Source of the DNA: an uncultured Christensenellaceae bacterium
GTDB taxonomy: Bacteria > Bacillota > Clostridia > Christensenellales > UBA3700
Length of the DNA stretch: 64,000 bases
Reading direction: 5' to 3'
Assembly: GCA_910587685.1 (NCBI GenBank)
Contig: CAJUMY010000003.1
Location: 64,600 to 128,599, forward strand
Shown piece by piece: positions 1-64,000 of this stretch. Made by a program: the position numbers and the translations under genes. The number at the start of each line of letters is the position of its first letter. Position 1 is the first letter of the stretch. A model generated the notes under the pieces. The model had not been told where the DNA came from, did not search any database, and saw only the letters and a list, made by a program, of their open reading frames with translations.

Positions 1-1392
1 ATCCTTGAGATTGACAGTTTTGCTGAGAATGTACGTCTTTTCGGAATTGACGTATCTGTTAGCCTTGCTGTCCCACTCGCCGAATCTGCCGTAAGAGCTG
101 GTAACGATGGTTCCGTCTGCGAATACGACGTTACCGCAGTAACCGGTGTCTGCGTTCGCGCTGCGTACAGGAGCATTCTCATCGCCAAGATAAGTATGCG
201 CGAGTTTTACTCTGTAATCGCCTTCCGTTCCCTCCTTGAGATCGTTCCAGTCGCCTACCCAAGCTACCCAACCTTCGCTCATCCAACCTGTGGATTTTAG
301 CTCGGGAGCATATTTAGCTATCTTATCAAGGCTTCTCTCGATAGATCTGAACGTGATGAAAAGTCTCCAGTTATCGCCGTCCTTGACCCATTCCGCCTTG
401 TGTCTTTCGCCGCTGAGAGCCGCGGGCGTTTCTTTAGGTTCGCTCCACGTCTTGCCTTCGTCCGATGAGAAAGATATGAGCGAATTTATCTTCTTGGAGT
501 TCGATCTTGTGATAAGACACAGCTCGTTGCCCTCTCCGCCTTCGGAACGGATGACCTCTACCTCGCACATATTCGATCTCATTTGAATATCTCTATACTT
601 GTTGTCTTCGTTATTAAAATACTTCTCGGGATAAGACCACTGCATCTTGCCTTCGCTGTCGAATGTAAGTATCGTTTTATAACAGTTCCAGCTCCTGTCG
701 TGGAAGAGTCCCATCCACTCGTTCTTCCACTCGTGAGTCTCAGCGTCCTTGAGTCTTGTAACCGAACTCATAGCGACGATAGCGTCGAATACTTTATACG
801 ATTCCCACCATCCGAAATAGTCTCTTCCGTAGAACGTTTCGAACTCCGTCCACGTCTTGCCTTCGTCCGAAGAAACGCTTGCGTTAAAACCGTTCTTCTT
901 ATAACTTGCGTCGCCCGGCCAACTCGGATTTCCCGATACCATGAGGAGTTTATCGTCGTTAGACGGAATATTATCCTTGTTGAATATGAGTCTGTATACG
1001 GTCGGAGTCTCCTGCGACTTCGCCCAAGAAGCCGGCACCTTCACGTCGCTCGGCAAATTGTACGTCGCTCCTTTGTCCTTACTGACTCTGACTTTTACGT
1101 TACCCTTGCCGTGGCCTTCCGGGAACATAGTCATTATCGTATTGAGCTCGCCGTTCGCGTCCTTTATGAGGATGGAATCGGGATGAGCCAAATAATCGGT
1201 CTTGTTATCGGGATCGACTATCGTTCTATTATCAAAGAGATAGTCGTATTTCGGATCGAGACCTTCGGGCTTATTCTCCAGATCGATAAGCGGAATGGTG
1301 TAATCCTTACCTTCGCTGATATTGCCGCATCCTGCGAATACCATAAGCGATACCAGCATGATCGCAATCACTATTACAACTTTTTTACGCAT
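1..1392 (-). CDS. BNR/Asp-box repeat (sialidase-like) lipoprotein; C-terminus runs off the window
   Basis: Absent from the ORF track because it has no stop inside the window. My reverse-strand translation from ATG 1392-1390 gives MRKKVVIVIAIMLVSLMVFAGCGN (signal peptide plus lipobox) and stays open to nt 1. Two in-frame Asp-box motifs SSDEGKTW at nt 445-468 and 850-873. The + ORFs 236..586 and 583..1419 are its antisense shadows. Confidence 0.7.
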   Translation of the reverse strand, partial: MRKKVVIVIAIMLVSLMVFAGCGNISEGKDYTIPLIDLENKPEGLDPKYDYLFDNRTIVDPDNKTDYLAHPDSILIKDANGELNTIMTMFPEGHGKGNVKVRVSKDKGATYNLPSDVKVPASWAKSQETPTVYRLIFNKDNIPSNDDKLLMVSGNPSWPGDASYKKNGFNASVSSDEGKTWTEFETFYGRDYFGWWESYKVFDAIVAMSSVTRLKDAETHEWKNEWMGLFHDRSWNCYKTILTFDSEGKMQWSYPEKYFNNEDNKYRDIQMRSNMCEVEVIRSEGGEGNELCLITRSNSKKINSLISFSSDEGKTWSEPKETPAALSGERHKAEWVKDGDNWRLFITFRSIERSLDKIAKYAPELKSTGWMSEGWVAWVGDWNDLKEGTEGDYRVKLAHTYLGDENAPVRSANADTGYCGNVVFADGTIVTSSYGRFGEWDSKANRYVNSEKTYILSKTVNLKD

Positions 1393-1540
1393 AATTTTCT
1401 CCTTATTCATATTGCTTAACGCATAAAACGCGAACTTCGATAAAGTATCCGTACTTCCTTTTTGTTCGCAGCCACAATGTCCATCATATATATTTTACAC
1501 TAAAAACATATGAATTTCAACTCTCTTTAATAAATATTTA

Positions 1541-2422
1541 TTATTCTTCGAACTTTTTTAATTCTTTTTCCTCTTCAGAAGTGATTTTCACATCGTCGGC
1601 AAGCGAACCTTTGCTAAGCACGTTGATATCCTCGAGTTTATATTCTCTTATCTCGTGCGTACCGTCTTTGAGTTCGACGTTCGCCTTTATCGTACGCTTT
1701 ATAACGTCGCCGGACTCAACGTACCCGTATCCGTCCTTTGTCTTTATCTTCGCGTTGATCTTGGGCATAAGTTTGTTAGTCTCTACGTAATAGTCGTTCT
1801 CGTATTTCAAACAGCACATGAGCTTTCCGCAAACTCCGCTTATTTTTGCGGGATTGAGCGACAAACCTTGATTTTTTGCCATACGTATAGATACCTTTTC
1901 AAAATCGGGCAAGTGATTCGCGCAACAGCACGGTCTGCCGCATACCGCGAGCGCTCCCCTCATTTTGATGTCGTCTCTTTCGTATATCTGACGCATCTCT
2001 ATCCTTACGCGAAGCACGCCCGCAAGATCCTTTACTAAATCGCGGAAGTCTATTCTTCCCTCCGCGGTGAAGTAGAATATCGCTTTGCTTTTGTCGAAAG
2101 TATACTCTGTACCGACGAGTTTCATGGGAAGATCGCGTTTTTCGATCTTTTCCGAACATAGCTTATGAGCGAATTCTTCTTTTTTTATATTTTCTCTCAG
2201 CTGCTCCTCGTCTTTTTTTGTAGCTCGTCTCAATACCTCTTTGAGCGGAGCTACTATCTCCTTATCGTCTACGGACATATTCTGTATCGTTATCTTTCCG
2301 TATTCGACGCCTCTCTGCGTTTCAACGATAACTCCGTCGTCAAGACCGAATTCTATCCCTTTCGGATCGAAATAATACGACTTGCCGGCATTCCTGAACT
2401 TTACACCAACTACTATCGGCAT
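1541..2422 (-). CDS. ricT: PSP1-domain protein / stage 0 sporulation protein YaaT (RicT)
   Basis: 293-aa ORF. N-terminus MPIVVGVKFRNAGKSYYFDP and Cys clusters CGRPCCC / CGKLMCC are typical of YaaT/PSP1. GGAGG upstream. Conserved tmk-holB-yaaT order. Confidence 0.85.
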   Translation of the reverse strand: MPIVVGVKFRNAGKSYYFDPKGIEFGLDDGVIVETQRGVEYGKITIQNMSVDDKEIVAPLKEVLRRATKKDEEQLRENIKKEEFAHKLCSEKIEKRDLPMKLVGTEYTFDKSKAIFYFTAEGRIDFRDLVKDLAGVLRVRIEMRQIYERDDIKMRGALAVCGRPCCCANHLPDFEKVSIRMAKNQGLSLNPAKISGVCGKLMCCLKYENDYYVETNKLMPKINAKIKTKDGYGYVESGDVIKRTIKANVELKDGTHEIREYKLEDINVLSKGSLADDVKITSEEEKELKKFEE

Positions 2423-3357
2423 CTGAATTTTACCTCCAAAATCCCGAGAAGCAAGTAATCCATTACGCCTTGAGGTCGGCAGTTGAAGTGAAGCTTCTCT
2501 CTCGATTTATTAATGATATTTTCAATGTTGACTATACTCATCCTGCTAATGCCGCCCGCCTCGCCGCCCGAAAGCGGGTCTTTGAGCGCGGCTGCGAAAA
2601 CTATTTCGAGTATATCTATGAATTTATTTACGTATTCTTTATCAATTTTGCCCATCTCTGCGACTATAGACGGAACGTCTTTTGAAGATTTGAGTCTTTT
2701 AAGTACGTCTCTTACCCCGTCGTATTCCGCGATAAGATCTCTGTTTGCGGTGAGCAAAGTTTCGATTTTCGAAGCTATGCCGCCCGTTATCTCATACGCT
2801 CTCTTTACCTCGTCCTCGCCGTATTGCGGAAGTTCGCAAGCGACCTCTTCTATCGGGAATCTGCCGACGGTCAGCTTCTTGCATCTCGACTTTACGGTAT
2901 CGAGCATACTGTACGAATTGGTCGTTCCTATAAGTATGAGCGTATTGCCGACGGGCTCTTCCAACGTCTTTAACAGCTTGTTCTGAGCCTGAGGACTCAT
3001 CTTTTCCCCGCGTTCGATAGCGTATATCATATAGTTATCTTCAAGAGGCTTTACGTACGTGCTCTCTATCATGAGGGCGACGTCCTCGACCTTCAAGTTA
3101 CCGCTCTTATCCTGTCCCTTGAGCCTAAATATATTCGTATTGTTATTTTCCGCTATCTTTCTGCACTCTATACATTCGCCGCAAGCGTTGCCGCTCTCGC
3201 AATACAACGTCATCGCTACAAGAGTTATGAACGAATCTACGACCTCGCTGTCTCCCGACTCTATCATATACGCGTGCGACAGCCGTCCGCTGTCGATGTC
3301 CTTTTTAATAACGGAAAAAGCCGTCGACGCCGTTATCAGTCTCTGCCATTTTACCAT
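2413..3357 (-). CDS. holB: DNA polymerase III delta-prime subunit
   Basis: 314 aa. N-terminal clamp-loader-like LSHAYMIES, Cys-rich CxxCxxC segment (CGECIECRKI), SRC motif (KSRCKKL). TAATG overlap with tmk stop. Synteny with tmk and yaaT. Confidence 0.8.
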   Translation of the reverse strand: MVKWQRLITASTAFSVIKKDIDSGRLSHAYMIESGDSEVVDSFITLVAMTLYCESGNACGECIECRKIAENNNTNIFRLKGQDKSGNLKVEDVALMIESTYVKPLEDNYMIYAIERGEKMSPQAQNKLLKTLEEPVGNTLILIGTTNSYSMLDTVKSRCKKLTVGRFPIEEVACELPQYGEDEVKRAYEITGGIASKIETLLTANRDLIAEYDGVRDVLKRLKSSKDVPSIVAEMGKIDKEYVNKFIDILEIVFAAALKDPLSGGEAGGISRMSIVNIENIINKSREKLHFNCRPQGVMDYLLLGILEVKFRCR

Positions 3358-3983
3358 TATTCGATCAGTCCTTTATTTCTAAGCGCGCTTATTATCTCTT
3401 CGTGAGTTGCGAATTTATTGCCGAGCGGCTTTATTACAACGAACCTGTCGGAATATATCTCGCTCGCCCGTTTGTACCCCTCGTACACTCTGTTATGGAA
3501 CGAAAGCGCTTCGCTCTCGAGCCTATCGCCTTTATCCGCTCCGCCTTTGCGTCTGAACGCGTCCTTGGGATTGAGATCGAGATAAACGGTAGCGTCGGGA
3601 AAACAATCCTTCGCAACGAACTCGTTGAGCGTCTTCACGTATTCGAATCCCAGTCCTCTCGCGTATCCCTGGTACGCCAAAGTGGAATCTATGAATCTGT
3701 CGCATACGACGAGCTTTCCCTCGTCAAGAGCGGGTTTTACGACCTCGCTTATGAGCTGCGCTCTCGAAGCGTTGTACAGTAACAGTTCGCACTCGCCGAA
3801 CATCTCTTTATTTTCTATCGACAGTATTATATCCCTTATCTTTTCGCTTATCCGAGTTCCTCCCGGCTCTCTTATAAACACCGCTTCCTGACGTGTTTTT
3901 ACAAGATACTCTTTGAGCAATCTTACCTGCGTCGACTTTCCGACGCCTTCGCACCCTTCGAAAGTTATCAGTTTTCCTCGCAT
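3357..3983 (-). CDS. tmk: thymidylate kinase
   Basis: 208 aa. P-loop ITFEGCEGVGKSTQ, DRF/DSTLAYQG motifs. Confidence 0.9.
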   Translation of the reverse strand: MRGKLITFEGCEGVGKSTQVRLLKEYLVKTRQEAVFIREPGGTRISEKIRDIILSIENKEMFGECELLLYNASRAQLISEVVKPALDEGKLVVCDRFIDSTLAYQGYARGLGFEYVKTLNEFVAKDCFPDATVYLDLNPKDAFRRKGGADKGDRLESEALSFHNRVYEGYKRASEIYSDRFVVIKPLGNKFATHEEIISALRNKGLIE

Positions 3984-5257
3984 AATTCCCTCACTGCAAT
4001 ATTTTCGCCGACCAGACCGACTATCCTCTCTCTATTGGTAAGAACGGCGCTTGCCGCTTCTTTAGATATTATATCGCCGCTTCTTATCATAGGCGTCCCC
4101 GGCGGATATACCGCTACGTCGGATGCCGACACCTTCCCGACCGAATCCTCGATTTTAACGAACTTCACCCTGCCGACGGCTCGCTTTGCAGAAGACAGCG
4201 AAAAGTTCAAACCATCGCCCTCCTCGTCCTCCGCGACCTCTTCATCAGCCGCGTATTTTTCTCTATACCCGAGAAGTTCGTCCGCGACCGCGTCAAGAAA
4301 CTCCGCATTATAAGGCGTCACGATGAGCGTCATCTCTTTATCCGTCGAAAGCTCGATAAACGTTCCTTTGTCTTCAAGATACTTCGCAACGCGTTTCGCG
4401 TTAGGAGTCTCTATCACTACTCTCGAAAAGTCGGCGTTATCGAGAAACGAATATTTCGTCGCTAATTTTTCCTTGAATCCTTTAACTTTGACAAACGTCT
4501 CCGCATAAAGACGTTCTCCGTCCTTTGACATAACGCTAACAGCGTGATCTATGCTTTCCATCGTGAGATACGACGGACTCGTCGTATGTATTTTTGCCCT
4601 GAAATACTCGGCTAGCGACGAAAGATACTCTCCGTTCACGTTAAGGCACGCTCCTCCCGTCATCACGGGAAGCGTCTTATGCAGACTGTCTATCGTGATA
4701 TCCGCCCTCGAAGCGTTCGAGACGGGAAAAAGTCTCGAGAAGGCAAAGTGCGAACCGTGAGCCTCGTCGACTATCACGGCGGCGCCGTTCCTTCTTTTCT
4801 CTAGAATACGATCTATATCGACTACGCGTCCGAAATAGTCTGGAGTGGTCACGAATATATACTCGCCTCTTTCCGCCGCGGATACCGCTTCTTCTGCGCT
4901 CGATATCTTATATATCCCGAGCCCTATCAGCGACGCGAACGCGTAACACGACTTATGCGCCTTGCCGAAAACGTAAAGCTCGCCTTTCATCTCTTTCGCT
5001 ATAAGGAGCGCTATCTGTATAGCGACGCTGGCTCCGCTCGTTACGATGAGCGACCTATGCGACGAATACGCGCTCTTAAGACGCTCTTCTACGTCTTTTA
5101 TAATTCCCGAAGGCGACTGAAGATTGTCCGAAAAACTAAGCTCGGTGATATCGTATTTTGCAGATGCGTATATCATGCCGTCTATATCTCTTCCGCTGTG
5201 TCCGGGCGTATGAAAACGCTTGTAAGTAGATGAAAAATCAATGATTTCCTTATACAT
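3968..5257 (-). CDS. PLP-dependent Orn/Lys/Arg decarboxylase family protein (YaaO-like)
   Basis: 429 aa. HTPGHSGR near the N-terminus, DEAHGSHF, and SLHKT (PLP-lysine motif). Sits upstream of tmk as in Bacillus, with a 16-nt overlap. Confidence 0.75.
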   Translation of the reverse strand: MYKEIIDFSSTYKRFHTPGHSGRDIDGMIYASAKYDITELSFSDNLQSPSGIIKDVEERLKSAYSSHRSLIVTSGASVAIQIALLIAKEMKGELYVFGKAHKSCYAFASLIGLGIYKISSAEEAVSAAERGEYIFVTTPDYFGRVVDIDRILEKRRNGAAVIVDEAHGSHFAFSRLFPVSNASRADITIDSLHKTLPVMTGGACLNVNGEYLSSLAEYFRAKIHTTSPSYLTMESIDHAVSVMSKDGERLYAETFVKVKGFKEKLATKYSFLDNADFSRVVIETPNAKRVAKYLEDKGTFIELSTDKEMTLIVTPYNAEFLDAVADELLGYREKYAADEEVAEDEEGDGLNFSLSSAKRAVGRVKFVKIEDSVGKVSASDVAVYPPGTPMIRSGDIISKEAASAVLTNRERIVGLVGENIAVRELCEEN

Positions 5258-5266
5258 ATACGTGAC

Positions 5267-6952
5267 TTACATATGTTCGGGACACTCGATACCGAGAAGT
5301 TCCAGTTCGTTCTTTATGACCTGCTTCGTCGCTTTGACCAAAAGGAGTCTCGCGTTCTTCACTCCCTCTTCGGCTCCTATTATCCTGCTCTCGAAATAGA
5401 ATTTATTGAACGCTTTCGAAAGGTCGATAACGTGACGCACCATAACGCTCGGCTCGTATCTCCTTACCGCCTCTCTATAGCTGTCTTTCAGTCTCGATAT
5501 AAGTTTCACTATCTCGTGCGCGGACGGATCGTCGAGCGCCGAATAATCTACGTTATCGCCTATGGACGCCTTTTCTATAAGCGAACAGCATCTTGCGTAA
5601 GTGTACTGAACGTACGGCGCGGTCTCGCCCTCGAATGCTAGCACCTTATCGTAATCGAATACTATATCCTTGATCCTGCCCGACGCGAGCATTGCGAATA
5701 CTACGGCTCCTACGCCGACTTTCTCCGCTATATCTTCCTTTCCTTCTAGGTTCGGATTCTTCTCCTCTATTACTTTAAGAGCTTTCTTTACGGCGGTATC
5801 GAGAACGTCTTTTACGAATACGACTTTGCCGTGACGCGAAGACATTGCGCCCTCTTCGAGCGACACCATGCCGTGCGCGACGTGAACCATATCCTTAGCC
5901 CAGTCGTAACCCATCATTTCGACGACCTTGAATACCTGTCTGAAATGCAGATTCTGCTGATAAGCCACGACGTAGAGCGATTTGTAAAAGTCGTAATTTC
6001 TTTTTCTATAAAAAGCCGCTGCCATATCCCGCGTAGCGTATAAAGTCGCGCCGTCCTGTCTCACGAGCAGACAAGGCGGCATTTCGTCGCCGTCGAACTT
6101 GACGACCTTCGCGCCTTCGCTCAAAACGAGCAGACCCTTTTCCTCGAGTTCATCGAGCACGGGCGCCATCTTATCGTTATAGAACGCCTCTCCGTTATAG
6201 GAATCAAACGATACGTGAAGTCTGTCATATACCTTCATGACTTCCTTCATCGTTATTTCCTTGAACCACCTAAAGAGTTCGAGAGCTTCTTCGTCGCCAT
6301 CCTCTATGTTCTTAAAATAGCGACGGGCTTCGTCGTTCAAGCTCTCGTCTTTTTCCGCCTCTTCGTGGAATTTTACATATATCTCAAGCAGTCCGTCAAC
6401 GCCTCTTTTCTCTATATCTTCTTTATCGCCCCACCTTTTATAAGCGGATATGAGCTTTCCGAACTGCGTTCCCCAGTCTCCGAGGTGATTGATACCTACG
6501 GTTTTATAGCCGAGTTTATTGAAAGTACGATAGAGGCTCGCGCCTATCGAAGTATTGAGAAGATGTCCGATGTGGAAAGGCTTTGCTATGTTTACCGACG
6601 AATAGTCGATACATACCGTCTTTCCGTTTCCCTCGTCGGACGCGCCGTAACTATCGCCCTCTCTTAAGACCTCGTCCAGCGTCCGCTTGGCAAAAGCCAC
6701 CTTGTCGATAGTAAAATTGAGATACCCGTTGACTGCCTCGACGATCTTTATATTGTCGTCTTGTCTGACGCTGTTTTTCAGCTCTTGAGCAATCAAAGCC
6801 GGCGACTTACGCATTGTCTTTGCGAACTTGAAGCACGGGAGCGCATAGTCTCCGTTATTCGCGTCCTTTGAAAGAGTGATAAGTTCGTAAAGTTCGTCTT
6901 TGCTTACGCCGTTTATATCTATAAGTTCGGCTATCAGTTTTTTATAGTCCAT
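5267..6952 (-). CDS. argS: arginine--tRNA ligase
   Basis: 561 aa. Class I HIGH motif (PFHIGHL) and ArgRS-like N- and C-terminal domains. Confidence 0.9.
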   Translation of the reverse strand: MDYKKLIAELIDINGVSKDELYELITLSKDANNGDYALPCFKFAKTMRKSPALIAQELKNSVRQDDNIKIVEAVNGYLNFTIDKVAFAKRTLDEVLREGDSYGASDEGNGKTVCIDYSSVNIAKPFHIGHLLNTSIGASLYRTFNKLGYKTVGINHLGDWGTQFGKLISAYKRWGDKEDIEKRGVDGLLEIYVKFHEEAEKDESLNDEARRYFKNIEDGDEEALELFRWFKEITMKEVMKVYDRLHVSFDSYNGEAFYNDKMAPVLDELEEKGLLVLSEGAKVVKFDGDEMPPCLLVRQDGATLYATRDMAAAFYRKRNYDFYKSLYVVAYQQNLHFRQVFKVVEMMGYDWAKDMVHVAHGMVSLEEGAMSSRHGKVVFVKDVLDTAVKKALKVIEEKNPNLEGKEDIAEKVGVGAVVFAMLASGRIKDIVFDYDKVLAFEGETAPYVQYTYARCCSLIEKASIGDNVDYSALDDPSAHEIVKLISRLKDSYREAVRRYEPSVMVRHVIDLSKAFNKFYFESRIIGAEEGVKNARLLLVKATKQVIKNELELLGIECPEHM

Positions 6953-7112
6953 GTCTTTATTCCCGATTGTGATTTTTTATTTCCGCTCAAAGCGATATAT
7001 TTCATTGTCTTTCGGCTGATATTCGAGCTGCGACCAGTCGTCGCGGCAACGCCGATCGTTCATATCATTCGCAACCGACGGTCAAAACGCCGCCGCTATC
7101 ATCTTAATGCAG

Positions 7113-8204
7113 TTATACGTTGAATCTAAAGAGAACGACGTCGCCGTCCTTTATAACGTAATCTTTGCCTTCGCTCCTTACCTTTCCCTTTTCTTTAGCC
7201 GCCGTATACGAACCGAGTTCGAGCAGAACTTGCCAGTCGACTATCTCCGCTCTTATGAATCCCTTCTCGAAATCGGAGTGTATTTTGCCTGCCGCCTGCG
7301 GAGCCTTCGTTCCCTTAACTATAGTCCACGCTCTCGTTTCCTTCTCTCCCGCAGTGAGATAGCTGATGAGTCCGAGAAGAGAGTAACATTCCTTAACGAG
7401 CTTATCGAGACCGCTCTCGTCTATGCCGTATTCCTCTCTGAACATATCTCTGTCCTCGTCGTCCATACTCGCAAGATCCTCTTCTATCTTCGCCGATAGA
7501 ACGACTACGCCTGCGCCCTCGTTCGCCGCGTATTCCTTAACTGCTTTAACGTACGGATTATCATCCTGCCCAATATCGCTCTCCGCGATATTGGCGGCGT
7601 ATATTACGGGCTTGTCCGTCAGCAAAAACAGCGAGTGAACGTATTCTCTCTCTTCGTCGGTAAAATCCATAGCTCTTACCGATACTCCCTTTTCGAGTTC
7701 GGCAGATATCCTGTCGAGAAGTTTCGCCTCCTCGTTGAATTTTTTATCTCCGCTCTTTGCGGAAGTCTTAGCCTTGGCGCTACGCTTCGAAACGCTCTCC
7801 ATGTCGGCGAATATGAGTTCGAAATTGATGGTCTCGATGTCTCTTAACGGATTCACCGAGCCATCGACGTGCGTAATATTGTCGTCGTTAAAACATCTGA
7901 CGACATGTACTATAGCGTCGACTTCGCGAATATGCGATAAGAACTTATTGCCGAGCCCTTCTCCTCTGCTCGCGCCTTTGACGAGTCCCGCTATATCCAC
8001 GAACTCGAGCGTCGTAGGCGTTATCTTTTTGCTGTTATAGAGCGCCGCCAACTTGTCTAGTCTCTCGTCGGGGACTGCGACTATGCCGACGTTCGGCTCT
8101 ATAGTACAGAACGGATAATTCGCGCTCTCCGCTCCTGCTTTAGTAATTGCGTTGAAAAGCGTACTTTTGCCGACGTTCGGCAAACCGACTACACCAAGTT
8201 TCAT
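7113..8204 (-). CDS. ychF: redox-regulated ATPase YchF
   Basis: 363 aa. MKLGVVGLPNVGKSTLFNAIT G1 motif and a YchF-type C-terminal TGS-like end ...DGDVVLFRFNV. AAGGAG SD. Confidence 0.92.
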   Translation of the reverse strand: MKLGVVGLPNVGKSTLFNAITKAGAESANYPFCTIEPNVGIVAVPDERLDKLAALYNSKKITPTTLEFVDIAGLVKGASRGEGLGNKFLSHIREVDAIVHVVRCFNDDNITHVDGSVNPLRDIETINFELIFADMESVSKRSAKAKTSAKSGDKKFNEEAKLLDRISAELEKGVSVRAMDFTDEEREYVHSLFLLTDKPVIYAANIAESDIGQDDNPYVKAVKEYAANEGAGVVVLSAKIEEDLASMDDEDRDMFREEYGIDESGLDKLVKECYSLLGLISYLTAGEKETRAWTIVKGTKAPQAAGKIHSDFEKGFIRAEIVDWQVLLELGSYTAAKEKGKVRSEGKDYVIKDGDVVLFRFNV

Positions 8205-8522
8205 TATCTATAACTCCTTAAAAGCGAAAACGTCTGGATCGACGCCGCCGTTTTGTTATTATAATTAATTTATTATAAACTATAGAGCGTACTTTTGTCA
8301 ATAAAGTGGTAACGATATAGTAAAATAACGAAAAAAGAAGCGACCCGCGCGTTATTTCGCGAAGCCGCTTAGATTTAATATATTGTTATTTACGTTTTGA
8401 AACGCTCTTTCTAACGTTTCGTCGAGCAAACGGATACGCTCGAAAGTATCGTCAAAGTCCGTTTTTTCATCCATTTAGACTTACGGTGAACTTATGATAT
8501 TTTCTATACATATGCTATGGTT

Positions 8523-10592
8523 TTATTGCTGAATATCGTTTCCTTCCGACTGTGAAACGCCGCTATTCTCTTCTGCCGAAGACGACGGCTCGGCTTTTTC
8601 GGCGTCGCTATTAGCGCTCTCGCCCGCATTAGCCTGTTCGCCGGTCTTTTCGTCGACGATATGAGCGCTTATATCGTTCTTTTTATACATATCCTTTTTA
8701 CCGTTACGCTTGTCGATAAACTCGATGATGCTTTCGGTAGAAGCGCCGTCGAAGAGCATCTCGACTTCGTCGGTATATATGGTGTCCTTTTCGAAAAGTA
8801 TCTTGACCATGTTGTCGAGTACGCTTCTCTTCTCTTCAAGTATTTTAAGAGCTTTTGCATAACACTCGTCGAGAATACGTTTTACCTCGCTGTCGATAAG
8901 ATTAGACATCTCTTCGGAATTGTCCCTTTGCGTCGCGTAGTCCTTTCCGACGAATACTTCGTGTCCGCCGCCGAGGAACATATTGCCTATCTTCTCCGAC
9001 ATTCCCCACTCCGTGACCATCTTCCTCGCTATACCCGACGCTCTCTCTATGTCGTTCGAAGCGCCTGTCGAAACGTCGTGAATTATTATCTGCTCAGCGG
9101 CTCTTCCTCCGAGCATCATTGTGATCGTATCAAGAAGTTTGTTCTTAGTGATATGAGAGTCGTCCGTCTCGGGACGCGTGAGCGTATATCCCGCCGCCAT
9201 ACCTCTCGGAATAATGCTTACTTCCTGCACTTCGTCGCAGTTAGGCAATACCTTCGCGACTATGGCGTGTCCGCCCTCGTGGTACGCCGTTATTCTCTTA
9301 TCGGTCTCGGTAACGATACGGCTCTTCTTCTGCGGACCCGCGATCACCTTGTTGATACCTTCGAGAATATCTTCCATAACTATTACTTTACGGTTGCTCC
9401 TTACGGCGAGTATCGACGCTTCGTTGAGAAGATTCTCTATATCCGCTCCTGTAAAGCCGCTGGTCATTCTCGCGAGTATCTTGAACGATACGTCGGGAGC
9501 AAGCGGTTTATTCCTTGCGTGGACTTTGAATATCGCCTCTCTTCCCTTGACGTCGGGAGCGCTGACGTATATCTGTCTGTCGAATCTGCCGGGACGCATG
9601 AGCGCAGGATCGAGAATATCGGCTCTGTTCGTAGCCGCCATTATGATAATGCCGTCGTTCTGCTCGAAACCGTCCATCTGAACAAGGAGCTGATTGAGCG
9701 TCTGCTCTCTCTCGTCGTTGCCTCCGCCGAGCCCCGCTCCCCTCTGTCTGCCGACGGCGTCTATCTCGTCTATGAATATTATGCACGGCATATTCTTCTT
9801 AGCCTGATCGAAAAGATCTCTTACTCTCGCCGCGCCGGTACCTACGAACATCTCGACGAAATCCGAACCGCTTATCGAAAAGAACGATACGTTGGCTTCG
9901 CCCGCTACCGCTTTTGCAAAGAGAGTCTTACCGGTTCCCGGAGGACCTACTAAAAGGACGCCCTTTGGCACTCTTGCGCCGAGATCCGAAAACTTCTTCG
10001 GGTTCTTCAAAAATTCGACTATTTCCTGAAGCTCTTCTTTCTCTTCTTCTGCGCCCGCTACGTCGCTGAATCTTACCTTAACGTTGGTATTTAGCCTAGC
10101 CTTAGTCTTGCCGAAGCTGAGCGCTTTGCCGTTGGCGCTCGCGCTCTGACGGTACATTACGAAGAAAAGAACGAGTAAAAGAATGAGCCCTACCGCGGGA
10201 ATTATCAAAGAAGTCCACGCGGAATTTGACGACGGATTGGCAAGAGTGAGCGTAGGAACGGCAACGCCGTCGGGAAGATCTATCTCTCCCGTCTGTATTT
10301 CCTTAAAGTACTCTAGGAATCTTGCGTCGACAACGGCTCTGTAGTCCGCTCTCTTCGGAAAATGTTTTTTGTTGATATCGCTGCCCTTTTTAAGAACGTA
10401 CGCGTAATTACCTTCGATATATATCGAATCTACTTCTCCGTTTTCGATCTTTTGCATTATGCCGTCTGCGCCGAAATAACTGATATCCTTAGGCTTATTC
10501 TGATTTGACAGCAGCGTTGCCATAACTACGACGAGCAACACCGTCAGGATAACGACAGCCACCCAAGTGAATATAGAACTCTTTTTTTTCAC
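8523..10592 (-). CDS. ftsH: ATP-dependent zinc metalloprotease FtsH
   Basis: Walker [12 protein letters not shown] region, Zn motif HEGGHA. The track ORF starts at 10631, but GGAGG-6 nt-GTG at 10592 ([10 protein letters not shown]...) is the better-supported start. Confidence 0.9.
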
Positions 10593-10820
10593 ACCGGACC
10601 TCCGAATTATTGCTGGAATTAGTAGCTTCATCTTAAAGCTACGGAGCGAAAAACTCTTTTTCGGCTCTTCGCTCCCTAATATATTATATTAAATCGGGTG
10701 GATAGTCAATACATTTTTCAAAAATGCGACCTTTTTACACGAATATTACCTTTATCGACTGACTCTGACGGCTCCGTAAGAAAGTCTCGCTCCTCGATCT
10801 CCCCAAAAAGATCGCCTTCG

Positions 10821-11264
10821 TCATGCTCCGAGCGTCGATACTATGAGCGAACTTATTCTGCGGGCTATCTTCCTTACCAAAAGAGCGTCGACTCCCATAA
10901 GAGCGTTGACGAGATTGTTACTGCGCTTTGCGACGACTCCCAATATTCCTATGTCGCCCACTCTCGGAAGATCCTTATTGACCGCTCCGCCCGGCTTGAC
11001 GCCGTTCCTGTTGATCCTTATTTCGCCTATATCTCCCTCTTCGCCGACGGTAGCGTCGACTACCATAACGAGCGAACCCGTATGGTGTTCCTTTATCATT
11101 CCTATATAGTCTTCGAGATTCTTAGCGTTGACGGGTCTCGACATGGTTCCGTAAACGTACGCTCTCACTCCCTTTTCCTTGAGGAGATCGCCGACCATAG
11201 GTCCAACGCTGTCTCCCGTTATCTGACTGCTTCCTATACACAAAATTACAATTTCTTTTTTCAT
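10821..11264 (-). CDS. yyaC: spore protease YyaC-like (DUF1256)
   Basis: 147 aa. MKKEIVILCIGSSQITGDSVGPMVGDLL resembles YyaC family N-termini (from memory). Confidence 0.7.
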   Translation of the reverse strand: MKKEIVILCIGSSQITGDSVGPMVGDLLKEKGVRAYVYGTMSRPVNAKNLEDYIGMIKEHHTGSLVMVVDATVGEEGDIGEIRINRNGVKPGGAVNKDLPRVGDIGILGVVAKRSNNLVNALMGVDALLVRKIARRISSLIVSTLGA

Positions 11265-11418
11265 AGATCAAGATTCTCCTTATTTGACACGGATAATTAT
11301 CTCCGCATGAGAAATAATTTATACATTCGAAAAATATGAATAAAATGGAAATTTTCGATACAAAATCATTGTATTTGAAAATAATTTGCGCATATGCGAA
11401 AATTGTAGATAAATAAAT

Positions 11419-11447
11419 TTGATTTTTTTGCTGATATATAGTATATT
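11419..11447 (+). promoter_or_regulatory. candidate sigma-70-type promoter for the cvpA-like gene
   Basis: TTGATT-17 nt-TATATT, about 80 nt upstream of ATG 11529. Confidence 0.4.
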
Positions 11448-11528
11448 TTATGTAGCATAATCATTTGTTTGAAACGTAAGGGGTCGTGAAAAATCGCTCT
11501 CTTAGAAAGAAAAATGAGGTAAGTTATT

Positions 11529-12344
11529 ATGAGTATTAATTATGTAGACATTGCAATACTTGCTATAATGGTACTTGCATTTATAATCGGTCTGGTCAAA
11601 GGTTTTTGGAAGACTTTTTCCAAAGCCCTTACTTTGATTGTCGCGCTCGTTGTCGGATTTGTCTTTGCGGAACGTTTTTCCGCGATAGTGTTCAAAGGCT
11701 CGGCTCTTAGTACTATAAACGATTTTATATTCAAGATGGTCGCGAAGAATCCGCTCGCCGGCGGAACTATAGTCGGAAACGGAGCGGAAGCTATAGTCGT
11801 GACGGAGAATATCGCCGATTCGATGATAATCACCGACGCGCTAAAAGCTATGCTCGTGCCGTCCTTCCTGCATCAAGCCGTTTTCTCTACGGTCGCAAGC
11901 GGGCTCACTCTCGGCGCCGTAGTATCTAGCGCGTATACTCACCTTACGGTACTATTCCTTTCGGGAACTATCCTCTTCTTAGGTTCGCTGCTCGTTATGA
12001 GGATCATCGCCGCTATCATACTCAAAGCAGTAGCTCAAGGCTACGTTAGATTCTACGACAGGTTCTTCGGAGGACTCCTTCGTCTCGTGACGGGAGCGCT
12101 GTTCATATTGATAGTGTTCCACCTGATACACTTGATGTCCGGCTTCTCCTTCATGTCAAAAGTTATCACGTATATCCAAGAAGGCAAGATCAGCGGATTC
12201 ATCTACGAACTCGACATCTTCAACAAGATATTCTACGGCAACAACCTCAGCAGGATCCTTGATTTCTTCAAGAACCTCATACCTGCTCCCGGTCAGACAG
12301 ATACTGCGGCAATGTCCGTGATTTCTTCGTTCTTTATAAGATAA
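11529..12344 (+). CDS. CvpA-family integral membrane protein
   Basis: 271 aa, multi-TM. N-terminus INYVDIAILAIMVLAFIIGLVKGF resembles CvpA (colicin V production) family. Confidence 0.6.
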   Translation: MSINYVDIAILAIMVLAFIIGLVKGFWKTFSKALTLIVALVVGFVFAERFSAIVFKGSALSTINDFIFKMVAKNPLAGGTIVGNGAEAIVVTENIADSMIITDALKAMLVPSFLHQAVFSTVASGLTLGAVVSSAYTHLTVLFLSGTILFLGSLLVMRIIAAIILKAVAQGYVRFYDRFFGGLLRLVTGALFILIVFHLIHLMSGFSFMSKVITYIQEGKISGFIYELDIFNKIFYGNNLSRILDFFKNLIPAPGQTDTAAMSVISSFFIR

Positions 12345-12415
12345 ACGGATAGCAAAGAGCGACCGCTTAGAAATAAAAAGCAAGGCAATCGAAGTTTAAG
12401 ATCGATAAAACGACA

Positions 12416-12449
12416 AAAGCGTGATTTTTACATCACGCTTTATTTTTTA
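12416..12449. terminator. bidirectional intrinsic terminator between convergent genes
   Basis: AAAGCGTGAT-TTTTAC-ATCACGCTTT followed by a T run, with an A run on the other side. Confidence 0.7.
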
Positions 12450-12536
12450 TCCGATATAGATTTTTATATTGATACTCAACTTTCCAAAGTAGCAGATAGA
12501 GAGCCTATTCAGGCTAAAGCTATCGTATAAAGCATA

Positions 12537-13382
12537 TCAGCGTATCGCTATCTCCGCTTCGCAATCGTACTTGCTGTCGTCGGTATAGATTATCTCGCCT
12601 ATGGAATCTGCGACTATCTTTCCGCTTCTCGGATTCTTTACCGATACAATATCTCCGCGAACCGTCGCGTCGACGTCGGAGTACTCGAACGAAAAATCGG
12701 TGTTTTCCATTTCGCAATCTATGAGTTTGAGATTCTTGCAGTAACAAAGCGGTTGCGTTCCGATTATTTTGCAGTTGATGAGCGTAAGGTTCTCGGAATA
12801 CCACGCAAGGTATTCTCCCTTTACCACCGAATTCTTTACCGTAACGTTACAAGAGTGCCAGAACGCGTCCTTCGTGTCGAGCGCGCTATTCTCTATAAGC
12901 GCGTTCTTAACGTACTGAAAGGAATACTTTCCCTTAAAGTCGACGTTATCCATATATATATCCGTCGCCATCAAAAATACGTATTCGCTCGAGATACCGC
13001 TCTCTTCTACCTTTATATCGGAGCTCTTCCAACCGAACTCGGGCGAAACTATCCTGCTATTTGATATTTTAACGTCTTTACATTCGCGAAGAGCCTTGAT
13101 GCCGAGAAGATGCGAATTCTTGATCTCGACCCCTTCGGTATACCAAAGCGCGGCGCGGCACTTGTCCGTCATAGTCACGTTATCGAGCATAACGCCGTTA
13201 TCGTGCCAAAGCGGATAACGCAGATTCATATAGCACGACTCGAGCTTTACGTCTCTCGCTTCCTTTAGCGCCGATTCTCCGTCCTCTTCGCCGTCAAACG
13301 AACAGTTCTTGATAAGGACGTTCTCGACGCCGTATAGATCTCTTTCTTTCGGAAAATTCTTGTTTTCAATTACCTTCATCAT
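12537..13382 (-). CDS. right-handed beta-helix-like protein, DUF3737-like
   Basis: Periodic N/C/V-rich about 22-aa segments. N-terminus MKVIENKNFPKERDLY...DGESALKE resembles DUF3737 (from memory, needs HMM). Start chosen at an ATG after AGAGGA rather than the TTG at 13403. Confidence 0.55.
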   Translation of the reverse strand: MMKVIENKNFPKERDLYGVENVLIKNCSFDGEEDGESALKEARDVKLESCYMNLRYPLWHDNGVMLDNVTMTDKCRAALWYTEGVEIKNSHLLGIKALRECKDVKISNSRIVSPEFGWKSSDIKVEESGISSEYVFLMATDIYMDNVDFKGKYSFQYVKNALIENSALDTKDAFWHSCNVTVKNSVVKGEYLAWYSENLTLINCKIIGTQPLCYCKNLKLIDCEMENTDFSFEYSDVDATVRGDIVSVKNPRSGKIVADSIGEIIYTDDSKYDCEAEIAIR

Positions 13383-13451
13383 ATGTCCTCTATTAAAATT
13401 CAACTAAAGATTTATTTCGATACTCAGACGAATTATCTGATAACGTAAAAT

Positions 13452-14597
13452 TCAATACGTTCTCGAAAGCGTAAATCTTGCCATATCGGCGGCGTCTTCA
13501 CCGTACTTTCCCATTTCTTTCGCTATCTTCTCTATCGCCGGGAGTTTCATACCGAAATCGCTTAGATTGTATCTGAATCCGCTCTTGTCTTCAAGAAAAT
13601 CTATGATATTCCTGATCGCTTTATATGAATCCGATACTCTCCGGCTCACGGGAACGAACGCGTATCTCTCTTCGCCTATTAGCGAAAGCAATACGGATGA
13701 ATATCTCTCTTCGTTATTGATATCATTATTTATCAAATATTCGTAATAGTGCGGGAATAGCATGGAATACGTCTTAGAATACGGTATACGAAGCTCTCTG
13801 CTCACGGTAACGCTAAGTTTTGAAAGGATATCGTTCTTGACCGCGTTATACGCGATACCGGCAAGTACCGACGCGTTGGCGATATTCTTTAACAGCTTTC
13901 TCGCCCTCGTCCCTTCCTTGAGCCTATCAATAGCGCCGACGACGAACCCGATAGCGGCTCTCGCCGTAGCCTCGCTCACAAAACTCGAGTCTTTCCCTAT
14001 CGTCGCTATAACGGAAAGAGCCAACGCGTACATGACGCTGCTTGCCGCTCTTCTCCTGTGCGGATTTAACGCTAACTTGTCGTCGATAACGATAAACTCA
14101 GGCGTCAAATTAGGAGAAACAAACTTTATCTTCTCATTTTCTCCATACATATACGCGGTATTGCTTCCTTCCGTAGCCGTTCCGACGAATACGCTCGCAA
14201 CGGCAAGCGGCATATCGCCGTCGGTCTCGCATATGCTCTTTATGTCTTTTACCGACTTGACTTTCGCGCGAAGCAGCTCCCGCGCTATCTTGGCGGTATC
14301 TATGACGCTCTCGCGTCCTATCGCGACTATGGCGTCGGCGTTGACCTCTTTGCACTTTTCAACAATAGTCTCAACGGTATCTGCGTTCGCCGTTTCTCCC
14401 TTTATGAGAGCGATATACGGAACCTTTAGTTTATCGTTATCGAACGCCTCGCGCGCCTTTCTTATAAAAGACGGATATTCGTCGACTTTTTCGCTTATGA
14501 GTATAGGACGCATAACGTTCTTCATCTTGAGCTCGTGCACAAGATTAGACAGCGCGTCCTCGCCCGAGAGTATCTTGCTCTTTGCGTAAAATTCCAT
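13452..14597 (-). CDS. iron-containing alcohol dehydrogenase-fold protein, motif-degenerate paralogue
   Basis: 381 aa, collinear with the neighbouring Fe-ADH. GGGS is replaced by GRES (AIVAIGRESVIDTAK), and there is no D-x3-H or His pair at the aligned metal-ligand positions. Confidence 0.7.
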   Translation of the reverse strand: MEFYAKSKILSGEDALSNLVHELKMKNVMRPILISEKVDEYPSFIRKAREAFDNDKLKVPYIALIKGETANADTVETIVEKCKEVNADAIVAIGRESVIDTAKIARELLRAKVKSVKDIKSICETDGDMPLAVASVFVGTATEGSNTAYMYGENEKIKFVSPNLTPEFIVIDDKLALNPHRRRAASSVMYALALSVIATIGKDSSFVSEATARAAIGFVVGAIDRLKEGTRARKLLKNIANASVLAGIAYNAVKNDILSKLSVTVSRELRIPYSKTYSMLFPHYYEYLINNDINNEERYSSVLLSLIGEERYAFVPVSRRVSDSYKAIRNIIDFLEDKSGFRYNLSDFGMKLPAIEKIAKEMGKYGEDAADMARFTLSRTY

Positions 14598-14615
14598 TTT
14601 CGTATCTCCTGTTTT

Positions 14616-15791
14616 CTACATTACCGCTTTAAGCACGGCTATAACGTCGTCTCTTCTAACTCGTTTTTTATTAGCGAGCACTGCCCCGTCGCGCATTGCT
14701 CCGTCCGCGATTTTTTCTATATCGCTCGAGGTGATGCCGTGATCTTTGAGTTTAAGCGCAATGCCGTAATTTGCGGAATATTCAGCGATAATGTCGGCAA
14801 TGAACTTTATCGCCATAGCTCCTCTTCTTTCGGGAGGCGTCTCAGCATACATATCGCTGCCCGCTATATGGTATAGAGCCGTAGCGTATTCTTTATCGAG
14901 CGCGTCGAGATTGAAACGCATTACTTCGGGAAGAAGTATCATCATCGCGACGTCGTGGCTGATACCGTAAGCTCCGCCGAGCGAATGTCCTATCGCGTGC
15001 GCGAGTCCTACCATCGAGTTAGAGAACGCGATACCCGCAAGAAGCGACGCTTCCGCCATGCCCTGCCTCGCCTTCTTATTGCCCGTATCCGAGACAGCTA
15101 TAAAGAAGTTTTCCTTAAATAACTCCATTGCCTTCAACGCGAACGCGTCGCTGATCGGATTCTTTTGCGCCGACGTGAACGCTTCTATCGCGTGAGTGAG
15201 CATGTCGAACGCGGTCGATACCGTCGCCCTTACGGGAAGCGTAAGCGTCAAACGCGGATCTATCGCGGTAACGTCGGGAAGAAGTCTTTCCGATATGAAT
15301 TCGTGTTTTACGTGATTTTGCGTATCCGAAATTACGGCGACTTTCGTCGCTTCGCTGCCTGTTCCGGAAGTCGTTGGAAGTATCGCGAAAGGAATACCTT
15401 TTCCCGCTTTAAGATTGTCTATGCCCTGCATATCGAAAAGACTGCTCTTTTCGGATTCGAGAAGCAGTTTAACGCCCTTTGCCGTATCTATTACCGAACC
15501 GCCGCCCAAGGCTATCAGAGAATCGCAGTTGTTATTAACGTATATATCGACGAGCTCCTCGACGACTTCGACCGAAGAATCTTTCGGCACGTCGATATAT
15601 ATAGCCTTTATCTTCACTCCGCTTTTTGAAAGGTCTTTCGTAACGATATCGACGAGACCGACCTTGTTTATGACAGGTCCAGATATCAAAAGAGGACGCT
15701 CCGATCCGATACGGCTGAAATATTCGCCGACCTTCTCTACCGAGCCTTCGCCGAAATACATTCTCACGTTGTCTATAAATTCAAAATACAT
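14616..15791 (-). CDS. iron-containing (group III) alcohol dehydrogenase
   Basis: 391 aa. GGGSVIDTAKG, FDMLTHAIE, GLAHAIGHSLGGAYGISHD (metal-binding His residues). Confidence 0.85.
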   Translation of the reverse strand: MYFEFIDNVRMYFGEGSVEKVGEYFSRIGSERPLLISGPVINKVGLVDIVTKDLSKSGVKIKAIYIDVPKDSSVEVVEELVDIYVNNNCDSLIALGGGSVIDTAKGVKLLLESEKSSLFDMQGIDNLKAGKGIPFAILPTTSGTGSEATKVAVISDTQNHVKHEFISERLLPDVTAIDPRLTLTLPVRATVSTAFDMLTHAIEAFTSAQKNPISDAFALKAMELFKENFFIAVSDTGNKKARQGMAEASLLAGIAFSNSMVGLAHAIGHSLGGAYGISHDVAMMILLPEVMRFNLDALDKEYATALYHIAGSDMYAETPPERRGAMAIKFIADIIAEYSANYGIALKLKDHGITSSDIEKIADGAMRDGAVLANKKRVRRDDVIAVLKAVM

Positions 15792-15794
15792 ATT

Positions 15795-16286
15795 TTACAC
15801 CCCAAATATAGCTCCGAGATACATACGAAGCGAAGAAACCTGCTTTTTATAGCCGCCGTCAAGGATCTTAGACGTGATCAAATTAGGAAAAAGATAGTTC
15901 TCTACGATATTGAAACACTCGACGAGAGCCACGGTATCGCCTACGCTTCCGCGAGTAACTATAGACGAACGGCAGTAAGCGTCTCTTATGCTCCGCTTCC
16001 CGATAAGATACGGTATCGCGACGTCGATATTCTTGAACGCTATCTCCAGATCGGGAGTATCTTCCCTTTTGGCTCCGACGAACTTTCCGTTCGACTTTTT
16101 TATCGACATACACGGCTTATACGGCAAAATGCGAAGCGTTATCACATATCCTTCGGGAAAGGTATCAATAAGCTCCTTAACGTTCGAATCGAGTCTCGAA
16201 GCCGCTTTCATACCGCCCTTTAAGAAAGCGAATATTATGCCGGCAAGCATTGCTTTTCCTACCTTGTATTTAGGTTCGTGTCTCAT
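15795..16286 (-). CDS. hypothetical protein, possible SCP2/sterol-carrier-like fold
   Basis: 163 aa with good SD (AAGAGG). The pattern DLEIAFKNIDVAIPYLIGKRSIRDAY...TRGSVGDTVAL resembles SCP2 domains. The stop is 4 nt from the ADH start. Confidence 0.5.
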   Translation of the reverse strand: MRHEPKYKVGKAMLAGIIFAFLKGGMKAASRLDSNVKELIDTFPEGYVITLRILPYKPCMSIKKSNGKFVGAKREDTPDLEIAFKNIDVAIPYLIGKRSIRDAYCRSSIVTRGSVGDTVALVECFNIVENYLFPNLITSKILDGGYKKQVSSLRMYLGAIFGV

Positions 16287-16332
16287 ATCTACCTCTTATG
16301 ATATAAATCGTTATACTGATATTCCGCGTATT

Positions 16333-19300
16333 TCAATTAGCGACGGCGAAGGTAACTTTACCTACCGAATTTTCAACGTCGCTCGTAGAATATACGGTCG
16401 CGTCGCTATTGATAACGTTTCCGAGCGTTACATTGACGGTATTTCCGAGAACTTCAACCGGAATAACCAATTCGAATATCTCTCTCTTTATATCGTCTCT
16501 TATCTTGTTCATCTCTTCCGAATTTACGAAACTCGTCATTACGCTCATTTCGTCGGCGTTCATATCCGCCATGAAGAACTGTATCTCGCCCGACACAGTC
16601 ATGACGAGCGTAACGTAAACGTTATTCGGAACTATCGCATTTACCTCTTCGCCATCTCCGCTCTTTATCCTATCCGAGCTCACCGAAACGGTCGCAACGA
16701 TATAATTCGTCTCGCTCTCGCCGAGAGTGACAGGGTAATTCTCCTTTAAGAAACCGAGTTTCTCGCCCGTAACTATCGCAAACTGCGTAAGAACGCCGGT
16801 ATTAGCTATCTTCTCTTTGAGTATCTGAGCTAAGTACATATCCGTCATCGTCACGCCGAGTCCGCCCTCGGTAGTGAACGCGAAGTGATCGGACGCATCG
16901 GTATCTTTATTATAAGCATCGATATCGATAGCGTTGCCGTTCATATCGGTCATCTTATCGACGCTCTCTCCGCCCGCAAGTTTATAGAACGCGCTTCTAA
17001 CGGTCTCTCCCGTATGCGTTTTGTCCTCTTTCGAAATAGCCGAGGCTACTATGTCGAATATCGTACCCATACCGAGACTTCCCGCGTTATCCTCGCTCTT
17101 AGGCTCGTATTCTAGCCTAAATCCGCCGCTTTCTATCTTTGTTACCGTATCTTGCATCGTTGACGCAGACTTATCCGCGATATCGTCGATATTAACGCCT
17201 GCGCCGAATTTATTCAGTATAGCCGTTACTTTCGGCATATCGGAGTACTCGAGAGCGTTGAACGATATCTCCGCCTTGAATCTCTTTTCTCCTTCTGCGG
17301 CGTTTGCAACGTCGGTAATGACGGCTCTTATGTATATCTCGTTCGGCATGAACTCGCTAAATCCGTTAGCGTTATCATCGTCATCGGGAGATGCCTTAGC
17401 TTTCACCGCTTTGAGATACGCTATAACGCGTCCTTCGCCATCCGTTTTCTCTATTTCAGCCCTTACTATCTTCGGCTCTTCGAAACCGCTGAGCGAAACG
17501 GTTATTTCGCTACTCATGAGATACGCCAACTCTTCAGCGTAGAGTTTGATATCAAGCTCTCTCATATCTTTCGCTTGCTCTTCTTCGCTAACGAGTCTTG
17601 CAAAATCTACGTTGCTCTTATAACTCGACGAGATGGTAGAAAGCCACTCGGTCAGTTTCATATCCTCAGCTCTGTTCTCCGTCTTGAGATAAGCTCCGTT
17701 TCTAAGCGTCTCTTCGAACCTTCCTGTATTTGCCGCCGCATTTTCAAAACCGCTTCCGCCGAGCGACGAAGCATCGTACATCTTTGAAAGAAGCGCGTAT
17801 ATCTCGCGTCCGCCGGATATATCGTCCTCTTCGGTAAAGCCCGACTTATCATAGAGAATATCGTATATATTCTTTTCGATATTTATCCTGTCTTCCGAAA
17901 CTGAGAATTTTCCTACGGTCGCGGTTATTCCGCCGTTCGAGCCTTCTTCGCCGTCAAGCGTCTTTTTGAGCTCGGTCTTTATCTTTTCTTCCATCTCGGC
18001 GAACATACCGCTCTTTTCGGTCAATCCGCCGAGTATTCTCTCGACAGTCGTCTTATTGTTCTCTTTGATATCGTTGATTAGTACCTTCGTCACGTATTCT
18101 CCGTTAAAGTCTACGATAGCTCTGACGTATACGTCATTAGGCAACAGATTGCTATACGGAATACCCATAGGACCCGTCGCTTCGCCTGATACGTGTCCGC
18201 CGATTATGAGTTCGAGCTTGCCTTGCTCCGCAGAACCTGCGTATACCGCTCTCATATCCGAATACGGAAGAGAAGCCGCTATCTCTGCAAAGTTGACTTT
18301 GGAATTGATGAGCGCCGCCAACTCCTTACCCTCGAGATACATCCTAAGAGTATCGTACTTGTCGCCGCCTTGCGTATCCGAGATGAGTTTGTTCACGTTG
18401 ACGATATTCGTTATATTTCCGCCGCTTATAAGCGTTCCCATATCGGAAATCGCTTCGATGAGATTGTCTCCTCTGTACGGCTTCTTGTTATCGTTATCAG
18501 GATCGGCTTCGTTCTTAACATAGAGCTTGTTCTCTAGCTCCCTTACTACGAATCCGCTGTCGAGTATATCCGTAGTTATATTCCAGTCGGTACCGCTCGG
18601 TACGCTCTCCACGGTATAAAGATGTTTGAACGTATCCTCTATATCGGCTATCTCTATGACTCCGCTTTCGCTTTTTGAGTAATGCTGTATTATCTCGTAT
18701 ACAGTCGGAAGACTGATGCCGCCCTCTACTATTTCGATATTCGGCAGAGTAGTTTTGCCGCTATCTTCAGCGAACGCCGCGGGAGCCGTTCCGTTATCTT
18801 CTTCCTTTCCCTTTAGTATATCGAGGAATTTATTGACGTACTCTTCCACCGTCTTTACTATATTATCGATGTCGAGCTTCGCCGCTATATCGGGACTGAA
18901 TACTCCCATTATGCTAGAGAGAGTCTTGAACGCTTCTTTCGTCGCTACCGCTCCGTTGTCTCCCTCTATAAAGTTCAATATAACGTTCGACGAAGACCCT
19001 TCTTTCGCGCCCTCCGCAACGTCTATCTCTATATATAGATGCTTTGGAATGATCGACGTAACGAGATTGTATATTATGCTCTCTTTCGATATCATACCGC
19101 CTATAAGTCCTGCCGTATCGATACCTGCAACTATCTTCATTCTGTTTTCGCTTCCGTTCTTATACATATCGAAAGCCTCGACGTTAATATCGACGGGAAG
19201 ATTGACCCCTACGCTCTCGTCTCCGCTCTTGATAATGCCGTTTAGCACGTACGCGAGCGCGTTGTCTGTAATAAAGCTCTTGACCTTGAGCTCAGCTTGC

Positions 19301-20694
19301 GTCCTTTCGTAAAGTCTGCTGTCTACGATATTTATGCTCGAAGGTATCTCGCTGTAACGCTTATAAAAATCTACTGCCGTCCATTCCGATATGCCGCTTA
19401 TTCCGTACGCATCCGAAAGATCGGTCTTAAGCGCTATGAAGTCGCCTTCTGTCGGTCTGTTCTCGGAGCCTACGTTGTTATTGATGTATTCGTCGACGTT
19501 AGCGGAATCTAGTATCGCGTTATCCGCTCCGTGTATATACTTTACCATATAGAGGAAATCTTCGCTCGTTATCCTGTTTTCGGCGGGAGTATCTGCGGTA
19601 TTTATCTTAAGAGCTTTCATTATGAGCTCTATGGGATCGATACTAACTCCGCTCTCGACGAAGTTGAGCTCACCTACGTATCCTTCGATAGTACCGATCG
19701 TCTTTGAAATAGTTTCCGATACCTTAAGCAGCGTCGCGTCTATATCGAAACCGCCGCCCGTAAGGGACGAAACGTTCTTTATGAGAGTCAACAGATCCTC
19801 GTAGACTTCTCCCGAAATATTGTTAAAGAAAAAGCTGGGCTGTCTCTCCGCATCGTAAGGATATACGGTAGCGCCGACAAATATCTTCTTCGGTATGACG
19901 GGTTTTGCGAGCGTCGCGGCGATACTCGGAACGTCAGGCGATACTTTCGCAAGTATATCCGCTACGTTGTCTCTAAGTACTACCTCTATGACAAGCGACA
20001 TCTCGACGTCTTTCTTCTCCTCGGTAGATTTGTTAATGTCAATCTGCCTTACCCTGATGAGCTCCTTAAGCGGAACGCCTATCGTATTCTCTATCTCTTT
20101 GAGCTGAGGTATCTCGGCTTCTGTCATGACTTCGTTGATGACCGCCGCGAATTGCTTATCAGTAATATTAAGTTTGCTTCCGCCGCCGTTATAGCCCTTG
20201 AGCGTGGAAAAATCGAACTTCAATTCTTTGAGTATACTGTCTATGTAACCGTTGCCCGTCGTGAAGTCGTTCAATCCGCCGCCTTCGTTTTCGCCTTCGA
20301 AACTTACGTCCTTATCCGACCCGTCTCCGCTATCGGATCCGTTCTCCTGTCCCGAAAAGTCAAAATAGCCGCTGATCAGCTTAGCTATCGTAAAATCGTC
20401 GGGAAGCGTCAGATAGGTCGCGTTCTCGAATCCCTCGTAAAACGCAGTTCTATCCTCCGCCGAATAGGGATTGGTGACTATCTTCTTTTCGTCGCTGTTA
20501 TATAATCCCGAAAGTATCTTCATAACGTCGAACAATCCGACGCCGAGCTTCGGCTCGACAAACTTTCCGTATGCAAAATATCCGCCTACAAGCGACGCCG
20601 CCAAAAGCGCGACTATAAGTATAACTACGGTAATACAACATTTTAGACAGCAGTGATTACTTCTTTCTACCCTGTCAATTCTGTTTGCTCTCAT
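16333..20694 (-). CDS. giant N-terminally membrane-anchored repeat protein, function unknown
   Basis: The 1455-codon ORF is called from TTG 20700. ATG at 20694 has GGAGA 7 nt upstream. One TM segment (about residues 21-44). Five recurring modules ending in P-[KN]-x-[IVL]-Y-[IV]-x-x-x-V. Confidence 0.75.
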   Translation of the reverse strand: MRANRIDRVERSNHCCLKCCITVVILIVALLAASLVGGYFAYGKFVEPKLGVGLFDVMKILSGLYNSDEKKIVTNPYSAEDRTAFYEGFENATYLTLPDDFTIAKLISGYFDFSGQENGSDSGDGSDKDVSFEGENEGGGLNDFTTGNGYIDSILKELKFDFSTLKGYNGGGSKLNITDKQFAAVINEVMTEAEIPQLKEIENTIGVPLKELIRVRQIDINKSTEEKKDVEMSLVIEVVLRDNVADILAKVSPDVPSIAATLAKPVIPKKIFVGATVYPYDAERQPSFFFNNISGEVYEDLLTLIKNVSSLTGGGFDIDATLLKVSETISKTIGTIEGYVGELNFVESGVSIDPIELIMKALKINTADTPAENRITSEDFLYMVKYIHGADNAILDSANVDEYINNNVGSENRPTEGDFIALKTDLSDAYGISGISEWTAVDFYKRYSEIPSSINIVDSRLYERTQAELKVKSFITDNALAYVLNGIIKSGDESVGVNLPVDINVEAFDMYKNGSENRMKIVAGIDTAGLIGGMISKESIIYNLVTSIIPKHLYIEIDVAEGAKEGSSSNVILNFIEGDNGAVATKEAFKTLSSIMGVFSPDIAAKLDIDNIVKTVEEYVNKFLDILKGKEEDNGTAPAAFAEDSGKTTLPNIEIVEGGISLPTVYEIIQHYSKSESGVIEIADIEDTFKHLYTVESVPSGTDWNITTDILDSGFVVRELENKLYVKNEADPDNDNKKPYRGDNLIEAISDMGTLISGGNITNIVNVNKLISDTQGGDKYDTLRMYLEGKELAALINSKVNFAEIAASLPYSDMRAVYAGSAEQGKLELIIGGHVSGEATGPMGIPYSNLLPNDVYVRAIVDFNGEYVTKVLINDIKENNKTTVERILGGLTEKSGMFAEMEEKIKTELKKTLDGEEGSNGGITATVGKFSVSEDRINIEKNIYDILYDKSGFTEEDDISGGREIYALLSKMYDASSLGGSGFENAAANTGRFEETLRNGAYLKTENRAEDMKLTEWLSTISSSYKSNVDFARLVSEEEQAKDMRELDIKLYAEELAYLMSSEITVSLSGFEEPKIVRAEIEKTDGEGRVIAYLKAVKAKASPDDDDNANGFSEFMPNEIYIRAVITDVANAAEGEKRFKAEISFNALEYSDMPKVTAILNKFGAGVNIDDIADKSASTMQDTVTKIESGGFRLEYEPKSEDNAGSLGMGTIFDIVASAISKEDKTHTGETVRSAFYKLAGGESVDKMTDMNGNAIDIDAYNKDTDASDHFAFTTEGGLGVTMTDMYLAQILKEKIANTGVLTQFAIVTGEKLGFLKENYPVTLGESETNYIVATVSVSSDRIKSGDGEEVNAIVPNNVYVTLVMTVSGEIQFFMADMNADEMSVMTSFVNSEEMNKIRDDIKREIFELVIPVEVLGNTVNVTLGNVINSDATVYSTSDVENSVGKVTFAVAN

Positions 20695-20937
20695 CGACAA
20701 ATCTCCGTTTCTATGTTTTCTTTTACGATTTTATGTAATATAGGATAATATTTTTAATTTTACTATCTCTTACAGTATACAGTAACCGCCGCGAAAATAC
20801 AACCTAATTATATATATTAGCGCGTAGAAATTATTACCTAAAAATACGCGCGCGTCGGAGACGATCAAAAAATTACATATTTTTCTATCTATAAAATTCC
20901 ATCCTTGCGTACACACTATAGACGTAGAGGTGAATAT

Positions 20938-21048
20938 TATGGAAAACAAAAAAAATTATTCGTCGCCGTTCGACCCTAACGGCTCGTATACGGGCGTTCC
21001 TTCGGAAGACGAATACGAAATACCCGTACAGGACGCGGACGATCTTTG
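20938..21048 (+). CDS. candidate 36-aa acidic micro-protein
   Basis: ATG preceded by GAGGTG at 7 nt. Encodes MENKKNYSSPFDPNGSYTGVPSEDEYEIPVQDADDL. Below the ORF-track size cutoff. No clear promoter seen. Confidence 0.35.
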
Positions 21049-21123
21049 ATGCGTTGCGCTTGACTCGGCTGACGTATTCTGTTATAATTGTATCGAAAAA
21101 TAATCGTATATCAAGGAGAAAGT

Positions 21124-21852
21124 ATGTCTGATATCCGTATCAAGCGAGTGTTCATCATTATTATGATTTTGTTCTTTGCGTTCGCCGCGCTATTTATAGC
21201 GACGCTTTCGACGAACAACACGTTTAAGATATTTTTTACGAGCGAGATAGATAAGAACATCAAAGAAGATATTTATAATGTCGAAAACAAATACGTTTCC
21301 GGCGATTCAACGGTTTTTTTCGGAGATTCGATAACGGAAATGTACGATCTTGACAAATTCTATAAAGGTCATAACGTAGTCAATCGCGGTATAAGTTCCG
21401 AGACGAGCTACGAACTGCTCGACCGCTTGACCATGAACGTTATGTCTTTAGCTCCGAGACGCGTTATAATACTCGTCGGGACCAACGACATCGCGCATCA
21501 TTACACTAACAGCGAAATAGTGAACAATATCATGGAAATAGTCACGCATATACGATACTTTTCCGATACTACGGAGATAATCGTCGAGAGTATTCTCCCT
21601 GTAAACAATAGCGCTAATCTTCTTTCGAAATACGTTGTTAAGAACAGAACGAACGAGAACATCGACGCGATCAACCGAGAACTCGAACGCAACGCCCGTT
21701 ATTACGATTATACTTATATCGACACGGCGTCGACGCTGAAAGACGAGAACGGCAATTTGAAAAAAGACTTTACCGTCGACGGTCTTCACCTTTCGAAAGC
21801 GGGTTATTCCGCGCTTACCGATACGATAAAAGAACACGTACAGTTCGAATAA
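21124..21852 (+). CDS. SGNH/GDSL-family hydrolase with N-terminal membrane anchor
   Basis: Block I FFGDSITE, block III GTNDI, block V DGLHLS. Start moved to the ATG after AAGGAGA. Confidence 0.8.
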   Translation: MSDIRIKRVFIIIMILFFAFAALFIATLSTNNTFKIFFTSEIDKNIKEDIYNVENKYVSGDSTVFFGDSITEMYDLDKFYKGHNVVNRGISSETSYELLDRLTMNVMSLAPRRVIILVGTNDIAHHYTNSEIVNNIMEIVTHIRYFSDTTEIIVESILPVNNSANLLSKYVVKNRTNENIDAINRELERNARYYDYTYIDTASTLKDENGNLKKDFTVDGLHLSKAGYSALTDTIKEHVQFE

Positions 21853-21882
21853 ACTACAGCTTATAAAACAAAAGTTAAGAAT

Positions 21883-21920
21883 ACGGCAGAGCGTCTTACA
21901 CATCGCTCTGCCGTCTTTTA
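21883..21920. terminator. bidirectional intrinsic terminator
   Basis: ACGGCAGAGCG-10 nt loop-CGCTCTGCCGT. It is followed by a T-rich tract on both strands. Confidence 0.8.
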
Positions 21921-21951
21921 ATAATAACACAATTTCACAGTTTATCGCCCG

Positions 21952-22251
21952 AAAATAAATCGCTAATAAATTACGCTGCTCTCAAACAACCGGTTACATT
22001 TTGTAACCACTTCACTTGTTCCAGTATATTACTAAATTACACTACTCTCAAACAGCTGTCCGCATATTTCAGACGCTACCCATGTTCAAGTTTGTTATTA
22101 AATTACACTACTCTCAAACCCAACACGAATACGCCCCTTCAAAAGCCTAGTTCAAGTTTGTTTCTAAATTACACTACTCTCAAACCATATCGTAATATAT
22201 ATAAAAGTCTACTGAGTTCAAGTTTGTTTCTAAATTACACTACTCTCAAAC
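21952..22251 (-). CRISPR. 5-unit CRISPR mini-array (36-nt repeats, 30-nt spacers), type II-like repeat, no adjacent cas genes
   Basis: Repeats at 22216-22251 and 22150-22185 are identical. 22084-22119 has 2 mismatches, 22018-22053 has 4, and 21952-21987 keeps only 19/21 of one half. The four spacers are each exactly 30 nt and unrelated to one another. The decay gradient puts the leader at 22252-22350, so transcription is on the minus strand. Sense repeat: GTTTGAGAGTAGTGTAATTTAGAAACAAACTTGAAC. Confidence 0.75.
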
Positions 22252-22350
22252 CTCAAATAAATAAATTCAAGAGTATCACGTTTACTAGACGCGGTAATTT
22301 ATGTTTTATCATAGTTATTATGAGCTTTTATGATCGATCGCTTTTATATG

Positions 22351-25254
22351 TCACTGCTGACCGCAACACTTCTTATACTTTTTACCGCTGCCGCATGGAC
22401 ATGGGTCGTTAGGACCTATTTTAGGTTGACTTCTGACATAGGTCTCGACCTTCTCCGCTTTCTCCGGCTGACGCTTTACGTTCACGCGTCTCTTGCCTTT
22501 ACTTTCGCCCTCCGCAGCGCTTCTTTCATTAGTAGACGTCTCTTCCGCTCTCTGCGTGAAGGTCACTTCTTCGGAAATATTGCACTTCGCCAAGATAGTC
22601 GCCACACTGCTCCGTATATGCGAAACCATATCGTTATACATATCGGTTCCCTCTCTCTGGAACTCGATAAGAGGATCTTTGTTAGCAAACGCGCGAAGTC
22701 CTATGCCCTTTTCAAGCGCGTCCATACTATCCATATGATCTATCCATAGATTATCCATAGTATCGAGAAGTACTCCTCTCTCCACTCTGTCAAAGTCGAT
22801 GCCGACAGCCTTTAATCTCTCTACCTTCTCTTCGTACTGTCTTATTACCTCGTCTCTTACCGCATCGTGTATCTTACGCTTCGTTGCAAGCTCGTAGGTG
22901 ACGATACCTGTATTTTCGCTAAGAAGTTTAGACGCTATCGTCTCGTTGAAAACGTCGTAATCCCATTTTGAGCAGTCGACGGTATAGTCTACAAGATCGT
23001 TCACCAACTTATCGGCAAGCTCTTTCATCATATTGACGACCTTGTCGTGAACGTTGACCCCGTCTATTATCCTATTCCTTTCCGCGTATATTTCTCTTCT
23101 CTGCGCGTTGACGATCCCGTCATACTTGAGCACCGTCTTTCTGCTGAGGAAGTTACGTCCCTCGACCTTTTTCTGAGTAGCCTCTATCACTTTCGATACC
23201 ATCTGGCTCTTGACAAGATAGCCGGTGTCTTCTTCCGCGAAGATGCGGAATTTATCGATCATTCCCTTCTCGCCGAAATTCTTAAACATCTCGTCCTCAA
23301 GAGCGATATAGAATACCGAAGAACCGGGATCTCCCTGTCTTCCGCTACGTCCTCTAAGCTGATTGTCTATACGTCTCGCTTCGTGGCGTTCCGTACCGAT
23401 AATACGGAGACCGCCGAGCTTTATGACCTCTTCTTTATTTGCGTCTGTATCTTTCTTGTATTCGGCGTAAAGTTCGTTGTATTCGCCGCGTATCTTGAGA
23501 ATATTCTCGTCGTCCGTCTGAACGTGAGAATTTGCGACGGCTATATCCTCTTTTGCGTAGCCTTTTTCTAGCAGTCTTTGATTGGCAAGATGTTCCGGAT
23601 TCCCGCCGAGCATGATGTCGGTGCCTCGTCCTGCCATATTGGTAGCTATGGTGACGCTTCCTTTACGTCCCGCCTGAGCTATTATATCAGCCTCGCGCTC
23701 GTGATTTTTAGCGTTGAGAACCTCGTGCTTTATCCCTCTTACGTTTATTCTCTTATCCTCTTTGAGGATCATTCTCGTAACTGCCGCAAGTCTTTCTTCG
23801 TAGCCGTCTCTAACGCCCCAATCCTTTTCGTCGGTCTCTAAAAAGTACTGTATGAACTTATTCCTTTTAAGAGCATCCTTGACGTCGATACGCTCCAAAA
23901 GGCTCGAATACATTTCGCTCGAATCTACGTTGACCGTACCTATCAAAACAGGCTGTTCAAGCGCGTAACATACCGCTATGTCCTCCAGGATCGCATTTAC
24001 CTTGTTCTCTTCGCTGAGATAGATCTCATCGGCTTCGTCGAATCTTTCGATAGGTTTGTGCGTAGGTATCGTAAGTACCTCGATACCGTATATGTCCTTG
24101 AACTCGTCTTCTTCCGACTTTGCCGTACCTGTCATACCTGCGAGTTTATTGTACAATCTGAAGAAATTCTGATACGTTATCGTGGCGAGAGTCTTGTTCT
24201 CGACCTGTATCTCGACGCCCTCTTTAGCTTCGAGCGCTTGATGAAGACCGTTAGAATATCTTCTGCCCTCCAGCGTTCTTCCCGTGAACTCGTCGACTAT
24301 GATGACCTGTCCGTTATTGACGATGTAATCTTTATCGCGGCGCATCGCAAAACGCGCTTTGAGCGCATTGTTGATTTGGAAAAACGTATCTTGATTTTCG
24401 ATATCTCCGAGATTTTCGATTTTGAAGAATTCCTCGGCTTTTCTTGCGCCGCTCTCTTCAAGACGCACTGTTTTGTCCTTATTCTCCATCGCGTAATCGC
24501 TCTCGTCGAGCGTCTTTACGAAATCTTTCGCGGCAATATATATCTTCCTCTCGTCATCGTCGTTGGAATTATTTTTGCGTCCCGATATTATGAGCGGAGT
24601 ACGTGCTTCGTCGATAAGAATACTGTCCACCTCGTCGATAAGAGCGAACTCCAAAGGACGCTGTATCCTCTGTTCTTTCGATATTACCATATTGTCTCTT
24701 AGGTAATCGAACCCGAGCTCGGAATTCGTCGCGTAAGTAATGTCGGCAAGATAAGCCTTCTGCTTTTCGGCATGGCTCATACCGTTTACGGATATTCCGA
24801 CGGTAAGACCCAAAAATTTATATATCTTCCCCATCCACTCGGCGTCTCTTGCGGCAAGATAACTGTTGACCGTAACGACGTGAACGCCTTTACCCGTAAG
24901 AGCGTTGAGATACACGGGAAGCGTAGCGACGAGCGTCTTTCCTTCTCCCGTCATCATCTCTGCGATCCTTCCCTGATGAAGAGCGACGCCGCCTATGACC
25001 TGCTCGTAATAATGCATCATTCCGAGCGTTCTCCTCGACGCTTCGCGAACCGCGCTGAAAGCCTCGGGAAGCAGCGAATCGAGACTCTCTCCCTCGTTGC
25101 ATCTTGCCTTGAACTCCTCCGTCTTAGCCTTTAACGCGTTATCGTCCAAAGCCGCGTATTCTTCTTCGTACGCCATGACTTTATCGGCGATCTTCTTCAA
25201 TTTATCTATCTGTTTAGTATTCTGACTCGCAAAAATTTTGCTTAATATTCCCAT
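22351..25254 (-). CDS. secA: preprotein translocase ATPase SecA
   Basis: DEAD-like motor motifs (MMTGEGKT, DEVDSILIDEARTPLIIS, GRGTDI) and C-terminal zinc SEC-C motif CPCGSGKKYKKCCG. Start at the ATG after GGAGG (MGILSKIF...). Confidence 0.95.
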   Translation of the reverse strand: MGILSKIFASQNTKQIDKLKKIADKVMAYEEEYAALDDNALKAKTEEFKARCNEGESLDSLLPEAFSAVREASRRTLGMMHYYEQVIGGVALHQGRIAEMMTGEGKTLVATLPVYLNALTGKGVHVVTVNSYLAARDAEWMGKIYKFLGLTVGISVNGMSHAEKQKAYLADITYATNSELGFDYLRDNMVISKEQRIQRPLEFALIDEVDSILIDEARTPLIISGRKNNSNDDDERKIYIAAKDFVKTLDESDYAMENKDKTVRLEESGARKAEEFFKIENLGDIENQDTFFQINNALKARFAMRRDKDYIVNNGQVIIVDEFTGRTLEGRRYSNGLHQALEAKEGVEIQVENKTLATITYQNFFRLYNKLAGMTGTAKSEEDEFKDIYGIEVLTIPTHKPIERFDEADEIYLSEENKVNAILEDIAVCYALEQPVLIGTVNVDSSEMYSSLLERIDVKDALKRNKFIQYFLETDEKDWGVRDGYEERLAAVTRMILKEDKRINVRGIKHEVLNAKNHEREADIIAQAGRKGSVTIATNMAGRGTDIMLGGNPEHLANQRLLEKGYAKEDIAVANSHVQTDDENILKIRGEYNELYAEYKKDTDANKEEVIKLGGLRIIGTERHEARRIDNQLRGRSGRQGDPGSSVFYIALEDEMFKNFGEKGMIDKFRIFAEEDTGYLVKSQMVSKVIEATQKKVEGRNFLSRKTVLKYDGIVNAQRREIYAERNRIIDGVNVHDKVVNMMKELADKLVNDLVDYTVDCSKWDYDVFNETIASKLLSENTGIVTYELATKRKIHDAVRDEVIRQYEEKVERLKAVGIDFDRVERGVLLDTMDNLWIDHMDSMDALEKGIGLRAFANKDPLIEFQREGTDMYNDMVSHIRSSVATILAKCNISEEVTFTQRAEETSTNERSAAEGESKGKRRVNVKRQPEKAEKVETYVRSQPKIGPNDPCPCGSGKKYKKCCGQQ

Positions 25255-25389
25255 AACTACCTCCGCTCGCAAGAACGTTTTTACGTAAAATTTTCTATGA
25301 TATTATAATTCTTATATTCAAACAAAGACTTTTTAACGGACGAACGCGATCTCCGTCCGTCAGATAGTACGTCTTGGCTTTATTTTTTA

Positions 25390-25418
25390 ATTTTATAATA
25401 CTTACCAAATAATGTCAA
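25390..25418 (-). promoter_or_regulatory. candidate secA promoter
   Basis: Minus strand TTGACA-17 nt-TAAAAT, about 130 nt upstream of the secA ATG. Confidence 0.5.
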
Positions 25419-25578
25419 GCTATATCAAATTAAGAGCGGAGTTATACCTAAATTTTACCTGCAAAATCAAAAATATTCGACACAATAGCGAACAAACCGC
25501 ATACCGAAATGATTTTTCGTTCGTACTCGTGATTTTACTTATTAGTAAAAAAATTGATCGCGTAAAACGTTTTATCAA

Positions 25579-25610
25579 TAAAAAAACGGCGATATTCCTA
25601 AAACCGCCGT
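25579..25610 (-). terminator. intrinsic terminator after comFC
   Basis: ACGGCG...CGCCGT hairpin followed by a T7 run on the minus strand. Confidence 0.55.
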
Positions 25611-25675
25611 ATACAAATCTAAATCTAAAGATATTTCGTATCTTCATTTCAAAGTTCATAACTAAAGTTTCAAAT

Positions 25676-26437
25676 CTACCGCGATACGTCTTTCGTTACG
25701 CTTTCGATCTTATTTATCGGAGAAGCGAATACGAGCGCGCTCACTTCTTTAGCGACTTTTTTAAGCTCAAGACTCGCCGCGCTTGCGGTAGCTCCCGTTG
25801 TCAAAATGTCGTCTATCAAGAGAACTCTTTTACCCTTGATTAAGTCTTTATTTTTTCCGAGACTGAACGCGCCCTTGACGTTTTCTATTCTTTCTTTACC
25901 GCCGAACGCCTCTTGCGGCAAAAGTTCTTTCGTCTTCTCGAGAGCGCTCGCAACGTGATCTATGCCAAGCCTTTCGGCAACGACCTTCGCTATCTCTTCC
26001 GCCTGATTGAACGCTCTTTCCTTTCTTCGCTTTTTAGATATCGGCGCAGCGACCACAACGTCGGCTGACATTTCATAATAAAAGTAAGCGTCTACGTAAA
26101 ACTCCGCAAGATATTTAGCAACGTACTTTTTGCCGCCGAATTTCAAACCGTGAACGAGCTTCTTCGCTATGCCGTCGTATACGAACGACGACCGAGCAAT
26201 ATCGAACGCCTGATCGTAGTTTTGACACGTCAAACAGTATTTAGCCTCGTTATTCATCTTCTTTCCGCACTTTTGGCATATTCTATCGCCGCTCGGCTCG
26301 AGTTTTTCCCGACAGCTTTTGCAAATCCCGTATTTTGTTATGTCTCTCAGTTCTTCGTCGCACGCTATGCAGTTGAACTTATCCACAAAAACGGCGTCGA
26401 GAATACCTCCTACGAGCTTTTTTATCCCCTCTAACAT
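25676..26437 (-). CDS. comFC: ComF family protein (ComFC, phosphoribosyltransferase-like)
   Basis: 253 aa. N-terminal 4-Cys zinc-finger pattern (CIAC...CKSC...CQKC...CLTC) and C-terminal PRTase motif VLLIDDILTTGAT. Overlaps the recD2 stop. Confidence 0.8.
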   Translation of the reverse strand: MLEGIKKLVGGILDAVFVDKFNCIACDEELRDITKYGICKSCREKLEPSGDRICQKCGKKMNNEAKYCLTCQNYDQAFDIARSSFVYDGIAKKLVHGLKFGGKKYVAKYLAEFYVDAYFYYEMSADVVVAAPISKKRRKERAFNQAEEIAKVVAERLGIDHVASALEKTKELLPQEAFGGKERIENVKGAFSLGKNKDLIKGKRVLLIDDILTTGATASAASLELKKVAKEVSALVFASPINKIESVTKDVSR

Positions 26438-28668
26438 CTTCTCGAATTTTCCTCTATAATAAAATCTTTCAGCATACTGTACCGCTTCTGCGTATAATTG
26501 TTACGCACCATTTTCGCTACGTTATCCTTGTCTCCTATAAGGACGACCATTTCCTTTGCTCTCGTGACCGCCGTATACAGAAGGTTTCTCGTGAGTATCA
26601 TATAGTTGCCTGCCGTGACAGCTATTATCGCTATCGGGAACTCAGAGCCCTGCGACTTATGCACGCTTATCGCGTACGCCAACAACAGATCGTACGCGGC
26701 TTCGGAGTCGTACTTCGCGATACGCAGATCGTCAAACTCGACGGTAAGCGTAGTCTTGCCGTTATTCTTTTCGATACTTTTGATATATCCGATATCGCCG
26801 TTAAAGACTCCCACTCCAGATTCCGCCGTATCGCCCATATCATCGAGCTTTATCCACTCAAGATTGTAATTATTGACCGTATGAATTACTTTATCGCCTT
26901 CTCTCAATAAAAAGTTGCCTATATGTACCTCATTTTTTGATATATCGTGTGGATTTAACGTCTCTTGCAACATAACGTTGAGATGTTCGACGCCCGCTAT
27001 TCCCTTCTTCATCGGACACAGGACTTGAATATCTTTTGGATGTACCCCTTTGTATTTGGGAATACGTTCGGTGACCATACTTATCACTGCGTCGGCTATA
27101 TCCTTCGGAGAGCTCTTCATATCGAAAAAGAAATCTTTGCTCGAATTGTCTATCTTAGGCATCTCGCCTTTATTTATGCGGTGCGCGTTTTCGACGATGA
27201 GACTCTTGTCGTTCTCCTGTCTATATATTTGCGTCAGATAGCTGACGGGAACGATGCCGCCCGCGCCTATTATGTCCGCAAGAACGTTGCCCGCCCCGAC
27301 CGACGGCAACTGATCCTTATCTCCTACCATAATGAGCCTACCGCCGTTCTTGATCGACTTTATGAGCGCGTTAAACATATATTCGTCGCACATACTGACT
27401 TCGTCGACGATTATAACGTCGGAGGAAAGACGGAAGTTTTCGTTATACGTAAAATACCCCTTTCCGTCCTTAAAATCGAGATCGAGCATACGGTGAACGG
27501 TCTTGGCTTGCTCTCCGGTAGCTTCGCTAAGTCTCTTCGCGGCCCTTCCAGTAGGCGCGGCAAGCGATACGGTATATCCCTGCGACTTTAATATGCCGAT
27601 TATACACCTTATTATAGTGGTCTTTCCCGTTCCGGGTCCGCCGGTTATTACGTTGACGCCCGCTCTTAAACAGTTCTTTATCGCAAGTTTTTGATTTTCG
27701 TGAAGAACTATATCGTTGATCCTCTCGTATTCCTTTATATCGCCGTCGATATCGAGCATTAACGGCGGCGTATGATTCATCATATAGACCAGCTTTGTCG
27801 CTATCGATTTTTCCGCTATATAATGCTTTGAAAGTATCACCGCCGTATATCCGTCTCTATCGATGAGCGTGACGCGTCCTATTATCTCGAGCTCGTCGAT
27901 CGCGCTGACGATAAGCTCTTCATACTCGTCTCTTTGAAGCTCCAAAATATCGAGACACTCGGCGATCAATATGTCTTTAGGCAGATGCGTATGTCCGTTC
28001 TTTACAACGACTTCGCTGAGAACGTAGCATATACCTGCCTTTATTCTGAACGCGCTGTCCTTTTCTATACCGAGACTCATCGCTATCTTATCGGCTTTCT
28101 TGAATCCTATCCCTTCTATGTCGTTGATGAGAATATAGGGATTTTCTTCGACCTTCTTGACAGCGTTCGCTCCGTACGCCTTATATATTTTAAGAGCTAC
28201 AGCAACGGATATTTCGTATGCGGAAAAGGCGACTATAACTTCCTGCATAGCTTTGTTGCCGGTAAAAGCGTCGCTTATCTGCATAGCTTTCTTTATATTG
28301 ATGCCCTTTAGCCTAGCGAGTAAAAGAGGTTCTTTTTCAATGACGTCGAAGGTTTTGTCGCCGAACGCTTCAACGATACTTGTCGCCAACACGTACCCTA
28401 CGCCTGAAAACAATTCGCTCGATAAAAATCTTATCATCCCCTCTTTGTTATTCGGCATTAGTTTCTTTACGGATCTTACAGCTATCTGTTCGCCGTACTT
28501 TGGATTCTCCTTTATTTCGCCGTCTATCTCAACGTTCTCGCCTTCGCTCATAGGCGGCATATTCCCGACTGCCGTATACAAAAAACCGTCAACGCTCACG
28601 TCTATGACGCTGTAACCGTTCTCTATATTCTGAAATATTACGCTCTCGACAGTACCGGAAAATTTCAT
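26431..28668 (-). CDS. recD2: SF1B ATP-dependent RecD-like DNA helicase (RecD2)
   Basis: 745 aa. Walker A GGPGTGKTT, DEVSM, and C-terminal helicase motifs (YAISVHKSQGSEF, TAVTRAK). Confidence 0.85.
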   Translation of the reverse strand: MKFSGTVESVIFQNIENGYSVIDVSVDGFLYTAVGNMPPMSEGENVEIDGEIKENPKYGEQIAVRSVKKLMPNNKEGMIRFLSSELFSGVGYVLATSIVEAFGDKTFDVIEKEPLLLARLKGINIKKAMQISDAFTGNKAMQEVIVAFSAYEISVAVALKIYKAYGANAVKKVEENPYILINDIEGIGFKKADKIAMSLGIEKDSAFRIKAGICYVLSEVVVKNGHTHLPKDILIAECLDILELQRDEYEELIVSAIDELEIIGRVTLIDRDGYTAVILSKHYIAEKSIATKLVYMMNHTPPLMLDIDGDIKEYERINDIVLHENQKLAIKNCLRAGVNVITGGPGTGKTTIIRCIIGILKSQGYTVSLAAPTGRAAKRLSEATGEQAKTVHRMLDLDFKDGKGYFTYNENFRLSSDVIIVDEVSMCDEYMFNALIKSIKNGGRLIMVGDKDQLPSVGAGNVLADIIGAGGIVPVSYLTQIYRQENDKSLIVENAHRINKGEMPKIDNSSKDFFFDMKSSPKDIADAVISMVTERIPKYKGVHPKDIQVLCPMKKGIAGVEHLNVMLQETLNPHDISKNEVHIGNFLLREGDKVIHTVNNYNLEWIKLDDMGDTAESGVGVFNGDIGYIKSIEKNNGKTTLTVEFDDLRIAKYDSEAAYDLLLAYAISVHKSQGSEFPIAIIAVTAGNYMILTRNLLYTAVTRAKEMVVLIGDKDNVAKMVRNNYTQKRYSMLKDFIIEENSRRC

Positions 28669-28880
28669 CTACGACTCCTTATCTAATAACTGAAAATAAT
28701 CTTGCAAAAACTCAGTTGCGACTTATTTTATAGTAACCGCTCTCAACTCATAACAAAAGTCTTATGACTGTTTCGTTATACTGAGATTCAACGCCGCATC
28801 GTTTTGATACAACACTTATTTAATATTGATTATACCACAAAAATACACCTTACTCAATGCAATATTGTCACAATGTTGAA

Positions 28881-28911
28881 ATAAAAAACGAAGGAAACTT
28901 TGCTCCTTCGT
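28881..28911 (-). terminator. intrinsic terminator after metK
   Basis: ACGAAGGA...TCCTTCGT hairpin followed by a T6 run on the minus strand. Confidence 0.7.
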
Positions 28912-28940
28912 CTTTTGGTACAAGTAATAGTTGATTGCCC

Positions 28941-30122
28941 TTACTTAATTAGCGCCTTTATTGCATCGACCTTATCGGTCTTCTCCCAACTGAAGCCTTC
29001 TCTTCCGAAATGTCCGTAGTTGGTTGTCTTTCTGAATATCGGCTTCCTTAGATCGAGCGCGTCTATTATAGCGCTGGGTCTCAAATCGAACACCTTGCCT
29101 ATTATCTCTTTTATCTTGTCGTTGCCGAGCTTGCTCGTTCCAAAGGTATTTACCTCGACCGATACGGGTTTTGCAACGCCTATAGCGTACGCGATATCGA
29201 CCTGACACTTATTCGCAATACCGCTCGCAACTATATTCTTAGCGACGTATCTAGCCATGTAGCACGCGCTTCTGTCTACCTTCGTCGGGTCCTTTCCGCT
29301 GAACGCTCCCCCGCCGTGCGGACAGTAACCGCCGTACGAGTCAACGATTATCTTACGTCCCGTAAGTCCGCTGTCCCCGTGCGGTCCGCCTATGACGAAA
29401 CGTCCCGTCGGATTGATATATATTTTGGTATTTTCATCGATAAGATCCTTGTCAATGACCTCTCTTATTACGAACTTCTCTATGTCGTGTCTTAACATAT
29501 CGGTATGCGCGCTGTCGGAATGTTGAGACGAAACGACTATCGCCTCTATCCTCGAAGGTTTGTCGTTCTCGTCATATTCGACAGTTACCTGCGCCTTACC
29601 GTCGGGACGAAGATAGGGAAGAGTTCCGTTCTTGCGGACTTCCGTAAGTCTCTTCGTCAGTTTATGCGCAAGATATATCGGCATAGGCATGAGCGAATCG
29701 GTCTCGTTTGTAGCATATCCGAATACCATACCTTGATCGCCTGCGCCTATTTCGTCATATTTATCCTTGCCGTCGCTATTCTCTTTGTTCTCGAGAGCGC
29801 TGTCAACGCCCATTGCAATGTCCGAAGACTGCCTATCAAGACTCACCACAATAGCGCAAGTATTGCCGTCGAATCCCATGCTTGCGTCGTTATAACCTAT
29901 ATCGAGTATGACATCTCTCGCGATCGACGGTATATCGAGAGTCGCCTTCGTCGTTATCTCGCCCATAATGAGAGCGAATCCTGTGCTGCAACACGTCTCG
30001 CATGCGACGCGGCTCATAGGATCTTCCTTTAGGCACGCGTCCAAAACTGCGTCCGAAATCTGATCGGATACTTTATCGGGATGTCCTTCCGTTACGCTTT
30101 CGCTTGTAAATAATCTCTTCAT
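28941..30122 (-). CDS. metK: S-adenosylmethionine synthase
   Basis: 393 aa. [28 protein letters not shown] signature motifs. Confidence 0.95.
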
Positions 30123-30277
30123 ATGTCCTCCGAAAAATATAGCTATCTTTTCTCGAAAGATAGCTATATGTAGCGATGTTTTCTATCTTCCAAGACAAAT
30201 ATCTTGCAGAATTTAGCACCTTGGATCAGGTTGCTGTGCCTTCCTCGGGTCTGTTCCCTCCGACACTCTAAATAGAA
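30123..30277 (-). promoter_or_regulatory. SAM-I (S-box) riboswitch with terminator expression platform
   Basis: Minus strand reads TTCTATTTAGAGTGTCGGAGGGAACAGACCCGAGGAAGGCACAGCAACC...GGTGCTAAATTCTGCAAG...GAAGATAGAA, matching the S-box core. It is followed by ATAGCTATCTTT-CGAG-AAAGATAGCTAT plus a T run directly before the metK SD. Confidence 0.85.
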
Positions 30278-30296
30278 TGGATATTCAGTTGTAGAC

Positions 30297-30317
30297 CGCG
30301 AAGCGTAACGCTTCGCG
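30297..30317 (-). terminator. 9-bp GC-rich hairpin after rpoC (weak or no U tract)
   Basis: CGCGAAGCG-TAA-CGCTTCGCG, 20 nt past the rpoC stop. No clear T run, so it may be a stabiliser or Rho-assisted stop. Confidence 0.35.
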
Positions 30318-30337
30318 ACGCATTTTAATATCGACTT

Positions 30338-33300
30338 TTAGTCCTCGATATCTTCCTCGAGTTTGAGCTGCTCTTCGTGCGATCTATTCTCGACGATAAC
30401 GCTTTCGCTCTGTTCTGCGGACTGAACGCCTATGGACTTATATATCTTCATACCCGTACCTGCAGGGATGAGCTTACCGAGAATAACGTTCTCTTTGAGT
30501 CCTCTGAGATTATCTATCTTATTCTTGATAGCGGCTTCCGTAAGTACTCTTGCGGTCTCTTGGAACGAAGCCGCAGACAGGAACGAATCAGTAGCAAGCG
30601 ACGCCTTTGTGATACCGAGAAGAGTTCTCTTAGCTCTTGCAGGTCTGCCGCCTTCGGTAAGAACCTTGTCGTTCTCCTCTTCGAAAGTGAAGAGATCCAC
30701 GAGTTCGCCGGGGAGCATATTCGTATCGCCCGAATCCTCTATTCTGACCTTTCTCATCATCTGTCTTATGATGATCTCGGCGTGCTTGTCGTTAGTTTCG
30801 ACACCGGAAGTACGGTACGCTATCTGAACCTGATTCATAAGGTATTCCTGAACGCCTCTAACGCCTCTCGCTCTCAGCATATCCTGCGGATTGATAGAAC
30901 CTTGCGTCAGTTCCTGACCTGCTTCGATTATATCTCCGTCTTTTACTACGAGTTTCTGAGTAAAGGCTATCTTGTACTCCTTAGCGTCGCCCTGAACGGG
31001 AGTGACCGTAACTGTTCTCGTATCGGGATTTACGGATACTCTGCCTGCTATCTCGGAGATAACGGCTTCGCCCTTAGGCTTCCTTGCCTCGAACAATTCT
31101 TCGACACGCGGGAGACCCTGAGTTATATCGTCCGCAGTTGCGACACCGCCCGAGTGGAACGTTCTCATCGTGAGCTGCGTACCCGGCTCGCCTATGGACT
31201 GAGCCGCTATAACGCCGACGGCTTCGCCGAGTTTAACGGGATTACCGGACGCCATATTCTTGCCGTAACACTTAGCGCAGATACCGTGCTTAGTCTTACA
31301 GGAAAGGGCGCTCCTTATCTTTATACCTCTGTCTTCGTTAGTTACTTTTTCGCCTCTCGACTCCTTGTCGTTCACGCGCGCCATGACCATATCTTCGATC
31401 TGCTTAGCCACGCTAGGCGAGATCATAGTGTCTTTAGGAGCGATAATTTCGCCCGTCGCGTAATCAACTACGTCTTCGACCGTATATCTTCCGTCTATTC
31501 TCGACGCAAGATTTTCGATTATCGTACCGCCGTTCATGATAGGCGTGATGAGAGTACCCTTGGTATCTCCGCAATCCTCTTCGTTAACGATAACGTCCTG
31601 AGCTACGTCGACGAGTCTTCTCGTCAAATAACCGGAGTCAGCCGTCTTAAGCGCTGTATCCGCAAGTCCCTTTCTACCGCCGTGCGACGATATGAAGTAC
31701 TCGAGAACGCTTAGTCCCTCTCTGTACGACGACTTGATAGGAAGCTCGACTATCTTACCTGACGGGTCTCTGACGAGACCTCTCATTCCGCAAAGCTGCG
31801 ATATCTGTCCCATGTTACCGCGGGCTCCGGAGTGAGCCATCATCCATATCGGGTTGAACTCGCCGAGCGCGTCCTTGAGGAGTTTATCTACGTTCTCCTT
31901 CGCGTTCTGCCATACTTTGATGGTCTGATTATATCTCTCTTCGTCGGTAAGTCTGCCTCTTTGATACTGTTGCTCTATCTTGAGCGACTGAGCTTCAGCC
32001 TCTTTGACTATCGCGCCCTTGTCTTCAGGGAGATTCATATCGAATACGCTCGTCGTTATTGCGCCGAGAGTAGAGTACTTGTATCCTTGAGCCTTTATCT
32101 TATCAAGTACTTGGCTCGTTGCGGTAGCGCCCTTGAGCTGGAAACACTTGTCGACTATTTTCGAAAGCTCTTTCTTTCCTACTCTGTCCTCTATCTCGAG
32201 ATCGAACATGTGCTCTGGATCGCTTCTGTCGACGAATCCGAGATCCTGCGGTATAGCTTGGTTGAATATTATTCTACCGACCGTGGTCTCGATGATCTTG
32301 CTCTTCATAACGCCGTCGATCTCTTTTTCCATCCTGACGTGTATCTTTGCCTGTAGCTCTATCTCCTTGAGCTGATAAGCCATAAGAGCCTCGTTCGCAG
32401 ACGAGAACCATCTTCCTGTGCCTTCGGCTTTCGGATTGACTATAGTAAGATAATAAGAACCGATGACCATATCCTGCGACGGAGAAACGATAGGTCTGCC
32501 GTCTGCAAGTTTGAGTATATTGTTAGTCGAAAGCATGAGAACTCTCGCCTCTGCCTGCGCCTCCAATGAAAGCGGAACGTGCACTGCCATCTGGTCTCCG
32601 TCGAAGTCGGCGTTGAACGCGCCGCACGCGAGCGGATGAAGTTTTATAGCTCTGCCTTCTACGAGCACGGGCTCGAAAGCCTGAATACCGAGTCTGTGGA
32701 GCGTAGGAGCTCTGTTAAGAAGTACGGGGTGATCCTGTATAACTTCTTCGAGTATATCCCAAACCTTGGGATCCTGTCTGTCTATTAGCTTTTTAGCGCT
32801 CTTTATGTTCTGAGTCTTTCCGTAATCGACGAGCTTCTTCATAACGAACGGCTTGAAAAGTTCGAGCGCCATTTCCTTAGGAAGACCGCACTGGTGCATT
32901 TTGAGCTCCGGACCGACGACTATGACCGAACGTCCCGAGTAGTCTACACGCTTACCGAGAAGGTTCTGTCTGAAACGACCCTGCTTACCTTTGAGCATAG
33001 CGGAGAGCGATTTGAGTTCTCTGTTGTTCGGACCGGTCACCGCCTTACCTCTTCTGCCGTTATCTATAAGAGCGTCGACAGCTTCCTGCAACATTCTTTT
33101 CTCGTTACGGACTATAATATCGGGCGCGCCCGACTCAATTAGTTTCTTAAGACGGTTATTTCTGTTGATGACTCTTCTGTAAAGGTCGTTAAGATCGCTA
33201 GTTGCGAATCTTCCGCCGTCAAGCGGGACCATAGGACGTATTTCCGGCGGAAGGACGGGAAGCACGTCGAGTATCATCCATTCGGGACGGTTGCCCGATA

Positions 33301-33955
33301 TTCTGAACGCCTCGATGACCTCGAGTCTCTTCACCGTCTTTACTCTCTTCGGACCGGTGCTGGTGGCAACGATCTGCTTGAGTTCTTCCGATTCCTTATC
33401 AAGGTCTATCTCGGAAAGCAGTTCCTTTACGGCTTCTGCGCCCATTCCGACGCGGAAAGCGTCGGCTCCGAATTCGGCTCTCGCGCTCCTCATTTCGTTA
33501 TCGTCTATGACCTGTTTTTTAGTAAACTTCGTAACGCCGGGATCGAGAACGACGAACTTATTGAGATAGATAACGCTGTCTACGTCTTTCGGCGACATAT
33601 CGAGCGCTATGCTTATTCTCGAAGGCACGCCTCTGAAGTACCATATATGCGATACTGGAGCGGCAAGTTCGATGTGACCCATTCTTTCGCGGCGAACTTT
33701 GCTCTTCGTTACTTCAACTCCGCACTTGTCGCAGATGATACCCTTATACTTTATCCTCTTATACTTACCGCAGTGACACTCCCAATCCTTAGTAGGTCCG
33801 AATATGACCTCGCAGAAGAGACCGTCTTTCTCCGGTTTTTGCGTTCTGTAATTGATAGTCTCTGGCTTTTTGACTTCGCCGTGCGACCAAGATCTGATTT
33901 TGTCAGGAGAAGCAACTCCTATCTGTATCGAATCGAAATTGTTGAGTTCAAACAT
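30338..33955 (-). CDS. rpoC: DNA-directed RNA polymerase subunit beta-prime
   Basis: 1205 aa. NADFDGDQM catalytic motif and zinc-binding Cys cluster near the N-terminus. Confidence 0.97.
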
Positions 33956-33970
33956 ATTCGCTACCTCCTA

Positions 33971-36900
33971 TTACTCATTGTCATCGTCGTCGAAAAGGCT
34001 GAATGAATCGCTTTCGTCATCGTCCAAGCCCACGTCGTCGAATCCGTCTTCCTCGTCGCCGCCGAAGAGATCGAGACTGAAGTCATCGTCGTCTTCATCG
34101 TCGTCGTTCATCGAAAGGCTGACGTCAACTTCCTTATAATCCTGCTCTCTATCGTGAGACGTATCGTAATCGTCGTCGGTCAGTTCTCTGAAACCGATCT
34201 CTTCCTTGTCCTCGGTAAGAACCTTAACGTCGAGCGCCAAAGACTGGAACTCTTTGATAAGAACTTTGAACGACTCGGGGATACCCGGCTCCGATATGCT
34301 GTTGCCTTTGACTATAGAATCGTAAGTCTTTACACGCCCTACGATATCGTCCGACTTGACAGTCAATATCTCCTGAAGTATATGCGACGCGCCGTAAGCC
34401 TCGAGCGCCCAAACCTCCATTTCTCCGAAACGCTGTCCGCCGAACTGCGCCTTACCGCCGAGCGGCTGCTGAGTTACGAGCGAGTACGGTCCCGTACTTC
34501 TTGCATGGATTTTGTCGTCGACAAGGTGGATAAGTTTAAGCATATACATGTAACCGACGGTTACTCTGTTCTCAAACGCTTCGCCCGTTCTTCCGTCGTA
34601 GAGTTTGATCTTACCGTTATTGGGAAGATTATTATCCACGAGAAGCTCCTGAATATCGTTCTCCGAAGCTCCGTCGAATACCGGAGTCGATACCTTGATG
34701 CCGAGCATATTCGCAACGAGTCCGAGGTGCACCTCGAGGACCTGTCCTATATTCATACGCGAAGGAACGCCGAGAGGATTGAGGACTATCTGAAGTCTCT
34801 GACCGTTATCGAGGAACGGCATATCTTCTCTCGGAAGCACTCTCGATACGACGCCCTTATTACCGTGACGTCCCGCCATCTTGTCTCCGACGGAAATCTT
34901 TCTCTTCTGAGCGACGTAGATACGCACGAGCTTCTTAACGCCCGGCGCGAGCTCGTCCTTGTTCTCTCTCGTAAACACCTTAACATCCACGACGATACCG
35001 CTCTCTCCGTGAGGAAGTCTCAAAGAAGTATCTCTTACTTCTCTCGACTTCTCGCCGAATATAGCTTTGAGAAGTCTCTCTTCGGGAGTAGGATCGGCTT
35101 CGCCCTTAGGCGTAACCTTACCTACGAGAATATCGCCGGAGTGAACTTCGGCGCCCACGCAGATGATACCGTCCTCGTCAAGATATTTGAGCACGTCGTC
35201 GCCGAGATTGGGAATATCTCTCGTTATCTGCTCCTCTCCGAGCTTCGTATCTCTGGCTTCGGTCTCGTACTCTTCTATATGGATAGACGTAAATACGTCG
35301 TCCTTTACCAAATCTTCGTTAATGAGGATAGCGTCCTCGTAGTTATAACCTTCCCACGACATGAAGCCTATGAGAATATTACGTCCGAGCGAAAGCTCTC
35401 CGTTATCGGTAGACGGACCGTCGGCAAGTATCATGCCCTTGACGACCTTATCTCCCTTCTTTACTATAGGACGCTGATTGATGCAAGTGCCCTGGTTGGA
35501 TCTCTTGAACTTGAGCAATTCGTATGTATCGCTCTGACCGCTAGGCATATCGACTCTAATCCTGTCGCCGCTGACGTATCCTACGATACCGTCGTTCTTC
35601 GCCACTACCATAACGCCCGAATCGTACGCTATCTTGTTCTCCATACCCGTGCCGACTATAGGAGCCTGAGGTTTGATGAGCGGAACTGCCTGACGTTGCA
35701 TGTTAGAACCCATGAGCGCTCTCGACGTATCGTCGTGCTCAAGGAACGGAATGAGCGACGCAGCGACGGAAATGAGCTGCTTCGGAGAAACGTCCATGTA
35801 ATCGACGTCTTTTGCGTCGTATTCCTTTATATCCTCTCTGTAACGGCAGTTAACACGCGGTCTTTCGAATCTGCTGTCCGCGGTAAGCGGCTCGTTAGCC
35901 TGAGCTACGACGTACTTGTCCTCTTCGTCAGCCTGAAGGTAATGCACTTCTTTGGTGACTATACCCGTCTCTTTATCGACCTTTCTGTAAGGAGCTTCGA
36001 TGAAGCCGTATTCGTTGACTCTCGCATAAGTTGCAAGCGACGAAATAAGACCTATGTTCTGACCTTCCGGCGTCTCTATAGGACATATTCTTCCGTAGTG
36101 AGTATAGTTGACGTCACGTACTTCGAAACTTGCTCTCTCTCTGTTAAGACCGCCGGGTCCGAGAGCCGAGAGTTTACGCTTATGAGTAAGCTCCGCTATA
36201 GGATTGTAATGATCCATGAACTGCGACAACTGCGAAGAACAGAAAAATTCCTTTACTACGCTCGTTACCGGCTTTATATTGATAAGAGACTGCGGAGTAG
36301 CCTTCTGCTCGTCGTCCGACGAATTGCTCATTCTCTCTCTTATTACTCTCTCGAGTCTCGTGATACCCAGTCTGAACTGGTTGGTCATGAGTTCGCCGAC
36401 CGAACGCACTCTTCTGTTAGCGAGGTGGTCGATATTGTCGACGCTGCCGAAACCGTGGCAAAGACCTATATTGTAGTTGACCGTAGCTATTATATCTTCG
36501 AGCGTGATGTGCTTTTTGACAAGCTCCTCTACATTCTCCTTAACTAGGCTCTTGAGCGCTTCAGCATCGCCGTTTGAGGCTTCGAGGAGCTTCTTGAGCG
36601 TCGGATAATATACGTGCTCCAAAATACCGAGTTCTCTCGGATCGACGTCTACGTACGCGGAAAGATCGACGGTAGCGTTACCTATCGTCTTGAATCTCTT
36701 CTTCTCTTCGCCGCTCTTAGTATCGTTTCTCTCGAGATATACTACGTTAACGCCTGCGTTCTGTATCTCCCAAGCCTTGCTCTCGCTGACCTTTTCGCCC
36801 TTTGTAGCAAGAACTTCGCCGTCCTCGGTGATAACGTCCTCGGCAAGCGTGAAGCCCGTTATACGTCTTGCGAGCGACAGTTTCTTATTGAACTTATACC

Positions 36901-37726
36901 TTCCTACTCTTGCAAGATCGTATCTTCTCGCGTCGAAGAAAGTATTATTGATGAGAGCCTTTACGCCGTCCATAGTAGGCACTTCGCCCGGACGGAGTCT
37001 CTTATAAAGCTCTATCATAGCGTCTTCCGAGTTGCGCGCGGAATCCTTAGCGATAGTGAGCTCTATCGTCTCGTCGTTTCCGAATAACTCCTTGAGCTCT
37101 TCGTCCGTACCGAAACCGAGCGCTCTCATAAGAGTAGTTCCCGATATCTTCCTATTCTTATCGACATTGACCCAAAGAATACCGTTGCTGTCCTGTTTGA
37201 ATTCAAGCCATGCGCCTCTGTTCGGAATTACCGTAGCGTCGTAACGCATTACGCCCGACTTGTCGAGAGTAGAACCGCAATAAACGCTTGGGCTTCTGAC
37301 AAGCTGGCTGACGATAACTCTCTCCGCGCCGTTGATTATGAACGAACCGTTCTCCGTCATGAGAGGAATATCTCCCATAAATACTTCCGATTCGGTAACG
37401 ACACCCGTATCCGTTCTTTCGAGTCTCGCCTTCACTTTAAGCGGCAACGCATAAGTTGCATCTCTGTTCTTGCATTCCTGAACGTCGTACTTGCTCTCGC
37501 CCTCGAGAGTATAGCCGTCGAAATAGAGCTTGAATCTTCCCGAAAAGTCAACGATCGGACTGAAATCGGCAAGAACCTCGCCTATGCCCTGTTCGAGGAA
37601 CAACTTGTAAGAGTCTTTCTGCAACTCAATTAGATACGGTATGTCGAGAGTATCTTCGATTTTCGAAAATGTAAATCTCTCGGTATTTCCGTACTTAACT
37701 TTCTTAAGCATTTGATCCTGAGACAT
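33971..37726 (-). CDS. rpoB: DNA-directed RNA polymerase subunit beta, with hyper-acidic C-terminal tail
   Basis: 1251 aa. Conserved beta-subunit blocks ([15 protein letters not shown]...). The last 46 residues include 25 D/E. Confidence 0.97.
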
Positions 37727-37860
37727 ATGTCACGCTCCTTAAAAAATCTATTTTCAAATTTTGCCAATAAAATGTGTAAAACGCGATATTCCCCTTACCC
37801 ATTACGCTCATGATATCCAAATGGGCAGTATACCACTTATACAATAATTATGCACTGTAA

Positions 37861-37890
37861 ATAGTATCATAGTGTTTTCAAGCAAGTCAA
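37861..37890 (-). promoter_or_regulatory. candidate rpoBC promoter (extended -10)
   Basis: Minus strand TTGACT-18 nt-(TGA)TACTAT, about 135 nt upstream of the rpoB ATG. Confidence 0.4.
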
Positions 37891-38017
37891 GCGAATTTTT
37901 ATTGATATCTAAAGAATTTTAATTAAATTCTTATATTTTTCGGCATCATCCCATAAAATACGACGCATTTTTCAAATAACTCTCGACTTATAGCGTAATT
38001 CTTCAGGGCTGTATATG

Positions 38018-38046
38018 TTGACAGTCACCTCTCGCTATGCTACAAT
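38018..38046 (+). promoter_or_regulatory. consensus sigma-70-type promoter for the HAD-rqcP-ispDF cluster
   Basis: TTGACA-17 nt-TACAAT. Leaves a 5' UTR of about 190 nt before ATG 38239. Confidence 0.6.
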
Positions 38047-38238
38047 ATATATTGTTTATTATATTTATATATAGTCGCCTTTTATATACAGTAACTGCCG
38101 ATAACGAGCCGAGCGGCGTAGATCCGCCTATGCGCGTAAGGCGAAAAACGGATAATTCCGCAAACTCCGTCTTCGCGACTTGAAAGCGGCGAGAATGGTA
38201 ACGGTATTATGGGAATACGGTAACCGCAGGAGATAACT

Positions 38239-38946
38239 ATGGCTATCAACATATATTTCGATTTTGATATGACGCTCGCCTACCGCATCATGATGTGGAC
38301 GGATACCGTAAGAGAGCTCCTTCTCGAAGAATGCGTAGTCGTAAAACGCGAAGATATACGCCCTTTTTATACGTTTAACGGTTACCCTTGGAACAGACCC
38401 GATCTCAGCCATGAAGAATTCTTCAAAGGCAAAGAATGGTGGCAGAATTCAAAGGACTTCCTTATCGAAGGTCTTATCGAAAAGGGTCTTACCGACGAAG
38501 CCACCGCAAGACGCGTCGCTGACAAGTTCCCATCAAGGTTCGCCGATATTCGATACTGGCGGCTGTTTAGCGATACTCTGCCCGCCGTTAAAAAATTAAA
38601 AGAGCTGGGCTATAGCGTAAATATTCTTTCAAATCACGTGCCCGAAGCCCGTGAAATAATAACTAAGCTCGGCATTATAGACGAATTCGACAGAGTGATA
38701 CTCTCTTCGGAGGTCGGATATGAAAAGCCAAACGAAGCCATATTCAAAATAGCCGTTTACGGTCGCGAAAACGATATAAACGTCATGGTAGGCGACAACT
38801 TCAACGCCGACGTAAAGGGCGCCATAAACGCCGGAATGAAGGCTATTCTGGTAAGAGAGAACAACTCCGGAAACTACAAATACTATCTCAAGGACCTAAA
38901 CGGACTCGACGCGATGATAGAAGAGGTAATAAATAATGAGACTTGA
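38239..38946 (+). CDS. HAD-superfamily hydrolase
   Basis: 235 aa. Motif I FDFDMTL, SNH (motif II-like), and GDNFNADVKGA (motif IV). Confidence 0.75.
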   Translation: MAINIYFDFDMTLAYRIMMWTDTVRELLLEECVVVKREDIRPFYTFNGYPWNRPDLSHEEFFKGKEWWQNSKDFLIEGLIEKGLTDEATARRVADKFPSRFADIRYWRLFSDTLPAVKKLKELGYSVNILSNHVPEAREIITKLGIIDEFDRVILSSEVGYEKPNEAIFKIAVYGRENDINVMVGDNFNADVKGAINAGMKAILVRENNSGNYKYYLKDLNGLDAMIEEVINNET

Positions 38947-39193
38947 TAAATATCTTAAGGTATCGAGAATAATAAAACGCCGCGCCGTTGCGAACGAAGC
39001 GTGCGACAACGGACGCGTCACGATAAACGGACGCGTGGCGAAAGCGGGAACGGTTGTCAACGTAAACGACGAAGTTACGATAGCTTTCGGTGACAAGCTC
39101 TTCGCTTTCCGCATACTGTCGATAAACGAAAACGCAAAGAAAGAAGATACTGCGTCCATGTACGAAATAATGACGGACAAGATAAAAAGCTGA
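38936..39193 (+). CDS. rqcP: S4-domain RNA-binding protein RqcP (YabO/Hsp15-like)
   Basis: 85 aa. MRLDKYLKVSRIIKRRAVANEACDNGRVTINGR... is close to B. subtilis YabO as I remember it. Confidence 0.8.
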   Translation: MRLDKYLKVSRIIKRRAVANEACDNGRVTINGRVAKAGTVVNVNDEVTIAFGDKLFAFRILSINENAKKEDTASMYEIMTDKIKS

Positions 39194-39370
39194 CGCTATA
39201 AAACGCGGCAACCGTAAATAACGACTGATATCCGAGGACTTCCCTCCGCCCCGCTTTATATTTCGCAGCGACGGCGGCGGCAATATCGAACTTCGATATT
39301 TTGCGCTATATACCGACAAAAATTATTATATTATTTATCCGACGCTATCGGATAATAGAACCGAAGGAGA

Positions 39371-40495
39371 ATGAGTTTGATAAACGCGATCATTCCGTGC
39401 GGAGGAGTGGGAAAACGCTCGGGACTAAGCTATAACAAAATATTTTATCCGATAGACGGCGCTCCGCTCATAGTAAAGACGGTGCGAGCTTTTCTCTCCG
39501 TCGAGGAAATAACGAAGATAATCGTCGTATATAACGAAGCCGACAGGCTCCGTATGGAAGAACTCTTCGGCGATAACGAAAAGATAGTCTTAACAGTCGG
39601 CGGCGAAAGCAGGAGCGAATCGGTGAAAGCGGGACTTGACGCCGTTGACGGCGACGCCGAATACGTCGTTATCCACGACGGGGCGCGGCCGTTCGTTACG
39701 GACAAGCTCATAAAGAGCGTGATAGACGCCGCTAAAGAAGAAACGGGCGGCGCGACGCTCTATATTCCCGTTACCGATACTATAAAACGCGTCCTGAACG
39801 GCGAAATAGACTCGACTCCGAACAGAGACGAATATGCGCTCATACAAACTCCGCAGGCGTTCAATACCGAAAAACTCAAATACGCATACTCGCGTCTTAA
39901 CGAACCGCTGAGCGACGACACGCAGGTATTCGAAAGATTCTTCGGCGGCGTAAAACTCGTATCGGGAGATAAAAATAACGTCAAGATAACTTCGAAAGAG
40001 GATCTGCCCGTCTCCTACCGCTCGGGAATCGGTTACGACACTCATCGCCTTGTCAAGGGACGCAAGCTGATACTCGGCGGCATCGACATACCTCACGAGA
40101 AAGGACTTTTAGGTCATTCAGACGCCGACGTATTGACTCACGCGATAACGGACAGCATGCTGAGCGCTTCGGGAGAGCGAGATATCGGCGTGCTTTTCCC
40201 CGATAACGACGCAAAATATAAGGACATATACAGCATATCTCTACTTAAAGAAGTATATAGGATAATAACCGCGAAAGGCTATAGCGTAGTTAATATCTCC
40301 GCGGTCGTCATGGCAGAAAAGCCAAAACTTCGCGACTATATCCCGCTAATGGCGAAAAAACTCGCCGATACTCTCGGCATAGACGAAACAAGCGTCAACA
40401 TATCCGCGACCACTACCGAAGGTATCGGACTCGTCGGCAGAGAGGAAGGCATATCTTCTAAGGCCGTATGTTTACTCAAATCGGAGGTTTTATAA
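39371..40495 (+). CDS. ispDF: bifunctional IspD/IspF (MEP cytidylyltransferase / MEcPP synthase)
   Basis: 374 aa. N-terminal IIPCGGVGKR (IspD) and C-terminal GIGYDTHRL...GHSDADVLTHA (IspF). The start could be TTG at 39377. Confidence 0.85.
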   Translation: MSLINAIIPCGGVGKRSGLSYNKIFYPIDGAPLIVKTVRAFLSVEEITKIIVVYNEADRLRMEELFGDNEKIVLTVGGESRSESVKAGLDAVDGDAEYVVIHDGARPFVTDKLIKSVIDAAKEETGGATLYIPVTDTIKRVLNGEIDSTPNRDEYALIQTPQAFNTEKLKYAYSRLNEPLSDDTQVFERFFGGVKLVSGDKNNVKITSKEDLPVSYRSGIGYDTHRLVKGRKLILGGIDIPHEKGLLGHSDADVLTHAITDSMLSASGERDIGVLFPDNDAKYKDIYSISLLKEVYRIITAKGYSVVNISAVVMAEKPKLRDYIPLMAKKLADTLGIDETSVNISATTTEGIGLVGREEGISSKAVCLLKSEVL

Positions 40496-41139
40496 TGCTT
40501 GAAAAATTTCTCGACGAACTGAATAAAGAAGCGACAAGAAAGGGCGTCACGGAAAACGACGTAAGCGGACTCGACGAACACTATACCGCGCTCTTTAATA
40601 AATACATAAAGCTCGGACAGAGCGAATTCGATATAATAAGACATTTCGGCGACCCCGAAAAGATAATATCCGATTATCTTTTAAGCGGAGAAATACCTCC
40701 GTCCGATATGGACGAATCTCTCCCTGCCGCGTTCATTCCCGAGTTCCTCATAAGAGAGGACGAGATAGCGGCTATGGATACCGATGAAATATCAAAAAAG
40801 AAAGAAAAGACGGAATATAAGCATGAAGTAATGAGCCGCAAGGCTCTCATTATCAACGACATCTTCTTGATAACTCCGGGACTTCTTATCGCCGCGTTCG
40901 GCGTGATAGCTCTCGCCGTCGTCTCCGTGTTTATGACCGCGGGAAGCGTCGTTCAAATGTTCGCGTGTTGGAATCTTGCGACTACAGCTGAGAAATGGGG
41001 CGGATTCGCTCTATCCGTAGTCGTCCTCGTTATGTCCGCGCTCTTCTACGTCCTAATAGTATGGATAGTAAAACTCATCGTCGGATATATGAGATCTTAC
41101 GTAAAGAATCACAAGGAATGTTGGGAGAAAAACGTATAA
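40495..41139 (+). CDS. DUF1700-like membrane protein
   Basis: ATG overlaps the ispDF stop (TAATG) after GGAGG. Helical N-domain ending FGDPEKIISDYL, then 2-3 TM segments. Confidence 0.5.
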   Translation: MLEKFLDELNKEATRKGVTENDVSGLDEHYTALFNKYIKLGQSEFDIIRHFGDPEKIISDYLLSGEIPPSDMDESLPAAFIPEFLIREDEIAAMDTDEISKKKEKTEYKHEVMSRKALIINDIFLITPGLLIAAFGVIALAVVSVFMTAGSVVQMFACWNLATTAEKWGGFALSVVVLVMSALFYVLIVWIVKLIVGYMRSYVKNHKECWEKNV

Positions 41140-41232
41140 CAAAAAGCGATACTATCGCTTTGAAAATTAAATTTTGAGACGGCTTCTATCGGAAATATCT
41201 CAAAATCGGTACGCGATAATTACTAAATAATA

Positions 41233-41685
41233 ATGATAAGAGATATAGAAGAAAAAGACAGAGAAATATTTATCGCTATGTGCGAAGAATTCTATTCATC
41301 CACCGCCGTGTCTCACAGCGTTCCTAAAAGTCACTTTGAAAGAACCTTCGAGGTCGTGACCCATAACTCTCCCTATTATAAAGGATATATGCTCGAGTAC
41401 GAGGGAAAGACAGTCGGATACGGACTCGTACAGCTCTCCTATTCTAACGAAGCGGGCGGTATGCAGATGTTCCTCGAAGAACTGTATATTCGCGAAGGAT
41501 ACAGAAACAAGGGACTTGGCAAAGAGTTTTTCGAACGCGTCTACGCATCGAGAGACGACGTCGTACGTTATAGGCTCGAAGTCACCGCCGTAAACGAAAG
41601 AGCGATATCCCTTTACAAAAGGCTGGGATATGAAAACCTCGACTACGTACAGATGATAAAAGACGTTGATAAAGATCCCCAATAA
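41233..41685 (+). CDS. GNAT-family N-acetyltransferase
   Basis: 150 aa. Acetyl-CoA motif YRNKGLGKEFF. Confidence 0.75.
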   Translation: MIRDIEEKDREIFIAMCEEFYSSTAVSHSVPKSHFERTFEVVTHNSPYYKGYMLEYEGKTVGYGLVQLSYSNEAGGMQMFLEELYIREGYRNKGLGKEFFERVYASRDDVVRYRLEVTAVNERAISLYKRLGYENLDYVQMIKDVDKDPQ

Positions 41686-41719
41686 TATAAATGCTATAAA
41701 GTATTAAAACTTAAAATTC

Positions 41720-41758
41720 AAGGCGAACCGAATTAACCGATTCGCCTTTTTTGATTTT
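41720..41758 (+). terminator. intrinsic terminator after the GNAT gene
   Basis: AAGGCGAACCG...CGATTCGCCTT followed by TTTTTTGATTTTT. Confidence 0.8.
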
Positions 41759-41795
41759 TCCGTACGTCGAAATCTCATCGTTCGTATCTTAAATG

Positions 41796-41993
41796 TTAGA
41801 TGAACCAAACGCTTTCGGCAAGCTCTTCATAACAATCTTTTTCTCTATCCGATGAAAAATTTATTTCTTCGAACTCGTCGCCGTACTCTTCTCTCATAAA
41901 GAATCGTAGTTCGCGAACATCTTCAAAATCGTATTCTCTGCATATCCTGTCAATAGCTCTCTTCTGTTCTTTAGTAAATATCGACTTTCTCAT
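41796..41993 (-). CDS. small acidic hypothetical protein (65 aa)
   Basis: GAGGAG SD 6 nt upstream of the ATG. No recognisable motif. Confidence 0.5.
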   Translation of the reverse strand: MRKSIFTKEQKRAIDRICREYDFEDVRELRFFMREEYGDEFEEINFSSDREKDCYEELAESVWFI

Positions 41994-42268
41994 AACATCT
42001 CCTCAACGGTACTTTGACATCAGACTATCAAAAAACGTGACTATGAATACTATTATCGCTACCATTCTTTTCCTCTCCTTTGTTCTTACGCAATACATTT
42101 TATATTTTAATTATGCAATATAAAATATGACATTTCGGTCATATTGAAAAAATTTATAAAAAATTTTTCTGCAACGGTTTTTATCGATCGTAAAAACAAA
42201 TAGAAATATATGCAAACAAAAAACGCAACCTTGATAAAAGATCGCGTTTTAACGATTTTAACGTTTGA

Positions 42269-43834
42269 TCACCAGTACTTGAATTCCGCGTCTTCTATAT
42301 CGAAAACGTCTGTAACGAGCCCTTCGGCGAATTCCTGCTCATGGCTCACGAGAATTATCGCTCCCTGATATGACTTCAGCGATTCTTTAAGCGAATCCTT
42401 CGCCTTGACGTCGAGATGATTGGTAGGCTCGTCCAGTATCAATATATTGCTGTCGCGTTGCATCATGACGCACAGCTTGATCCTGACCTGCTCTCCTCCG
42501 CTGAGGAGCGAAACGGGCTTCGTCGACATCTCCTTCTTTATTCCCACTCTGGCGAGCTGATTGCGGCACTCTTTCTGTCCCATCTTCGGGAATATCTCGT
42601 TAAGATAGGTTATTCCCGTATAGTCGGTATCCTTAAAGTTAAGATCCTGTTCGAGATATCCGATTTTGGAATTGACGTGAAAATGCGTTTCTCCTCCGAG
42701 CTTCGGCACTATACCTAGGAGCGTCTTGATGAGCGTTGACTTGCCTATTCCGTTAGTTCCCCTTATCCATAGTTTCGTATCGCTCTTCATATGTATGTTA
42801 ATGGGCGGTAATAGCTGTCTTTCGTAACCTATCTTGAGATCCTTGACGACCAGCATATCGTTGGTGTGCAGCATAGCGTACGGAAAAGAAAATTCGGCGT
42901 CCTCGAAAGTTACGGGTTTATTCATAACGTCTATCCTATCGAGCATCTTTTTACGGCTGTTAGCCATGCCCGCCGTCGCGGCGCGCGCCTTGTTCTTCGC
43001 TATATATTCCTCCATCTTCTTTATCTCACGCTGTTGGCGTTCGTACGCTTCCGCGTATTGCTTACTGTTCATCTCGTGCTGTTCGACAAAAGAATTATAG
43101 TTGCCCGAATATCTCCTTATTTCTCCGTTTTCGACGTTGATAATGAGTTTGCACGTATCGTTAAGAAATTTCGTATCGTGCGATACTAATAGGAAGGTCC
43201 CTTCGAACTCATTCAAATATTTCGTCAGCCAGTCGATATGCTCTATATCGAGGAAGTTCGTCGGCTCGTCGAGAAGCATAACGTCGAGTTTCTCGAGCAG
43301 CAGTTTTGCGAGCATAAGTTTTGCCCTCTGTCCGCCGCTAAGCGTTCCTACCAGAGTATCGTACCCGAATATATGTATGCCTAAACCGTTGGCTACCTTC
43401 TTGATAGTCGCCTCAATATCGTAAAATCCCGAACGCTCGAGTTCTTCGTTCATCTTCGCGCTGCGATTGATGAGAGTGTCGAGCCTATCCATATCGTCGC
43501 CGACCTCCGACATCTCCTCGTAAAGTTTTTCAAGTCTCTCGTTGAGAGCGAAAAGATAGTCGAACGCGCCCTTCAAGTATTCCATTACGCTGAGCGATTT
43601 ATCAACCGTAGCATGCTGATCGAGATAGCCCCACCGTATACCGCTGAGCCACTTCACTTCGCCTGCATCCTGCATCACGCGTCCGGCTATAATATTCATG
43701 AACGTCGACTTGCCGGCGCCGTTGAGTCCGACTATGCCAGCGTGTTCGCCGTTATTTATCTTGAGCTCGGCGTCTTCGAAAAGAACCTTGCTGTCATACA
43801 TATGAGTAAGTCCGTTAATACTGAGTACGCTCAT
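42269..43834 (-). CDS. ABC-F family ATPase (two NBDs, no TM domain)
   Basis: 521 aa. Two Walker A sites (GLNGAGKST, GTNGIGKST), two LSGG signatures, and an inter-domain linker with a Q/R/E/K-rich helix. Confidence 0.85.
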   Translation of the reverse strand: MSVLSINGLTHMYDSKVLFEDAELKINNGEHAGIVGLNGAGKSTFMNIIAGRVMQDAGEVKWLSGIRWGYLDQHATVDKSLSVMEYLKGAFDYLFALNERLEKLYEEMSEVGDDMDRLDTLINRSAKMNEELERSGFYDIEATIKKVANGLGIHIFGYDTLVGTLSGGQRAKLMLAKLLLEKLDVMLLDEPTNFLDIEHIDWLTKYLNEFEGTFLLVSHDTKFLNDTCKLIINVENGEIRRYSGNYNSFVEQHEMNSKQYAEAYERQQREIKKMEEYIAKNKARAATAGMANSRKKMLDRIDVMNKPVTFEDAEFSFPYAMLHTNDMLVVKDLKIGYERQLLPPINIHMKSDTKLWIRGTNGIGKSTLIKTLLGIVPKLGGETHFHVNSKIGYLEQDLNFKDTDYTGITYLNEIFPKMGQKECRNQLARVGIKKEMSTKPVSLLSGGEQVRIKLCVMMQRDSNILILDEPTNHLDVKAKDSLKESLKSYQGAIILVSHEQEFAEGLVTDVFDIEDAEFKYW

Positions 43835-43894
43835 TGTAACACCTCTTTGAAATATGTATCATTCTATCATACGGCGGCATATCTTGGCAAGCGT

Positions 43895-44539
43895 TTATAC
43901 TTGGCTCGCCGTAACGCTGCCGACGCGCTCGCCGTCTTCAAATACGATAGCTTCGTTCGCCAAAACGTATACGGTATCCTCGCCGTTAAAGACTTTTTCC
44001 GCGGCTTCTTTCCTCTTTATCTCGTCGGCATGACAAACTATATTTTTATCAACGAGCGATATTCCATTCACCCTGCAATATTCGTCGCTCTCTCCTCTCT
44101 CTAGCATATAGTCGCTCAAAGATTCGGCAAAGAGATACATCGCTCCCGCGCTGTTGCCTGCGATAACGGCGCCCCTCTCGTACGCCGCCTTAACGAGCTC
44201 CCCTATTCCCATACTCGAAAATTCGTCTATCATATATTTATAATCGCCGCCGCCGATATATATAATATCGGCTTTAGATAATTTTTCCGCTATTCTGTCT
44301 CGGTTCATTTCGCCGTTTTTATACAGTACAACGTCGGCTTTGCACTTGAGTTTAGAAAACGCCTTAAAAAAACTGTTCGTATAAGGTTTCGACTCATGGC
44401 TCGCTTGCGGAAGAAAGACGGCGTACGGCTTGTTCTTTCCCTCTGCAAAAGCGTTACGCTCGACAAGCGAAACTATACGCTCGTTGATCTCTCCTTGTCC
44501 TCTCAGTTCTCCGCCGCCTACCGCTACTATTCTCTTCAT
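43895..44539 (-). CDS. peptidase S51 / type 1 glutamine amidotransferase-like protein
   Basis: 214 aa. IYIGGGD and nucleophile-elbow-like GNSAGA. Confidence 0.65.
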   Translation of the reverse strand: MKRIVAVGGGELRGQGEINERIVSLVERNAFAEGKNKPYAVFLPQASHESKPYTNSFFKAFSKLKCKADVVLYKNGEMNRDRIAEKLSKADIIYIGGGDYKYMIDEFSSMGIGELVKAAYERGAVIAGNSAGAMYLFAESLSDYMLERGESDEYCRVNGISLVDKNIVCHADEIKRKEAAEKVFNGEDTVYVLANEAIVFEDGERVGSVTASQV

Positions 44540-44759
44540 AAAGTCCTCCTTTTAATGATCTTATGCCAAAACAAGATCGCGATCGATATCCAAAAAATAC
44601 GCGTGATTTTTGTCCGACGCATAAGTTCAAATCAAACAGCGCTTTTTATTAAAGCAAGCGTGTTTAGCGTATCCGAATACTTTACTATATTAAGATAGTA
44701 TCCCCATAAGAGATACTATCGTTATGCGTTCATATTTCGTTAGAATCAGGTTTTCACCT

Positions 44760-45674
44760 TTATACTTTTATCTTGCCTGAGATCTCCGCGTACTCTTTCG
44801 AATCGGGAGAATATATTCTCCACTTTTCAGTATGCGTCGCGCTATCGCCTGCGCTCAACGTATACATCGGAGAGAGCGACTCTATCTCGGTCATTCTAAA
44901 GGACGTATATATCTCGAGATTGCACATATTGTCGGGATATTTGACGCCGCTTGCGAACGGCGCGAAACTCTTTTCGAACATACCGAACGAATATACCTCG
45001 TACGCCTTTCCTATCGGCGAAAGAGTGCCGATCTTGAGATTATTATCGCTGTCTACGGAAGCGTCCTGCTTTATTACGAACGCGTCGTTCCTCAAGTCAA
45101 ACCTTTCGTCGCGAACGTTATCGTAACTCCAAAGCACGAGATTTCTGTTCGAAAGCCAGCCTGTATCTTCGGCGCTGAGCGGTACGTAAGCTATACCGTT
45201 CGGAGCGGTAACGGTGAGCGCCCACAGCGAACACTCCATTTTCTCGCCGCCGACCTTATCGAATCTATGCTCGAGCGTTATCTCGCCGTCGTCCGACATT
45301 GTTATCTTGACGCTCTTTTTGAGCCCTGTCATCTTCTCCGCGGCAGAGGTAAATACTGCGCCGTTGTCGATATACTCAACGTCTACGGGATAGTTATCGG
45401 GAGCATAAGTCGCAAATTCCTCTTCCGACTTCCAAAGTCTGTGTCCGCCGTATATATGCCAGCTTTCGCCGCTCTTAAAGTTCTTATCAAAGTATTCGCC
45501 GCCAAGATTGATAGCGTCGTTGATATCCTCGTACATAAAGTTACTGCCGCCCTTAAAGCCCAGATATATAACTCTCGGACCTATATCCGTCGTGACCTTT
45601 AGCTCGGTTTTGCCGTTAGTGATATTCACCACGTTGCCGAATATAGAATACGTCTCTTTACTTACCGTGACCAT
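44760..45674 (-). CDS. hypothetical beta-rich protein (possibly DUF4380/aldose-epimerase-like)
   Basis: 304 aa with good SD (AAAGGAG). The family assignment is only a weak recollection. Confidence 0.5.
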   Translation of the reverse strand: MVTVSKETYSIFGNVVNITNGKTELKVTTDIGPRVIYLGFKGGSNFMYEDINDAINLGGEYFDKNFKSGESWHIYGGHRLWKSEEEFATYAPDNYPVDVEYIDNGAVFTSAAEKMTGLKKSVKITMSDDGEITLEHRFDKVGGEKMECSLWALTVTAPNGIAYVPLSAEDTGWLSNRNLVLWSYDNVRDERFDLRNDAFVIKQDASVDSDNNLKIGTLSPIGKAYEVYSFGMFEKSFAPFASGVKYPDNMCNLEIYTSFRMTEIESLSPMYTLSAGDSATHTEKWRIYSPDSKEYAEISGKIKV

Positions 45675-45773
45675 TTCATATCTCCTTTGAAGACGCCTTA
45701 TAACGTCTTCCGTTAACGCGTCATAATATAGTTATATCTATTATACCATCTCTTCTTTTTATTGTAAATAGCG

Positions 45774-45807
45774 AAAACAAAAAAGAGACCGCAAAATTGC
45801 GATCTCT
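45774..45807 (-). terminator. intrinsic terminator after the lipoprotein gene
   Basis: AGAGATCGC...GCGGTCTCT hairpin, then TTTTTTGTTTT on the minus strand. Confidence 0.7.
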
Positions 45808-45840
45808 TGATTTGTTTCGTATCAAATTATTCAGTCGTTC

Positions 45841-47013
45841 TCAGTAAACGTACGAAGAATTAATGCTGACGTTGATATTAGTAGAAAGTCCGTCTGCAAG
45901 AACAGCATTTATGATGCCGTCAAGACCGTCGGGCAACGAGAAGTTCGGAATAAGCGCCGGAAGCATATCGTTAAGCACCTTACCGAGCATAGTTGCGCTG
46001 ATAGTTACTCTCATGGTATCGCTGATCTGCATCTTGTTGATCTTCCAAGCGTCTGCATCCTTGTCGAACTTGAGATCCATATTCATCTTCACCGTACCGA
46101 AGTCGATAAGAGTACTAAGACCCTCTTTTACGTCGGTAGTTCCGAGAAGCGGCATCAAAATAGTCTCGGTCAAGTGTATCTGCTCTTCCTGATCAATATA
46201 CTTATCCGCATAAGCGTCTACTGCGGTCTGAGCTATACCGAATACTCTGTCGAGATTAGCGGGAGCTTCGGAAGTGATCTTGTTACCGCTCTTGTTGACC
46301 GTAACGGTGCCGAAATCAAAGAGCGAAAGCGACAAATAGTTATCGTCGATGAACTTCTTTATCTTCTTGTCGAGCTGAGCGTCGTCGCTGTACTCTGCGA
46401 GCGGAGCAAGAAGATCTGCAACGTTCTCATCGAGCTTGATCTCGGTGGGTTTGTATATAGCGCCGAGCGGATTGCCGTCGCCGTCCTTAAGGAAACTAAG
46501 CTGATTACCGCTCTTATCCTTAACTTCGTTAAGTCCGTAAATCGTAAGATTCGTGAGTTTAGCGCGAGTCTTGTTATAAGAAAGACCTACTTCGAATCTA
46601 ACTTTCGAAAGATTAGCGATAGCGGTCGGGTCGATATTCGGAGCGCCTTGGATACCTGCCAAAACACCGCTGAGGATGTTAGCGATCGAACCGTAAAGCT
46701 CTGCCTGAATATTGCTGACCTTAGCGCTGACGTTAAGCTCGTTGTTCTTAACTTCTCTGATGATATTGATGTCGACATTGTTGAGCCTGATACCGCCCAT
46801 AGTGCTTATTTTAATATCAATGCCGCCTATCTTGATGTCGTCGGTAATAGTCTTGGTCTCTGCGTCGGACTCGATGAATCCTTCCTGCAACGTGCTGATA
46901 GCCTCCTCGCCCTTAAGCGGAGTTCCGCCGGAACAAGCAACCATACACAGCATAGCTACTGCAAGAACCAACGCTACCGCGAGCATCAAAACTTTGCTCA
47001 TTTTTTTACTCAT
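45841..47013 (-). CDS. hypothetical lipoprotein
   Basis: 390 aa. Signal peptide plus lipobox (LCMVAC-SGG). AGGAGG SD. Confidence 0.7.
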   Translation of the reverse strand: MSKKMSKVLMLAVALVLAVAMLCMVACSGGTPLKGEEAISTLQEGFIESDAETKTITDDIKIGGIDIKISTMGGIRLNNVDINIIREVKNNELNVSAKVSNIQAELYGSIANILSGVLAGIQGAPNIDPTAIANLSKVRFEVGLSYNKTRAKLTNLTIYGLNEVKDKSGNQLSFLKDGDGNPLGAIYKPTEIKLDENVADLLAPLAEYSDDAQLDKKIKKFIDDNYLSLSLFDFGTVTVNKSGNKITSEAPANLDRVFGIAQTAVDAYADKYIDQEEQIHLTETILMPLLGTTDVKEGLSTLIDFGTVKMNMDLKFDKDADAWKINKMQISDTMRVTISATMLGKVLNDMLPALIPNFSLPDGLDGIINAVLADGLSTNINVSINSSYVY

Positions 47014-47210
47014 AACGAATAATTCCTCCTAAAAGAATTTGATTTTTATTATTTATATTTTATATCCAAATGATTTTAATGTCAATACAAATCGAACGAA
47101 TTAACGTATCTTAAATATTTCTTAATCTTTATTTTACATATGCTGATACGTTTGCCGTTATATTAAGAAATATATTTTCCTTAATTCGCCGATTTCAAAT
47201 TTATTTAATA

Positions 47211-48770
47211 TTATTTTTTACTTACAGCAGGATGATAGCCTTCCTTTTCGAGGAATTTTATCTCCATGTTTATATTATTTACGAATTCTTGGTTATTACG
47301 CGTCTTGACAAGCATTTGTATGAGATTTTCTGCGGCGTCCTGATTTTCGCCGTCCGCAAGGAGCCTTCTCATGCCCATAACGCCGTAGTATTCGTTCTCG
47401 CTAAGGAGCAGTTCTTCTCTTCTCGTGCCGCTCTTGTTGAGATCGACAGCGGGGAATATTCTCTTTTCGGAGAGCTTTCTGTCAAGGTGTATCTCCATAT
47501 TGCCCGTACCCTTGAACTCCTCGTATATGACGTCGTCCATCCTGCTGCCGGTATCGACTAGCGCGGTAGCTATTATTGTTAGACTTCCGCCGTTCTCGAT
47601 ATTACGCGCCGCTCCGAAAAATCTCTTTGGCGAATGCAGCGCGCCGGGGTCTATACCTCCAGAAAGAGTCCTTCCCGTCGGCGGTATCGTAAGGTTATAC
47701 GCTCTTGCGAGTCTCGTTAAGGAATCCATTATGACGACGACGTCCTTCCCCATCTCGACGCTTCGCTTCGCCCTCTCGATGAGTAGTTCCGCGCTCTTAG
47801 CATGGTGGTCGGGAGTCTCGTCGAACGTCGAATATATGACTGTGCCGTTTATCGACCTCTTCATATCGGTGACCTCTTCGGGACGCTCGTCTACGAGAAG
47901 AACGTACATCTCGACTTCGGGATAATTGGCGGTTATCGCGTTGGCGATGAGCTTGAGAAGGGTGGTCTTGCCGGCTTTCGGCGGCGAAACTATCATAGCC
48001 CTCTGTCCTTTTCCGATAGGAGCGATAAGATCGATACACCTTATTGCGAAATCGTTCTTTCTTCCTGCGTTCTCGAGTTTGAATCTCTCGTTCGGATATA
48101 TCGGTATAAGATTATCGAAATTGGGGCGGCTCTTGAGATTGAACGGAGGCAAACCGTTGACTTCCGTTACCTTGAACACTGCCGGCTGGCGGTTGTCCTG
48201 AAGCATTCTCGTCTGTCCTTTTACGTGATCGCCCTTTCTAAGTCCCAACATTTTGATGAGTTTTTGCGGTACATATGCGTCGTTTTTACTGTTTTCGCAA
48301 TTCTCCGCCCTCAAAAATCCATAGCCGTCCTGAAGTATCTCGAGCCAACCTTCTCTCTCCATAGAGCTCTCTTCTGCCTCTTCTGCGCTATCCGATTTTA
48401 ACTCCTCTTTCCCCTGTCCGTAATAGGCGTTGTTTCTGCCGCGCGGCGGCTCTGAGACGTTGTCCGCTACGGAAACGAGCGTCGATACGGGTTCCGCGGT
48501 TATCGGCTCGTCGGCCTTGTCTATATCTATAAGACGCGTGCCGCCGTCCGCCGACGTTACTATCTTGATAGTCTTGGGAGGACGTCCTCGCTTTGTCTTA
48601 TTCTCCTCGGGTTTTATCTTTCCCGACTGGATGTCCAAAATAGTCTGAATAAGATCGGCTTTATTCGCCGTAGTCGGCGACTTCGCTCCCATTTCTCTGC
48701 CCAAGGTACGAAGTTCGAAAATACCGAGATTCTCAAGTTCTTCCTTAGTATAAGTAATATTGGTTGCCAT
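47211..48770 (-). CDS. rho: transcription termination factor Rho (with about 100-aa N-terminal insertion)
   Basis: RNA-binding CSD-like GWLEILQDGYGFLR, Walker A PPKAGKTT, and the C-terminal RecA-like core. Start at the ATG after AAGGAG (MATNITY...). Confidence 0.92.
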   Translation of the reverse strand: MATNITYTKEELENLGIFELRTLGREMGAKSPTTANKADLIQTILDIQSGKIKPEENKTKRGRPPKTIKIVTSADGGTRLIDIDKADEPITAEPVSTLVSVADNVSEPPRGRNNAYYGQGKEELKSDSAEEAEESSMEREGWLEILQDGYGFLRAENCENSKNDAYVPQKLIKMLGLRKGDHVKGQTRMLQDNRQPAVFKVTEVNGLPPFNLKSRPNFDNLIPIYPNERFKLENAGRKNDFAIRCIDLIAPIGKGQRAMIVSPPKAGKTTLLKLIANAITANYPEVEMYVLLVDERPEEVTDMKRSINGTVIYSTFDETPDHHAKSAELLIERAKRSVEMGKDVVVIMDSLTRLARAYNLTIPPTGRTLSGGIDPGALHSPKRFFGAARNIENGGSLTIIATALVDTGSRMDDVIYEEFKGTGNMEIHLDRKLSEKRIFPAVDLNKSGTRREELLLSENEYYGVMGMRRLLADGENQDAAENLIQMLVKTRNNQEFVNNINMEIKFLEKEGYHPAVSKK

Positions 48771-49017
48771 ACTGTAACTCCTTTGCGTCAAACGACGCTT
48801 CCTACTCGTAAGAATAGCATATTAAAAATCAATGAAATAAACAAACAAAACATCAGATCGAATTTTAACAAAATGTCTCATTGTGTCGAAATTCATCGTA
48901 ATTACTATAAAATATCGTTATATCCGTAAATCTTCCCTAAACCGAACAATAAAAATATATACAAAATATTTGATTTAATGCAGCGGTAAGGAAATTATTT
49001 TCCTTACCTTATTCGCA

Positions 49018-49662
49018 TTATTTTTCAAGAACTATAACTTTGGTCGAATCGCTGTCGAATCTTCTGTCGAACTCTATCGTGTTGCTGCCGGCATATACTA
49101 TCGCCTCGTCGTCGAAAAGCCGCAGAAAATCATCAAGCCTGTCTATATCCATATCGCTATCGCGCGTCTTGTAGTGCATCGGAATAACTATATCCGGCAT
49201 GATGAGGTCGACGTAATTCTTCGCCTCCTCAGCATCTATCGTATAGTTCCCTCCGACGGGGATAAGCAATACGTTGACAGAACCGAGCGCCTCTACGAAA
49301 GATATCTGACATTCCTCTCCTATATCACCGAGATGACATATATCGACGCCGTCCATACCTATCGTAAATACGCGGTTTTCTCCGCGTTTTGCTCCTTGCT
49401 TGCGGTCATGGTAGCTCCTTAACGAAGCTATATGTACGCCGTCTATCTCGAACGCGCCTATACTGTCAAGCACTATAGGCTCGCCCTCGATCCTATCCAA
49501 AGCGTCGTGATCATTGTGCGAATGACTGACGGTGACTATATCCGCCTTTACTTTCGGCATTTCGTAACCGACTATTTTCGCATCGTAAGGATCGGTCACA
49601 ACGACCGCGCCGGTTGACTCTTCGAGCCTGAACGAGGAGTGTCCCAGCCATGTAATCTTCAT
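49018..49662 (-). CDS. MBL-fold metal-dependent hydrolase (UPF0173-like)
   Basis: MKITWLGHSSFRLE and the SHSHNDH metal motif. Confidence 0.75.
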   Translation of the reverse strand: MKITWLGHSSFRLEESTGAVVVTDPYDAKIVGYEMPKVKADIVTVSHSHNDHDALDRIEGEPIVLDSIGAFEIDGVHIASLRSYHDRKQGAKRGENRVFTIGMDGVDICHLGDIGEECQISFVEALGSVNVLLIPVGGNYTIDAEEAKNYVDLIMPDIVIPMHYKTRDSDMDIDRLDDFLRLFDDEAIVYAGSNTIEFDRRFDSDSTKVIVLEK

Positions 49663-49757
49663 CATTACCTCCCGTTAACATATATTATGTAACAACTATA
49701 GAGAAGATACCGACGGGAGCCTAATAACCGACTCCGCGTCCTTCTTCATCCTCTATT

Positions 49758-50924
49758 TTACTTCTTATCGTGGAATTTGTCAATAAGTTCGTTGATTTTA
49801 TCGTGCGGATCGAGCAGTCCCGAAAGAGACTTGTTCTGATTGCTTGCCGCGATGATGTAGGCTATGAACTTAGACATATCTGCCTCGACGAACCATTCTT
49901 TTTCGCGTAGCGCCGGCGAAACGTATGTAAGATTGGTGCTGAGAACAGCGGTAAAAAGACCCTTTTTATACGCTTCGTCGAACTTCTCAACGCCCTCCGT
50001 GAAGAGACCGTACGTAGCGGTAAGGAATATCTTATTACATCCTTTCTCCTTGAGTTCCGTACAGAGTTTGAGTACGGAATCGCCGGTCGCGATGATATCG
50101 TCGGCTACGAATATATCCTTTCCCTTAACGTCGTTACCGATGTAGTCGTGCGCCACTATCGGATTGCGTCCGTTGACTATCGTCGAATAATCTCTTCTCT
50201 TATAGAACATTCCGAGATTGACGCCGAGCACCGAAGCGTAATAGATATTACGCGACATCGCGCCTTCGTCGGGACTCACTATCATAAACGTATCCTTATC
50301 GAGACACATATCGGGGAATCTTCTGAGAAGAGCCTTTAGTATCTGATAGGTCGGCATAAAGTTATCGAAGCCGACGAGCGGGATAGCGTTCTGAACTCTC
50401 GGGTCGTGCGCGTCGAACGTGATGATGTCGGATACGCCCATGATCTCGAGTTCTCTGAGCATCTGAGCGCAGTCGAGCGACTCGCGCGCGTTACGTCTAT
50501 GCTGTCTGCCGCCGTAAAGTATAGGCATAACGACGGTTATCTTCTTCGCTTTGCCCCCGATAGCCGCTATGATCCTCTTGAGATCGGTATAATGATCGTC
50601 GGGAGACATACGGTTCTCGGCGCCGAACATATTGTAAGTCAACGAATAGTTGCCTACGTCGCAAAGGATATATACGTCCTTTCCTCTCACTGTTTCGTTG
50701 ATAAGAGCCTTACCGTCGCCCGTCGTGAATCTAGGGCATTTATTATTGATAAGGAACGTCTTTCTCTCAAAAGACTTGTTACATTTTTTAGCCTCTTGAT
50801 TGAACCAGTTGACAAGGTAGTAATCTACCTGTTTCCCCATATTCTCCGCGCTCTGCATCGCAATGATAGCGAGCTCGGACTTGTCTTCGTCAAAATTAAA
50901 TATTGACTCGAAAAACGGTGCCAT
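49758..50924 (-). CDS. ribose-phosphate pyrophosphokinase family protein (long form)
   Basis: 388 aa. PRPP-binding loop VADDIIATGDS. The motif region PILYGGRQHRR diverges from canonical RQDR. Confidence 0.65.
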   Translation of the reverse strand: MAPFFESIFNFDEDKSELAIIAMQSAENMGKQVDYYLVNWFNQEAKKCNKSFERKTFLINNKCPRFTTGDGKALINETVRGKDVYILCDVGNYSLTYNMFGAENRMSPDDHYTDLKRIIAAIGGKAKKITVVMPILYGGRQHRRNARESLDCAQMLRELEIMGVSDIITFDAHDPRVQNAIPLVGFDNFMPTYQILKALLRRFPDMCLDKDTFMIVSPDEGAMSRNIYYASVLGVNLGMFYKRRDYSTIVNGRNPIVAHDYIGNDVKGKDIFVADDIIATGDSVLKLCTELKEKGCNKIFLTATYGLFTEGVEKFDEAYKKGLFTAVLSTNLTYVSPALREKEWFVEADMSKFIAYIIAASNQNKSLSGLLDPHDKINELIDKFHDKK

Positions 50925-51065
50925 TTTAACCTCCGATACTTCTTATATGTATATCTGAATTTTATTTTTCAAAAGTTTGCCGACGATACTTATACGATAT
51001 TGCATATCCTTAACGTATCGCTTTTTCCGACGGGAAATCTACTTACTCGATGAAGCAATCGTATT

Positions 51066-52550
51066 CTATTCGCTGAAGAGATTGTTCGACTCGAACTCCG
51101 CCTCCGTGCTGATGTAAACGTTGAGCTTTTTGAGCACGCTTTCGTCGTCTTTAGAGAGCATGACGGTCGAGTGAGCCTCGCATCTATCCAAAAGTTTCAG
51201 CTTGGAAATCGCAAGTTTCGCAACGGGACTCGTCGCGGCGCATATACTGAGAGCGATAAGGACCTCTCTCAACGAAAGCACTCTCTTATGCTCGTGCAGA
51301 CTGTCCTTTTTGAGCTGAAGTATAGGCTCCAATACTATCGGAGAAATGAGATCTATCTCGTCGTCTATCTTTGCGAGAGTCTTGACCGCGTTGAGAACTA
51401 CGCTCGCCGCCGCCGAAAGTATCTCCGTCTGTTTGCCGGTCACTATCTTTCCGTTATGAAGCTCTACGGCGATAACGGGAACGCCTCCTACTGCGTACGA
51501 TTTGTCAAGCGACGCTTGCACAACCTTTCTGTCGGCAATAGTTATACCGAGATCGCTCATCAAAAGCTCAATCTTTTCCTTTGCTCCTATGTCGCCAAGT
51601 CCCTGCTTGTAATCGCAGCAAGCCTTGTAATAACGTCTCAAAACTTCCTGTTTCGCGGCGTCTTGAACAGCGTTGTCATCGACTATCGCGTAGCCTGCCA
51701 TATTGACGCCCATATCGGTCGGCGATTTATACGGCTCTTTATTCATTATCTTACTCAGTATAGCTTTGACCACGGGGAATACTTCGATATCTCTGTTATA
51801 ATTGACGGACATCGAACCGTAAGCCTCGAGATGAAAGTGATCTATCATATTGACGTCCTTAAGATCTGCCGTTGCCGCTTCGTACGCGACGTTGACAGGA
51901 TGCTTCAGCGGTATATTCCATATCGGGAACGTCTCGAACTTTGCATATCCGACCTTGTTGCCGAGCTTGTACTCGTGATAGAGCTGACAAAGACACGTCG
52001 CAAGTTTTCCGCTGCCGGGACCCGGCGCGGTCACTACGACGAGCGGTCTCGTCGTGGGAATATACGGATTCTTGCCGTATCCTTCGTCGCTGATTATAGT
52101 GTCTATATCGGTAGGATAGCCCTTTGTCTTGGTATGTATATATACCTTTTCGCCTCTTCTTTCGAGTTTCTTTTTGTATATATCCGCTTGAGCCTGTCCT
52201 TCGTACTGAGTAATGACCACACTGTTGATATATATATCGAGAGCCCTCAAATTGTCGATAAGTCTCAATACGTCGGAACCGTAGTTGATGCCGTAGTCCG
52301 CTCTTATCTTGTTCTTTTCAAGATCTCTCGCGTTTATAGCGATGATTATCTCCGCCTTATCCTTGAGTTTTTGAAGTATCTTGACTTTTGCGTTTACGTC
52401 AAAGCCGGGAAGAACTCTCGAAGCGTGACAGTCGTCGAAAAGTTTTCCGCCGAATTCGAGATAGAGTCTCGAGCCCGTCTCTTCTATACGTCGAAGTATC
52501 TCTTCGGTCTGTCTTTTAGTGTATAATTCGTTATCAAAACCAAATTTCAT
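51066..52550 (-). CDS. DUF1846 / UPF0371 family protein
   Basis: 494 aa. LYLEFGGKLFDD, VVTAPGPGSGKLATC and YAKFETFPIWN match UPF0371 proteins as I remember them. Confidence 0.8.
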   Translation of the reverse strand: MKFGFDNELYTKRQTEEILRRIEETGSRLYLEFGGKLFDDCHASRVLPGFDVNAKVKILQKLKDKAEIIIAINARDLEKNKIRADYGINYGSDVLRLIDNLRALDIYINSVVITQYEGQAQADIYKKKLERRGEKVYIHTKTKGYPTDIDTIISDEGYGKNPYIPTTRPLVVVTAPGPGSGKLATCLCQLYHEYKLGNKVGYAKFETFPIWNIPLKHPVNVAYEAATADLKDVNMIDHFHLEAYGSMSVNYNRDIEVFPVVKAILSKIMNKEPYKSPTDMGVNMAGYAIVDDNAVQDAAKQEVLRRYYKACCDYKQGLGDIGAKEKIELLMSDLGITIADRKVVQASLDKSYAVGGVPVIAVELHNGKIVTGKQTEILSAAASVVLNAVKTLAKIDDEIDLISPIVLEPILQLKKDSLHEHKRVLSLREVLIALSICAATSPVAKLAISKLKLLDRCEAHSTVMLSKDDESVLKKLNVYISTEAEFESNNLFSE

Positions 52551-52680
52551 AAAACGTACCTCTTTAGCGATAAGAGCCTCTCGCTCTTAAAAAAATCTCA
52601 CGATCAATCCCTTGTATATATTATCATTAATAGAAATTTATTTCAATAGAATTCGCTCACTTTCTATTAAAAAATTAAGT

Positions 52681-52717
52681 ATAAAATACGGCGGCGAAAA
52701 GTATTCTTTTCACCACC
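52681..52717 (-). terminator. intrinsic terminator ending the Gly-protein/ABC operon
   Basis: 12-bp stem (GGUGGUGAAAAG/CUUUUCGCCGCC, two G:U pairs), 4-nt loop, then GUAUUUUAU on the minus strand. Confidence 0.7.
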
Positions 52718-52752
52718 TCTAAGCTCTGCTTATAATTGTTTGAAAGTAGTAT

Positions 52753-55152
52753 TTATTCGCCTTTGGCGTCTTGAAGCATTTCGCGCGGATAACGTTTTGT
52801 CTGCGAGAGCGAAATAACGAACGAAACGATAACGCCGACAATTATCGGAATAATTGCAATCGTAGGCGCAAGCATTTCGATGCCCTTTATCGCAACTCTT
52901 CCGATAAGTACCGTCAAGGTATTAGCAAATATCGGAACCGCCGCGTAAGACAATGCAAAACCTATAAGGAACGCTATTAAGTTCATTATAAGTACGAGCG
53001 TAGTATATACGAGTCCGACGCCGCTTCTTCCTACGCCGAGCGATCTCAAGACGCCGTTTCGCCGTCTGTCCGCCTTCGACAACTGAATAACGTAAAGCAA
53101 ATTCATAATAACGGCAGTCGTCATAAAGAGGATCGCCGCGATACCGAACATGGGACCGACTATCTCATAATTCCTCATATAATTCATCGTATCTTCCATC
53201 GCCCTGCCGATTATCTCGGTAGAAAATTCGTTATTCAAGTCGTTATCCATAAGGAACGATATAGCGCTGACGTCATCGCCTTTGTTTTGCCCTATAGCCA
53301 CCGCGAATCCCATATACTTCTCGCCGTGGACCAACTGCCCGACGTCGCCGATATAGGCGGTATTATCCAAACTTTCCCCGCCTTCATCGTCTATATATCC
53401 TACTACTTTGAACTGGTTGAACTCTTCCCCGTAACCTACGTTAAAATAAATACTATCCTTTTCGCTATCGGTAAGACCGTCTACTCCCGTTCCCTTGTCG
53501 GCGCCGAGTTTCGTATCGAGTACCGCCTTGCCGATCACCATCTCTCCGTCGCCTAGCTCTTCTATTTCTTCGCCCGTTAGCGATACTATCCTGCTCTTTT
53601 CCTCTTCGCTTATGAATCTGAACGACGACATATCGAGACCGATCTTCATCCCCAAATATATAGTCAGCTTAAAGCTGTCCGAATAATTATCGAGAAACTG
53701 CTCCGATACTATAGGCGAGCGGTGTCTCAAATATACCGCGCTAAAGGATCTGTCGTCTCTCTCCAGCAAAGCGCTTCCGTTTTTTACGCTCCTATATAGC
53801 TCTTCTTCATAAGTATCGACAACGCCTACTACGGTATAACCGCTCTCTTCGAGCGTTACACCGATGATGTCTTTATATTCCGTCAGTCTGAATTTCCCCG
53901 TATCGACAAGACCGTCGAACTGATATTTCGTTATGGCTATCTCTTTTCGTCCCGCAGGCATTTTCCCCGCAAGAAGAGTATATCCGGAATCTTTAAGAAA
54001 AGCGTCGTTCTCCGCAACGTATACCGTATCGACGGCAAAATCGTAATATTCCGTGTTAACGGGTTTTTCGCGAGTAATATAGAATCTCTCTTCTATGATT
54101 CGCATAAAAGCCTTTTTGCCTTTTATCTCGTTCTCTATAGCTAAACGCTCTTCACTGCTTATCGTTCCGTCTCCTTCTATAAGGGAGATATCTATCTTAG
54201 GCTCGTATACTACGAACATATACTTATCTCCGGCTTCGACAGCCGTATTACGGTAAATGCTCACAACGCCCGTAAAGTAGAAAGACAGAAACAGTATCGC
54301 CGCCAAAAAGCACAGCGTTATTACCGAAAACGCAGATATGCTCTTTCTTATGCTCGACTTAAAACTCGCTGCGCCGAGCAAGAGATGTTCTCTTATATCA
54401 AGCGCGCCGAATCTCTTCTTTTTTTCGTCTTTATTTTCAAAAACATCATTATATGTATCTTTATTTTCCGCTTTTCCTATAAAAGTATCGCTTATTATTT
54501 CTCCGTCTTTCATCTCGACGATCCTATCTGCGTACGCTCTCGCGCTCTCGATATCGTGAGTAACTACTATAACGGCTCTATCCCGAGAGGTCTCTTTCAA
54601 CAGTTCGAAGACTTCTCTTGAATTTTCACTATCGAGATTTCCCGTAGGTTCGTCGGCAAGAAGTACTCCCGACCCTTTCACAATCGCCCTAGCTATCGCA
54701 ACGCGTTGCTGTTCTCCGCCCGAAAGCTCGTAAGGATACTTCTTTTTAACGTCTATGAGACTCACCCTTTCAAGAGCTTCGTCTATCAAAGCAACATCCT
54801 TTTTGCCCGCAAGCGACATCTCGAGTCTCAGATTCTCCTCTACCGTAATACCGCCTATTAGATTGAATTCCTGAAAAACGTAATTGATCTCGTTACGCCT
54901 TATATCATCCTTATCCCTTTCCTTAAGCGTAGCGTAATCGTAATTGCCGAGCGATACGTCTCCGCTATCGAAAGGTATGATGAGTCCTATGGCGTTAAGC
55001 AACGTCGATTTTCCGGAACCGCTTTCCCCAACTATCGCAGTCATGCCGACGTTCCCTATCTCGAGATTGACGTTATCGAGCGCGAGAACGTCATCGCCGC
55101 CCTTTATCTTATAGATTTTAGTGAGTCCCCTTATCTTGATAATACTGCTCAT
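52753..55152 (-). CDS. MacB-type ABC transporter, fused ATPase + FtsX permease (paralogue 2)
   Basis: 799 aa. Walker A GESGSGKST, LSGGEQQR, Walker B LLADEPT. TM1 near residue 270, an extracytoplasmic domain of about 360 aa, and 3 C-terminal TMs. Confidence 0.85.
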   Translation of the reverse strand: MSSIIKIRGLTKIYKIKGGDDVLALDNVNLEIGNVGMTAIVGESGSGKSTLLNAIGLIIPFDSGDVSLGNYDYATLKERDKDDIRRNEINYVFQEFNLIGGITVEENLRLEMSLAGKKDVALIDEALERVSLIDVKKKYPYELSGGEQQRVAIARAIVKGSGVLLADEPTGNLDSENSREVFELLKETSRDRAVIVVTHDIESARAYADRIVEMKDGEIISDTFIGKAENKDTYNDVFENKDEKKKRFGALDIREHLLLGAASFKSSIRKSISAFSVITLCFLAAILFLSFYFTGVVSIYRNTAVEAGDKYMFVVYEPKIDISLIEGDGTISSEERLAIENEIKGKKAFMRIIEERFYITREKPVNTEYYDFAVDTVYVAENDAFLKDSGYTLLAGKMPAGRKEIAITKYQFDGLVDTGKFRLTEYKDIIGVTLEESGYTVVGVVDTYEEELYRSVKNGSALLERDDRSFSAVYLRHRSPIVSEQFLDNYSDSFKLTIYLGMKIGLDMSSFRFISEEEKSRIVSLTGEEIEELGDGEMVIGKAVLDTKLGADKGTGVDGLTDSEKDSIYFNVGYGEEFNQFKVVGYIDDEGGESLDNTAYIGDVGQLVHGEKYMGFAVAIGQNKGDDVSAISFLMDNDLNNEFSTEIIGRAMEDTMNYMRNYEIVGPMFGIAAILFMTTAVIMNLLYVIQLSKADRRRNGVLRSLGVGRSGVGLVYTTLVLIMNLIAFLIGFALSYAAVPIFANTLTVLIGRVAIKGIEMLAPTIAIIPIIVGVIVSFVISLSQTKRYPREMLQDAKGE

Positions 55153-55156
55153 ACGC

Positions 55157-57700
55157 TCACCCCTTATATCGCGTCATATCGGCAGGATTTGCCTTCTTCA
55201 TTCTGTACAGCGGATAGATAGAAACAACTATCGACACAGCTACGGCTACCAAAAGCATTATCGGGAAATGCCATGCCGCGACCCTAAACGGCGAAACCAA
55301 ATATACCGCGCCGCTGTAAAAATACTTGGAGAATGACGCTAACACGACCGAAAGAACGTAACCTAAGATCAGCGATAATATTATAACAAATACCGCCTCG
55401 ATAGCGTATATGAGCCCGACCTCGTTACCCTTCGCTCCCATGCTTCTGAGTATTCCCGCTTCGCGTTCGCTATCGCGTATCGTCATATCGACAAAGCCTA
55501 TCATAAGGATCAGTCCTATTACTCCGAATATCAGCATAACGGCATAACACAACATATTCGTAAGAGCTATAATATTACCGCCGACATATACGTCGTGAGA
55601 TCCTAAAAATAAGAGGTTAAATCCCGAATTCTTCGCGACTTCATATTCAAGCAACTTTCGCACCGTCTTTATATCTTCCGCTCTGTTATTACCGTCAATA
55701 AGGAGCGTTGCGCAGCTCGGGTTTTCAATGCCTGCAGTTTTAAGCGGCATAACGTCGTCGTTTATGTAGCTATATGATGAAGAATCATACCCCGCGCGAT
55801 AATATCCCACTACTTTTACCTCGGCATTATAGTCGCCGTAGAATTTCATATTAAAATAACCGTCATTCTTTATTTTATCGGGGATCTTTAGAACGTGATT
55901 ATCCCAATCTTCATAATAGACGCTTGTAAGAAAATTGTCTTCAATATAATCCATACATTCCCGCCAATCGAGGATCGCTTCACCGGCTTCTAAATGACGC
56001 TTATTACCGTCAAAAAATTCAACTAATTCTTCATTATATAGAACGTCGTTACTGCTTTTTATCCTTTCTTCCTTTTCAACAATGCTATAATTGAACCCCA
56101 TAGCAACTATGTCTTCTAGCGTATATCCTTTGTCCATTAAAAGACTTTCGATAAAAAAATTCAACTCAGCGCTTTTGTAGTTGATATCGGTATAGGTTAT
56201 GCTGACAGATATATTATCAAGAATTTCTTTATTAGCAACAATGATAGAGTTATGTACCGAATACTCATTATCTATCATCATCGAATTTAGACGACCATGA
56301 ATCAAATCCCAATTTTCATTTCCCAAAATAGCCTTATATCTTTCATTTAAGTGCGTGTCTACTATGCCAACTATTGTAAAATTTTCATTTTCACCATATT
56401 TAGAAATTTTTACAAAAGAGCCAATTATGTTTTTTATATTTATTTTTGTAAAATATTCAAGACATTCTGCCACATATTTGGTAACAGCTATTTCTCTGTC
56501 TGTATTCGGCAATCTTCCTTCTATACAATCGAATTTATTTTCCACGTCGCCTTTAAGAAGACAGTTAAAATTGCTATGATAATATCTGCTATCATCATCC
56601 GTCCAAGACTCCATTTCTTTACCGTTAACCGTGGAAATGCTTACTCGACTATTAGGCCCGCAATATATAGGAATAACTTTATCGTTTCCTATTTGATTTT
56701 TAAGTTTTTTTATCAAATCACTGTTTAATTCACGTACACTCCCAATAGGCCTTATTTCGTCCCTATTTGTCTCATATTCTATCATAACCTCGCTTTCCTG
56801 TATCTCATACAATCTATCTACAATAAGAGACGCTTTGTCATATCCTATACCTTCAAGCGTTACGCCTATCGCCGCGAATACCAATACGAAGAGGAGCATA
56901 GTAACTACAAGCCGTCCAAATCGCTTCTTAACGTTCTTCATAGCTATCATAAAGCTTACTTTCGGCGATATTACTCGGCTCTTTACGTTATGGTCTCTTT
57001 GCGTTTTCTTATTTTCGTCACTATTTCCGTAAACTTTTTCGTCGTTTACGACTTTCCCATCCTGTATTCTTATTATGCTATCGGCGTACTCGCGCGCCAG
57101 CTCTTCGCTATGCGTTACCGTAAGGACAAGACTTTCTTTCGAAAGCTCTCTTATGAGTTCGAAAATATTCTTCGAATTTTCGCTGTCAAGGTTTCCGGTC
57201 GGCTCGTCAAGTAGAATGATATTGGGGCCCTTAACTATAGCTCTCGCTATCGCTACCCTCTGCTTCTGTCCGCCGGAAAGTTCTTCTACCTTCCGTTTCT
57301 CCATATCGTAAAGTCCGACTTTGTTAAGAGCTTCTTTTACCAGCGAACTGCTCTCCGCCTTCTCGCTCATACTGAGCCCCATCGCGACGTTCTCGCCCAC
57401 GGTAAAGCCGTCAAGGAGATTATAGCTTTGAAATACTATCCCGATATTATGTAATCTGAATACGTCTCTTTCTTCGCTCTTTTTAGAAAATATATCAAAA
57501 CCGTCTATTACGACCCGACCTTCGCTCGGCGTATCTAGACCCGCTATTATATTGAGAAGCGTAGACTTACCAGAACCAGACTTCCCCACTATCGCGACAA
57601 GTCCCCTATCGCCTATATCGAGATCAACGTCTCTAAGAGCGTCTACTCTGACGCTCTTTTTCGAAACGTAACTCTTCTTTAGTCCTGATATCTTTATCAT
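55157..57700 (-). CDS. MacB-type ABC transporter, fused ATPase + FtsX permease (paralogue 1)
   Basis: Walker A GKSGSGKST, LSGGQKQR, LLDEPT. TM1 at about residues 271-292, an extracytoplasmic domain of about 420 aa, and 3 C-terminal TMs. Start at the ATG 9 nt after AAGGAG (MIKISGL...). Confidence 0.85.
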   Translation of the reverse strand: MIKISGLKKSYVSKKSVRVDALRDVDLDIGDRGLVAIVGKSGSGKSTLLNIIAGLDTPSEGRVVIDGFDIFSKKSEERDVFRLHNIGIVFQSYNLLDGFTVGENVAMGLSMSEKAESSSLVKEALNKVGLYDMEKRKVEELSGGQKQRVAIARAIVKGPNIILLDEPTGNLDSENSKNIFELIRELSKESLVLTVTHSEELAREYADSIIRIQDGKVVNDEKVYGNSDENKKTQRDHNVKSRVISPKVSFMIAMKNVKKRFGRLVVTMLLFVLVFAAIGVTLEGIGYDKASLIVDRLYEIQESEVMIEYETNRDEIRPIGSVRELNSDLIKKLKNQIGNDKVIPIYCGPNSRVSISTVNGKEMESWTDDDSRYYHSNFNCLLKGDVENKFDCIEGRLPNTDREIAVTKYVAECLEYFTKINIKNIIGSFVKISKYGENENFTIVGIVDTHLNERYKAILGNENWDLIHGRLNSMMIDNEYSVHNSIIVANKEILDNISVSITYTDINYKSAELNFFIESLLMDKGYTLEDIVAMGFNYSIVEKEERIKSSNDVLYNEELVEFFDGNKRHLEAGEAILDWRECMDYIEDNFLTSVYYEDWDNHVLKIPDKIKNDGYFNMKFYGDYNAEVKVVGYYRAGYDSSSYSYINDDVMPLKTAGIENPSCATLLIDGNNRAEDIKTVRKLLEYEVAKNSGFNLLFLGSHDVYVGGNIIALTNMLCYAVMLIFGVIGLILMIGFVDMTIRDSEREAGILRSMGAKGNEVGLIYAIEAVFVIILSLILGYVLSVVLASFSKYFYSGAVYLVSPFRVAAWHFPIMLLVAVAVSIVVSIYPLYRMKKANPADMTRYKG

Positions 57701-57746
57701 GACATTTAACTCCTTTTCTGTCAAATATGTCTATTCTATCTTATCT

Positions 57747-58985
57747 TTACTCAAACTCATAGTTGCCGTTAAATAAATCTTCAAATCTTATGGCATTAGT
57801 TATGTATTCCATAGTTGTTTTTCCTTTTGCTCCATCAGCCCCATCTTTTCCCTTTTCTCCTGCTTTATCAAACAATCCTTTAGCACCTCCAGAGCCACCG
57901 GCACCGCCATTGCCACCGTCGCCACCTGTTCCCCATCCTCCATTTTTTCCATCTAAAATTGTCAGCAAACTTTTATCTCCGAATTGACTATGGTCGTAGT
58001 TAGTTATAGTGGCTACACCGCCTCGTGACGCTTTACCTCCGTCACCGCCGTCTCCGCCATTTCCACCATTACCGCCATTTCCAGCATTTTTTGTTTTAAT
58101 ATTGTCATCAGCGCCATTGCCACCGTTGCCGCCATTGCCGCCGTTTCCTCCGTTTCCGCCTTTTCCTCCGTTACCACCGGTAACAGAAATTGTTCCTTGT
58201 AAATACCAATTTATCTTAACCGCAAAAATTCCTATTCCTCCGTTTGTCATCGCATTTCCACCGTTTTTTCCTTTTCCTCCAGCGCCGCCTATACCTCCGT
58301 GCTTTGCATAATCATCAGTATTAACACCGTCGCGTCCTACCTCTCCTACTGCACCTTCCGCCCCGTCAACGCCGTTCATACCATCTATTCCAACAATCTT
58401 TGTATACGACCCCTTCGCAGTTCTTATTCTAAGCGTATTACGAACATATATTACACAGTAATCGGCAGGTTTGAATTCGTCGAAACCAGCTAGAGCGTAA
58501 TTTTTAATCTCGTTCTTTCCCTTAAACGTAATGTCATACTCGCAATCTACCGCCTTAAAAACGTTAGGATTACCGCTACATTTGAGACCGTCAACAGTAA
58601 AATACAGCGGTCGCTGATTTCGTTCCTCATTTGTAAACATTATACTGCTAAGATGAGCGTAAACTTCTTTTGAAGTATCATATCCGTAAATAATAACGTG
58701 GTTTACGTTTGCCGGAATTGTAAAAGTCATTACCATTGCTAAACTGCTCTTCTGATTTCGCAAATCAATTATTATACCGTCTGTTTTACAATTCTCCACA
58801 TCTTTCTTACTGAAATAATCAACTATTTCATAAGTCGCATATTCTGAAATAGCAGGAATATCCGCCTCTAGCGACTCCGCTTCGACGGAACTCATTCCTA
58901 TACTGCCGATTGCGACGATAGCAGTCGCTAAAAAGCAAAGAATGACAACAATAGAAGTCAAATTCTTCTTTTTCGTTAAACGCAT
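57747..58985 (-). CDS. secreted/anchored glycine-repeat protein (G-X-Y and GGN runs)
   Basis: N-terminal hydrophobic signal/anchor (IVVILCFLATAIVAIGSIG), a beta-rich domain of about 160 aa, then a Gly-rich half at residues 201-391. GGGAGG SD. Start is either ATG 58991 or 58985. Confidence 0.8.
   Translation of the reverse strand: MRLTKKKNLTSIVVILCFLATAIVAIGSIGMSSVEAESLEADIPAISEYATYEIVDYFSKKDVENCKTDGIIIDLRNQKSSLAMVMTFTIPANVNHVIIYGYDTSKEVYAHLSSIMFTNEERNQRPLYFTVDGLKCSGNPNVFKAVDCEYDITFKGKNEIKNYALAGFDEFKPADYCVIYVRNTLRIRTAKGSYTKIVGIDGMNGVDGAEGAVGEVGRDGVNTDDYAKHGGIGGAGGKGKNGGNAMTNGGIGIFAVKINWYLQGTISVTGGNGGKGGNGGNGGNGGNGGNGADDNIKTKNAGNGGNGGNGGDGGDGGKASRGGVATITNYDHSQFGDKSLLTILDGKNGGWGTGGDGGNGGAGGSGGAKGLFDKAGEKGKDGADGAKGKTTMEYITNAIRFEDLFNGNYEFE
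57819..58391 (-). repeat. in-frame triplet (GGN / G-X-Y) codon repeat tracts
   Basis: Plus strand shows runs such as gccaccgttgccgccattgccgccgtttcctccgtttccgcc, which are imperfect 9-nt periodic repeats. Confidence 0.8.
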
Positions 58986-59051
58986 AATCATTTCCTCCCG
59001 AATATTGTTAAAGTTTTAGACACCAAGCGTATTGACCCTCTTTATGACTAC

Positions 59052-59080
59052 ATTTTACCACTTATATTATTCCAATGCAA
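59052..59080 (-). promoter_or_regulatory. candidate promoter of the Gly-protein/ABC operon
   Basis: Minus strand TTGCAT-17 nt-TAAAAT inside a very AT-rich 340-bp spacer. Confidence 0.5.
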
Positions 59081-59326
59081 CAGTGAAAACATAATTTTAT
59101 AAAATCTTAATATTATTAATTTCGCATAAATAGTCTTTTTCTTAAGTAATATTTTACTTGAAATTACAAAATTGATAGTAAAAAACCAATAATTAGTCAA
59201 TATCATCATTTGCAAAAATTCAAAATCATCAAAATATATGTATCATTATAAAAAAATTTTAATATTTTTTACAATAATGCTTTAATTAATGAAATATAAT
59301 TCCAAATAACGTATAAATAATGCCAA

Positions 59327-60184
59327 CTATCTCTCGATAAGTTTTTTCATATCTTCGGGCATATTGCTAAAAAGCTCTATCCTCGCATTTGTCACCGGAT
59401 GCGTAAAAGAGATATAACAGGAGTGGAGAGCGTGACGCGTTATCTCGTCTATCCTGCCTCCGTACATATCGTCGCCCATAAGAGGACAGCCGAGATATGC
59501 CGAGTGAACTCTTATCTGATGAGTTCTGCCCGTGTCGAGCTCGAAAGATACTAAAGTCCTATCGTCAAAACGCTCGACGACTTGAAAATTCGTTCTCGCA
59601 TACTGACCGTCCGCGCTAACTTTCCTTAGCACGCTGTTTTCGCTGACTCTGCCTATCGGCTCATCTATAACGCCGCTATCCGTCGTCAAAATGCCGTGGA
59701 CCACGGCGAGATACTTTCTCGTGATAACGCTCTTTTTCGAAGAGAAAACGCTGTGCGCATAGGCGTTCTTCGCGACAGCCATAAGACCCGACGTCTGCCT
59801 GTCAAGACGGTTTATCGGTCGATATACGAAATCTCCCCATACCTTTTGAAGCGCGTTCGCAAGGCTCTTTCCGTAATGAAGTCTCGTCTCTATGACCGCA
59901 ATATCCGCGCTCTTATCTATAACGGCGATATCTTCGTCATCGTAGACTATATTCACCTCTTTGTCGAATATATCTCTCGGCTTAGGATAATCCTCTAAAC
60001 ATACGTATATGCTATCGCCTTTTTTAATATTGGCGACAAGGATCGCATCATGCCCGTTGACCTTTACGAGCCCGAGTCTCGACTTCAGTCTCTTGATGAG
60101 CTCGGAAGAATACCCGTAATATCTGAGATTATCCTCGACAGTTCCGTCGAATACGGCAAAATACAGTAGCTCTCTCTTATTCAT
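59327..60184 (-). CDS. RluA-family pseudouridine synthase
   Basis: NRLDRQTSGLM catalytic-Asp motif, HQIRVH, and an S4-like N-domain. Start moved to MNKRELLYF, which overlaps the upstream stop by 8 nt. Confidence 0.8.
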   Translation of the reverse strand: MNKRELLYFAVFDGTVEDNLRYYGYSSELIKRLKSRLGLVKVNGHDAILVANIKKGDSIYVCLEDYPKPRDIFDKEVNIVYDDEDIAVIDKSADIAVIETRLHYGKSLANALQKVWGDFVYRPINRLDRQTSGLMAVAKNAYAHSVFSSKKSVITRKYLAVVHGILTTDSGVIDEPIGRVSENSVLRKVSADGQYARTNFQVVERFDDRTLVSFELDTGRTHQIRVHSAYLGCPLMGDDMYGGRIDEITRHALHSCYISFTHPVTNARIELFSNMPEDMKKLIER

Positions 60185-60488
60185 ATTTTCCGTCCCAAAG
60201 ATATTTCGAAAGATCCACGGTGTAATCGATAACCTCAACTCCCTCGCTTTCAAGCAGCGCCTTATGTTCGTCTATCCCGCCGAAAGCAAAAGCGTGAGTC
60301 AATCCGCCGTTTCTATTGACCACTCTGTGACACGGTATGACGTACGGCTCGGGATTAGCGTGAAGCGCGTATCCTACGACGCGCGCGGCTCGAGGGTTGC
60401 CCGCAAGACACGCAACCATTCCGTAAGTTATGACTTTCCCTTTCGGCACCTTCCTCACCACGTCGTATATCCTATCGTAAAAGCTCAT
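60177..60488 (-). CDS. MGMT-family (methylated-DNA--protein-cysteine methyltransferase DNA-binding domain) protein
   Basis: 103 aa. PCHRVV active-site motif and a helix-turn-helix-like YGMVACLAGNPRAARVVG. Confidence 0.8.
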   Translation of the reverse strand: MSFYDRIYDVVRKVPKGKVITYGMVACLAGNPRAARVVGYALHANPEPYVIPCHRVVNRNGGLTHAFAFGGIDEHKALLESEGVEVIDYTVDLSKYLWDGKYE

Positions 60489-60712
60489 AAAAGTCTCCTC
60501 TATCCATTAAATTTTACCGCCTGCCTTCGGCATTTCGTCAACTTATCTTTCAATACAATTTTAGCATATCTATAAAAAAGCGTAAAGTAAAACGGCGTTA
60601 TAAAAAACGCCGCGATATTCTTCATAGATAATATTATATATAATAATTTATTCAGTATAATAACGTTTATTTGATTTACCGCAAAATCTTCGCCAAAGCA
60701 AAAGAAAATCTT

Positions 60713-61600
60713 TTATCGCTGCCTGAAATACGCTATCTCTTCAACGTTCTTCCATCGCCCGTCTCTGTTATAACGCATCAAAAGACCGAGACCATCGCCC
60801 TTTTTTATTACATTGACGCCCTCGTTACACGTGAGCGTACACTTCACGCCGAGCTTAGCGAGTATTTTGTCGCTTGACTTTGAATACGACCCGTAAGGAT
60901 AGGCGTACGTTACGCACTTTACGCCGACCTTTTCGAGAGCATCTATCAGTCTCTCGCTGTCGGCGGTAAGCGTCTTGGCGTATTCTTCCTCGCTCTCTCC
61001 TTTGGCTCTTGCCGCTCCTTTACGCGTTTTGTCGATGTTGTGAAAATCATACGAGTGGAGCGCTATTTCCACGCCTTTTACTCTTGAAAGTTCGCCGATA
61101 TCGTCAAAGTCGAGATACGTATACTTTTTAGATATGTTTGGATTGTTTTTATTAAGGCGCGTATAATCGCCCACCACGCTGACAACCGCTTTCATCCCGA
61201 ACTCGTCGAGCAGCTTAGGAATATATCGCATATACGAATAATATCCGTCGTCAAAGGTGAGCATAACGCACTTAGCGGGAAGAGTCTTTTTTCCCTGCGT
61301 ATAAGCTATGAGGTCTCTGCTGTCTATTGAGCGATATCCTTTCTCCTGAAGATATTTCATATCCTCTCTTAGCGTAGAGAAGTTGATTTCGTATTTCGAC
61401 GGTTTAGCGCCGTCCGCTATGATATTATGATACATGAGTATCATAACGTCTATACCGTTCTCGTCATACGTTTCGGCGGCGGTATCATCGATATAAACGC
61501 ATAATAAGACCGCCGACACGATAGCGATAGCCGTAACGAGCGCAGTTATCGTTCCGAATATCCCGCCGCGTTTTGAATAAGAAGATTCATTTGCTTTCAT
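60713..61600 (-). CDS. polysaccharide deacetylase (NodB-domain) with N-terminal TM anchor
   Basis: 295 aa. LTFDDGY, HSYDFH and YPYG motifs. Confidence 0.8.
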   Translation of the reverse strand: MKANESSYSKRGGIFGTITALVTAIAIVSAVLLCVYIDDTAAETYDENGIDVMILMYHNIIADGAKPSKYEINFSTLREDMKYLQEKGYRSIDSRDLIAYTQGKKTLPAKCVMLTFDDGYYSYMRYIPKLLDEFGMKAVVSVVGDYTRLNKNNPNISKKYTYLDFDDIGELSRVKGVEIALHSYDFHNIDKTRKGAARAKGESEEEYAKTLTADSERLIDALEKVGVKCVTYAYPYGSYSKSSDKILAKLGVKCTLTCNEGVNVIKKGDGLGLLMRYNRDGRWKNVEEIAYFRQR

Positions 61601-61831
61601 CCTGCGCTCCTCCGCCTTTTCCTTCTTTAACAGTTCTCTTTTTATCGATCATTATTTCATCAAATTCAATATAATACATTACTTCTCTTACCTCTAAACG
61701 ATATTGTCCGTCAAAATTTAACTATTATACAAAGCGGACTATATATTTATAAACGCTCCGAATAGCAAGGCGTATATCTTTGATTTCGATAAAATTTTTA
61801 ATACGCGCTGTCAATATTTACCAATCCGCTC

Positions 61832-61860
61832 TTGACAAAACCCGAGCAAAATAATATCAT
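61832..61860 (+). promoter_or_regulatory. consensus-like promoter placed for a leaderless nagA mRNA
   Basis: TTGACA-17 nt-TATCAT. The -10 ends 6 nt before ATG 61867, and no SD lies between them. Confidence 0.5.
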
Positions 61861-61866
61861 TAAGTC

Positions 61867-63036
61867 ATGAATAAATTATTGATCAAAAACGTTCGTCCTT
61901 TTATTGGCGGACGCATCGAAAACTTGAGTAGCATATTAATAGAAAACGGCGAAATAACGGCGATACTAAACGCCGGAGAAAGCGTCGAGAACGCCGAGAT
62001 ATTTGACGGTAGAGGCAATATCGCCGCAAGCGGTTACATCGACATCCACACCCACGGCGGTTACGGTCACGACGTTATGGAAGCGACGGAAGAGGCTCTC
62101 TATAGCATCAGCAGATTCCACCTCGATAACGGCGTCACTACGTACGTTCCGACTACGCTTACCGCGTCGATCCCGGACACGAGAAAGACTCTCGACTTCC
62201 TTCTTCACTATAACGATCCAAACGTCGCAAGAAGGTACGGTTCGCATCTCGAAGGTCCTTACCTTTCGCCCAAAGCGGCTGGCGCCCATCCGCCTCATCT
62301 TCTCCTCGATCCCGACGAGAATAATTCATCATTCATATGGGACTATAACTGCGTCGTATCGCGTATAACCGTCGCCCCCAATCTCTCCGGCGCAGGCTGG
62401 CTGACAAAGGAATGCGTTGAAAACGGTATTCAGGTATCGGCAGGACACGACAACGCCATAGACGACGAAATAGACGTGATGTTCGATAGCGGCGCCACGT
62501 CAGTCACTCATATGTATAACTGCACTTCGCGTCCTTCAAGAAGAGAGACCCCGAAAAAACATCTCGGACTCACGGAAATGGGACTTATAGACGATAGAAT
62601 AACTTGCGAAATAATAGCGGACGACAGGCACGTTCCAAACCGTCTGTTCAAAATGATATTCAAGCTCAAAGGCGCCGATAAAATAGCGCTTGTCTCCGAT
62701 TCGCTGAGCGTTGCGGGCATGGAAGCCGGCGACTATTTTCTCGGTAGCGGAGATTCGAAACAGGTGATACGAGTCGAAGACGGCGTTGCGACGCTCCCGA
62801 GCGAAAACACGTACGCCGGTTCCGTTACCCCGATATCGTTAATGGCAAAGAACCTCGTTAAGAACGTCGGAATATCTATCGAGGACGCGCTAACTATGGC
62901 GATACTGACACCGGCAAAGCTCATGAACATGACTGACAGAGGCGATATTCGTGTCGGCTATCTCGCAGATATCAATATTCTCGATAACGATCTCAATATC
63001 GTAAATACCGTATTTAACGGCAAAATCGTAAAGTAA
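61867..63036 (+). CDS. nagA: N-acetylglucosamine-6-phosphate deacetylase
   Basis: 389 aa. DIHTHGGYGHD metal motif and an amidohydrolase-fold C-terminal pattern. Confidence 0.88.
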   Translation: MNKLLIKNVRPFIGGRIENLSSILIENGEITAILNAGESVENAEIFDGRGNIAASGYIDIHTHGGYGHDVMEATEEALYSISRFHLDNGVTTYVPTTLTASIPDTRKTLDFLLHYNDPNVARRYGSHLEGPYLSPKAAGAHPPHLLLDPDENNSSFIWDYNCVVSRITVAPNLSGAGWLTKECVENGIQVSAGHDNAIDDEIDVMFDSGATSVTHMYNCTSRPSRRETPKKHLGLTEMGLIDDRITCEIIADDRHVPNRLFKMIFKLKGADKIALVSDSLSVAGMEAGDYFLGSGDSKQVIRVEDGVATLPSENTYAGSVTPISLMAKNLVKNVGISIEDALTMAILTPAKLMNMTDRGDIRVGYLADINILDNDLNIVNTVFNGKIVK

Positions 63037-63101
63037 ACCGACGGATTTAGAACAAATCTTAAAAACAAATTAAAATCGAAATATAATATACAACAATAAA
63101 C

Positions 63102-63135
63102 AAGGCTTTTCTGCAAAAGAAGAGCCTTATTTTAT
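63102..63135 (+). terminator. intrinsic terminator after nagA
   Basis: 10-bp stem AAGGCTTTTC/GAAGAGCCTT (one G:U), 7-nt loop, then ATTTTAT. Confidence 0.7.
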
Positions 63136-63307
63136 AAATTCAGCGAAAATGGCGGCGCAATATTCCTAAAAATATAAAATCATACCGTATCATTTCTAAA
63201 TCTCACAGTATCAATGTCTTTGCGATAACCGCCTTTTTTCTAAAAAAAGTTGTCGCGCTTTGGAAGGCGGATTTTAATATTACCGCCCACAGCTTGTAAC
63301 GTAAAAC

Positions 63308-63338
63308 AAAACGACCCGAGATAATGACGGGTCGTTTT
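63308..63338. terminator. 11-bp hairpin, possible bidirectional terminator
   Basis: AAAACGACCCG-9 nt-CGGGTCGTTTT, with U-rich flanks on both strands. Confidence 0.45.
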
Positions 63339-63546
63339 GTCGTGTTTAGGAAGTCGAAAACTGATTTAATAAAAAATCTTTCTATTGAGTTATTTCGTTA
63401 TGTCGTATCTTTGTGATTTACAAATTCATTTTATTAGGCGTAACTGAATTAAATATGAATTTTCAACAATTTTTTCATTTTTTCTGAAAAATTTTTATCT
63501 TACTCCGAAACATATACGTTTGATTTTCACAAACGCAACTTCAGCG

Positions 63547-64000
63547 TCAAAGACGTTGCCAGTCCGACGTTTGCGCTTCGCTCAGCGTCTTTTCTATCCT
63601 GTTTTTAACGTAGCTTATTTCGTTATCGTAATGCGTCCAGAACGTCAATAACGGTATATTTGCTTCTCCACATATTTCTTTGACTCTAAAATCTCTGTAC
63701 TGCCTATTCTTTTCAAAGTGCGATTTATCGTTAAGTTCGATAAGGAGCTTTATCTCCATAGTGACTTTATCCACCAAAGCGAAATCCACTATTCTGTACA
63801 ACTCGCTTTGAAATCTCGCGTCGCTCTTCTTTCTAATAACGCTCGATAGCGGCACCTGCGCCGCGACTATATATTTTTCAGCAAACACGCTTGCGAGTTT
63901 ATTATAAAACGAGTATTCGCTCCTCGTCATATAGCTTTTTCTTTCGTATACTATAGGACTCTTTACGTTAATATCGTTATATTCTTTTTGAACCGAAGAG
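63547..64000 (-). CDS. DUF2726-domain (nuclease-like) protein; N-terminus probably outside the window
   Basis: RIVDFALVD ... IELNDKSH pattern is typical of DUF2726. The reading frame remains open upstream of the listed ATG (63930) to nt 64000. Confidence 0.6.
   Translation of the reverse strand, partial: SSVQKEYNDINVKSPIVYERKSYMTRSEYSFYNKLASVFAEKYIVAAQVPLSSVIRKKSDARFQSELYRIVDFALVDKVTMEIKLLIELNDKSHFEKNRQYRDFRVKEICGEANIPLLTFWTHYDNEISYVKNRIEKTLSEAQTSDWQRL

What the first reader, a model, noticed from the sequence alone, without database searches (positions are those of the whole stretch)
21952..22350. Orphan type II-like CRISPR mini-array directly behind secA, with no cas gene in 64 kb
**Array geometry.** There are five 36-nt units separated by four unrelated spacers of exactly 30 nt. 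The two rightmost repeats are identical (+ strand GTTCAAGTTTGTTTCTAAATTACACTACTCTCAAAC). Moving leftward, the next repeats carry 2 and 4 mismatches, and the last keeps only a 19/21 half-repeat.

**Orientation.** That decay gradient is the usual trailer-end signature. It places the leader at 22252-22350 and transcription on the minus strand, co-directional with secA.

**Repeat type.** The sense repeat is GTTTGAGAGTAGTGTAATTTAGAAACAAACTTGAAC. The 36/30 geometry and the GTTTGAGAG...AAC ends are what I associate with Cas9 (type II-A-like) repeats. From memory it is close to the Treponema denticola-type repeat.

**Missing partners.** No Cas9-, Cas1-, Cas2- or Csn2-like ORF and no obvious tracrRNA lies anywhere in the window. 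The flanks are secA and an SGNH hydrolase.

**Transcription context.** I found no hairpin+U terminator between the secA stop (22351) and the first repeat. The first strong terminator (21883-21920) lies just past the array, so secA read-through could produce pre-crRNA.

**Possible explanations.**
- A relic of a deleted type II locus.
- An array serviced in trans by a distant cas9.
- A repurposed, non-immune use of crRNA-like transcripts tied to an essential gene's transcript.
Basis: partly seen in the sequence, partly recalled or inferred. Interest (0 to 1): 0.75.

Follow-up and report, generated by a model that had tools for sequence, protein, structure and literature searches.

The report
Stand-alone type II-A CRISPR array behind secA
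This is a genuine Cas9-type (II-A) CRISPR array that sits alone after the secA gene with no cas genes nearby; other strains carry different spacers at the same site, so it is a living immune memory used by cas genes encoded elsewhere, which is a known arrangement rather than a new kind of system.

Summary
Window 21952-22251 holds five 36-nt repeats (36, 36, 34, 32 and 23 of 36 identical to the reference) and four 30-nt spacers at an exact 66-nt period. The sense strand is minus, co-directional with secA.

The repeat's first 20 nt match a large repeat family. In that family the arrays follow cas9-cas1-cas2-csn2. The 99-nt leader ends in ATTTGAG|GTTT, the published Group-1 type II-A integration motif.

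I found no cas gene and no tracrRNA in the 64 kb, and no cas domain in about 19 kb of added flank.

The decisive result comes from other strains of the same uncultured species, whose flanks are 98-99.7% identical. They carry the same secA-leader-array-terminator-lipase locus with 4 to 14 or more spacers. They share the trailer end and differ at the leader end. One strain equals another plus a single leader-end spacer. This indicates ongoing or recent acquisition, so Cas9, Cas1, Cas2, Csn2 and tracrRNA must act in trans.

I could not locate that cas locus. This strain may have lost it. No spacer targets were found.

The closest precedent is the orphan CRISPR2 array of Enterococcus faecalis. This is a new member of a known kind, of modest interest.

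The parts
22351..25254 (-). secA (967 aa), the gene directly upstream of the leader and co-directional with the array
   Evidence: Pfam SecA_DEAD, P-loop_SecA, SecA_SW and SEC-C; NCBIfam PRK12904 at 1055 bits. The exact 967-aa product starting at the ATG is on record in 45 blocks of the collection; 24 contigs were read.
22252..22350 (-). CRISPR leader, 99 nt, running from the secA stop codon to repeat 1. Its last 7 nt (22252-22258, ATTTGAG on the minus strand) are the type II-A Group-1 leader-end motif.
   Evidence: Sequence read directly. The same leader end occurs in 34 of about 62 family arrays, plus 17 one-base variants. The motif is described in PMC5382924. The leader is 95-96% identical in other strains. 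No terminator and no stable fold.
22216..22251 (-). Repeat 1 (leader-proximal), GTTTGAGAGTAGTGTAATTTAGAAACAAACTTGAAC
22186..22215 (-). Spacer 1 (newest), TCAGTAGACTTTTATATATATTACGATATG; found only in the window-type strain
22150..22185 (-). Repeat 2, identical to repeat 1
22120..22149 (-). Spacer 2, TAGGCTTTTGAAGGGGCGTATTCGTGTTGG; found only in the window-type strain
22084..22119 (-). Repeat 3 (34/36). This is the ...TTTAATAACAAACTTGAAC variant that predominates in other strains.
22054..22083 (-). Spacer 3, ATGGGTAGCGTCTGAAATATGCGGACAGCT; shared with strains L129 and L130 at the same position relative to the trailer
22018..22053 (-). Repeat 4 (32/36), a decayed variant shared by all complete arrays
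21988..22017 (-). Spacer 4 (oldest), AAGTGAAGTGGTTACAAAATGTAACCGGTT; shared by every complete array seen (window, L127, L128, L129, L130)
21952..21987 (-). Degenerate terminal repeat (23/36; the 5' 20 nt are kept at 18/20)
   Evidence: identical in all complete arrays
21883..21917 (.). G+C-rich hairpin between the array and the convergent lipase gene; probably a bidirectional terminator that ends the pre-crRNA/secA transcript
   Evidence: Inverted repeat I3, 14-nt arms, 93% complementary. Fold -25.1 kcal/mol, z = -3.2.
21088..21852 (+). GDSL/SGNH lipase gene, convergent with the array; the conserved downstream flank in all strains
   Evidence: Pfam Lipase_GDSL_2, E = 8e-25. 99.4-99.7% nucleotide identity in other strains.

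Best explanation
This is a bona fide type II-A CRISPR array with an intact leader. It stands alone between secA and a lipase gene. It works with a Cas9/Cas1/Cas2/Csn2 set and a tracrRNA encoded somewhere else: more than about 30 kb away on the trailer side and more than about 50 kb away on the leader side, on another replicon, or only in part of the population.

Proposed mechanism:
1. Cas1-Cas2-Csn2-Cas9 recognise the ATTTGAG|GTTT leader-repeat junction and insert 30-nt spacers at the leader end, duplicating the first repeat.
2. The array is transcribed on the minus strand, from a leader promoter and/or by read-through from secA, and the transcript stops at the hairpin at 21883-21917.
3. tracrRNA supplied in trans pairs with the repeats. 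RNase III and Cas9 mature the crRNAs, and Cas9 cuts matching invader DNA.

Shown here: the anatomy, the family assignment of repeat and leader, the absence of cas genes and tracrRNA locally, and leader-polarised spacer differences between near-identical strains. Inferred: transcription, processing, interference, and where the cas genes are.
For: **Geometry and significance.**

**Family.** The 20-nt repeat core occurs in more than 120 genome loci with a 66-nt period. Loci L060, L092, L136, L139, L143 and L144 show cas9-cas1-cas2-csn2, then leader, then array. The closest full repeat (L092) matches the window repeat 30/36 and the species' predominant variant 32/36.

**Leader.** It ends in ATTTGAG, as in 34 family arrays plus 17 near variants. 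The literature reports ATTTGAG as the Group-1 II-A leader end. It also reports that 10 nt of leader plus one repeat suffice for adaptation even at a non-CRISPR locus (PMC5382924).

**Strain comparison.** Flanks are 98.2-99.7% identical. L127 has 14 spacers, L128 has 6, L130 has 8, L129 equals L130 plus one leader-end spacer, L131 has four new leader-end spacers, and L135 has yet another first spacer. Spacer 4 and the degenerate repeat are common to all complete arrays, and window spacer 3 is shared with L129 and L130. L129, L130, L131 and L135 carry the same SecA protein allele yet differ at the leader end. In all, 35 of 36 unique spacers are 30 nt and one is 31 nt. Many metagenome contigs break inside the array, as expected for a polymorphic array.

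**No local partners.** None of the 69 contigs read for three SecA alleles showed cas genes beside secA.

**Precedent.** 23% of CRISPR arrays lie more than 20 kb from cas genes, and 75% of those match a cas subtype present in trans (PMC7145637).
Against: - No cas locus or tracrRNA of this organism was found.
- The genome-specific half of the repeat occurs nowhere else in the JGI metagenome collection or in IMG/VR.
- Eight Cas9 clusters were inspected. Seven carry repeats only 22-27/36 like this species' repeat, and for P0017/L142 the contig ends before any array.
- Ten NCBI Cas9 clusters yielded five accessions, none near the species' SecA accession.
- No protospacer was found for any of 36 pooled spacers in GenBank phages or PLSDB plasmids, nor for seven spacers in IMG/VR. 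So interference and a PAM are not shown.
- No sigma-70-like promoter scored in the leader.
- The window-type array is short and identical in three other assemblies. This is also what a frozen array would look like.
- The order of repeat variants needs recombination as well as acquisition.
Confidence: 0.62

Rival explanations
1. The array is a true orphan in this strain. It is a real type II-A array that has been active in the species, but the window strain has lost, or never received, the cas operon and tracrRNA. Here it would be a silent, slowly decaying memory that can be reactivated if cas genes return by horizontal transfer. This is the situation of Enterococcus faecalis strains that keep CRISPR2 but lack CRISPR1-cas.
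For: - The window array is the shortest seen: 4 spacers against 6 to 14 or more.
- It is identical in the NCBI MAG and two JGI samples.
- No cas gene lies in about 83 kb.
- The repeat was not found at any other locus, and the Cas9 search failed.
- Orphan arrays are on average shorter than distant ones, 8 versus 13 repeats (PMC7145637).
- E. faecalis CRISPR2 shows that such a state is stable and common (PMC4580645).
Against: - Repeats 1 and 2 are still identical to each other, and the leader with its ATTTGAG end is intact.
- Spacers 1 and 2 are unique to this strain, so it or its recent ancestor acquired them.
- Failing to find cas genes in partial data is weak evidence, because only about 83 kb of a genome of unknown size (presumably megabases) could be viewed.
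Confidence: 0.3
2. The array has a repurposed, non-immune use. It would be kept because its transcript, made as a 3' extension of the essential secA mRNA, has a regulatory or structural role independent of Cas9.
For: There is no terminator between secA and repeat 1, and a strong hairpin right after the array. The position is conserved in all strains. The oldest spacer forms a perfect hairpin.
Against: A sequence-specific regulatory RNA would have conserved 'spacers'. Here all but the trailer-end ones differ between strains whose flanks are 98-99.7% identical. The leader and repeats carry the features needed for Cas1-Cas2 integration. No spacer has a convincing match in the host window; the best are 19/21 and 22/24 partial matches.
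Confidence: 0.04
3. It is not a CRISPR array at all, but a tandem or dispersed intergenic repeat element that happens to have a 66-nt period.
For: None beyond its small size (five units).
Against: The repeat is not dispersed: all five matches lie in one block, against 0 expected. Spacers are unrelated to each other and vary between strains. The repeat core is identical to that of cas9-linked arrays, and the leader end carries the type II-A motif.
Confidence: 0.01

Closest known systems
Enterococcus faecalis CRISPR2, the orphan type II-A array (Hullahalli et al. 2015, PMC4580645)
   Same: Both have 36-nt repeats, 30-nt spacers and a degenerate terminal repeat. Both lack adjacent cas genes and sit at a fixed chromosomal position in every strain. 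[quoted passage not shown]
   Different: In E. faecalis the cognate cas locus (CRISPR1-cas, identical repeat) is known and present in a subset of strains. Here no cognate cas locus has been found. The host is an uncultured, phylogenetically isolated Clostridia-like lineage, with its nearest SecA only 55% identical. The array abuts the stop codon of secA.
Canonical type II-A loci with Group-1 leaders, such as Streptococcus thermophilus CRISPR1 and the family loci L060, L092, L136 and L139
   Same: The repeat's 5' 20 nt are identical to those of L060 and L092; L136 and L139 differ at about two positions. The GAG|GTTT junction is shared, with the full ATTTGAG end confirmed in L092 and in 34 of about 62 family arrays overall. 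Leader length is similar (about 50-150 nt in the family, 99 nt here). Geometry is 36/30, and turnover is leader-polarised.
   Different: Those arrays lie directly downstream of csn2, with the tracrRNA just upstream of cas9 on the opposite strand. Here secA occupies the place of csn2, and neither the cas genes nor the tracrRNA are within view.
'Distant' and 'orphan' CRISPR arrays as classified by Bernheim et al. 2019 (PMC7145637)
   Same: The array is more than 20 kb from any cas cluster and is shorter than cas-adjacent arrays. Its repeat can be typed by similarity to a known subtype.
   Different: Whether it is 'distant' (cas genes elsewhere in the genome) or 'orphan' (no cas genes in the genome) cannot be decided from the data available.
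Listeria monocytogenes RliB-CRISPR
   Same: A small cas-less array at a conserved chromosomal site that is nevertheless expressed and can work with a cas system supplied in trans.
   Different: It belongs to a different CRISPR type (type I repeats) with PNPase-dependent processing. Here nothing is known about processing.

Membership tests
CRISPR array (generic) | Three or more near-identical direct repeats of constant length, separated by unique spacers of near-constant length | tested here: met
   Five 36-nt repeats, four unrelated 30-nt spacers, period exactly 66. 0.00 expected by chance.
CRISPR array (generic) | Spacer content varies between closely related genomes while the flanks are conserved, with polarity (shared trailer end, variable leader end) | tested here: met
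   Six distinct array versions lie between flanks that are 98.2-99.7% identical. The trailer spacer is common to all complete arrays. L129 equals L130 plus one leader-end spacer.
CRISPR array (generic) | Degenerate terminal repeat at the leader-distal end | tested here: met
   The repeat at 21952-21987 matches 23/36 and is identical in all complete arrays.
Type II-A CRISPR-Cas | Repeat belongs to a repeat family that is physically linked to cas9-cas1-cas2-csn2 | tested here: met
   The 5' 20 nt are identical to arrays in more than 120 loci. Pfam confirms Cas9, Cas1, Cas2 and Csn2 upstream of such arrays in L060, and Csn2 in L092 and L074. The same operon appears in L136, L139, L143 and L144. 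Full-length identity is 30/36 to L092 for the window repeat and 32/36 for the species' predominant variant.
Type II-A CRISPR-Cas | Leader 3' end carries the subtype's integration motif (Group 1: ATTTGAG, junction GAG|GTTT) | tested here: met
   The leader ends ...TTATTTGAG|GTTTGAGAG. The motif occurs in 34 of about 62 family arrays and is defined in PMC5382924.
Type II-A CRISPR-Cas | cas9, cas1, cas2 and csn2 encoded next to the array | tested here: not met
   tblastn with three sets of family Cas proteins against the window gave a best E-value of 0.2. Pfam and NCBIfam scans of neighbouring genes were negative. No cas family appears among the 25 PADLOC families shown, of 42 that matched. No cas domain is called in the roughly 19 kb of extended flanks.
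Type II-A CRISPR-Cas | tracrRNA with an anti-repeat complementary to the repeat | tested here: not met
   In the duplex scan, positive controls gave -27 to -46 kcal/mol just upstream of cas9. The window's best was -23 to -25, equal to random background. The covariance model built from 10 family tracrRNAs scored 104-106 bits on further copies of two training systems, but 17 bits or less in the window, and there only on the antisense of the repeats. Only the 64-kb window and about 20 kb of other strains' flanks were searched.
Type II-A CRISPR-Cas | Spacers match mobile elements, with a conserved PAM 3' of the protospacer | tested here: inconclusive
   No credible hit for 36 pooled spacers in GenBank phages or PLSDB plasmids, nor for seven spacers in IMG/VR. 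The host is uncultured, so its mobile elements are probably unsampled.
Type II-A CRISPR-Cas | Array is transcribed and processed to mature crRNAs by tracrRNA, RNase III and Cas9 | not testable with these tools
   No expression data. Only the absence of a terminator in the leader and the presence of one after the array could be shown.
Distant / orphan array (Bernheim et al. 2019) | More than 20 kb from the nearest cas cluster | tested here: met
   About 32 kb on the trailer side and about 51 kb on the leader side are free of cas genes.
Distant / orphan array (Bernheim et al. 2019) | Cognate cas cluster present ('distant') or absent ('orphan') elsewhere in the same genome | not testable with these tools
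   The rest of the genome could not be read. Indirect searches found nothing.
E. faecalis CRISPR2-like species-wide orphan array | Same chromosomal site in all strains, with variable spacers | tested here: met
   In the 69 contigs read for three SecA alleles, no place with different neighbouring genes was reported, and every place long enough to show it has secA-array-lipase. Spacers vary.
E. faecalis CRISPR2-like species-wide orphan array | Repeat identical to that of a cas-linked array found in some strains of the same species | tested here: inconclusive
   No cas-linked array with this repeat was found in the collections that could be scanned.

The most novel reading that the evidence does not exclude
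The species may carry no resident cas operon at all. The secA-linked array would then be kept as a permanent, constitutively expressed memory, riding on read-through from an essential gene. It would be written and used only when a mobile element transiently brings a compatible cas9-cas1-cas2-csn2-tracrRNA module, or refreshed by recombination of array blocks between strains. That would be a population-level split between immune memory and immune machinery.
Probability: 0.08. Interest if true: 0.6.

Novelty: new member of a known kind. Interest (0 to 1): 0.3.

Why it matters
The finding matters in two ways. It also gives a clean natural example, in an abundant but uncultured and phylogenetically isolated gut-type lineage, of a Cas9-type array that keeps acquiring spacers while physically separated from its cas genes.

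Such loci are useful as strain-typing markers. They also bear on how leader-repeat junctions alone recruit the integration machinery. If the cas genes turn out to be absent or mobile, the locus would show how immune memory and machinery can be inherited separately. It does not open a new mechanistic question, because distant and orphan arrays make up about 35% of all arrays and E. faecalis CRISPR2 is a studied precedent.

Tried and rejected
**The 1455-aa ORF as a divergent Cas9.** I suspected the ORF 1.2 kb from the array (16333-20700) might be one. It has no Pfam or NCBIfam hit and no tblastn similarity to family Cas9s, and it looks like an acidic membrane-anchored protein. Rejected.

**Hunt for this species' cas operon.**
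- The metagenome scan for the genome-specific half of the repeat found only the same locus in another strain.
- The IMG/VR scan for the predominant repeat variant found nothing.
- A Cas9 homologue search gave 1794 hits. Eight clusters were inspected: P0050, P0113, P0017, P0019, P0122, P0110, plus L060 and L092. Seven have other repeats (22-27/36) and different GC (0.31-0.51 against 0.453). For P0017/L142 the contig ends before any array.
- Ranking Cas9 hits by amino-acid composition as a GC proxy was too coarse to pick a candidate.
- Checking whether NCBI Cas9 accessions sit next to the species' SecA accession MCI8728330.1 gave none.

**Cross-species synteny of the secA 3' flank.** This was impossible, because the nearest SecA outside the species cluster is 55% identical.

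**Spacer targets.** Nothing credible in GenBank phages or PLSDB plasmids for the 36 pooled spacers, nor in IMG/VR for the seven spacers scanned. There is no self-target in the window beyond two short partial matches that look like chance or a conserved P-loop.

**Candidate anti-repeat at 52738-52752 (-).** It is a 15-nt match directly after an ABC-transporter stop codon. It lacks the family tracrRNA bulge, nexus and middle hairpin, is not hit by the covariance model, and is at background duplex energy. Rejected.

**Rfam.** No family matches the family tracrRNAs, so a custom model was needed.
Full report

Yes. On the + strand, 36-nt units start at 21952, 22018, 22084, 22150 and 22216, an exact 66-nt period. 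They are separated by four mutually unrelated 30-nt spacers. Against the two identical right-hand units, identity falls leftward: 36, 36, 34, 32 and 23 of 36. The last unit keeps only the half that is the 5' half on the sense strand.

The 22-nt core occurs five times in 64 kb, all on the minus strand and all in this block, against 0.00 expected from shuffles. No other array-like repeat exists in the window. Tandem Repeats Finder did not report it, as expected for unrelated spacers.

**2. Surroundings.**

- Upstream, in the sense (minus) direction, is secA. Its likely start is the ATG at 25254, giving 967 aa, and its stop is at 22351-22353.
- Between the stop codon and repeat 1 lie 99 nt with no terminator-like site and no stable fold (MFE -8.4 kcal/mol, z = +0.7).
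- After the degenerate repeat comes a strong G+C-rich hairpin at 21883-21917 (-25 kcal/mol, z = -3.2). It sits between the array and a convergent GDSL lipase gene at 21088-21852 (+).
- The next gene is a 1455-aa ORF of Cas9-like size, so I tested it. It has no Pfam or NCBIfam hit and no similarity to Cas9.

**3. What kind of repeat and leader?**

Nearly all are arrays with a 66-nt period. Most come from Clostridia MAGs, with a few from Spirochaetes, including Treponema putidum.

Where the upstream DNA is held, these arrays follow cas9-cas1-cas2-csn2. Pfam confirms Cas9_REC/PI/HNH/RuvC, Cas1, Cas2 and Csn2. The family is therefore type II-A.

Over the full length, the closest repeat (L092) matches the window repeat 30/36 and this species' predominant variant 32/36. 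T. putidum matches 27/36.

The window's leader ends ...TTATTTGAG, directly followed by GTTTGAGAG. Among family arrays with enough upstream sequence, 34 end in exactly ATTTGAG and 17 more in a one-base variant. Van Orden et al. describe ATTTGAG as the Group-1 type II-A leader end and GAG/GTTT as the conserved junction. They also summarise experiments showing that the last 10 nt of the leader plus one repeat are sufficient for adaptation, even at a non-CRISPR locus (PMC5382924).

**4. Are the partners really missing?**

- **cas genes in the window.** tblastn with Cas9, Cas1, Cas2 and Csn2 from three family loci finds nothing in the window; the best E-value is 0.2. A PADLOC scan of 43 window proteins lists no cas family among the 25 families shown, of 42 that matched; the listed matches are generic ATPase and helicase models. 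Spot Pfam checks show housekeeping genes: rpoB/rpoC, metK with a SAM riboswitch, recD2, ftsH, argS, rho and ABC transporters.
- **Extended flanks.** Look-ups with edge proteins extended the view by about 8.5 kb and 9 kb beyond the window. No cas domain is called there.
- **tracrRNA by duplex energy.** In four canonical loci the anti-repeat lies just upstream of cas9 on the opposite strand, at -27 to -46 kcal/mol. The window's best values (-23 to -25) equal those of random 20-kb sequences (-22 to -26).
- **tracrRNA by covariance model.** A model built from ten family tracrRNAs scores 104-106 bits on the copies in L137 and L141. These are further copies of two training systems, so not fully independent. 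In the window, and in other strains' flanks, it finds only the trivial antisense of the array repeats, at 17 bits or less.
- **One candidate rejected.** A 15-nt anti-repeat-like stretch at 52738-52752 (-) is the 3' end of an ABC-transporter gene. It lacks every other tracrRNA feature.

**5. The decisive evidence: other strains.**

The exact SecA protein is on record in 45 blocks of the collection, and its 90% cluster holds 40 alleles seen on hundreds of contigs. NCBI names one of them 'Clostridia bacterium'. The genome-specific half of the repeat occurs in only one other JGI contig (L127), and that contig is the same locus.

Across the strains recovered, secA is 98.2-98.5% identical, the leader 95-96%, and the terminator plus lipase gene 99.4-99.7%. 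The array differs:

| Strain(s) | Spacers | Notes |
|---|---|---|
| window = L121 = L122 = L123 | 4 | Spacers 3 and 4 shared with L129/L130 |
| L128 | 6 | Shares the trailer spacer and one internal spacer with L129/L130 |
| L130 | 8 | |
| L129 | 9 | Exactly L130 plus one extra spacer next to the leader; this leader-end spacer is also seen in L132-L134 |
| L131 | 9 or more | Four new leader-end spacers ahead of two spacers shared with L129/L130; contig ends inside the array |
| L135 | 1 or more | A different first spacer; contig ends inside the array |
| L127 | 14 | One repeat-spacer unit is duplicated |

Every complete array ends with the same spacer (AAGTGAAGTGGTTACAAAATGTAACCGGTT), the same decayed repeat 4 and the same degenerate terminal repeat.

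L129, L130, L131 and L135 carry the same SecA protein allele (and the same 49 nucleotide differences from the window's secA) yet differ at the leader end. The pool contains 36 unique spacers: 35 of 30 nt and one of 31 nt. Many metagenome contigs stop inside the array.

A shared trailer, a private leader end and a single-spacer step are the classic signature of leader-polarised acquisition. No strain has cas genes at this locus: across the 69 contigs read, no place with different neighbouring genes was reported.

**6. What this means.**

At the species level the array is not a relic. It has been written to recently and repeatedly at this cas-less site. That requires Cas1-Cas2 (with Csn2 and Cas9 in type II-A) acting in trans. 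Use of the spacers additionally requires Cas9 and a tracrRNA.

The most likely picture (confidence about 0.6) is a distant array served by a cas locus elsewhere in the genome or on another replicon. The main rival (about 0.3) is that this particular strain lacks the cas genes while other strains have them. Its array is the shortest seen and is identical in three other assemblies, which fits that rival. This is the E. faecalis situation, where orphan CRISPR2 is universal and variable but CRISPR1-cas is present only in some strains (PMC4580645).

I could not decide between the two.

The order of repeat variants cannot be produced by leader-end duplication alone. The AGAAAC variant sits at the leader end in the window but deep in L127, and L131 differs from L129 on both sides of a shared spacer pair. 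This implies block exchange or deletions as well. Such exchange also fits the E. faecalis precedent.

**7. Transcription.**

There is no terminator before repeat 1, a strong hairpin follows the array, and no sigma-70-like promoter scores in the leader. It remains untested. AT-rich leaders often hold weak promoters that such scans miss.

**8. Spacer targets.**

None were found in GenBank phages or PLSDB plasmids for the 36 pooled spacers, nor in IMG/VR for the seven spacers scanned. This is unremarkable for an uncultured lineage whose nearest SecA relative is 55% identical. It does mean that interference and a PAM are not demonstrated.

**9. Novelty and score.**

Arrays more than 20 kb from cas genes make up 23% of all arrays, and genome-level orphans 12%. 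Three quarters of distant arrays match a cas subtype present in trans (PMC7145637). A type II-A orphan with variable spacers is already well described in E. faecalis.

This locus is therefore a new member of a known kind. Its merit is a clean population-level demonstration of activity at a site that abuts an essential gene. Interest is 0.3.

The most novel reading not excluded has a probability of about 0.08. In it, the species has no resident cas operon, and memory and machinery are inherited separately.

Noticed in passing
window 30180-30278 (-): A SAM-I riboswitch (Rfam RF00162, 72.5 bits) lies upstream of the S-adenosylmethionine synthetase gene (28941-30122, -). This fits a Firmicutes-type host rather than a spirochaete.
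   Followed up: no
window 16333-20700 (-) and 15795-16286 (-): A 1455-aa ORF and a following 163-aa ORF have no Pfam or NCBIfam hit. The large one has an N-terminal hydrophobic segment and is acidic. Both are conserved next to the lipase gene in all strains seen. It is not Cas9, despite its size.
   Followed up: partly
window 21988-22017 (spacer 4); hairpin 21991-22009: The oldest spacer, shared by every complete array, contains a perfect hairpin (GGTTACA-AAA-TGTAACC). The scan flagged it as terminator-like. It might attenuate transcription before the degenerate repeat, or it may simply come from a terminator on a mobile element.
   Followed up: no
window 22182-22202 vs 22623-22643: The 3' 17 nt of spacer 1 plus 4 nt of the adjoining repeat match a site inside secA at 19/21. 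The match crosses the repeat-spacer border, so it is probably chance and not a self-target.
   Followed up: partly
window 27619-27642 (recD2) vs L128 spacer 5: A spacer from another strain (TATAGGTCTTTCCCGTTCCTAGTCCGCCAG) matches the host recD2 gene at 22/24, near the start of its Pfam P-loop (AAA_30) domain hit. It probably derives from a helicase gene on a mobile element. It has no exact match in IMG/VR.
   Followed up: partly
window 22084-22251; L127 1115-2074; L129 and L131 arrays: The order of repeat sequence variants (AGAAACAAAC, AATAACAAAC, AATAACAGAC) along the arrays is inconsistent with simple copying of the leader-proximal repeat. L131 also differs from L129 on both sides of two shared spacers. 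This points to recombination of array blocks between strains or with another array.
   Followed up: partly
L127 1283-1414: One repeat-spacer unit (spacer CATACGACGGCAGTCCTATCTATAGTGATA) is present twice in tandem.
   Followed up: no
window 57747-58991 (-); tandem repeats 57883-58179: A 414-aa ORF rich in 9/18/27-nt tandem repeats, with no Pfam hit, is present in the window and in L149 but absent from strain L148. It is a strain-variable repeat protein gene.
   Followed up: no
window 52738-52752 (-): A 15-nt stretch complementary to the repeat's 5' end (13 Watson-Crick and 2 G-U pairs) sits directly after an ABC-transporter stop codon and before its terminator. It is at background energy, lacks tracrRNA features and is not hit by the tracrRNA model.
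   Followed up: yes
whole window (host identity): The host is abundant in public metagenomes, with SecA alleles on hundreds of contigs up to 243 kb. Yet its nearest SecA relative outside the species is only 55% identical, and NCBI names it only 'Clostridia bacterium'. It is a phylogenetically isolated, uncultured lineage.
   Followed up: partly
L145 4001-9000: An unrelated MAG carries a degenerate type II-A locus beside a phage-type integrase: cas9, a 202-aa cas1 fragment and a 124-aa csn2 fragment, with no cas2. It still has an 8-repeat array.
   Followed up: no
L060 1201-1313 (-), L136 3682-3800 (-), L139 3788-3912 (-), L143 4804-4918 (-) and six more: The tracrRNAs of this repeat family share a clear consensus: anti-repeat with an AAG bulge, AAGCAUUUUGCGAAAUCAUCG, a CCACAnUGUGUGG hairpin, then a terminator. 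No Rfam family matches them at E <= 1.
   Followed up: partly

Follow-up and report, generated by a model that had tools for sequence, protein, structure and literature searches.

The locus described here raises the question of whether a secreted glycine-repeat protein and two membrane pumps, encoded by adjacent genes, form one dedicated system. The genes lie in a 64,000-nucleotide stretch of DNA (the window) from an uncultured Christensenellaceae bacterium. The original prediction was an operon joining the glycine-repeat protein to two tandem MacB-type pumps, interpreted either as a dedicated machine that releases or assembles a surface fibre or adhesin or as a toxin with a self-protection module. 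We favour, with a probability of about 0.5, the reading that this is one transcription unit composed of two parts with separate histories: a conserved pump pair and an optional cassette that contains gene 1.

The three genes are in the same direction on the minus strand (52753-58985), followed by a terminator hairpin. The open reading frames are 57747-58991 (gene 1), 55157-57724 (gene 2) and 52753-55152 (gene 3). Gene 1 most likely starts at M3 (position 58985) and encodes 412 aa; this start is shared by the orthologues P0001 and P0002 and has GGGAGG 8 nt before it. Gene 2 most likely starts at the ATG at 57700 and encodes 847 aa. AAGGAG is located 9 nt upstream of this ATG, and homology to a sister species resumes precisely there. 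With these starts, the spacer between genes 1 and 2 (57701..57746, minus strand) is 46 nt, or 22 nt if gene 2 uses a TTG start, and 4 nt separate the gene 2 stop from the gene 3 start. These coordinates agree with the gaps originally given.

We found the three genes to be co-transcribed, with both gene junctions crossed by RNA contigs from three metatranscriptomes. The junction between genes 1 and 2 is crossed by contigs from X26 (57298-57808), X28 (57685-58092) and X30 (57503-57755), and that between genes 2 and 3 by contigs from X26 (54493-55635) and X30 (52908-55666); such contigs are strandless and can include DNA. The scan predicted no terminator between any of the operon genes, including in the spacer between genes 1 and 2, and it did find the expected terminator-like hairpin downstream (52690..52717, minus strand; 12-bp stem with 6 G-C pairs, loop of 4, T-rich tail). 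A plausible operon promoter of the sigma-70 type is at 59052..59080 (minus strand). The predicted TTGCAT-17-TAAAAT is present, with a TG before the -10 (an extended -10). Its -35 is weak, matching the consensus at just 3 of 6 positions, and for this reason the promoter scan did not list it. RNA contigs are missing over 59036-59272 and begin within gene 1, consistent with a transcript start near this candidate promoter. In the window, the gene 1 cassette provides the only evident promoter as well as the gene 2 ribosome-binding site (AAGGAG, in the spacer). Therefore, expression of the pumps now depends on the cassette.

Genes 2 and 3 (55157..57700 and 52753..55152, both minus strand) encode paralogous proteins of 847 and 799 aa that are 29% identical from end to end. 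Based on Pfam, NCBIfam, hydropathy and, for gene 2, AlphaFold2 and Foldseek, each is a fused ABC ATPase-FtsX half-transporter of the type VII (MacB) superfamily with a predicted MacB-like fold, as had been proposed. Hydropathy indicates one helix, an outer domain and then three helices in each protein. The gene 2 product has its ATPase at aa 1-225, TM1 at 264-284, the outer domain at 285-715 and TM2-4 at 716-847; the corresponding parts of the gene 3 product are aa 1-222, 271-293, 294-668 and 669-799. Pfam ABC_tran matched with 125 bits (gene 2) and 106 bits (gene 3). Pfam FtsX matched gene 2 with 57.4 bits and gene 3 with 22.0 bits (E 1.8e-4), under the cut-off of 25.5. Walker A, Q-loop, signature, Walker B and H-loop motifs are intact in both ATPases (GKSGSGKS, VFQ, LSGGQ, IILLDEP and TVTH in gene 2; GESGSGKS, VFQ, LSGGE, VLLADEP and VVTH in gene 3). 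The nearest ATPase sequences in the PDB are those of MacB (5lil) and LolD. Foldseek returned probabilities of 1.0 for Spr0694-0695 (5xu1), MacB (5nik, 5gko and 5lil) and YtrEF (9o9x), and also for LolCDE, HrtBA, BceAB, YbbAP and FtsEX, with BceB ranking low.

The outer domains are large. They measure 431 aa in gene 2 and 375 aa in gene 3, close to the ~420 and ~360 aa first estimated and about twice the size of the ~200-aa outer domain of MacB, and they contain an extra insertion of ~180-230 aa. Type VII outer domains contain a Porter and usually a Sabre subdomain. Pfam MacB_PCD matched neither outer domain of the pair, even at E<=10; the relative P0105 scored 16.4 bits against a cut-off of 27. 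A conserved MacB/FtsX-like stretch (G-R-L-P...I-A-V-T-K-Y...V-G-I-V-D-T; as a motif, G-R-L-P...T-K-Y...V-G-x-V-D-T) was modelled with pLDDT 74-84 and the remainder of the outer domain with pLDDT below 50. The transmembrane helices were modelled at ~80, and the outer-domain insertion of gene 2 was below 40.

Several characterized systems resemble this pair in part. MacB has the same N-terminal ATPase fused to a four-helix FtsX-type permease, with the outer domain between TM1 and TM2, and mechanotransmission is expected here too (PMC5985334). In contrast, MacB is a homodimer from one gene, whereas the window has two tandem paralogues. MacB works with MacA and TolC in MacAB-TolC, whereas the window host is Gram-positive and we found no MacA/HlyD-type adaptor or outer-membrane duct among the annotated neighbours in the gene table of the syntenic locus L002. 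That table lists a pseudouridine synthase, a DNA_binding_1 (methyltransferase-like) protein, a polysaccharide deacetylase, an amidohydrolase, DUF1846, ribose-phosphate pyrophosphokinase, a metallo-beta-lactamase-fold protein and Rho. The top Foldseek match was Spr0694-0695 (E 1.7e-8). Like the window pumps, Spr0694-0695, YknYZ and YtrEF are type VII transporters of single-membrane cells; unlike them, they have a separate ATPase and a normal-sized outer domain. The adaptors Spr0693 and YknX adjoin their pumps, whereas no adaptor is annotated beside the window pumps. LolCDE has heterodimeric paralogous FtsX-type permeases, and by analogy with LolC and LolE, genes 2 and 3 most likely assemble as a heterodimer. 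LolD is among the best ATPase matches and the permeases match by Foldseek. However, LolCDE serves a Gram-negative lipoprotein pathway with a separate ATPase, and gene 1 has no lipobox (V-I-L occupies -3 to -1 of its sole N-terminal Cys). In BceAB peptide-resistance modules the ATPase is a protein of its own, the 10-helix permease carries its outer domain between TM7 and TM8, and a BceRS two-component system is encoded alongside. We rejected this assignment: the window pumps have a fused ATPase and four helices, and the L002 table contains no neighbouring kinase or response regulator.

Gene 1 (57747..58985, minus strand) encodes a probable exported protein with a glycine-rich module at aa 200-392 (57810..58388, minus strand). 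Glycine makes up 35% of aa 200-395 compared to 5% of aa 1-199. All the repeats quoted in the original prediction were located. Six segments have glycine with a period of three (aa 199-222, 230-244, 270-293, 302-319, 346-372 and 376-390); the first of these consists of eight G-X-Y triplets without interruption, the longest such tract. Runs of the GGN type are at aa 270-291, 303-317 and 354-367, and the strand-like segments TISVT, VATITNY and LLTILD are all present. An alignment of 71 proteins has 34 spacing-3 glycine columns conserved at >=90%.

The module is predicted to be a polyproline-II helix bundle. AlphaFold2 modelled it with pLDDT 80-96 and almost no DSSP secondary structure. The best Foldseek matches were polyproline-II bundle antifreeze proteins from springtail and snow flea (7jjv, 3bog and 2pne), with 7jjv at E 4.9e-4 and probability 0.85. 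The proposed likeness to PGRS or polyglycine-II thus received support from a confident model. On sequence and prediction alone, the module qualifies as such a bundle. To our knowledge, structures have been solved for very few natural domains of this kind (those of springtail antifreeze proteins, Obg, acetophenone carboxylase, phage gp38 and ALK/LTK). The gene 1 module shares with the antifreeze, S16 gp38, ALK/LTK and Obg bundles a glycine at every third position in runs of 15-27 residues. It differs from the known bundles in mixing GXY segments, GGN runs and short beta strands, and a PDB sequence search detected no homology to them. As in phage S16 gp38, the gene 1 module is found at the distal end of long surface proteins, and the gene encoding it differs between strains. 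In S16 gp38 such a bundle serves as a scaffold, and PE_PGRS proteins are predicted to contain bundles of this type (10.1101/2023.11.25.568672; PMC13243192).

Two other family assignments were tried and rejected. Gene 1 is not a PE_PGRS protein: it has no PE domain or other Pfam match, and its host is a mouse-gut Clostridia bacterium rather than a mycobacterium. It is also not a match to the collagen repeat (PF01391), even at E<=10. The eight G-X-Y triplets are shared with collagen-like proteins such as BclA and Scl, and some family members are named 'collagen-like protein' or give sub-threshold matches to PF01391. However, a stable triple helix would need longer runs than those in gene 1, and GGX runs and strands are interleaved in a pattern conserved across the family.

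The module defines a large family. A profile matched 4,408 cluster representatives at E<=1e-10, with thousands of members in Bacteroidota and other lineages. The family has no Pfam or NCBIfam match, and its members are named only 'hypothetical' or 'collagen-like'. A viral fold match in BFVD (A0A3G4ZNF8) carries the name DUF7932; gene 1 and the best family members gave no match in the copy of Pfam searched, and the name appeared in no paper found in the literature. The same module terminates multi-domain LRR and Flg_new surface proteins and is found in cytoplasmic-looking proteins and in fusions to caspase-like domains. Based on this distribution, it looks like a scaffold and not a toxic domain.

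The rest of the gene 1 product is less well defined. The first 36 residues (58878..58985, minus strand) are a putative signal peptide or signal anchor, with KKK, a 22-residue hydrophobic stretch and VEA|E at its end (the bar is the candidate cleavage point). Hydropathy peaks at aa 14-32 in the numbering of the 414-aa open reading frame, and aa 7-27 are a helix in the AlphaFold2 model. Gene 1 had been called signal-anchored. The N-terminal hydrophobic segment is there, but VEA|E also allows cleavage, and the segment could be a cleaved signal peptide instead of an anchor. A beta-rich domain follows (aa 37-199; 58389..58877, minus strand). It is confined to orthologues, aligning with P0001 and P0002 only, and AlphaFold2, which modelled the glycine module confidently, modelled its strands poorly (pLDDT 35-62).

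It is conceivable that gene 1 is a low-complexity open reading frame or decaying pseudogene that makes no folded protein, so that only the pumps matter. Sequence searches of Pfam, NCBIfam, PHROG, PADLOC and the PDB gave no match to gene 1, the exact protein was not found in a collection of 15 billion sequences, and assemblies break within its repeats. In addition, the allele in L002 has an in-frame TAG. Against this, gene 1 and the L002 allele have diverged to dS 1.54 with dN/dS of 0.16 (0.10 for aa 1-199). Identical or near-identical copies are present in many mouse-gut runs, RNA contigs cover the gene, and it is collinear with a ~190-aa module in more than 70 proteins. Together with the confident model of the module, these results make it very improbable that gene 1 encodes no folded protein.

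We compared the window to the syntenic locus L002. The gene 1 allele there has 70% DNA identity to that in the window, compared to 96.8-99.5% in the flanking genes, where dS is 0.02-0.085. The two alleles of gene 1 therefore diverged long ago, have been kept functional and are swapped by recombination. Gene 2 has a second variable region, a patch at aa 481-600 in the outer-domain insertion (55901..56260, minus strand), that is 55-82% identical to L002 with a dS of 0.67. Elsewhere gene 2 is ~100% identical, with small dips at aa 41-80 and 641-680; dS for aa 1-480 is 0.02. In strain X25, 55948-56168 is replaced by 216 nt that are <80% alike. We propose that the outer-domain insertion is exposed and recombines between strains. 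The simultaneous difference of L002 in gene 1 allele and gene 2 patch could reflect co-adaptation. X25, with a window-type gene 1 and a different patch, indicates that variation in the patch is not tied to the gene 1 allele.

The pumps also occur without gene 1. In L031, the locus of a sister species (82% DNA identity), the flanking genes are those of the window and the two pumps are retained, but gene 1 is missing; the pseudouridine-synthase gene is followed by a 285-bp spacer and then by genes 2 and 3. Homology between the window and L031 stops at 59344 and restarts at 57700. Furthermore, we found no glycine-module open reading frame at any of 26 loci that carry distant relatives of the fused ABC-FtsX pumps. 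These results do not support an obligate, dedicated three-gene system, and gene 1 is probably an add-on. Together with the breadth of the module family, they largely amount to the lack of conserved linkage that the original prediction itself had named as counting against it.

We found a second, unrelated operon (L032) in which a pump and glycine-module proteins are tightly linked. A single pump of this type is followed by a lipoprotein and by two proteins with the glycine module at their C-terminal ends (one of 1,939 aa and one of 677 aa with Flg_new repeats), with gaps of 24, -1 and 14 nt. This independent linkage suggests that insertion by chance does not fully account for the association, and it leaves room for an optional coupling.

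A dedicated system, in which a MacB pair with enlarged outer domains works on glycine-module proteins, is possible, although we consider it doubtful. The pumps could pull the N-terminal anchor of such a protein out of the membrane, as LolCDE does with lipoproteins, push or release the protein through the wall, or hold it on the outer domain, as FtsEX does with EnvC, PcsB or CwlO. Several results favour such a system: co-transcription; two independent operons, one with the order glycine protein-pump-pump and the other pump-lipoprotein-glycine proteins; and the finding that P0003 (from L032), the best glycine-module match outside the species, adjoins a pump, for which a rough estimate of chance is ~1%. 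Gene 1, P0003 and the 1,939-aa protein share long N-terminal hydrophobic segments, L002 differs in both gene 1 and the gene 2 outer-domain patch, and type VII ABC systems act on extracytoplasmic proteins (reviewed in PMC5985334). In contrast, the pumps are intact in L031 without gene 1 and in L002 with a stop codon in gene 1. Most of the module family is in lineages and contexts without such pumps (for example, loci L005 and L006), and X25 pairs the window-type gene 1 with a different patch.

The toxin interpretation, in which gene 1 is a secreted antagonist (toxin or bacteriocin) and the MacB-type pair guards the producer, as in AS-48EFGH, YknXYZ with SDP, or the lactococcin-972 ABC system, fared worse and is quite unlikely. 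MacB homologues have been linked to AS-48 and SDP (PMC5985334). The lactococcin-972 cluster and AS-48EFGH, like the window, have a secreted-protein gene beside FtsX-type ABC genes, but the window permeases are fused four-helix units with a giant outer domain. The gene 3 ATPase matches best to TIGR03608, the lactococcin-972-group ABC profile. However, the scores (188.7 bits for gene 2 and 196.1 for gene 3) are under its cut-off of 254.85, which rejects that identity, and LolD, FtsE and DarD profiles score similarly. The ancient polymorphism in gene 1 and the persistence of the pumps where gene 1 is lost or broken, as would be expected of orphan immunity genes, are compatible with a toxin. Gene 1, however, resembles no bacteriocin and has no toxin family match, its scaffold-like module ends LRR and Flg_new surface proteins, and the pump patch does not follow the gene 1 allele in its variation. 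The positive evidence is thus the gene layout and a sub-threshold match.

We return to the favoured reading, a conserved pump pair with an optional cassette. Genes 2 and 3 would be a conserved chromosomal pair of fused half-transporters, likely a heterodimer, in which cytoplasmic ATP hydrolysis moves the outer domains and so does work outside the membrane. Gene 1 would be a strain-variable accessory cassette directly upstream with its own promoter. Its product would be exported by Sec and either anchored by its N-terminus or released, with the predicted rigid glycine-rich bundle at its distal end. By analogy with gp38 adhesins and the predicted PE_PGRS domains, it is probably a surface-exposed scaffold or binding tip. 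The pumps do without gene 1; its product may use or dock on the pump, with the link being optional and not a defining one.

A more speculative notion, unlikely but worth stating, is that, in Gram-positive bacteria, fused ABC-FtsX pumps whose outer domains are enlarged serve to deploy or hold N-terminally anchored surface proteins tipped with glycine-rich polyproline-II bundles, with allele and patch swapping driven by phage or immune pressure. If true, these proteins would be a new class of client for type VII ABC mechanotransmission, and an unannotated domain family of thousands would have its first functional context.

Regardless of the client, a polyproline-II bundle architecture is confidently predicted for a widespread bacterial module that lacks annotation, and determining its structure and function would close a real gap. 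The mechanical work of type VII ABC transporters takes place outside the membrane, and their Gram-positive members are poorly understood; the conserved tandem pair described here, in which the outer domains are doubled in size and a patch recombines, is a variant that lends itself to study. Gut strains that are otherwise nearly identical exchange old surface-protein alleles and a section of a pump outer domain, a pattern typical of targets of phage or immune pressure.

We found that the exported glycine-module protein (gene 1; ORF 57747-58991) and the two MacB-type half-transporters (gene 2, ORF 55157-57724; gene 3, ORF 52753-55152) of this mouse-gut Clostridia bacterium are arranged head to tail, all on the minus strand. 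Gene 1 probably starts at the third residue of its ORF (M3, at 58985), giving a protein of 412 aa, because GGGAGG lies 8 nt upstream and orthologues begin MRLTKKK. Gene 2 probably starts at the ATG at 57700, giving 847 aa, because AAGGAG lies 9 nt upstream and homology to a sister species resumes exactly there. From these likely starts, the intergenic gaps are 46 nt (genes 1-2) and 4 nt (genes 2-3), in agreement with the original prediction. The other signals that it described are also present: a terminator-like hairpin with a 12-bp stem and a T-rich tail 3' of gene 3 (52690-52717, minus strand), and a candidate promoter, TTGCAT-17-TAAAAT, with TG preceding the -10 (59052-59080, minus strand). 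The -35 of the candidate promoter is weak, with 3/6 consensus positions, and the promoter scan therefore did not list it.

We compared this layout to RNA contigs from three metatranscriptomic runs. The junction between genes 1 and 2 was spanned by contigs from X26 (57298-57808), X28 (57685-58092) and X30 (57503-57755), and that between genes 2 and 3 by contigs from X26 (54493-55635) and X30 (52908-55666). There was no RNA coverage at 59036-59272 in the three runs, and a terminator scan found no terminator-like sites between the three genes. Because contigs cross both junctions and 59036-59272 is without RNA, these contigs, which are strandless and may include DNA, support a single transcript that starts near the candidate promoter. 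A strong promoter-like match, TTGACA-17-CATGAT (57696-57724, minus strand; 10/12, with TG), covers both a TTG "start" and the ATG of gene 2. We rejected a promoter role for gene 2, since a site that overlaps the start codon is wrongly placed to drive that gene, and the match probably arose by chance. Elsewhere in the window, a SAM riboswitch (RF00162, 72.5 bits; 30180-30278, minus strand) lies upstream of an ORF at 28941-30122.

Co-transcription is one of the points in favor of a dedicated machine, that is, a MacB-type pair that serves the glycine-module protein. We looked for conservation of this linkage. In the locus from the sister species (L031; 82% DNA identity to the window), the flanking genes are the same and both pumps are present, but an AT-rich spacer of 285 bp occupies the position of gene 1; homology ends at 59344 and restarts at 57700. 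The gene 2 protein of L031 is 81% identical in a global alignment, and 76% identical over the outer-domain and membrane region in a database search. We also examined 26 distant loci with fused ABC-FtsX genes: 13 from a scan of species-representative genomes, 6 from a metagenome scan (which also recovered the window's own locus twice) and 7 from look-ups of the homologues P0101, P0104, P0105, P0106 and P0117. These relatives are 800-1,146 aa long and mostly single genes. By regular expression and HMM, none of the 26 loci had a glycine-module ORF nearby, and no fused ABC-FtsX pump was found near the glycine-module proteins P0004 and P0077. Further single look-ups gave a longer contig stretch for P0003, a glycine-module protein, and, for a 99%-identical P0100 cluster, a context already seen. 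Two of the distant genes (~990 aa; L021 9167-12936 and L034 6422-10190) share conserved micro-synteny, with ICMT/PEMT-like methyltransferase and SDH_alpha genes upstream, glycosyltransferase and ATP-grasp clusters downstream, and a protein of 1,600-1,700 aa without a Pfam match encoded on the opposite strand.

The exception was an unrelated locus, L032, whose operon (1000-12034; gaps of 24, -1 and 14 nt) has genes in the order fused ABC-FtsX pump (800 aa), Flg_new lipoprotein (246 aa), surface protein (1,939 aa) and P0003 (677 aa), the last being the best glycine-module match outside the species. Over its full length, the ABC-FtsX protein shares 26-30% identity with genes 2 and 3, and both the 1,939-aa protein and P0003 have a C-terminal glycine module. 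In the 1,939-aa protein, leucine-rich and Flg_new-type repeats precede the terminal module. That protein also has a putative lipase-like GHGSGG motif, and a gene for a 220-aa single-pass membrane protein lies upstream of the operon. This independent operon, together with the long N-terminal hydrophobic segments, also favors a dedicated machine. Nevertheless, outside L032 the proposed linkage was not conserved, being absent in L031 and in the 26 distant loci. The specific three-gene system of the original prediction is thus not established, and we regard a dedicated machine as a less likely but serious alternative.

The pumps themselves are readily placed. Genes 2 and 3 each contain ABC_tran and FtsX (Pfam), are 29% identical to each other over their full length, and have intact ATPase motifs (Walker A, Q-loop, signature, Walker B and H-loop). 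By hydropathy, a single helix precedes the outer domain (431 aa in gene 2, 375 aa in gene 3) and three helices follow it; the MacB periplasmic domain is ~200 aa (PMC5985334). Among solved structures, the nearest ATPase sequences are those of MacB (5lil) and LolD. We modelled aa 252-847 of gene 2 (TM1, outer domain and TM2-4) with AlphaFold2. The helices were good (pLDDT about 80), and Foldseek matched the model at probability 1.0 to Spr0694-0695 (5xu1), MacB (5nik, 5gko, 5lil), YtrEF, LolCDE, HrtBA, BceAB, YbbAP and FtsEX. Membership of both genes in the type VII superfamily is therefore well supported by sequence and model. The outer domain was modelled poorly (mean pLDDT 52.9; insertion <40), with a moderately confident membrane-proximal stretch around a conserved motif, G-R-L-P...T-K-Y...V-G-I-V-D-T, and we therefore assigned no fold to the insertion. 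A word-indexed search with this domain found 2 proteins and a search with alignment found 19, so the AlphaFold2 alignment was shallow. Pfam MacB_PCD, the profile used to look for Porter/Sabre subdomains, matched neither outer domain, and the neighboring genes, as annotated at the syntenic L002 locus, encode no adaptor protein or two-component system. We excluded a tripartite MacAB-type pump because there is no adaptor protein nearby, and a BceAB-type module because the topology is wrong and there is no two-component system nearby. An anti-phage defense system was also rejected, as the PADLOC matches reflect generic ATPase similarity only.

We found that gene 1 and one part of gene 2 vary within the species. 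The same gene arrangement is present in three other same-species copies (L023, L024 and L001) and in many mouse-gut runs. In a syntenic same-species locus (L002), the flanking genes are 96.8-99.5% identical to those of the window, whereas the gene 1 allele is 70% identical in DNA. Between the two, dS in gene 1 is 1.54, compared to 0.02-0.085 in the flanks, and dN/dS is 0.16. As judged from these rates, the gene 1 alleles are old, each under purifying selection, and exchanged by recombination. The L002 allele has an in-frame TAG (L002 10766-10768) at a lysine codon of the window (K256 of the 412-aa protein), which could mean that the allele is truly a pseudogene, that strains differ at this codon, or that the sequence contains an error. 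Outside aa 481-600 (55901-56260 in the window), gene 2 of L002 is about 100% identical to that of the window; within this patch, identity falls to 55-82%, and dS is 0.67 compared to 0.02 in aa 1-480. By this comparison, aa 481-600 is a hypervariable, recombined patch in the outer-domain insertion. In strain X25, the window-type gene 1 occurs together with a third patch variant (<80% alike). Thus, as compared against the window sequence, the gene 1 allele and the gene 2 patch assort independently. Relative to the known superfamily, the novelty of these pumps lies in their fused, tandem form, their doubled outer domains and the patch that recombines.

The N-terminus of gene 1 (a basic stretch, 22 hydrophobic residues and then VEA|E) is a predicted signal peptide or signal anchor. 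The following region (aa 37-199), predicted with low confidence to be beta-rich (AlphaFold2 pLDDT 35-62), was aligned by the orthologues P0001 and P0002 only. The glycine module (aa 200-392) is 35% Gly, compared to 5% in the first 199 residues. Glycine occurs at every third position in six segments (aa 199-222, which is eight G-X-Y triplets, 230-244, 270-293, 302-319, 346-372 and 376-390), separated by the short strands TISVT, VATITNY and LLTILD; all repeat strings in the original prediction were found. The GGN-coding DNA (57883-58179) has a 9-bp tandem periodicity. One public assembly (the L001 contig) terminates within these repeats, and a collection of 15 billion sequences has no exact copy of the 412-aa protein; based on this, public annotations probably under-represent or truncate gene 1. 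Gene 1 had no match in Pfam (also at E<=10), NCBIfam, PHROGs or PADLOC, none among plasmids and phages by tblastn with the low-complexity filter on, and only artificial Gly-Ser linkers among PDB sequences. We ruled out collagen (no profile match) and PE_PGRS (no PE domain) as its identity.

The glycine module aligns collinearly over ~190 residues with more than 70 proteins, and an alignment of 71 sequences has 34 Gly columns, spaced by 3, with at least 90% conservation. The profile from this alignment matched 10,897 of 1.84 billion cluster representatives at E<=1e-3, 4,408 at E<=1e-10 and 348 at E<=1e-30. These alignments show a genuine conserved domain and not loose low complexity. It is very improbable that gene 1 fails to encode a real protein, as family conservation, the selection pattern and RNA coverage all oppose it. 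The best profile matches are secreted Bacteroidota proteins of ~260 aa. Other family members are ~440-aa proteins that lack signal peptides (P0039, P0016 and P0054) or fusions to caspase-like peptidase domains (P0008, P0060 and P0154), so the module looks like a general scaffold that serves both within the cell and outside it. The gene layout and a sub-threshold ATPase match would suit a toxin with its immunity function, an idea that fits poorly with these other contexts and that we consider improbable.

With the family alignment, AlphaFold2 modelled the module at pLDDT 80-96, and DSSP assigned it almost no helix or strand. The top Foldseek match was a springtail antifreeze protein that is a nine-helix polyproline-II bundle (7jjv; E 4.9e-4, probability 0.85), with the snow-flea protein (3bog and 2pne) next. 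A fold search of viral models gave one match named "DUF7932 domain-containing protein", with collagen-like and gp38-like proteins lower down. The model thus favors a bundle of polyproline-II helices. The literature consulted lists few natural domains of this kind, and the same fold has been predicted for PE_PGRS (10.1101/2023.11.25.568672; PMC13243192), which makes the earlier likening of the repeats to PGRS or polyglycine-II apt.

Our preferred reading, to which we give a probability of about one half, is that the operon combines a general envelope mechanotransducer with a variable surface protein, with coupling at most optional. On this reading, the pumps are a conserved pair with a role independent of gene 1. 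Gene 1 is accessory, polymorphic and exported, with a predicted rigid glycine bundle at the far end of the molecule, a position paralleled by the same module in the large L032 surface proteins. We infer that the pumps form a heterodimer, as we do surface exposure and the kind of extracytoplasmic work. The top members of the glycine-module family had no match in Pfam, and their source names are "hypothetical" or "collagen-like protein". The glycine module belongs to a large family, without annotation or a characterized member, for which a rare fold is predicted.
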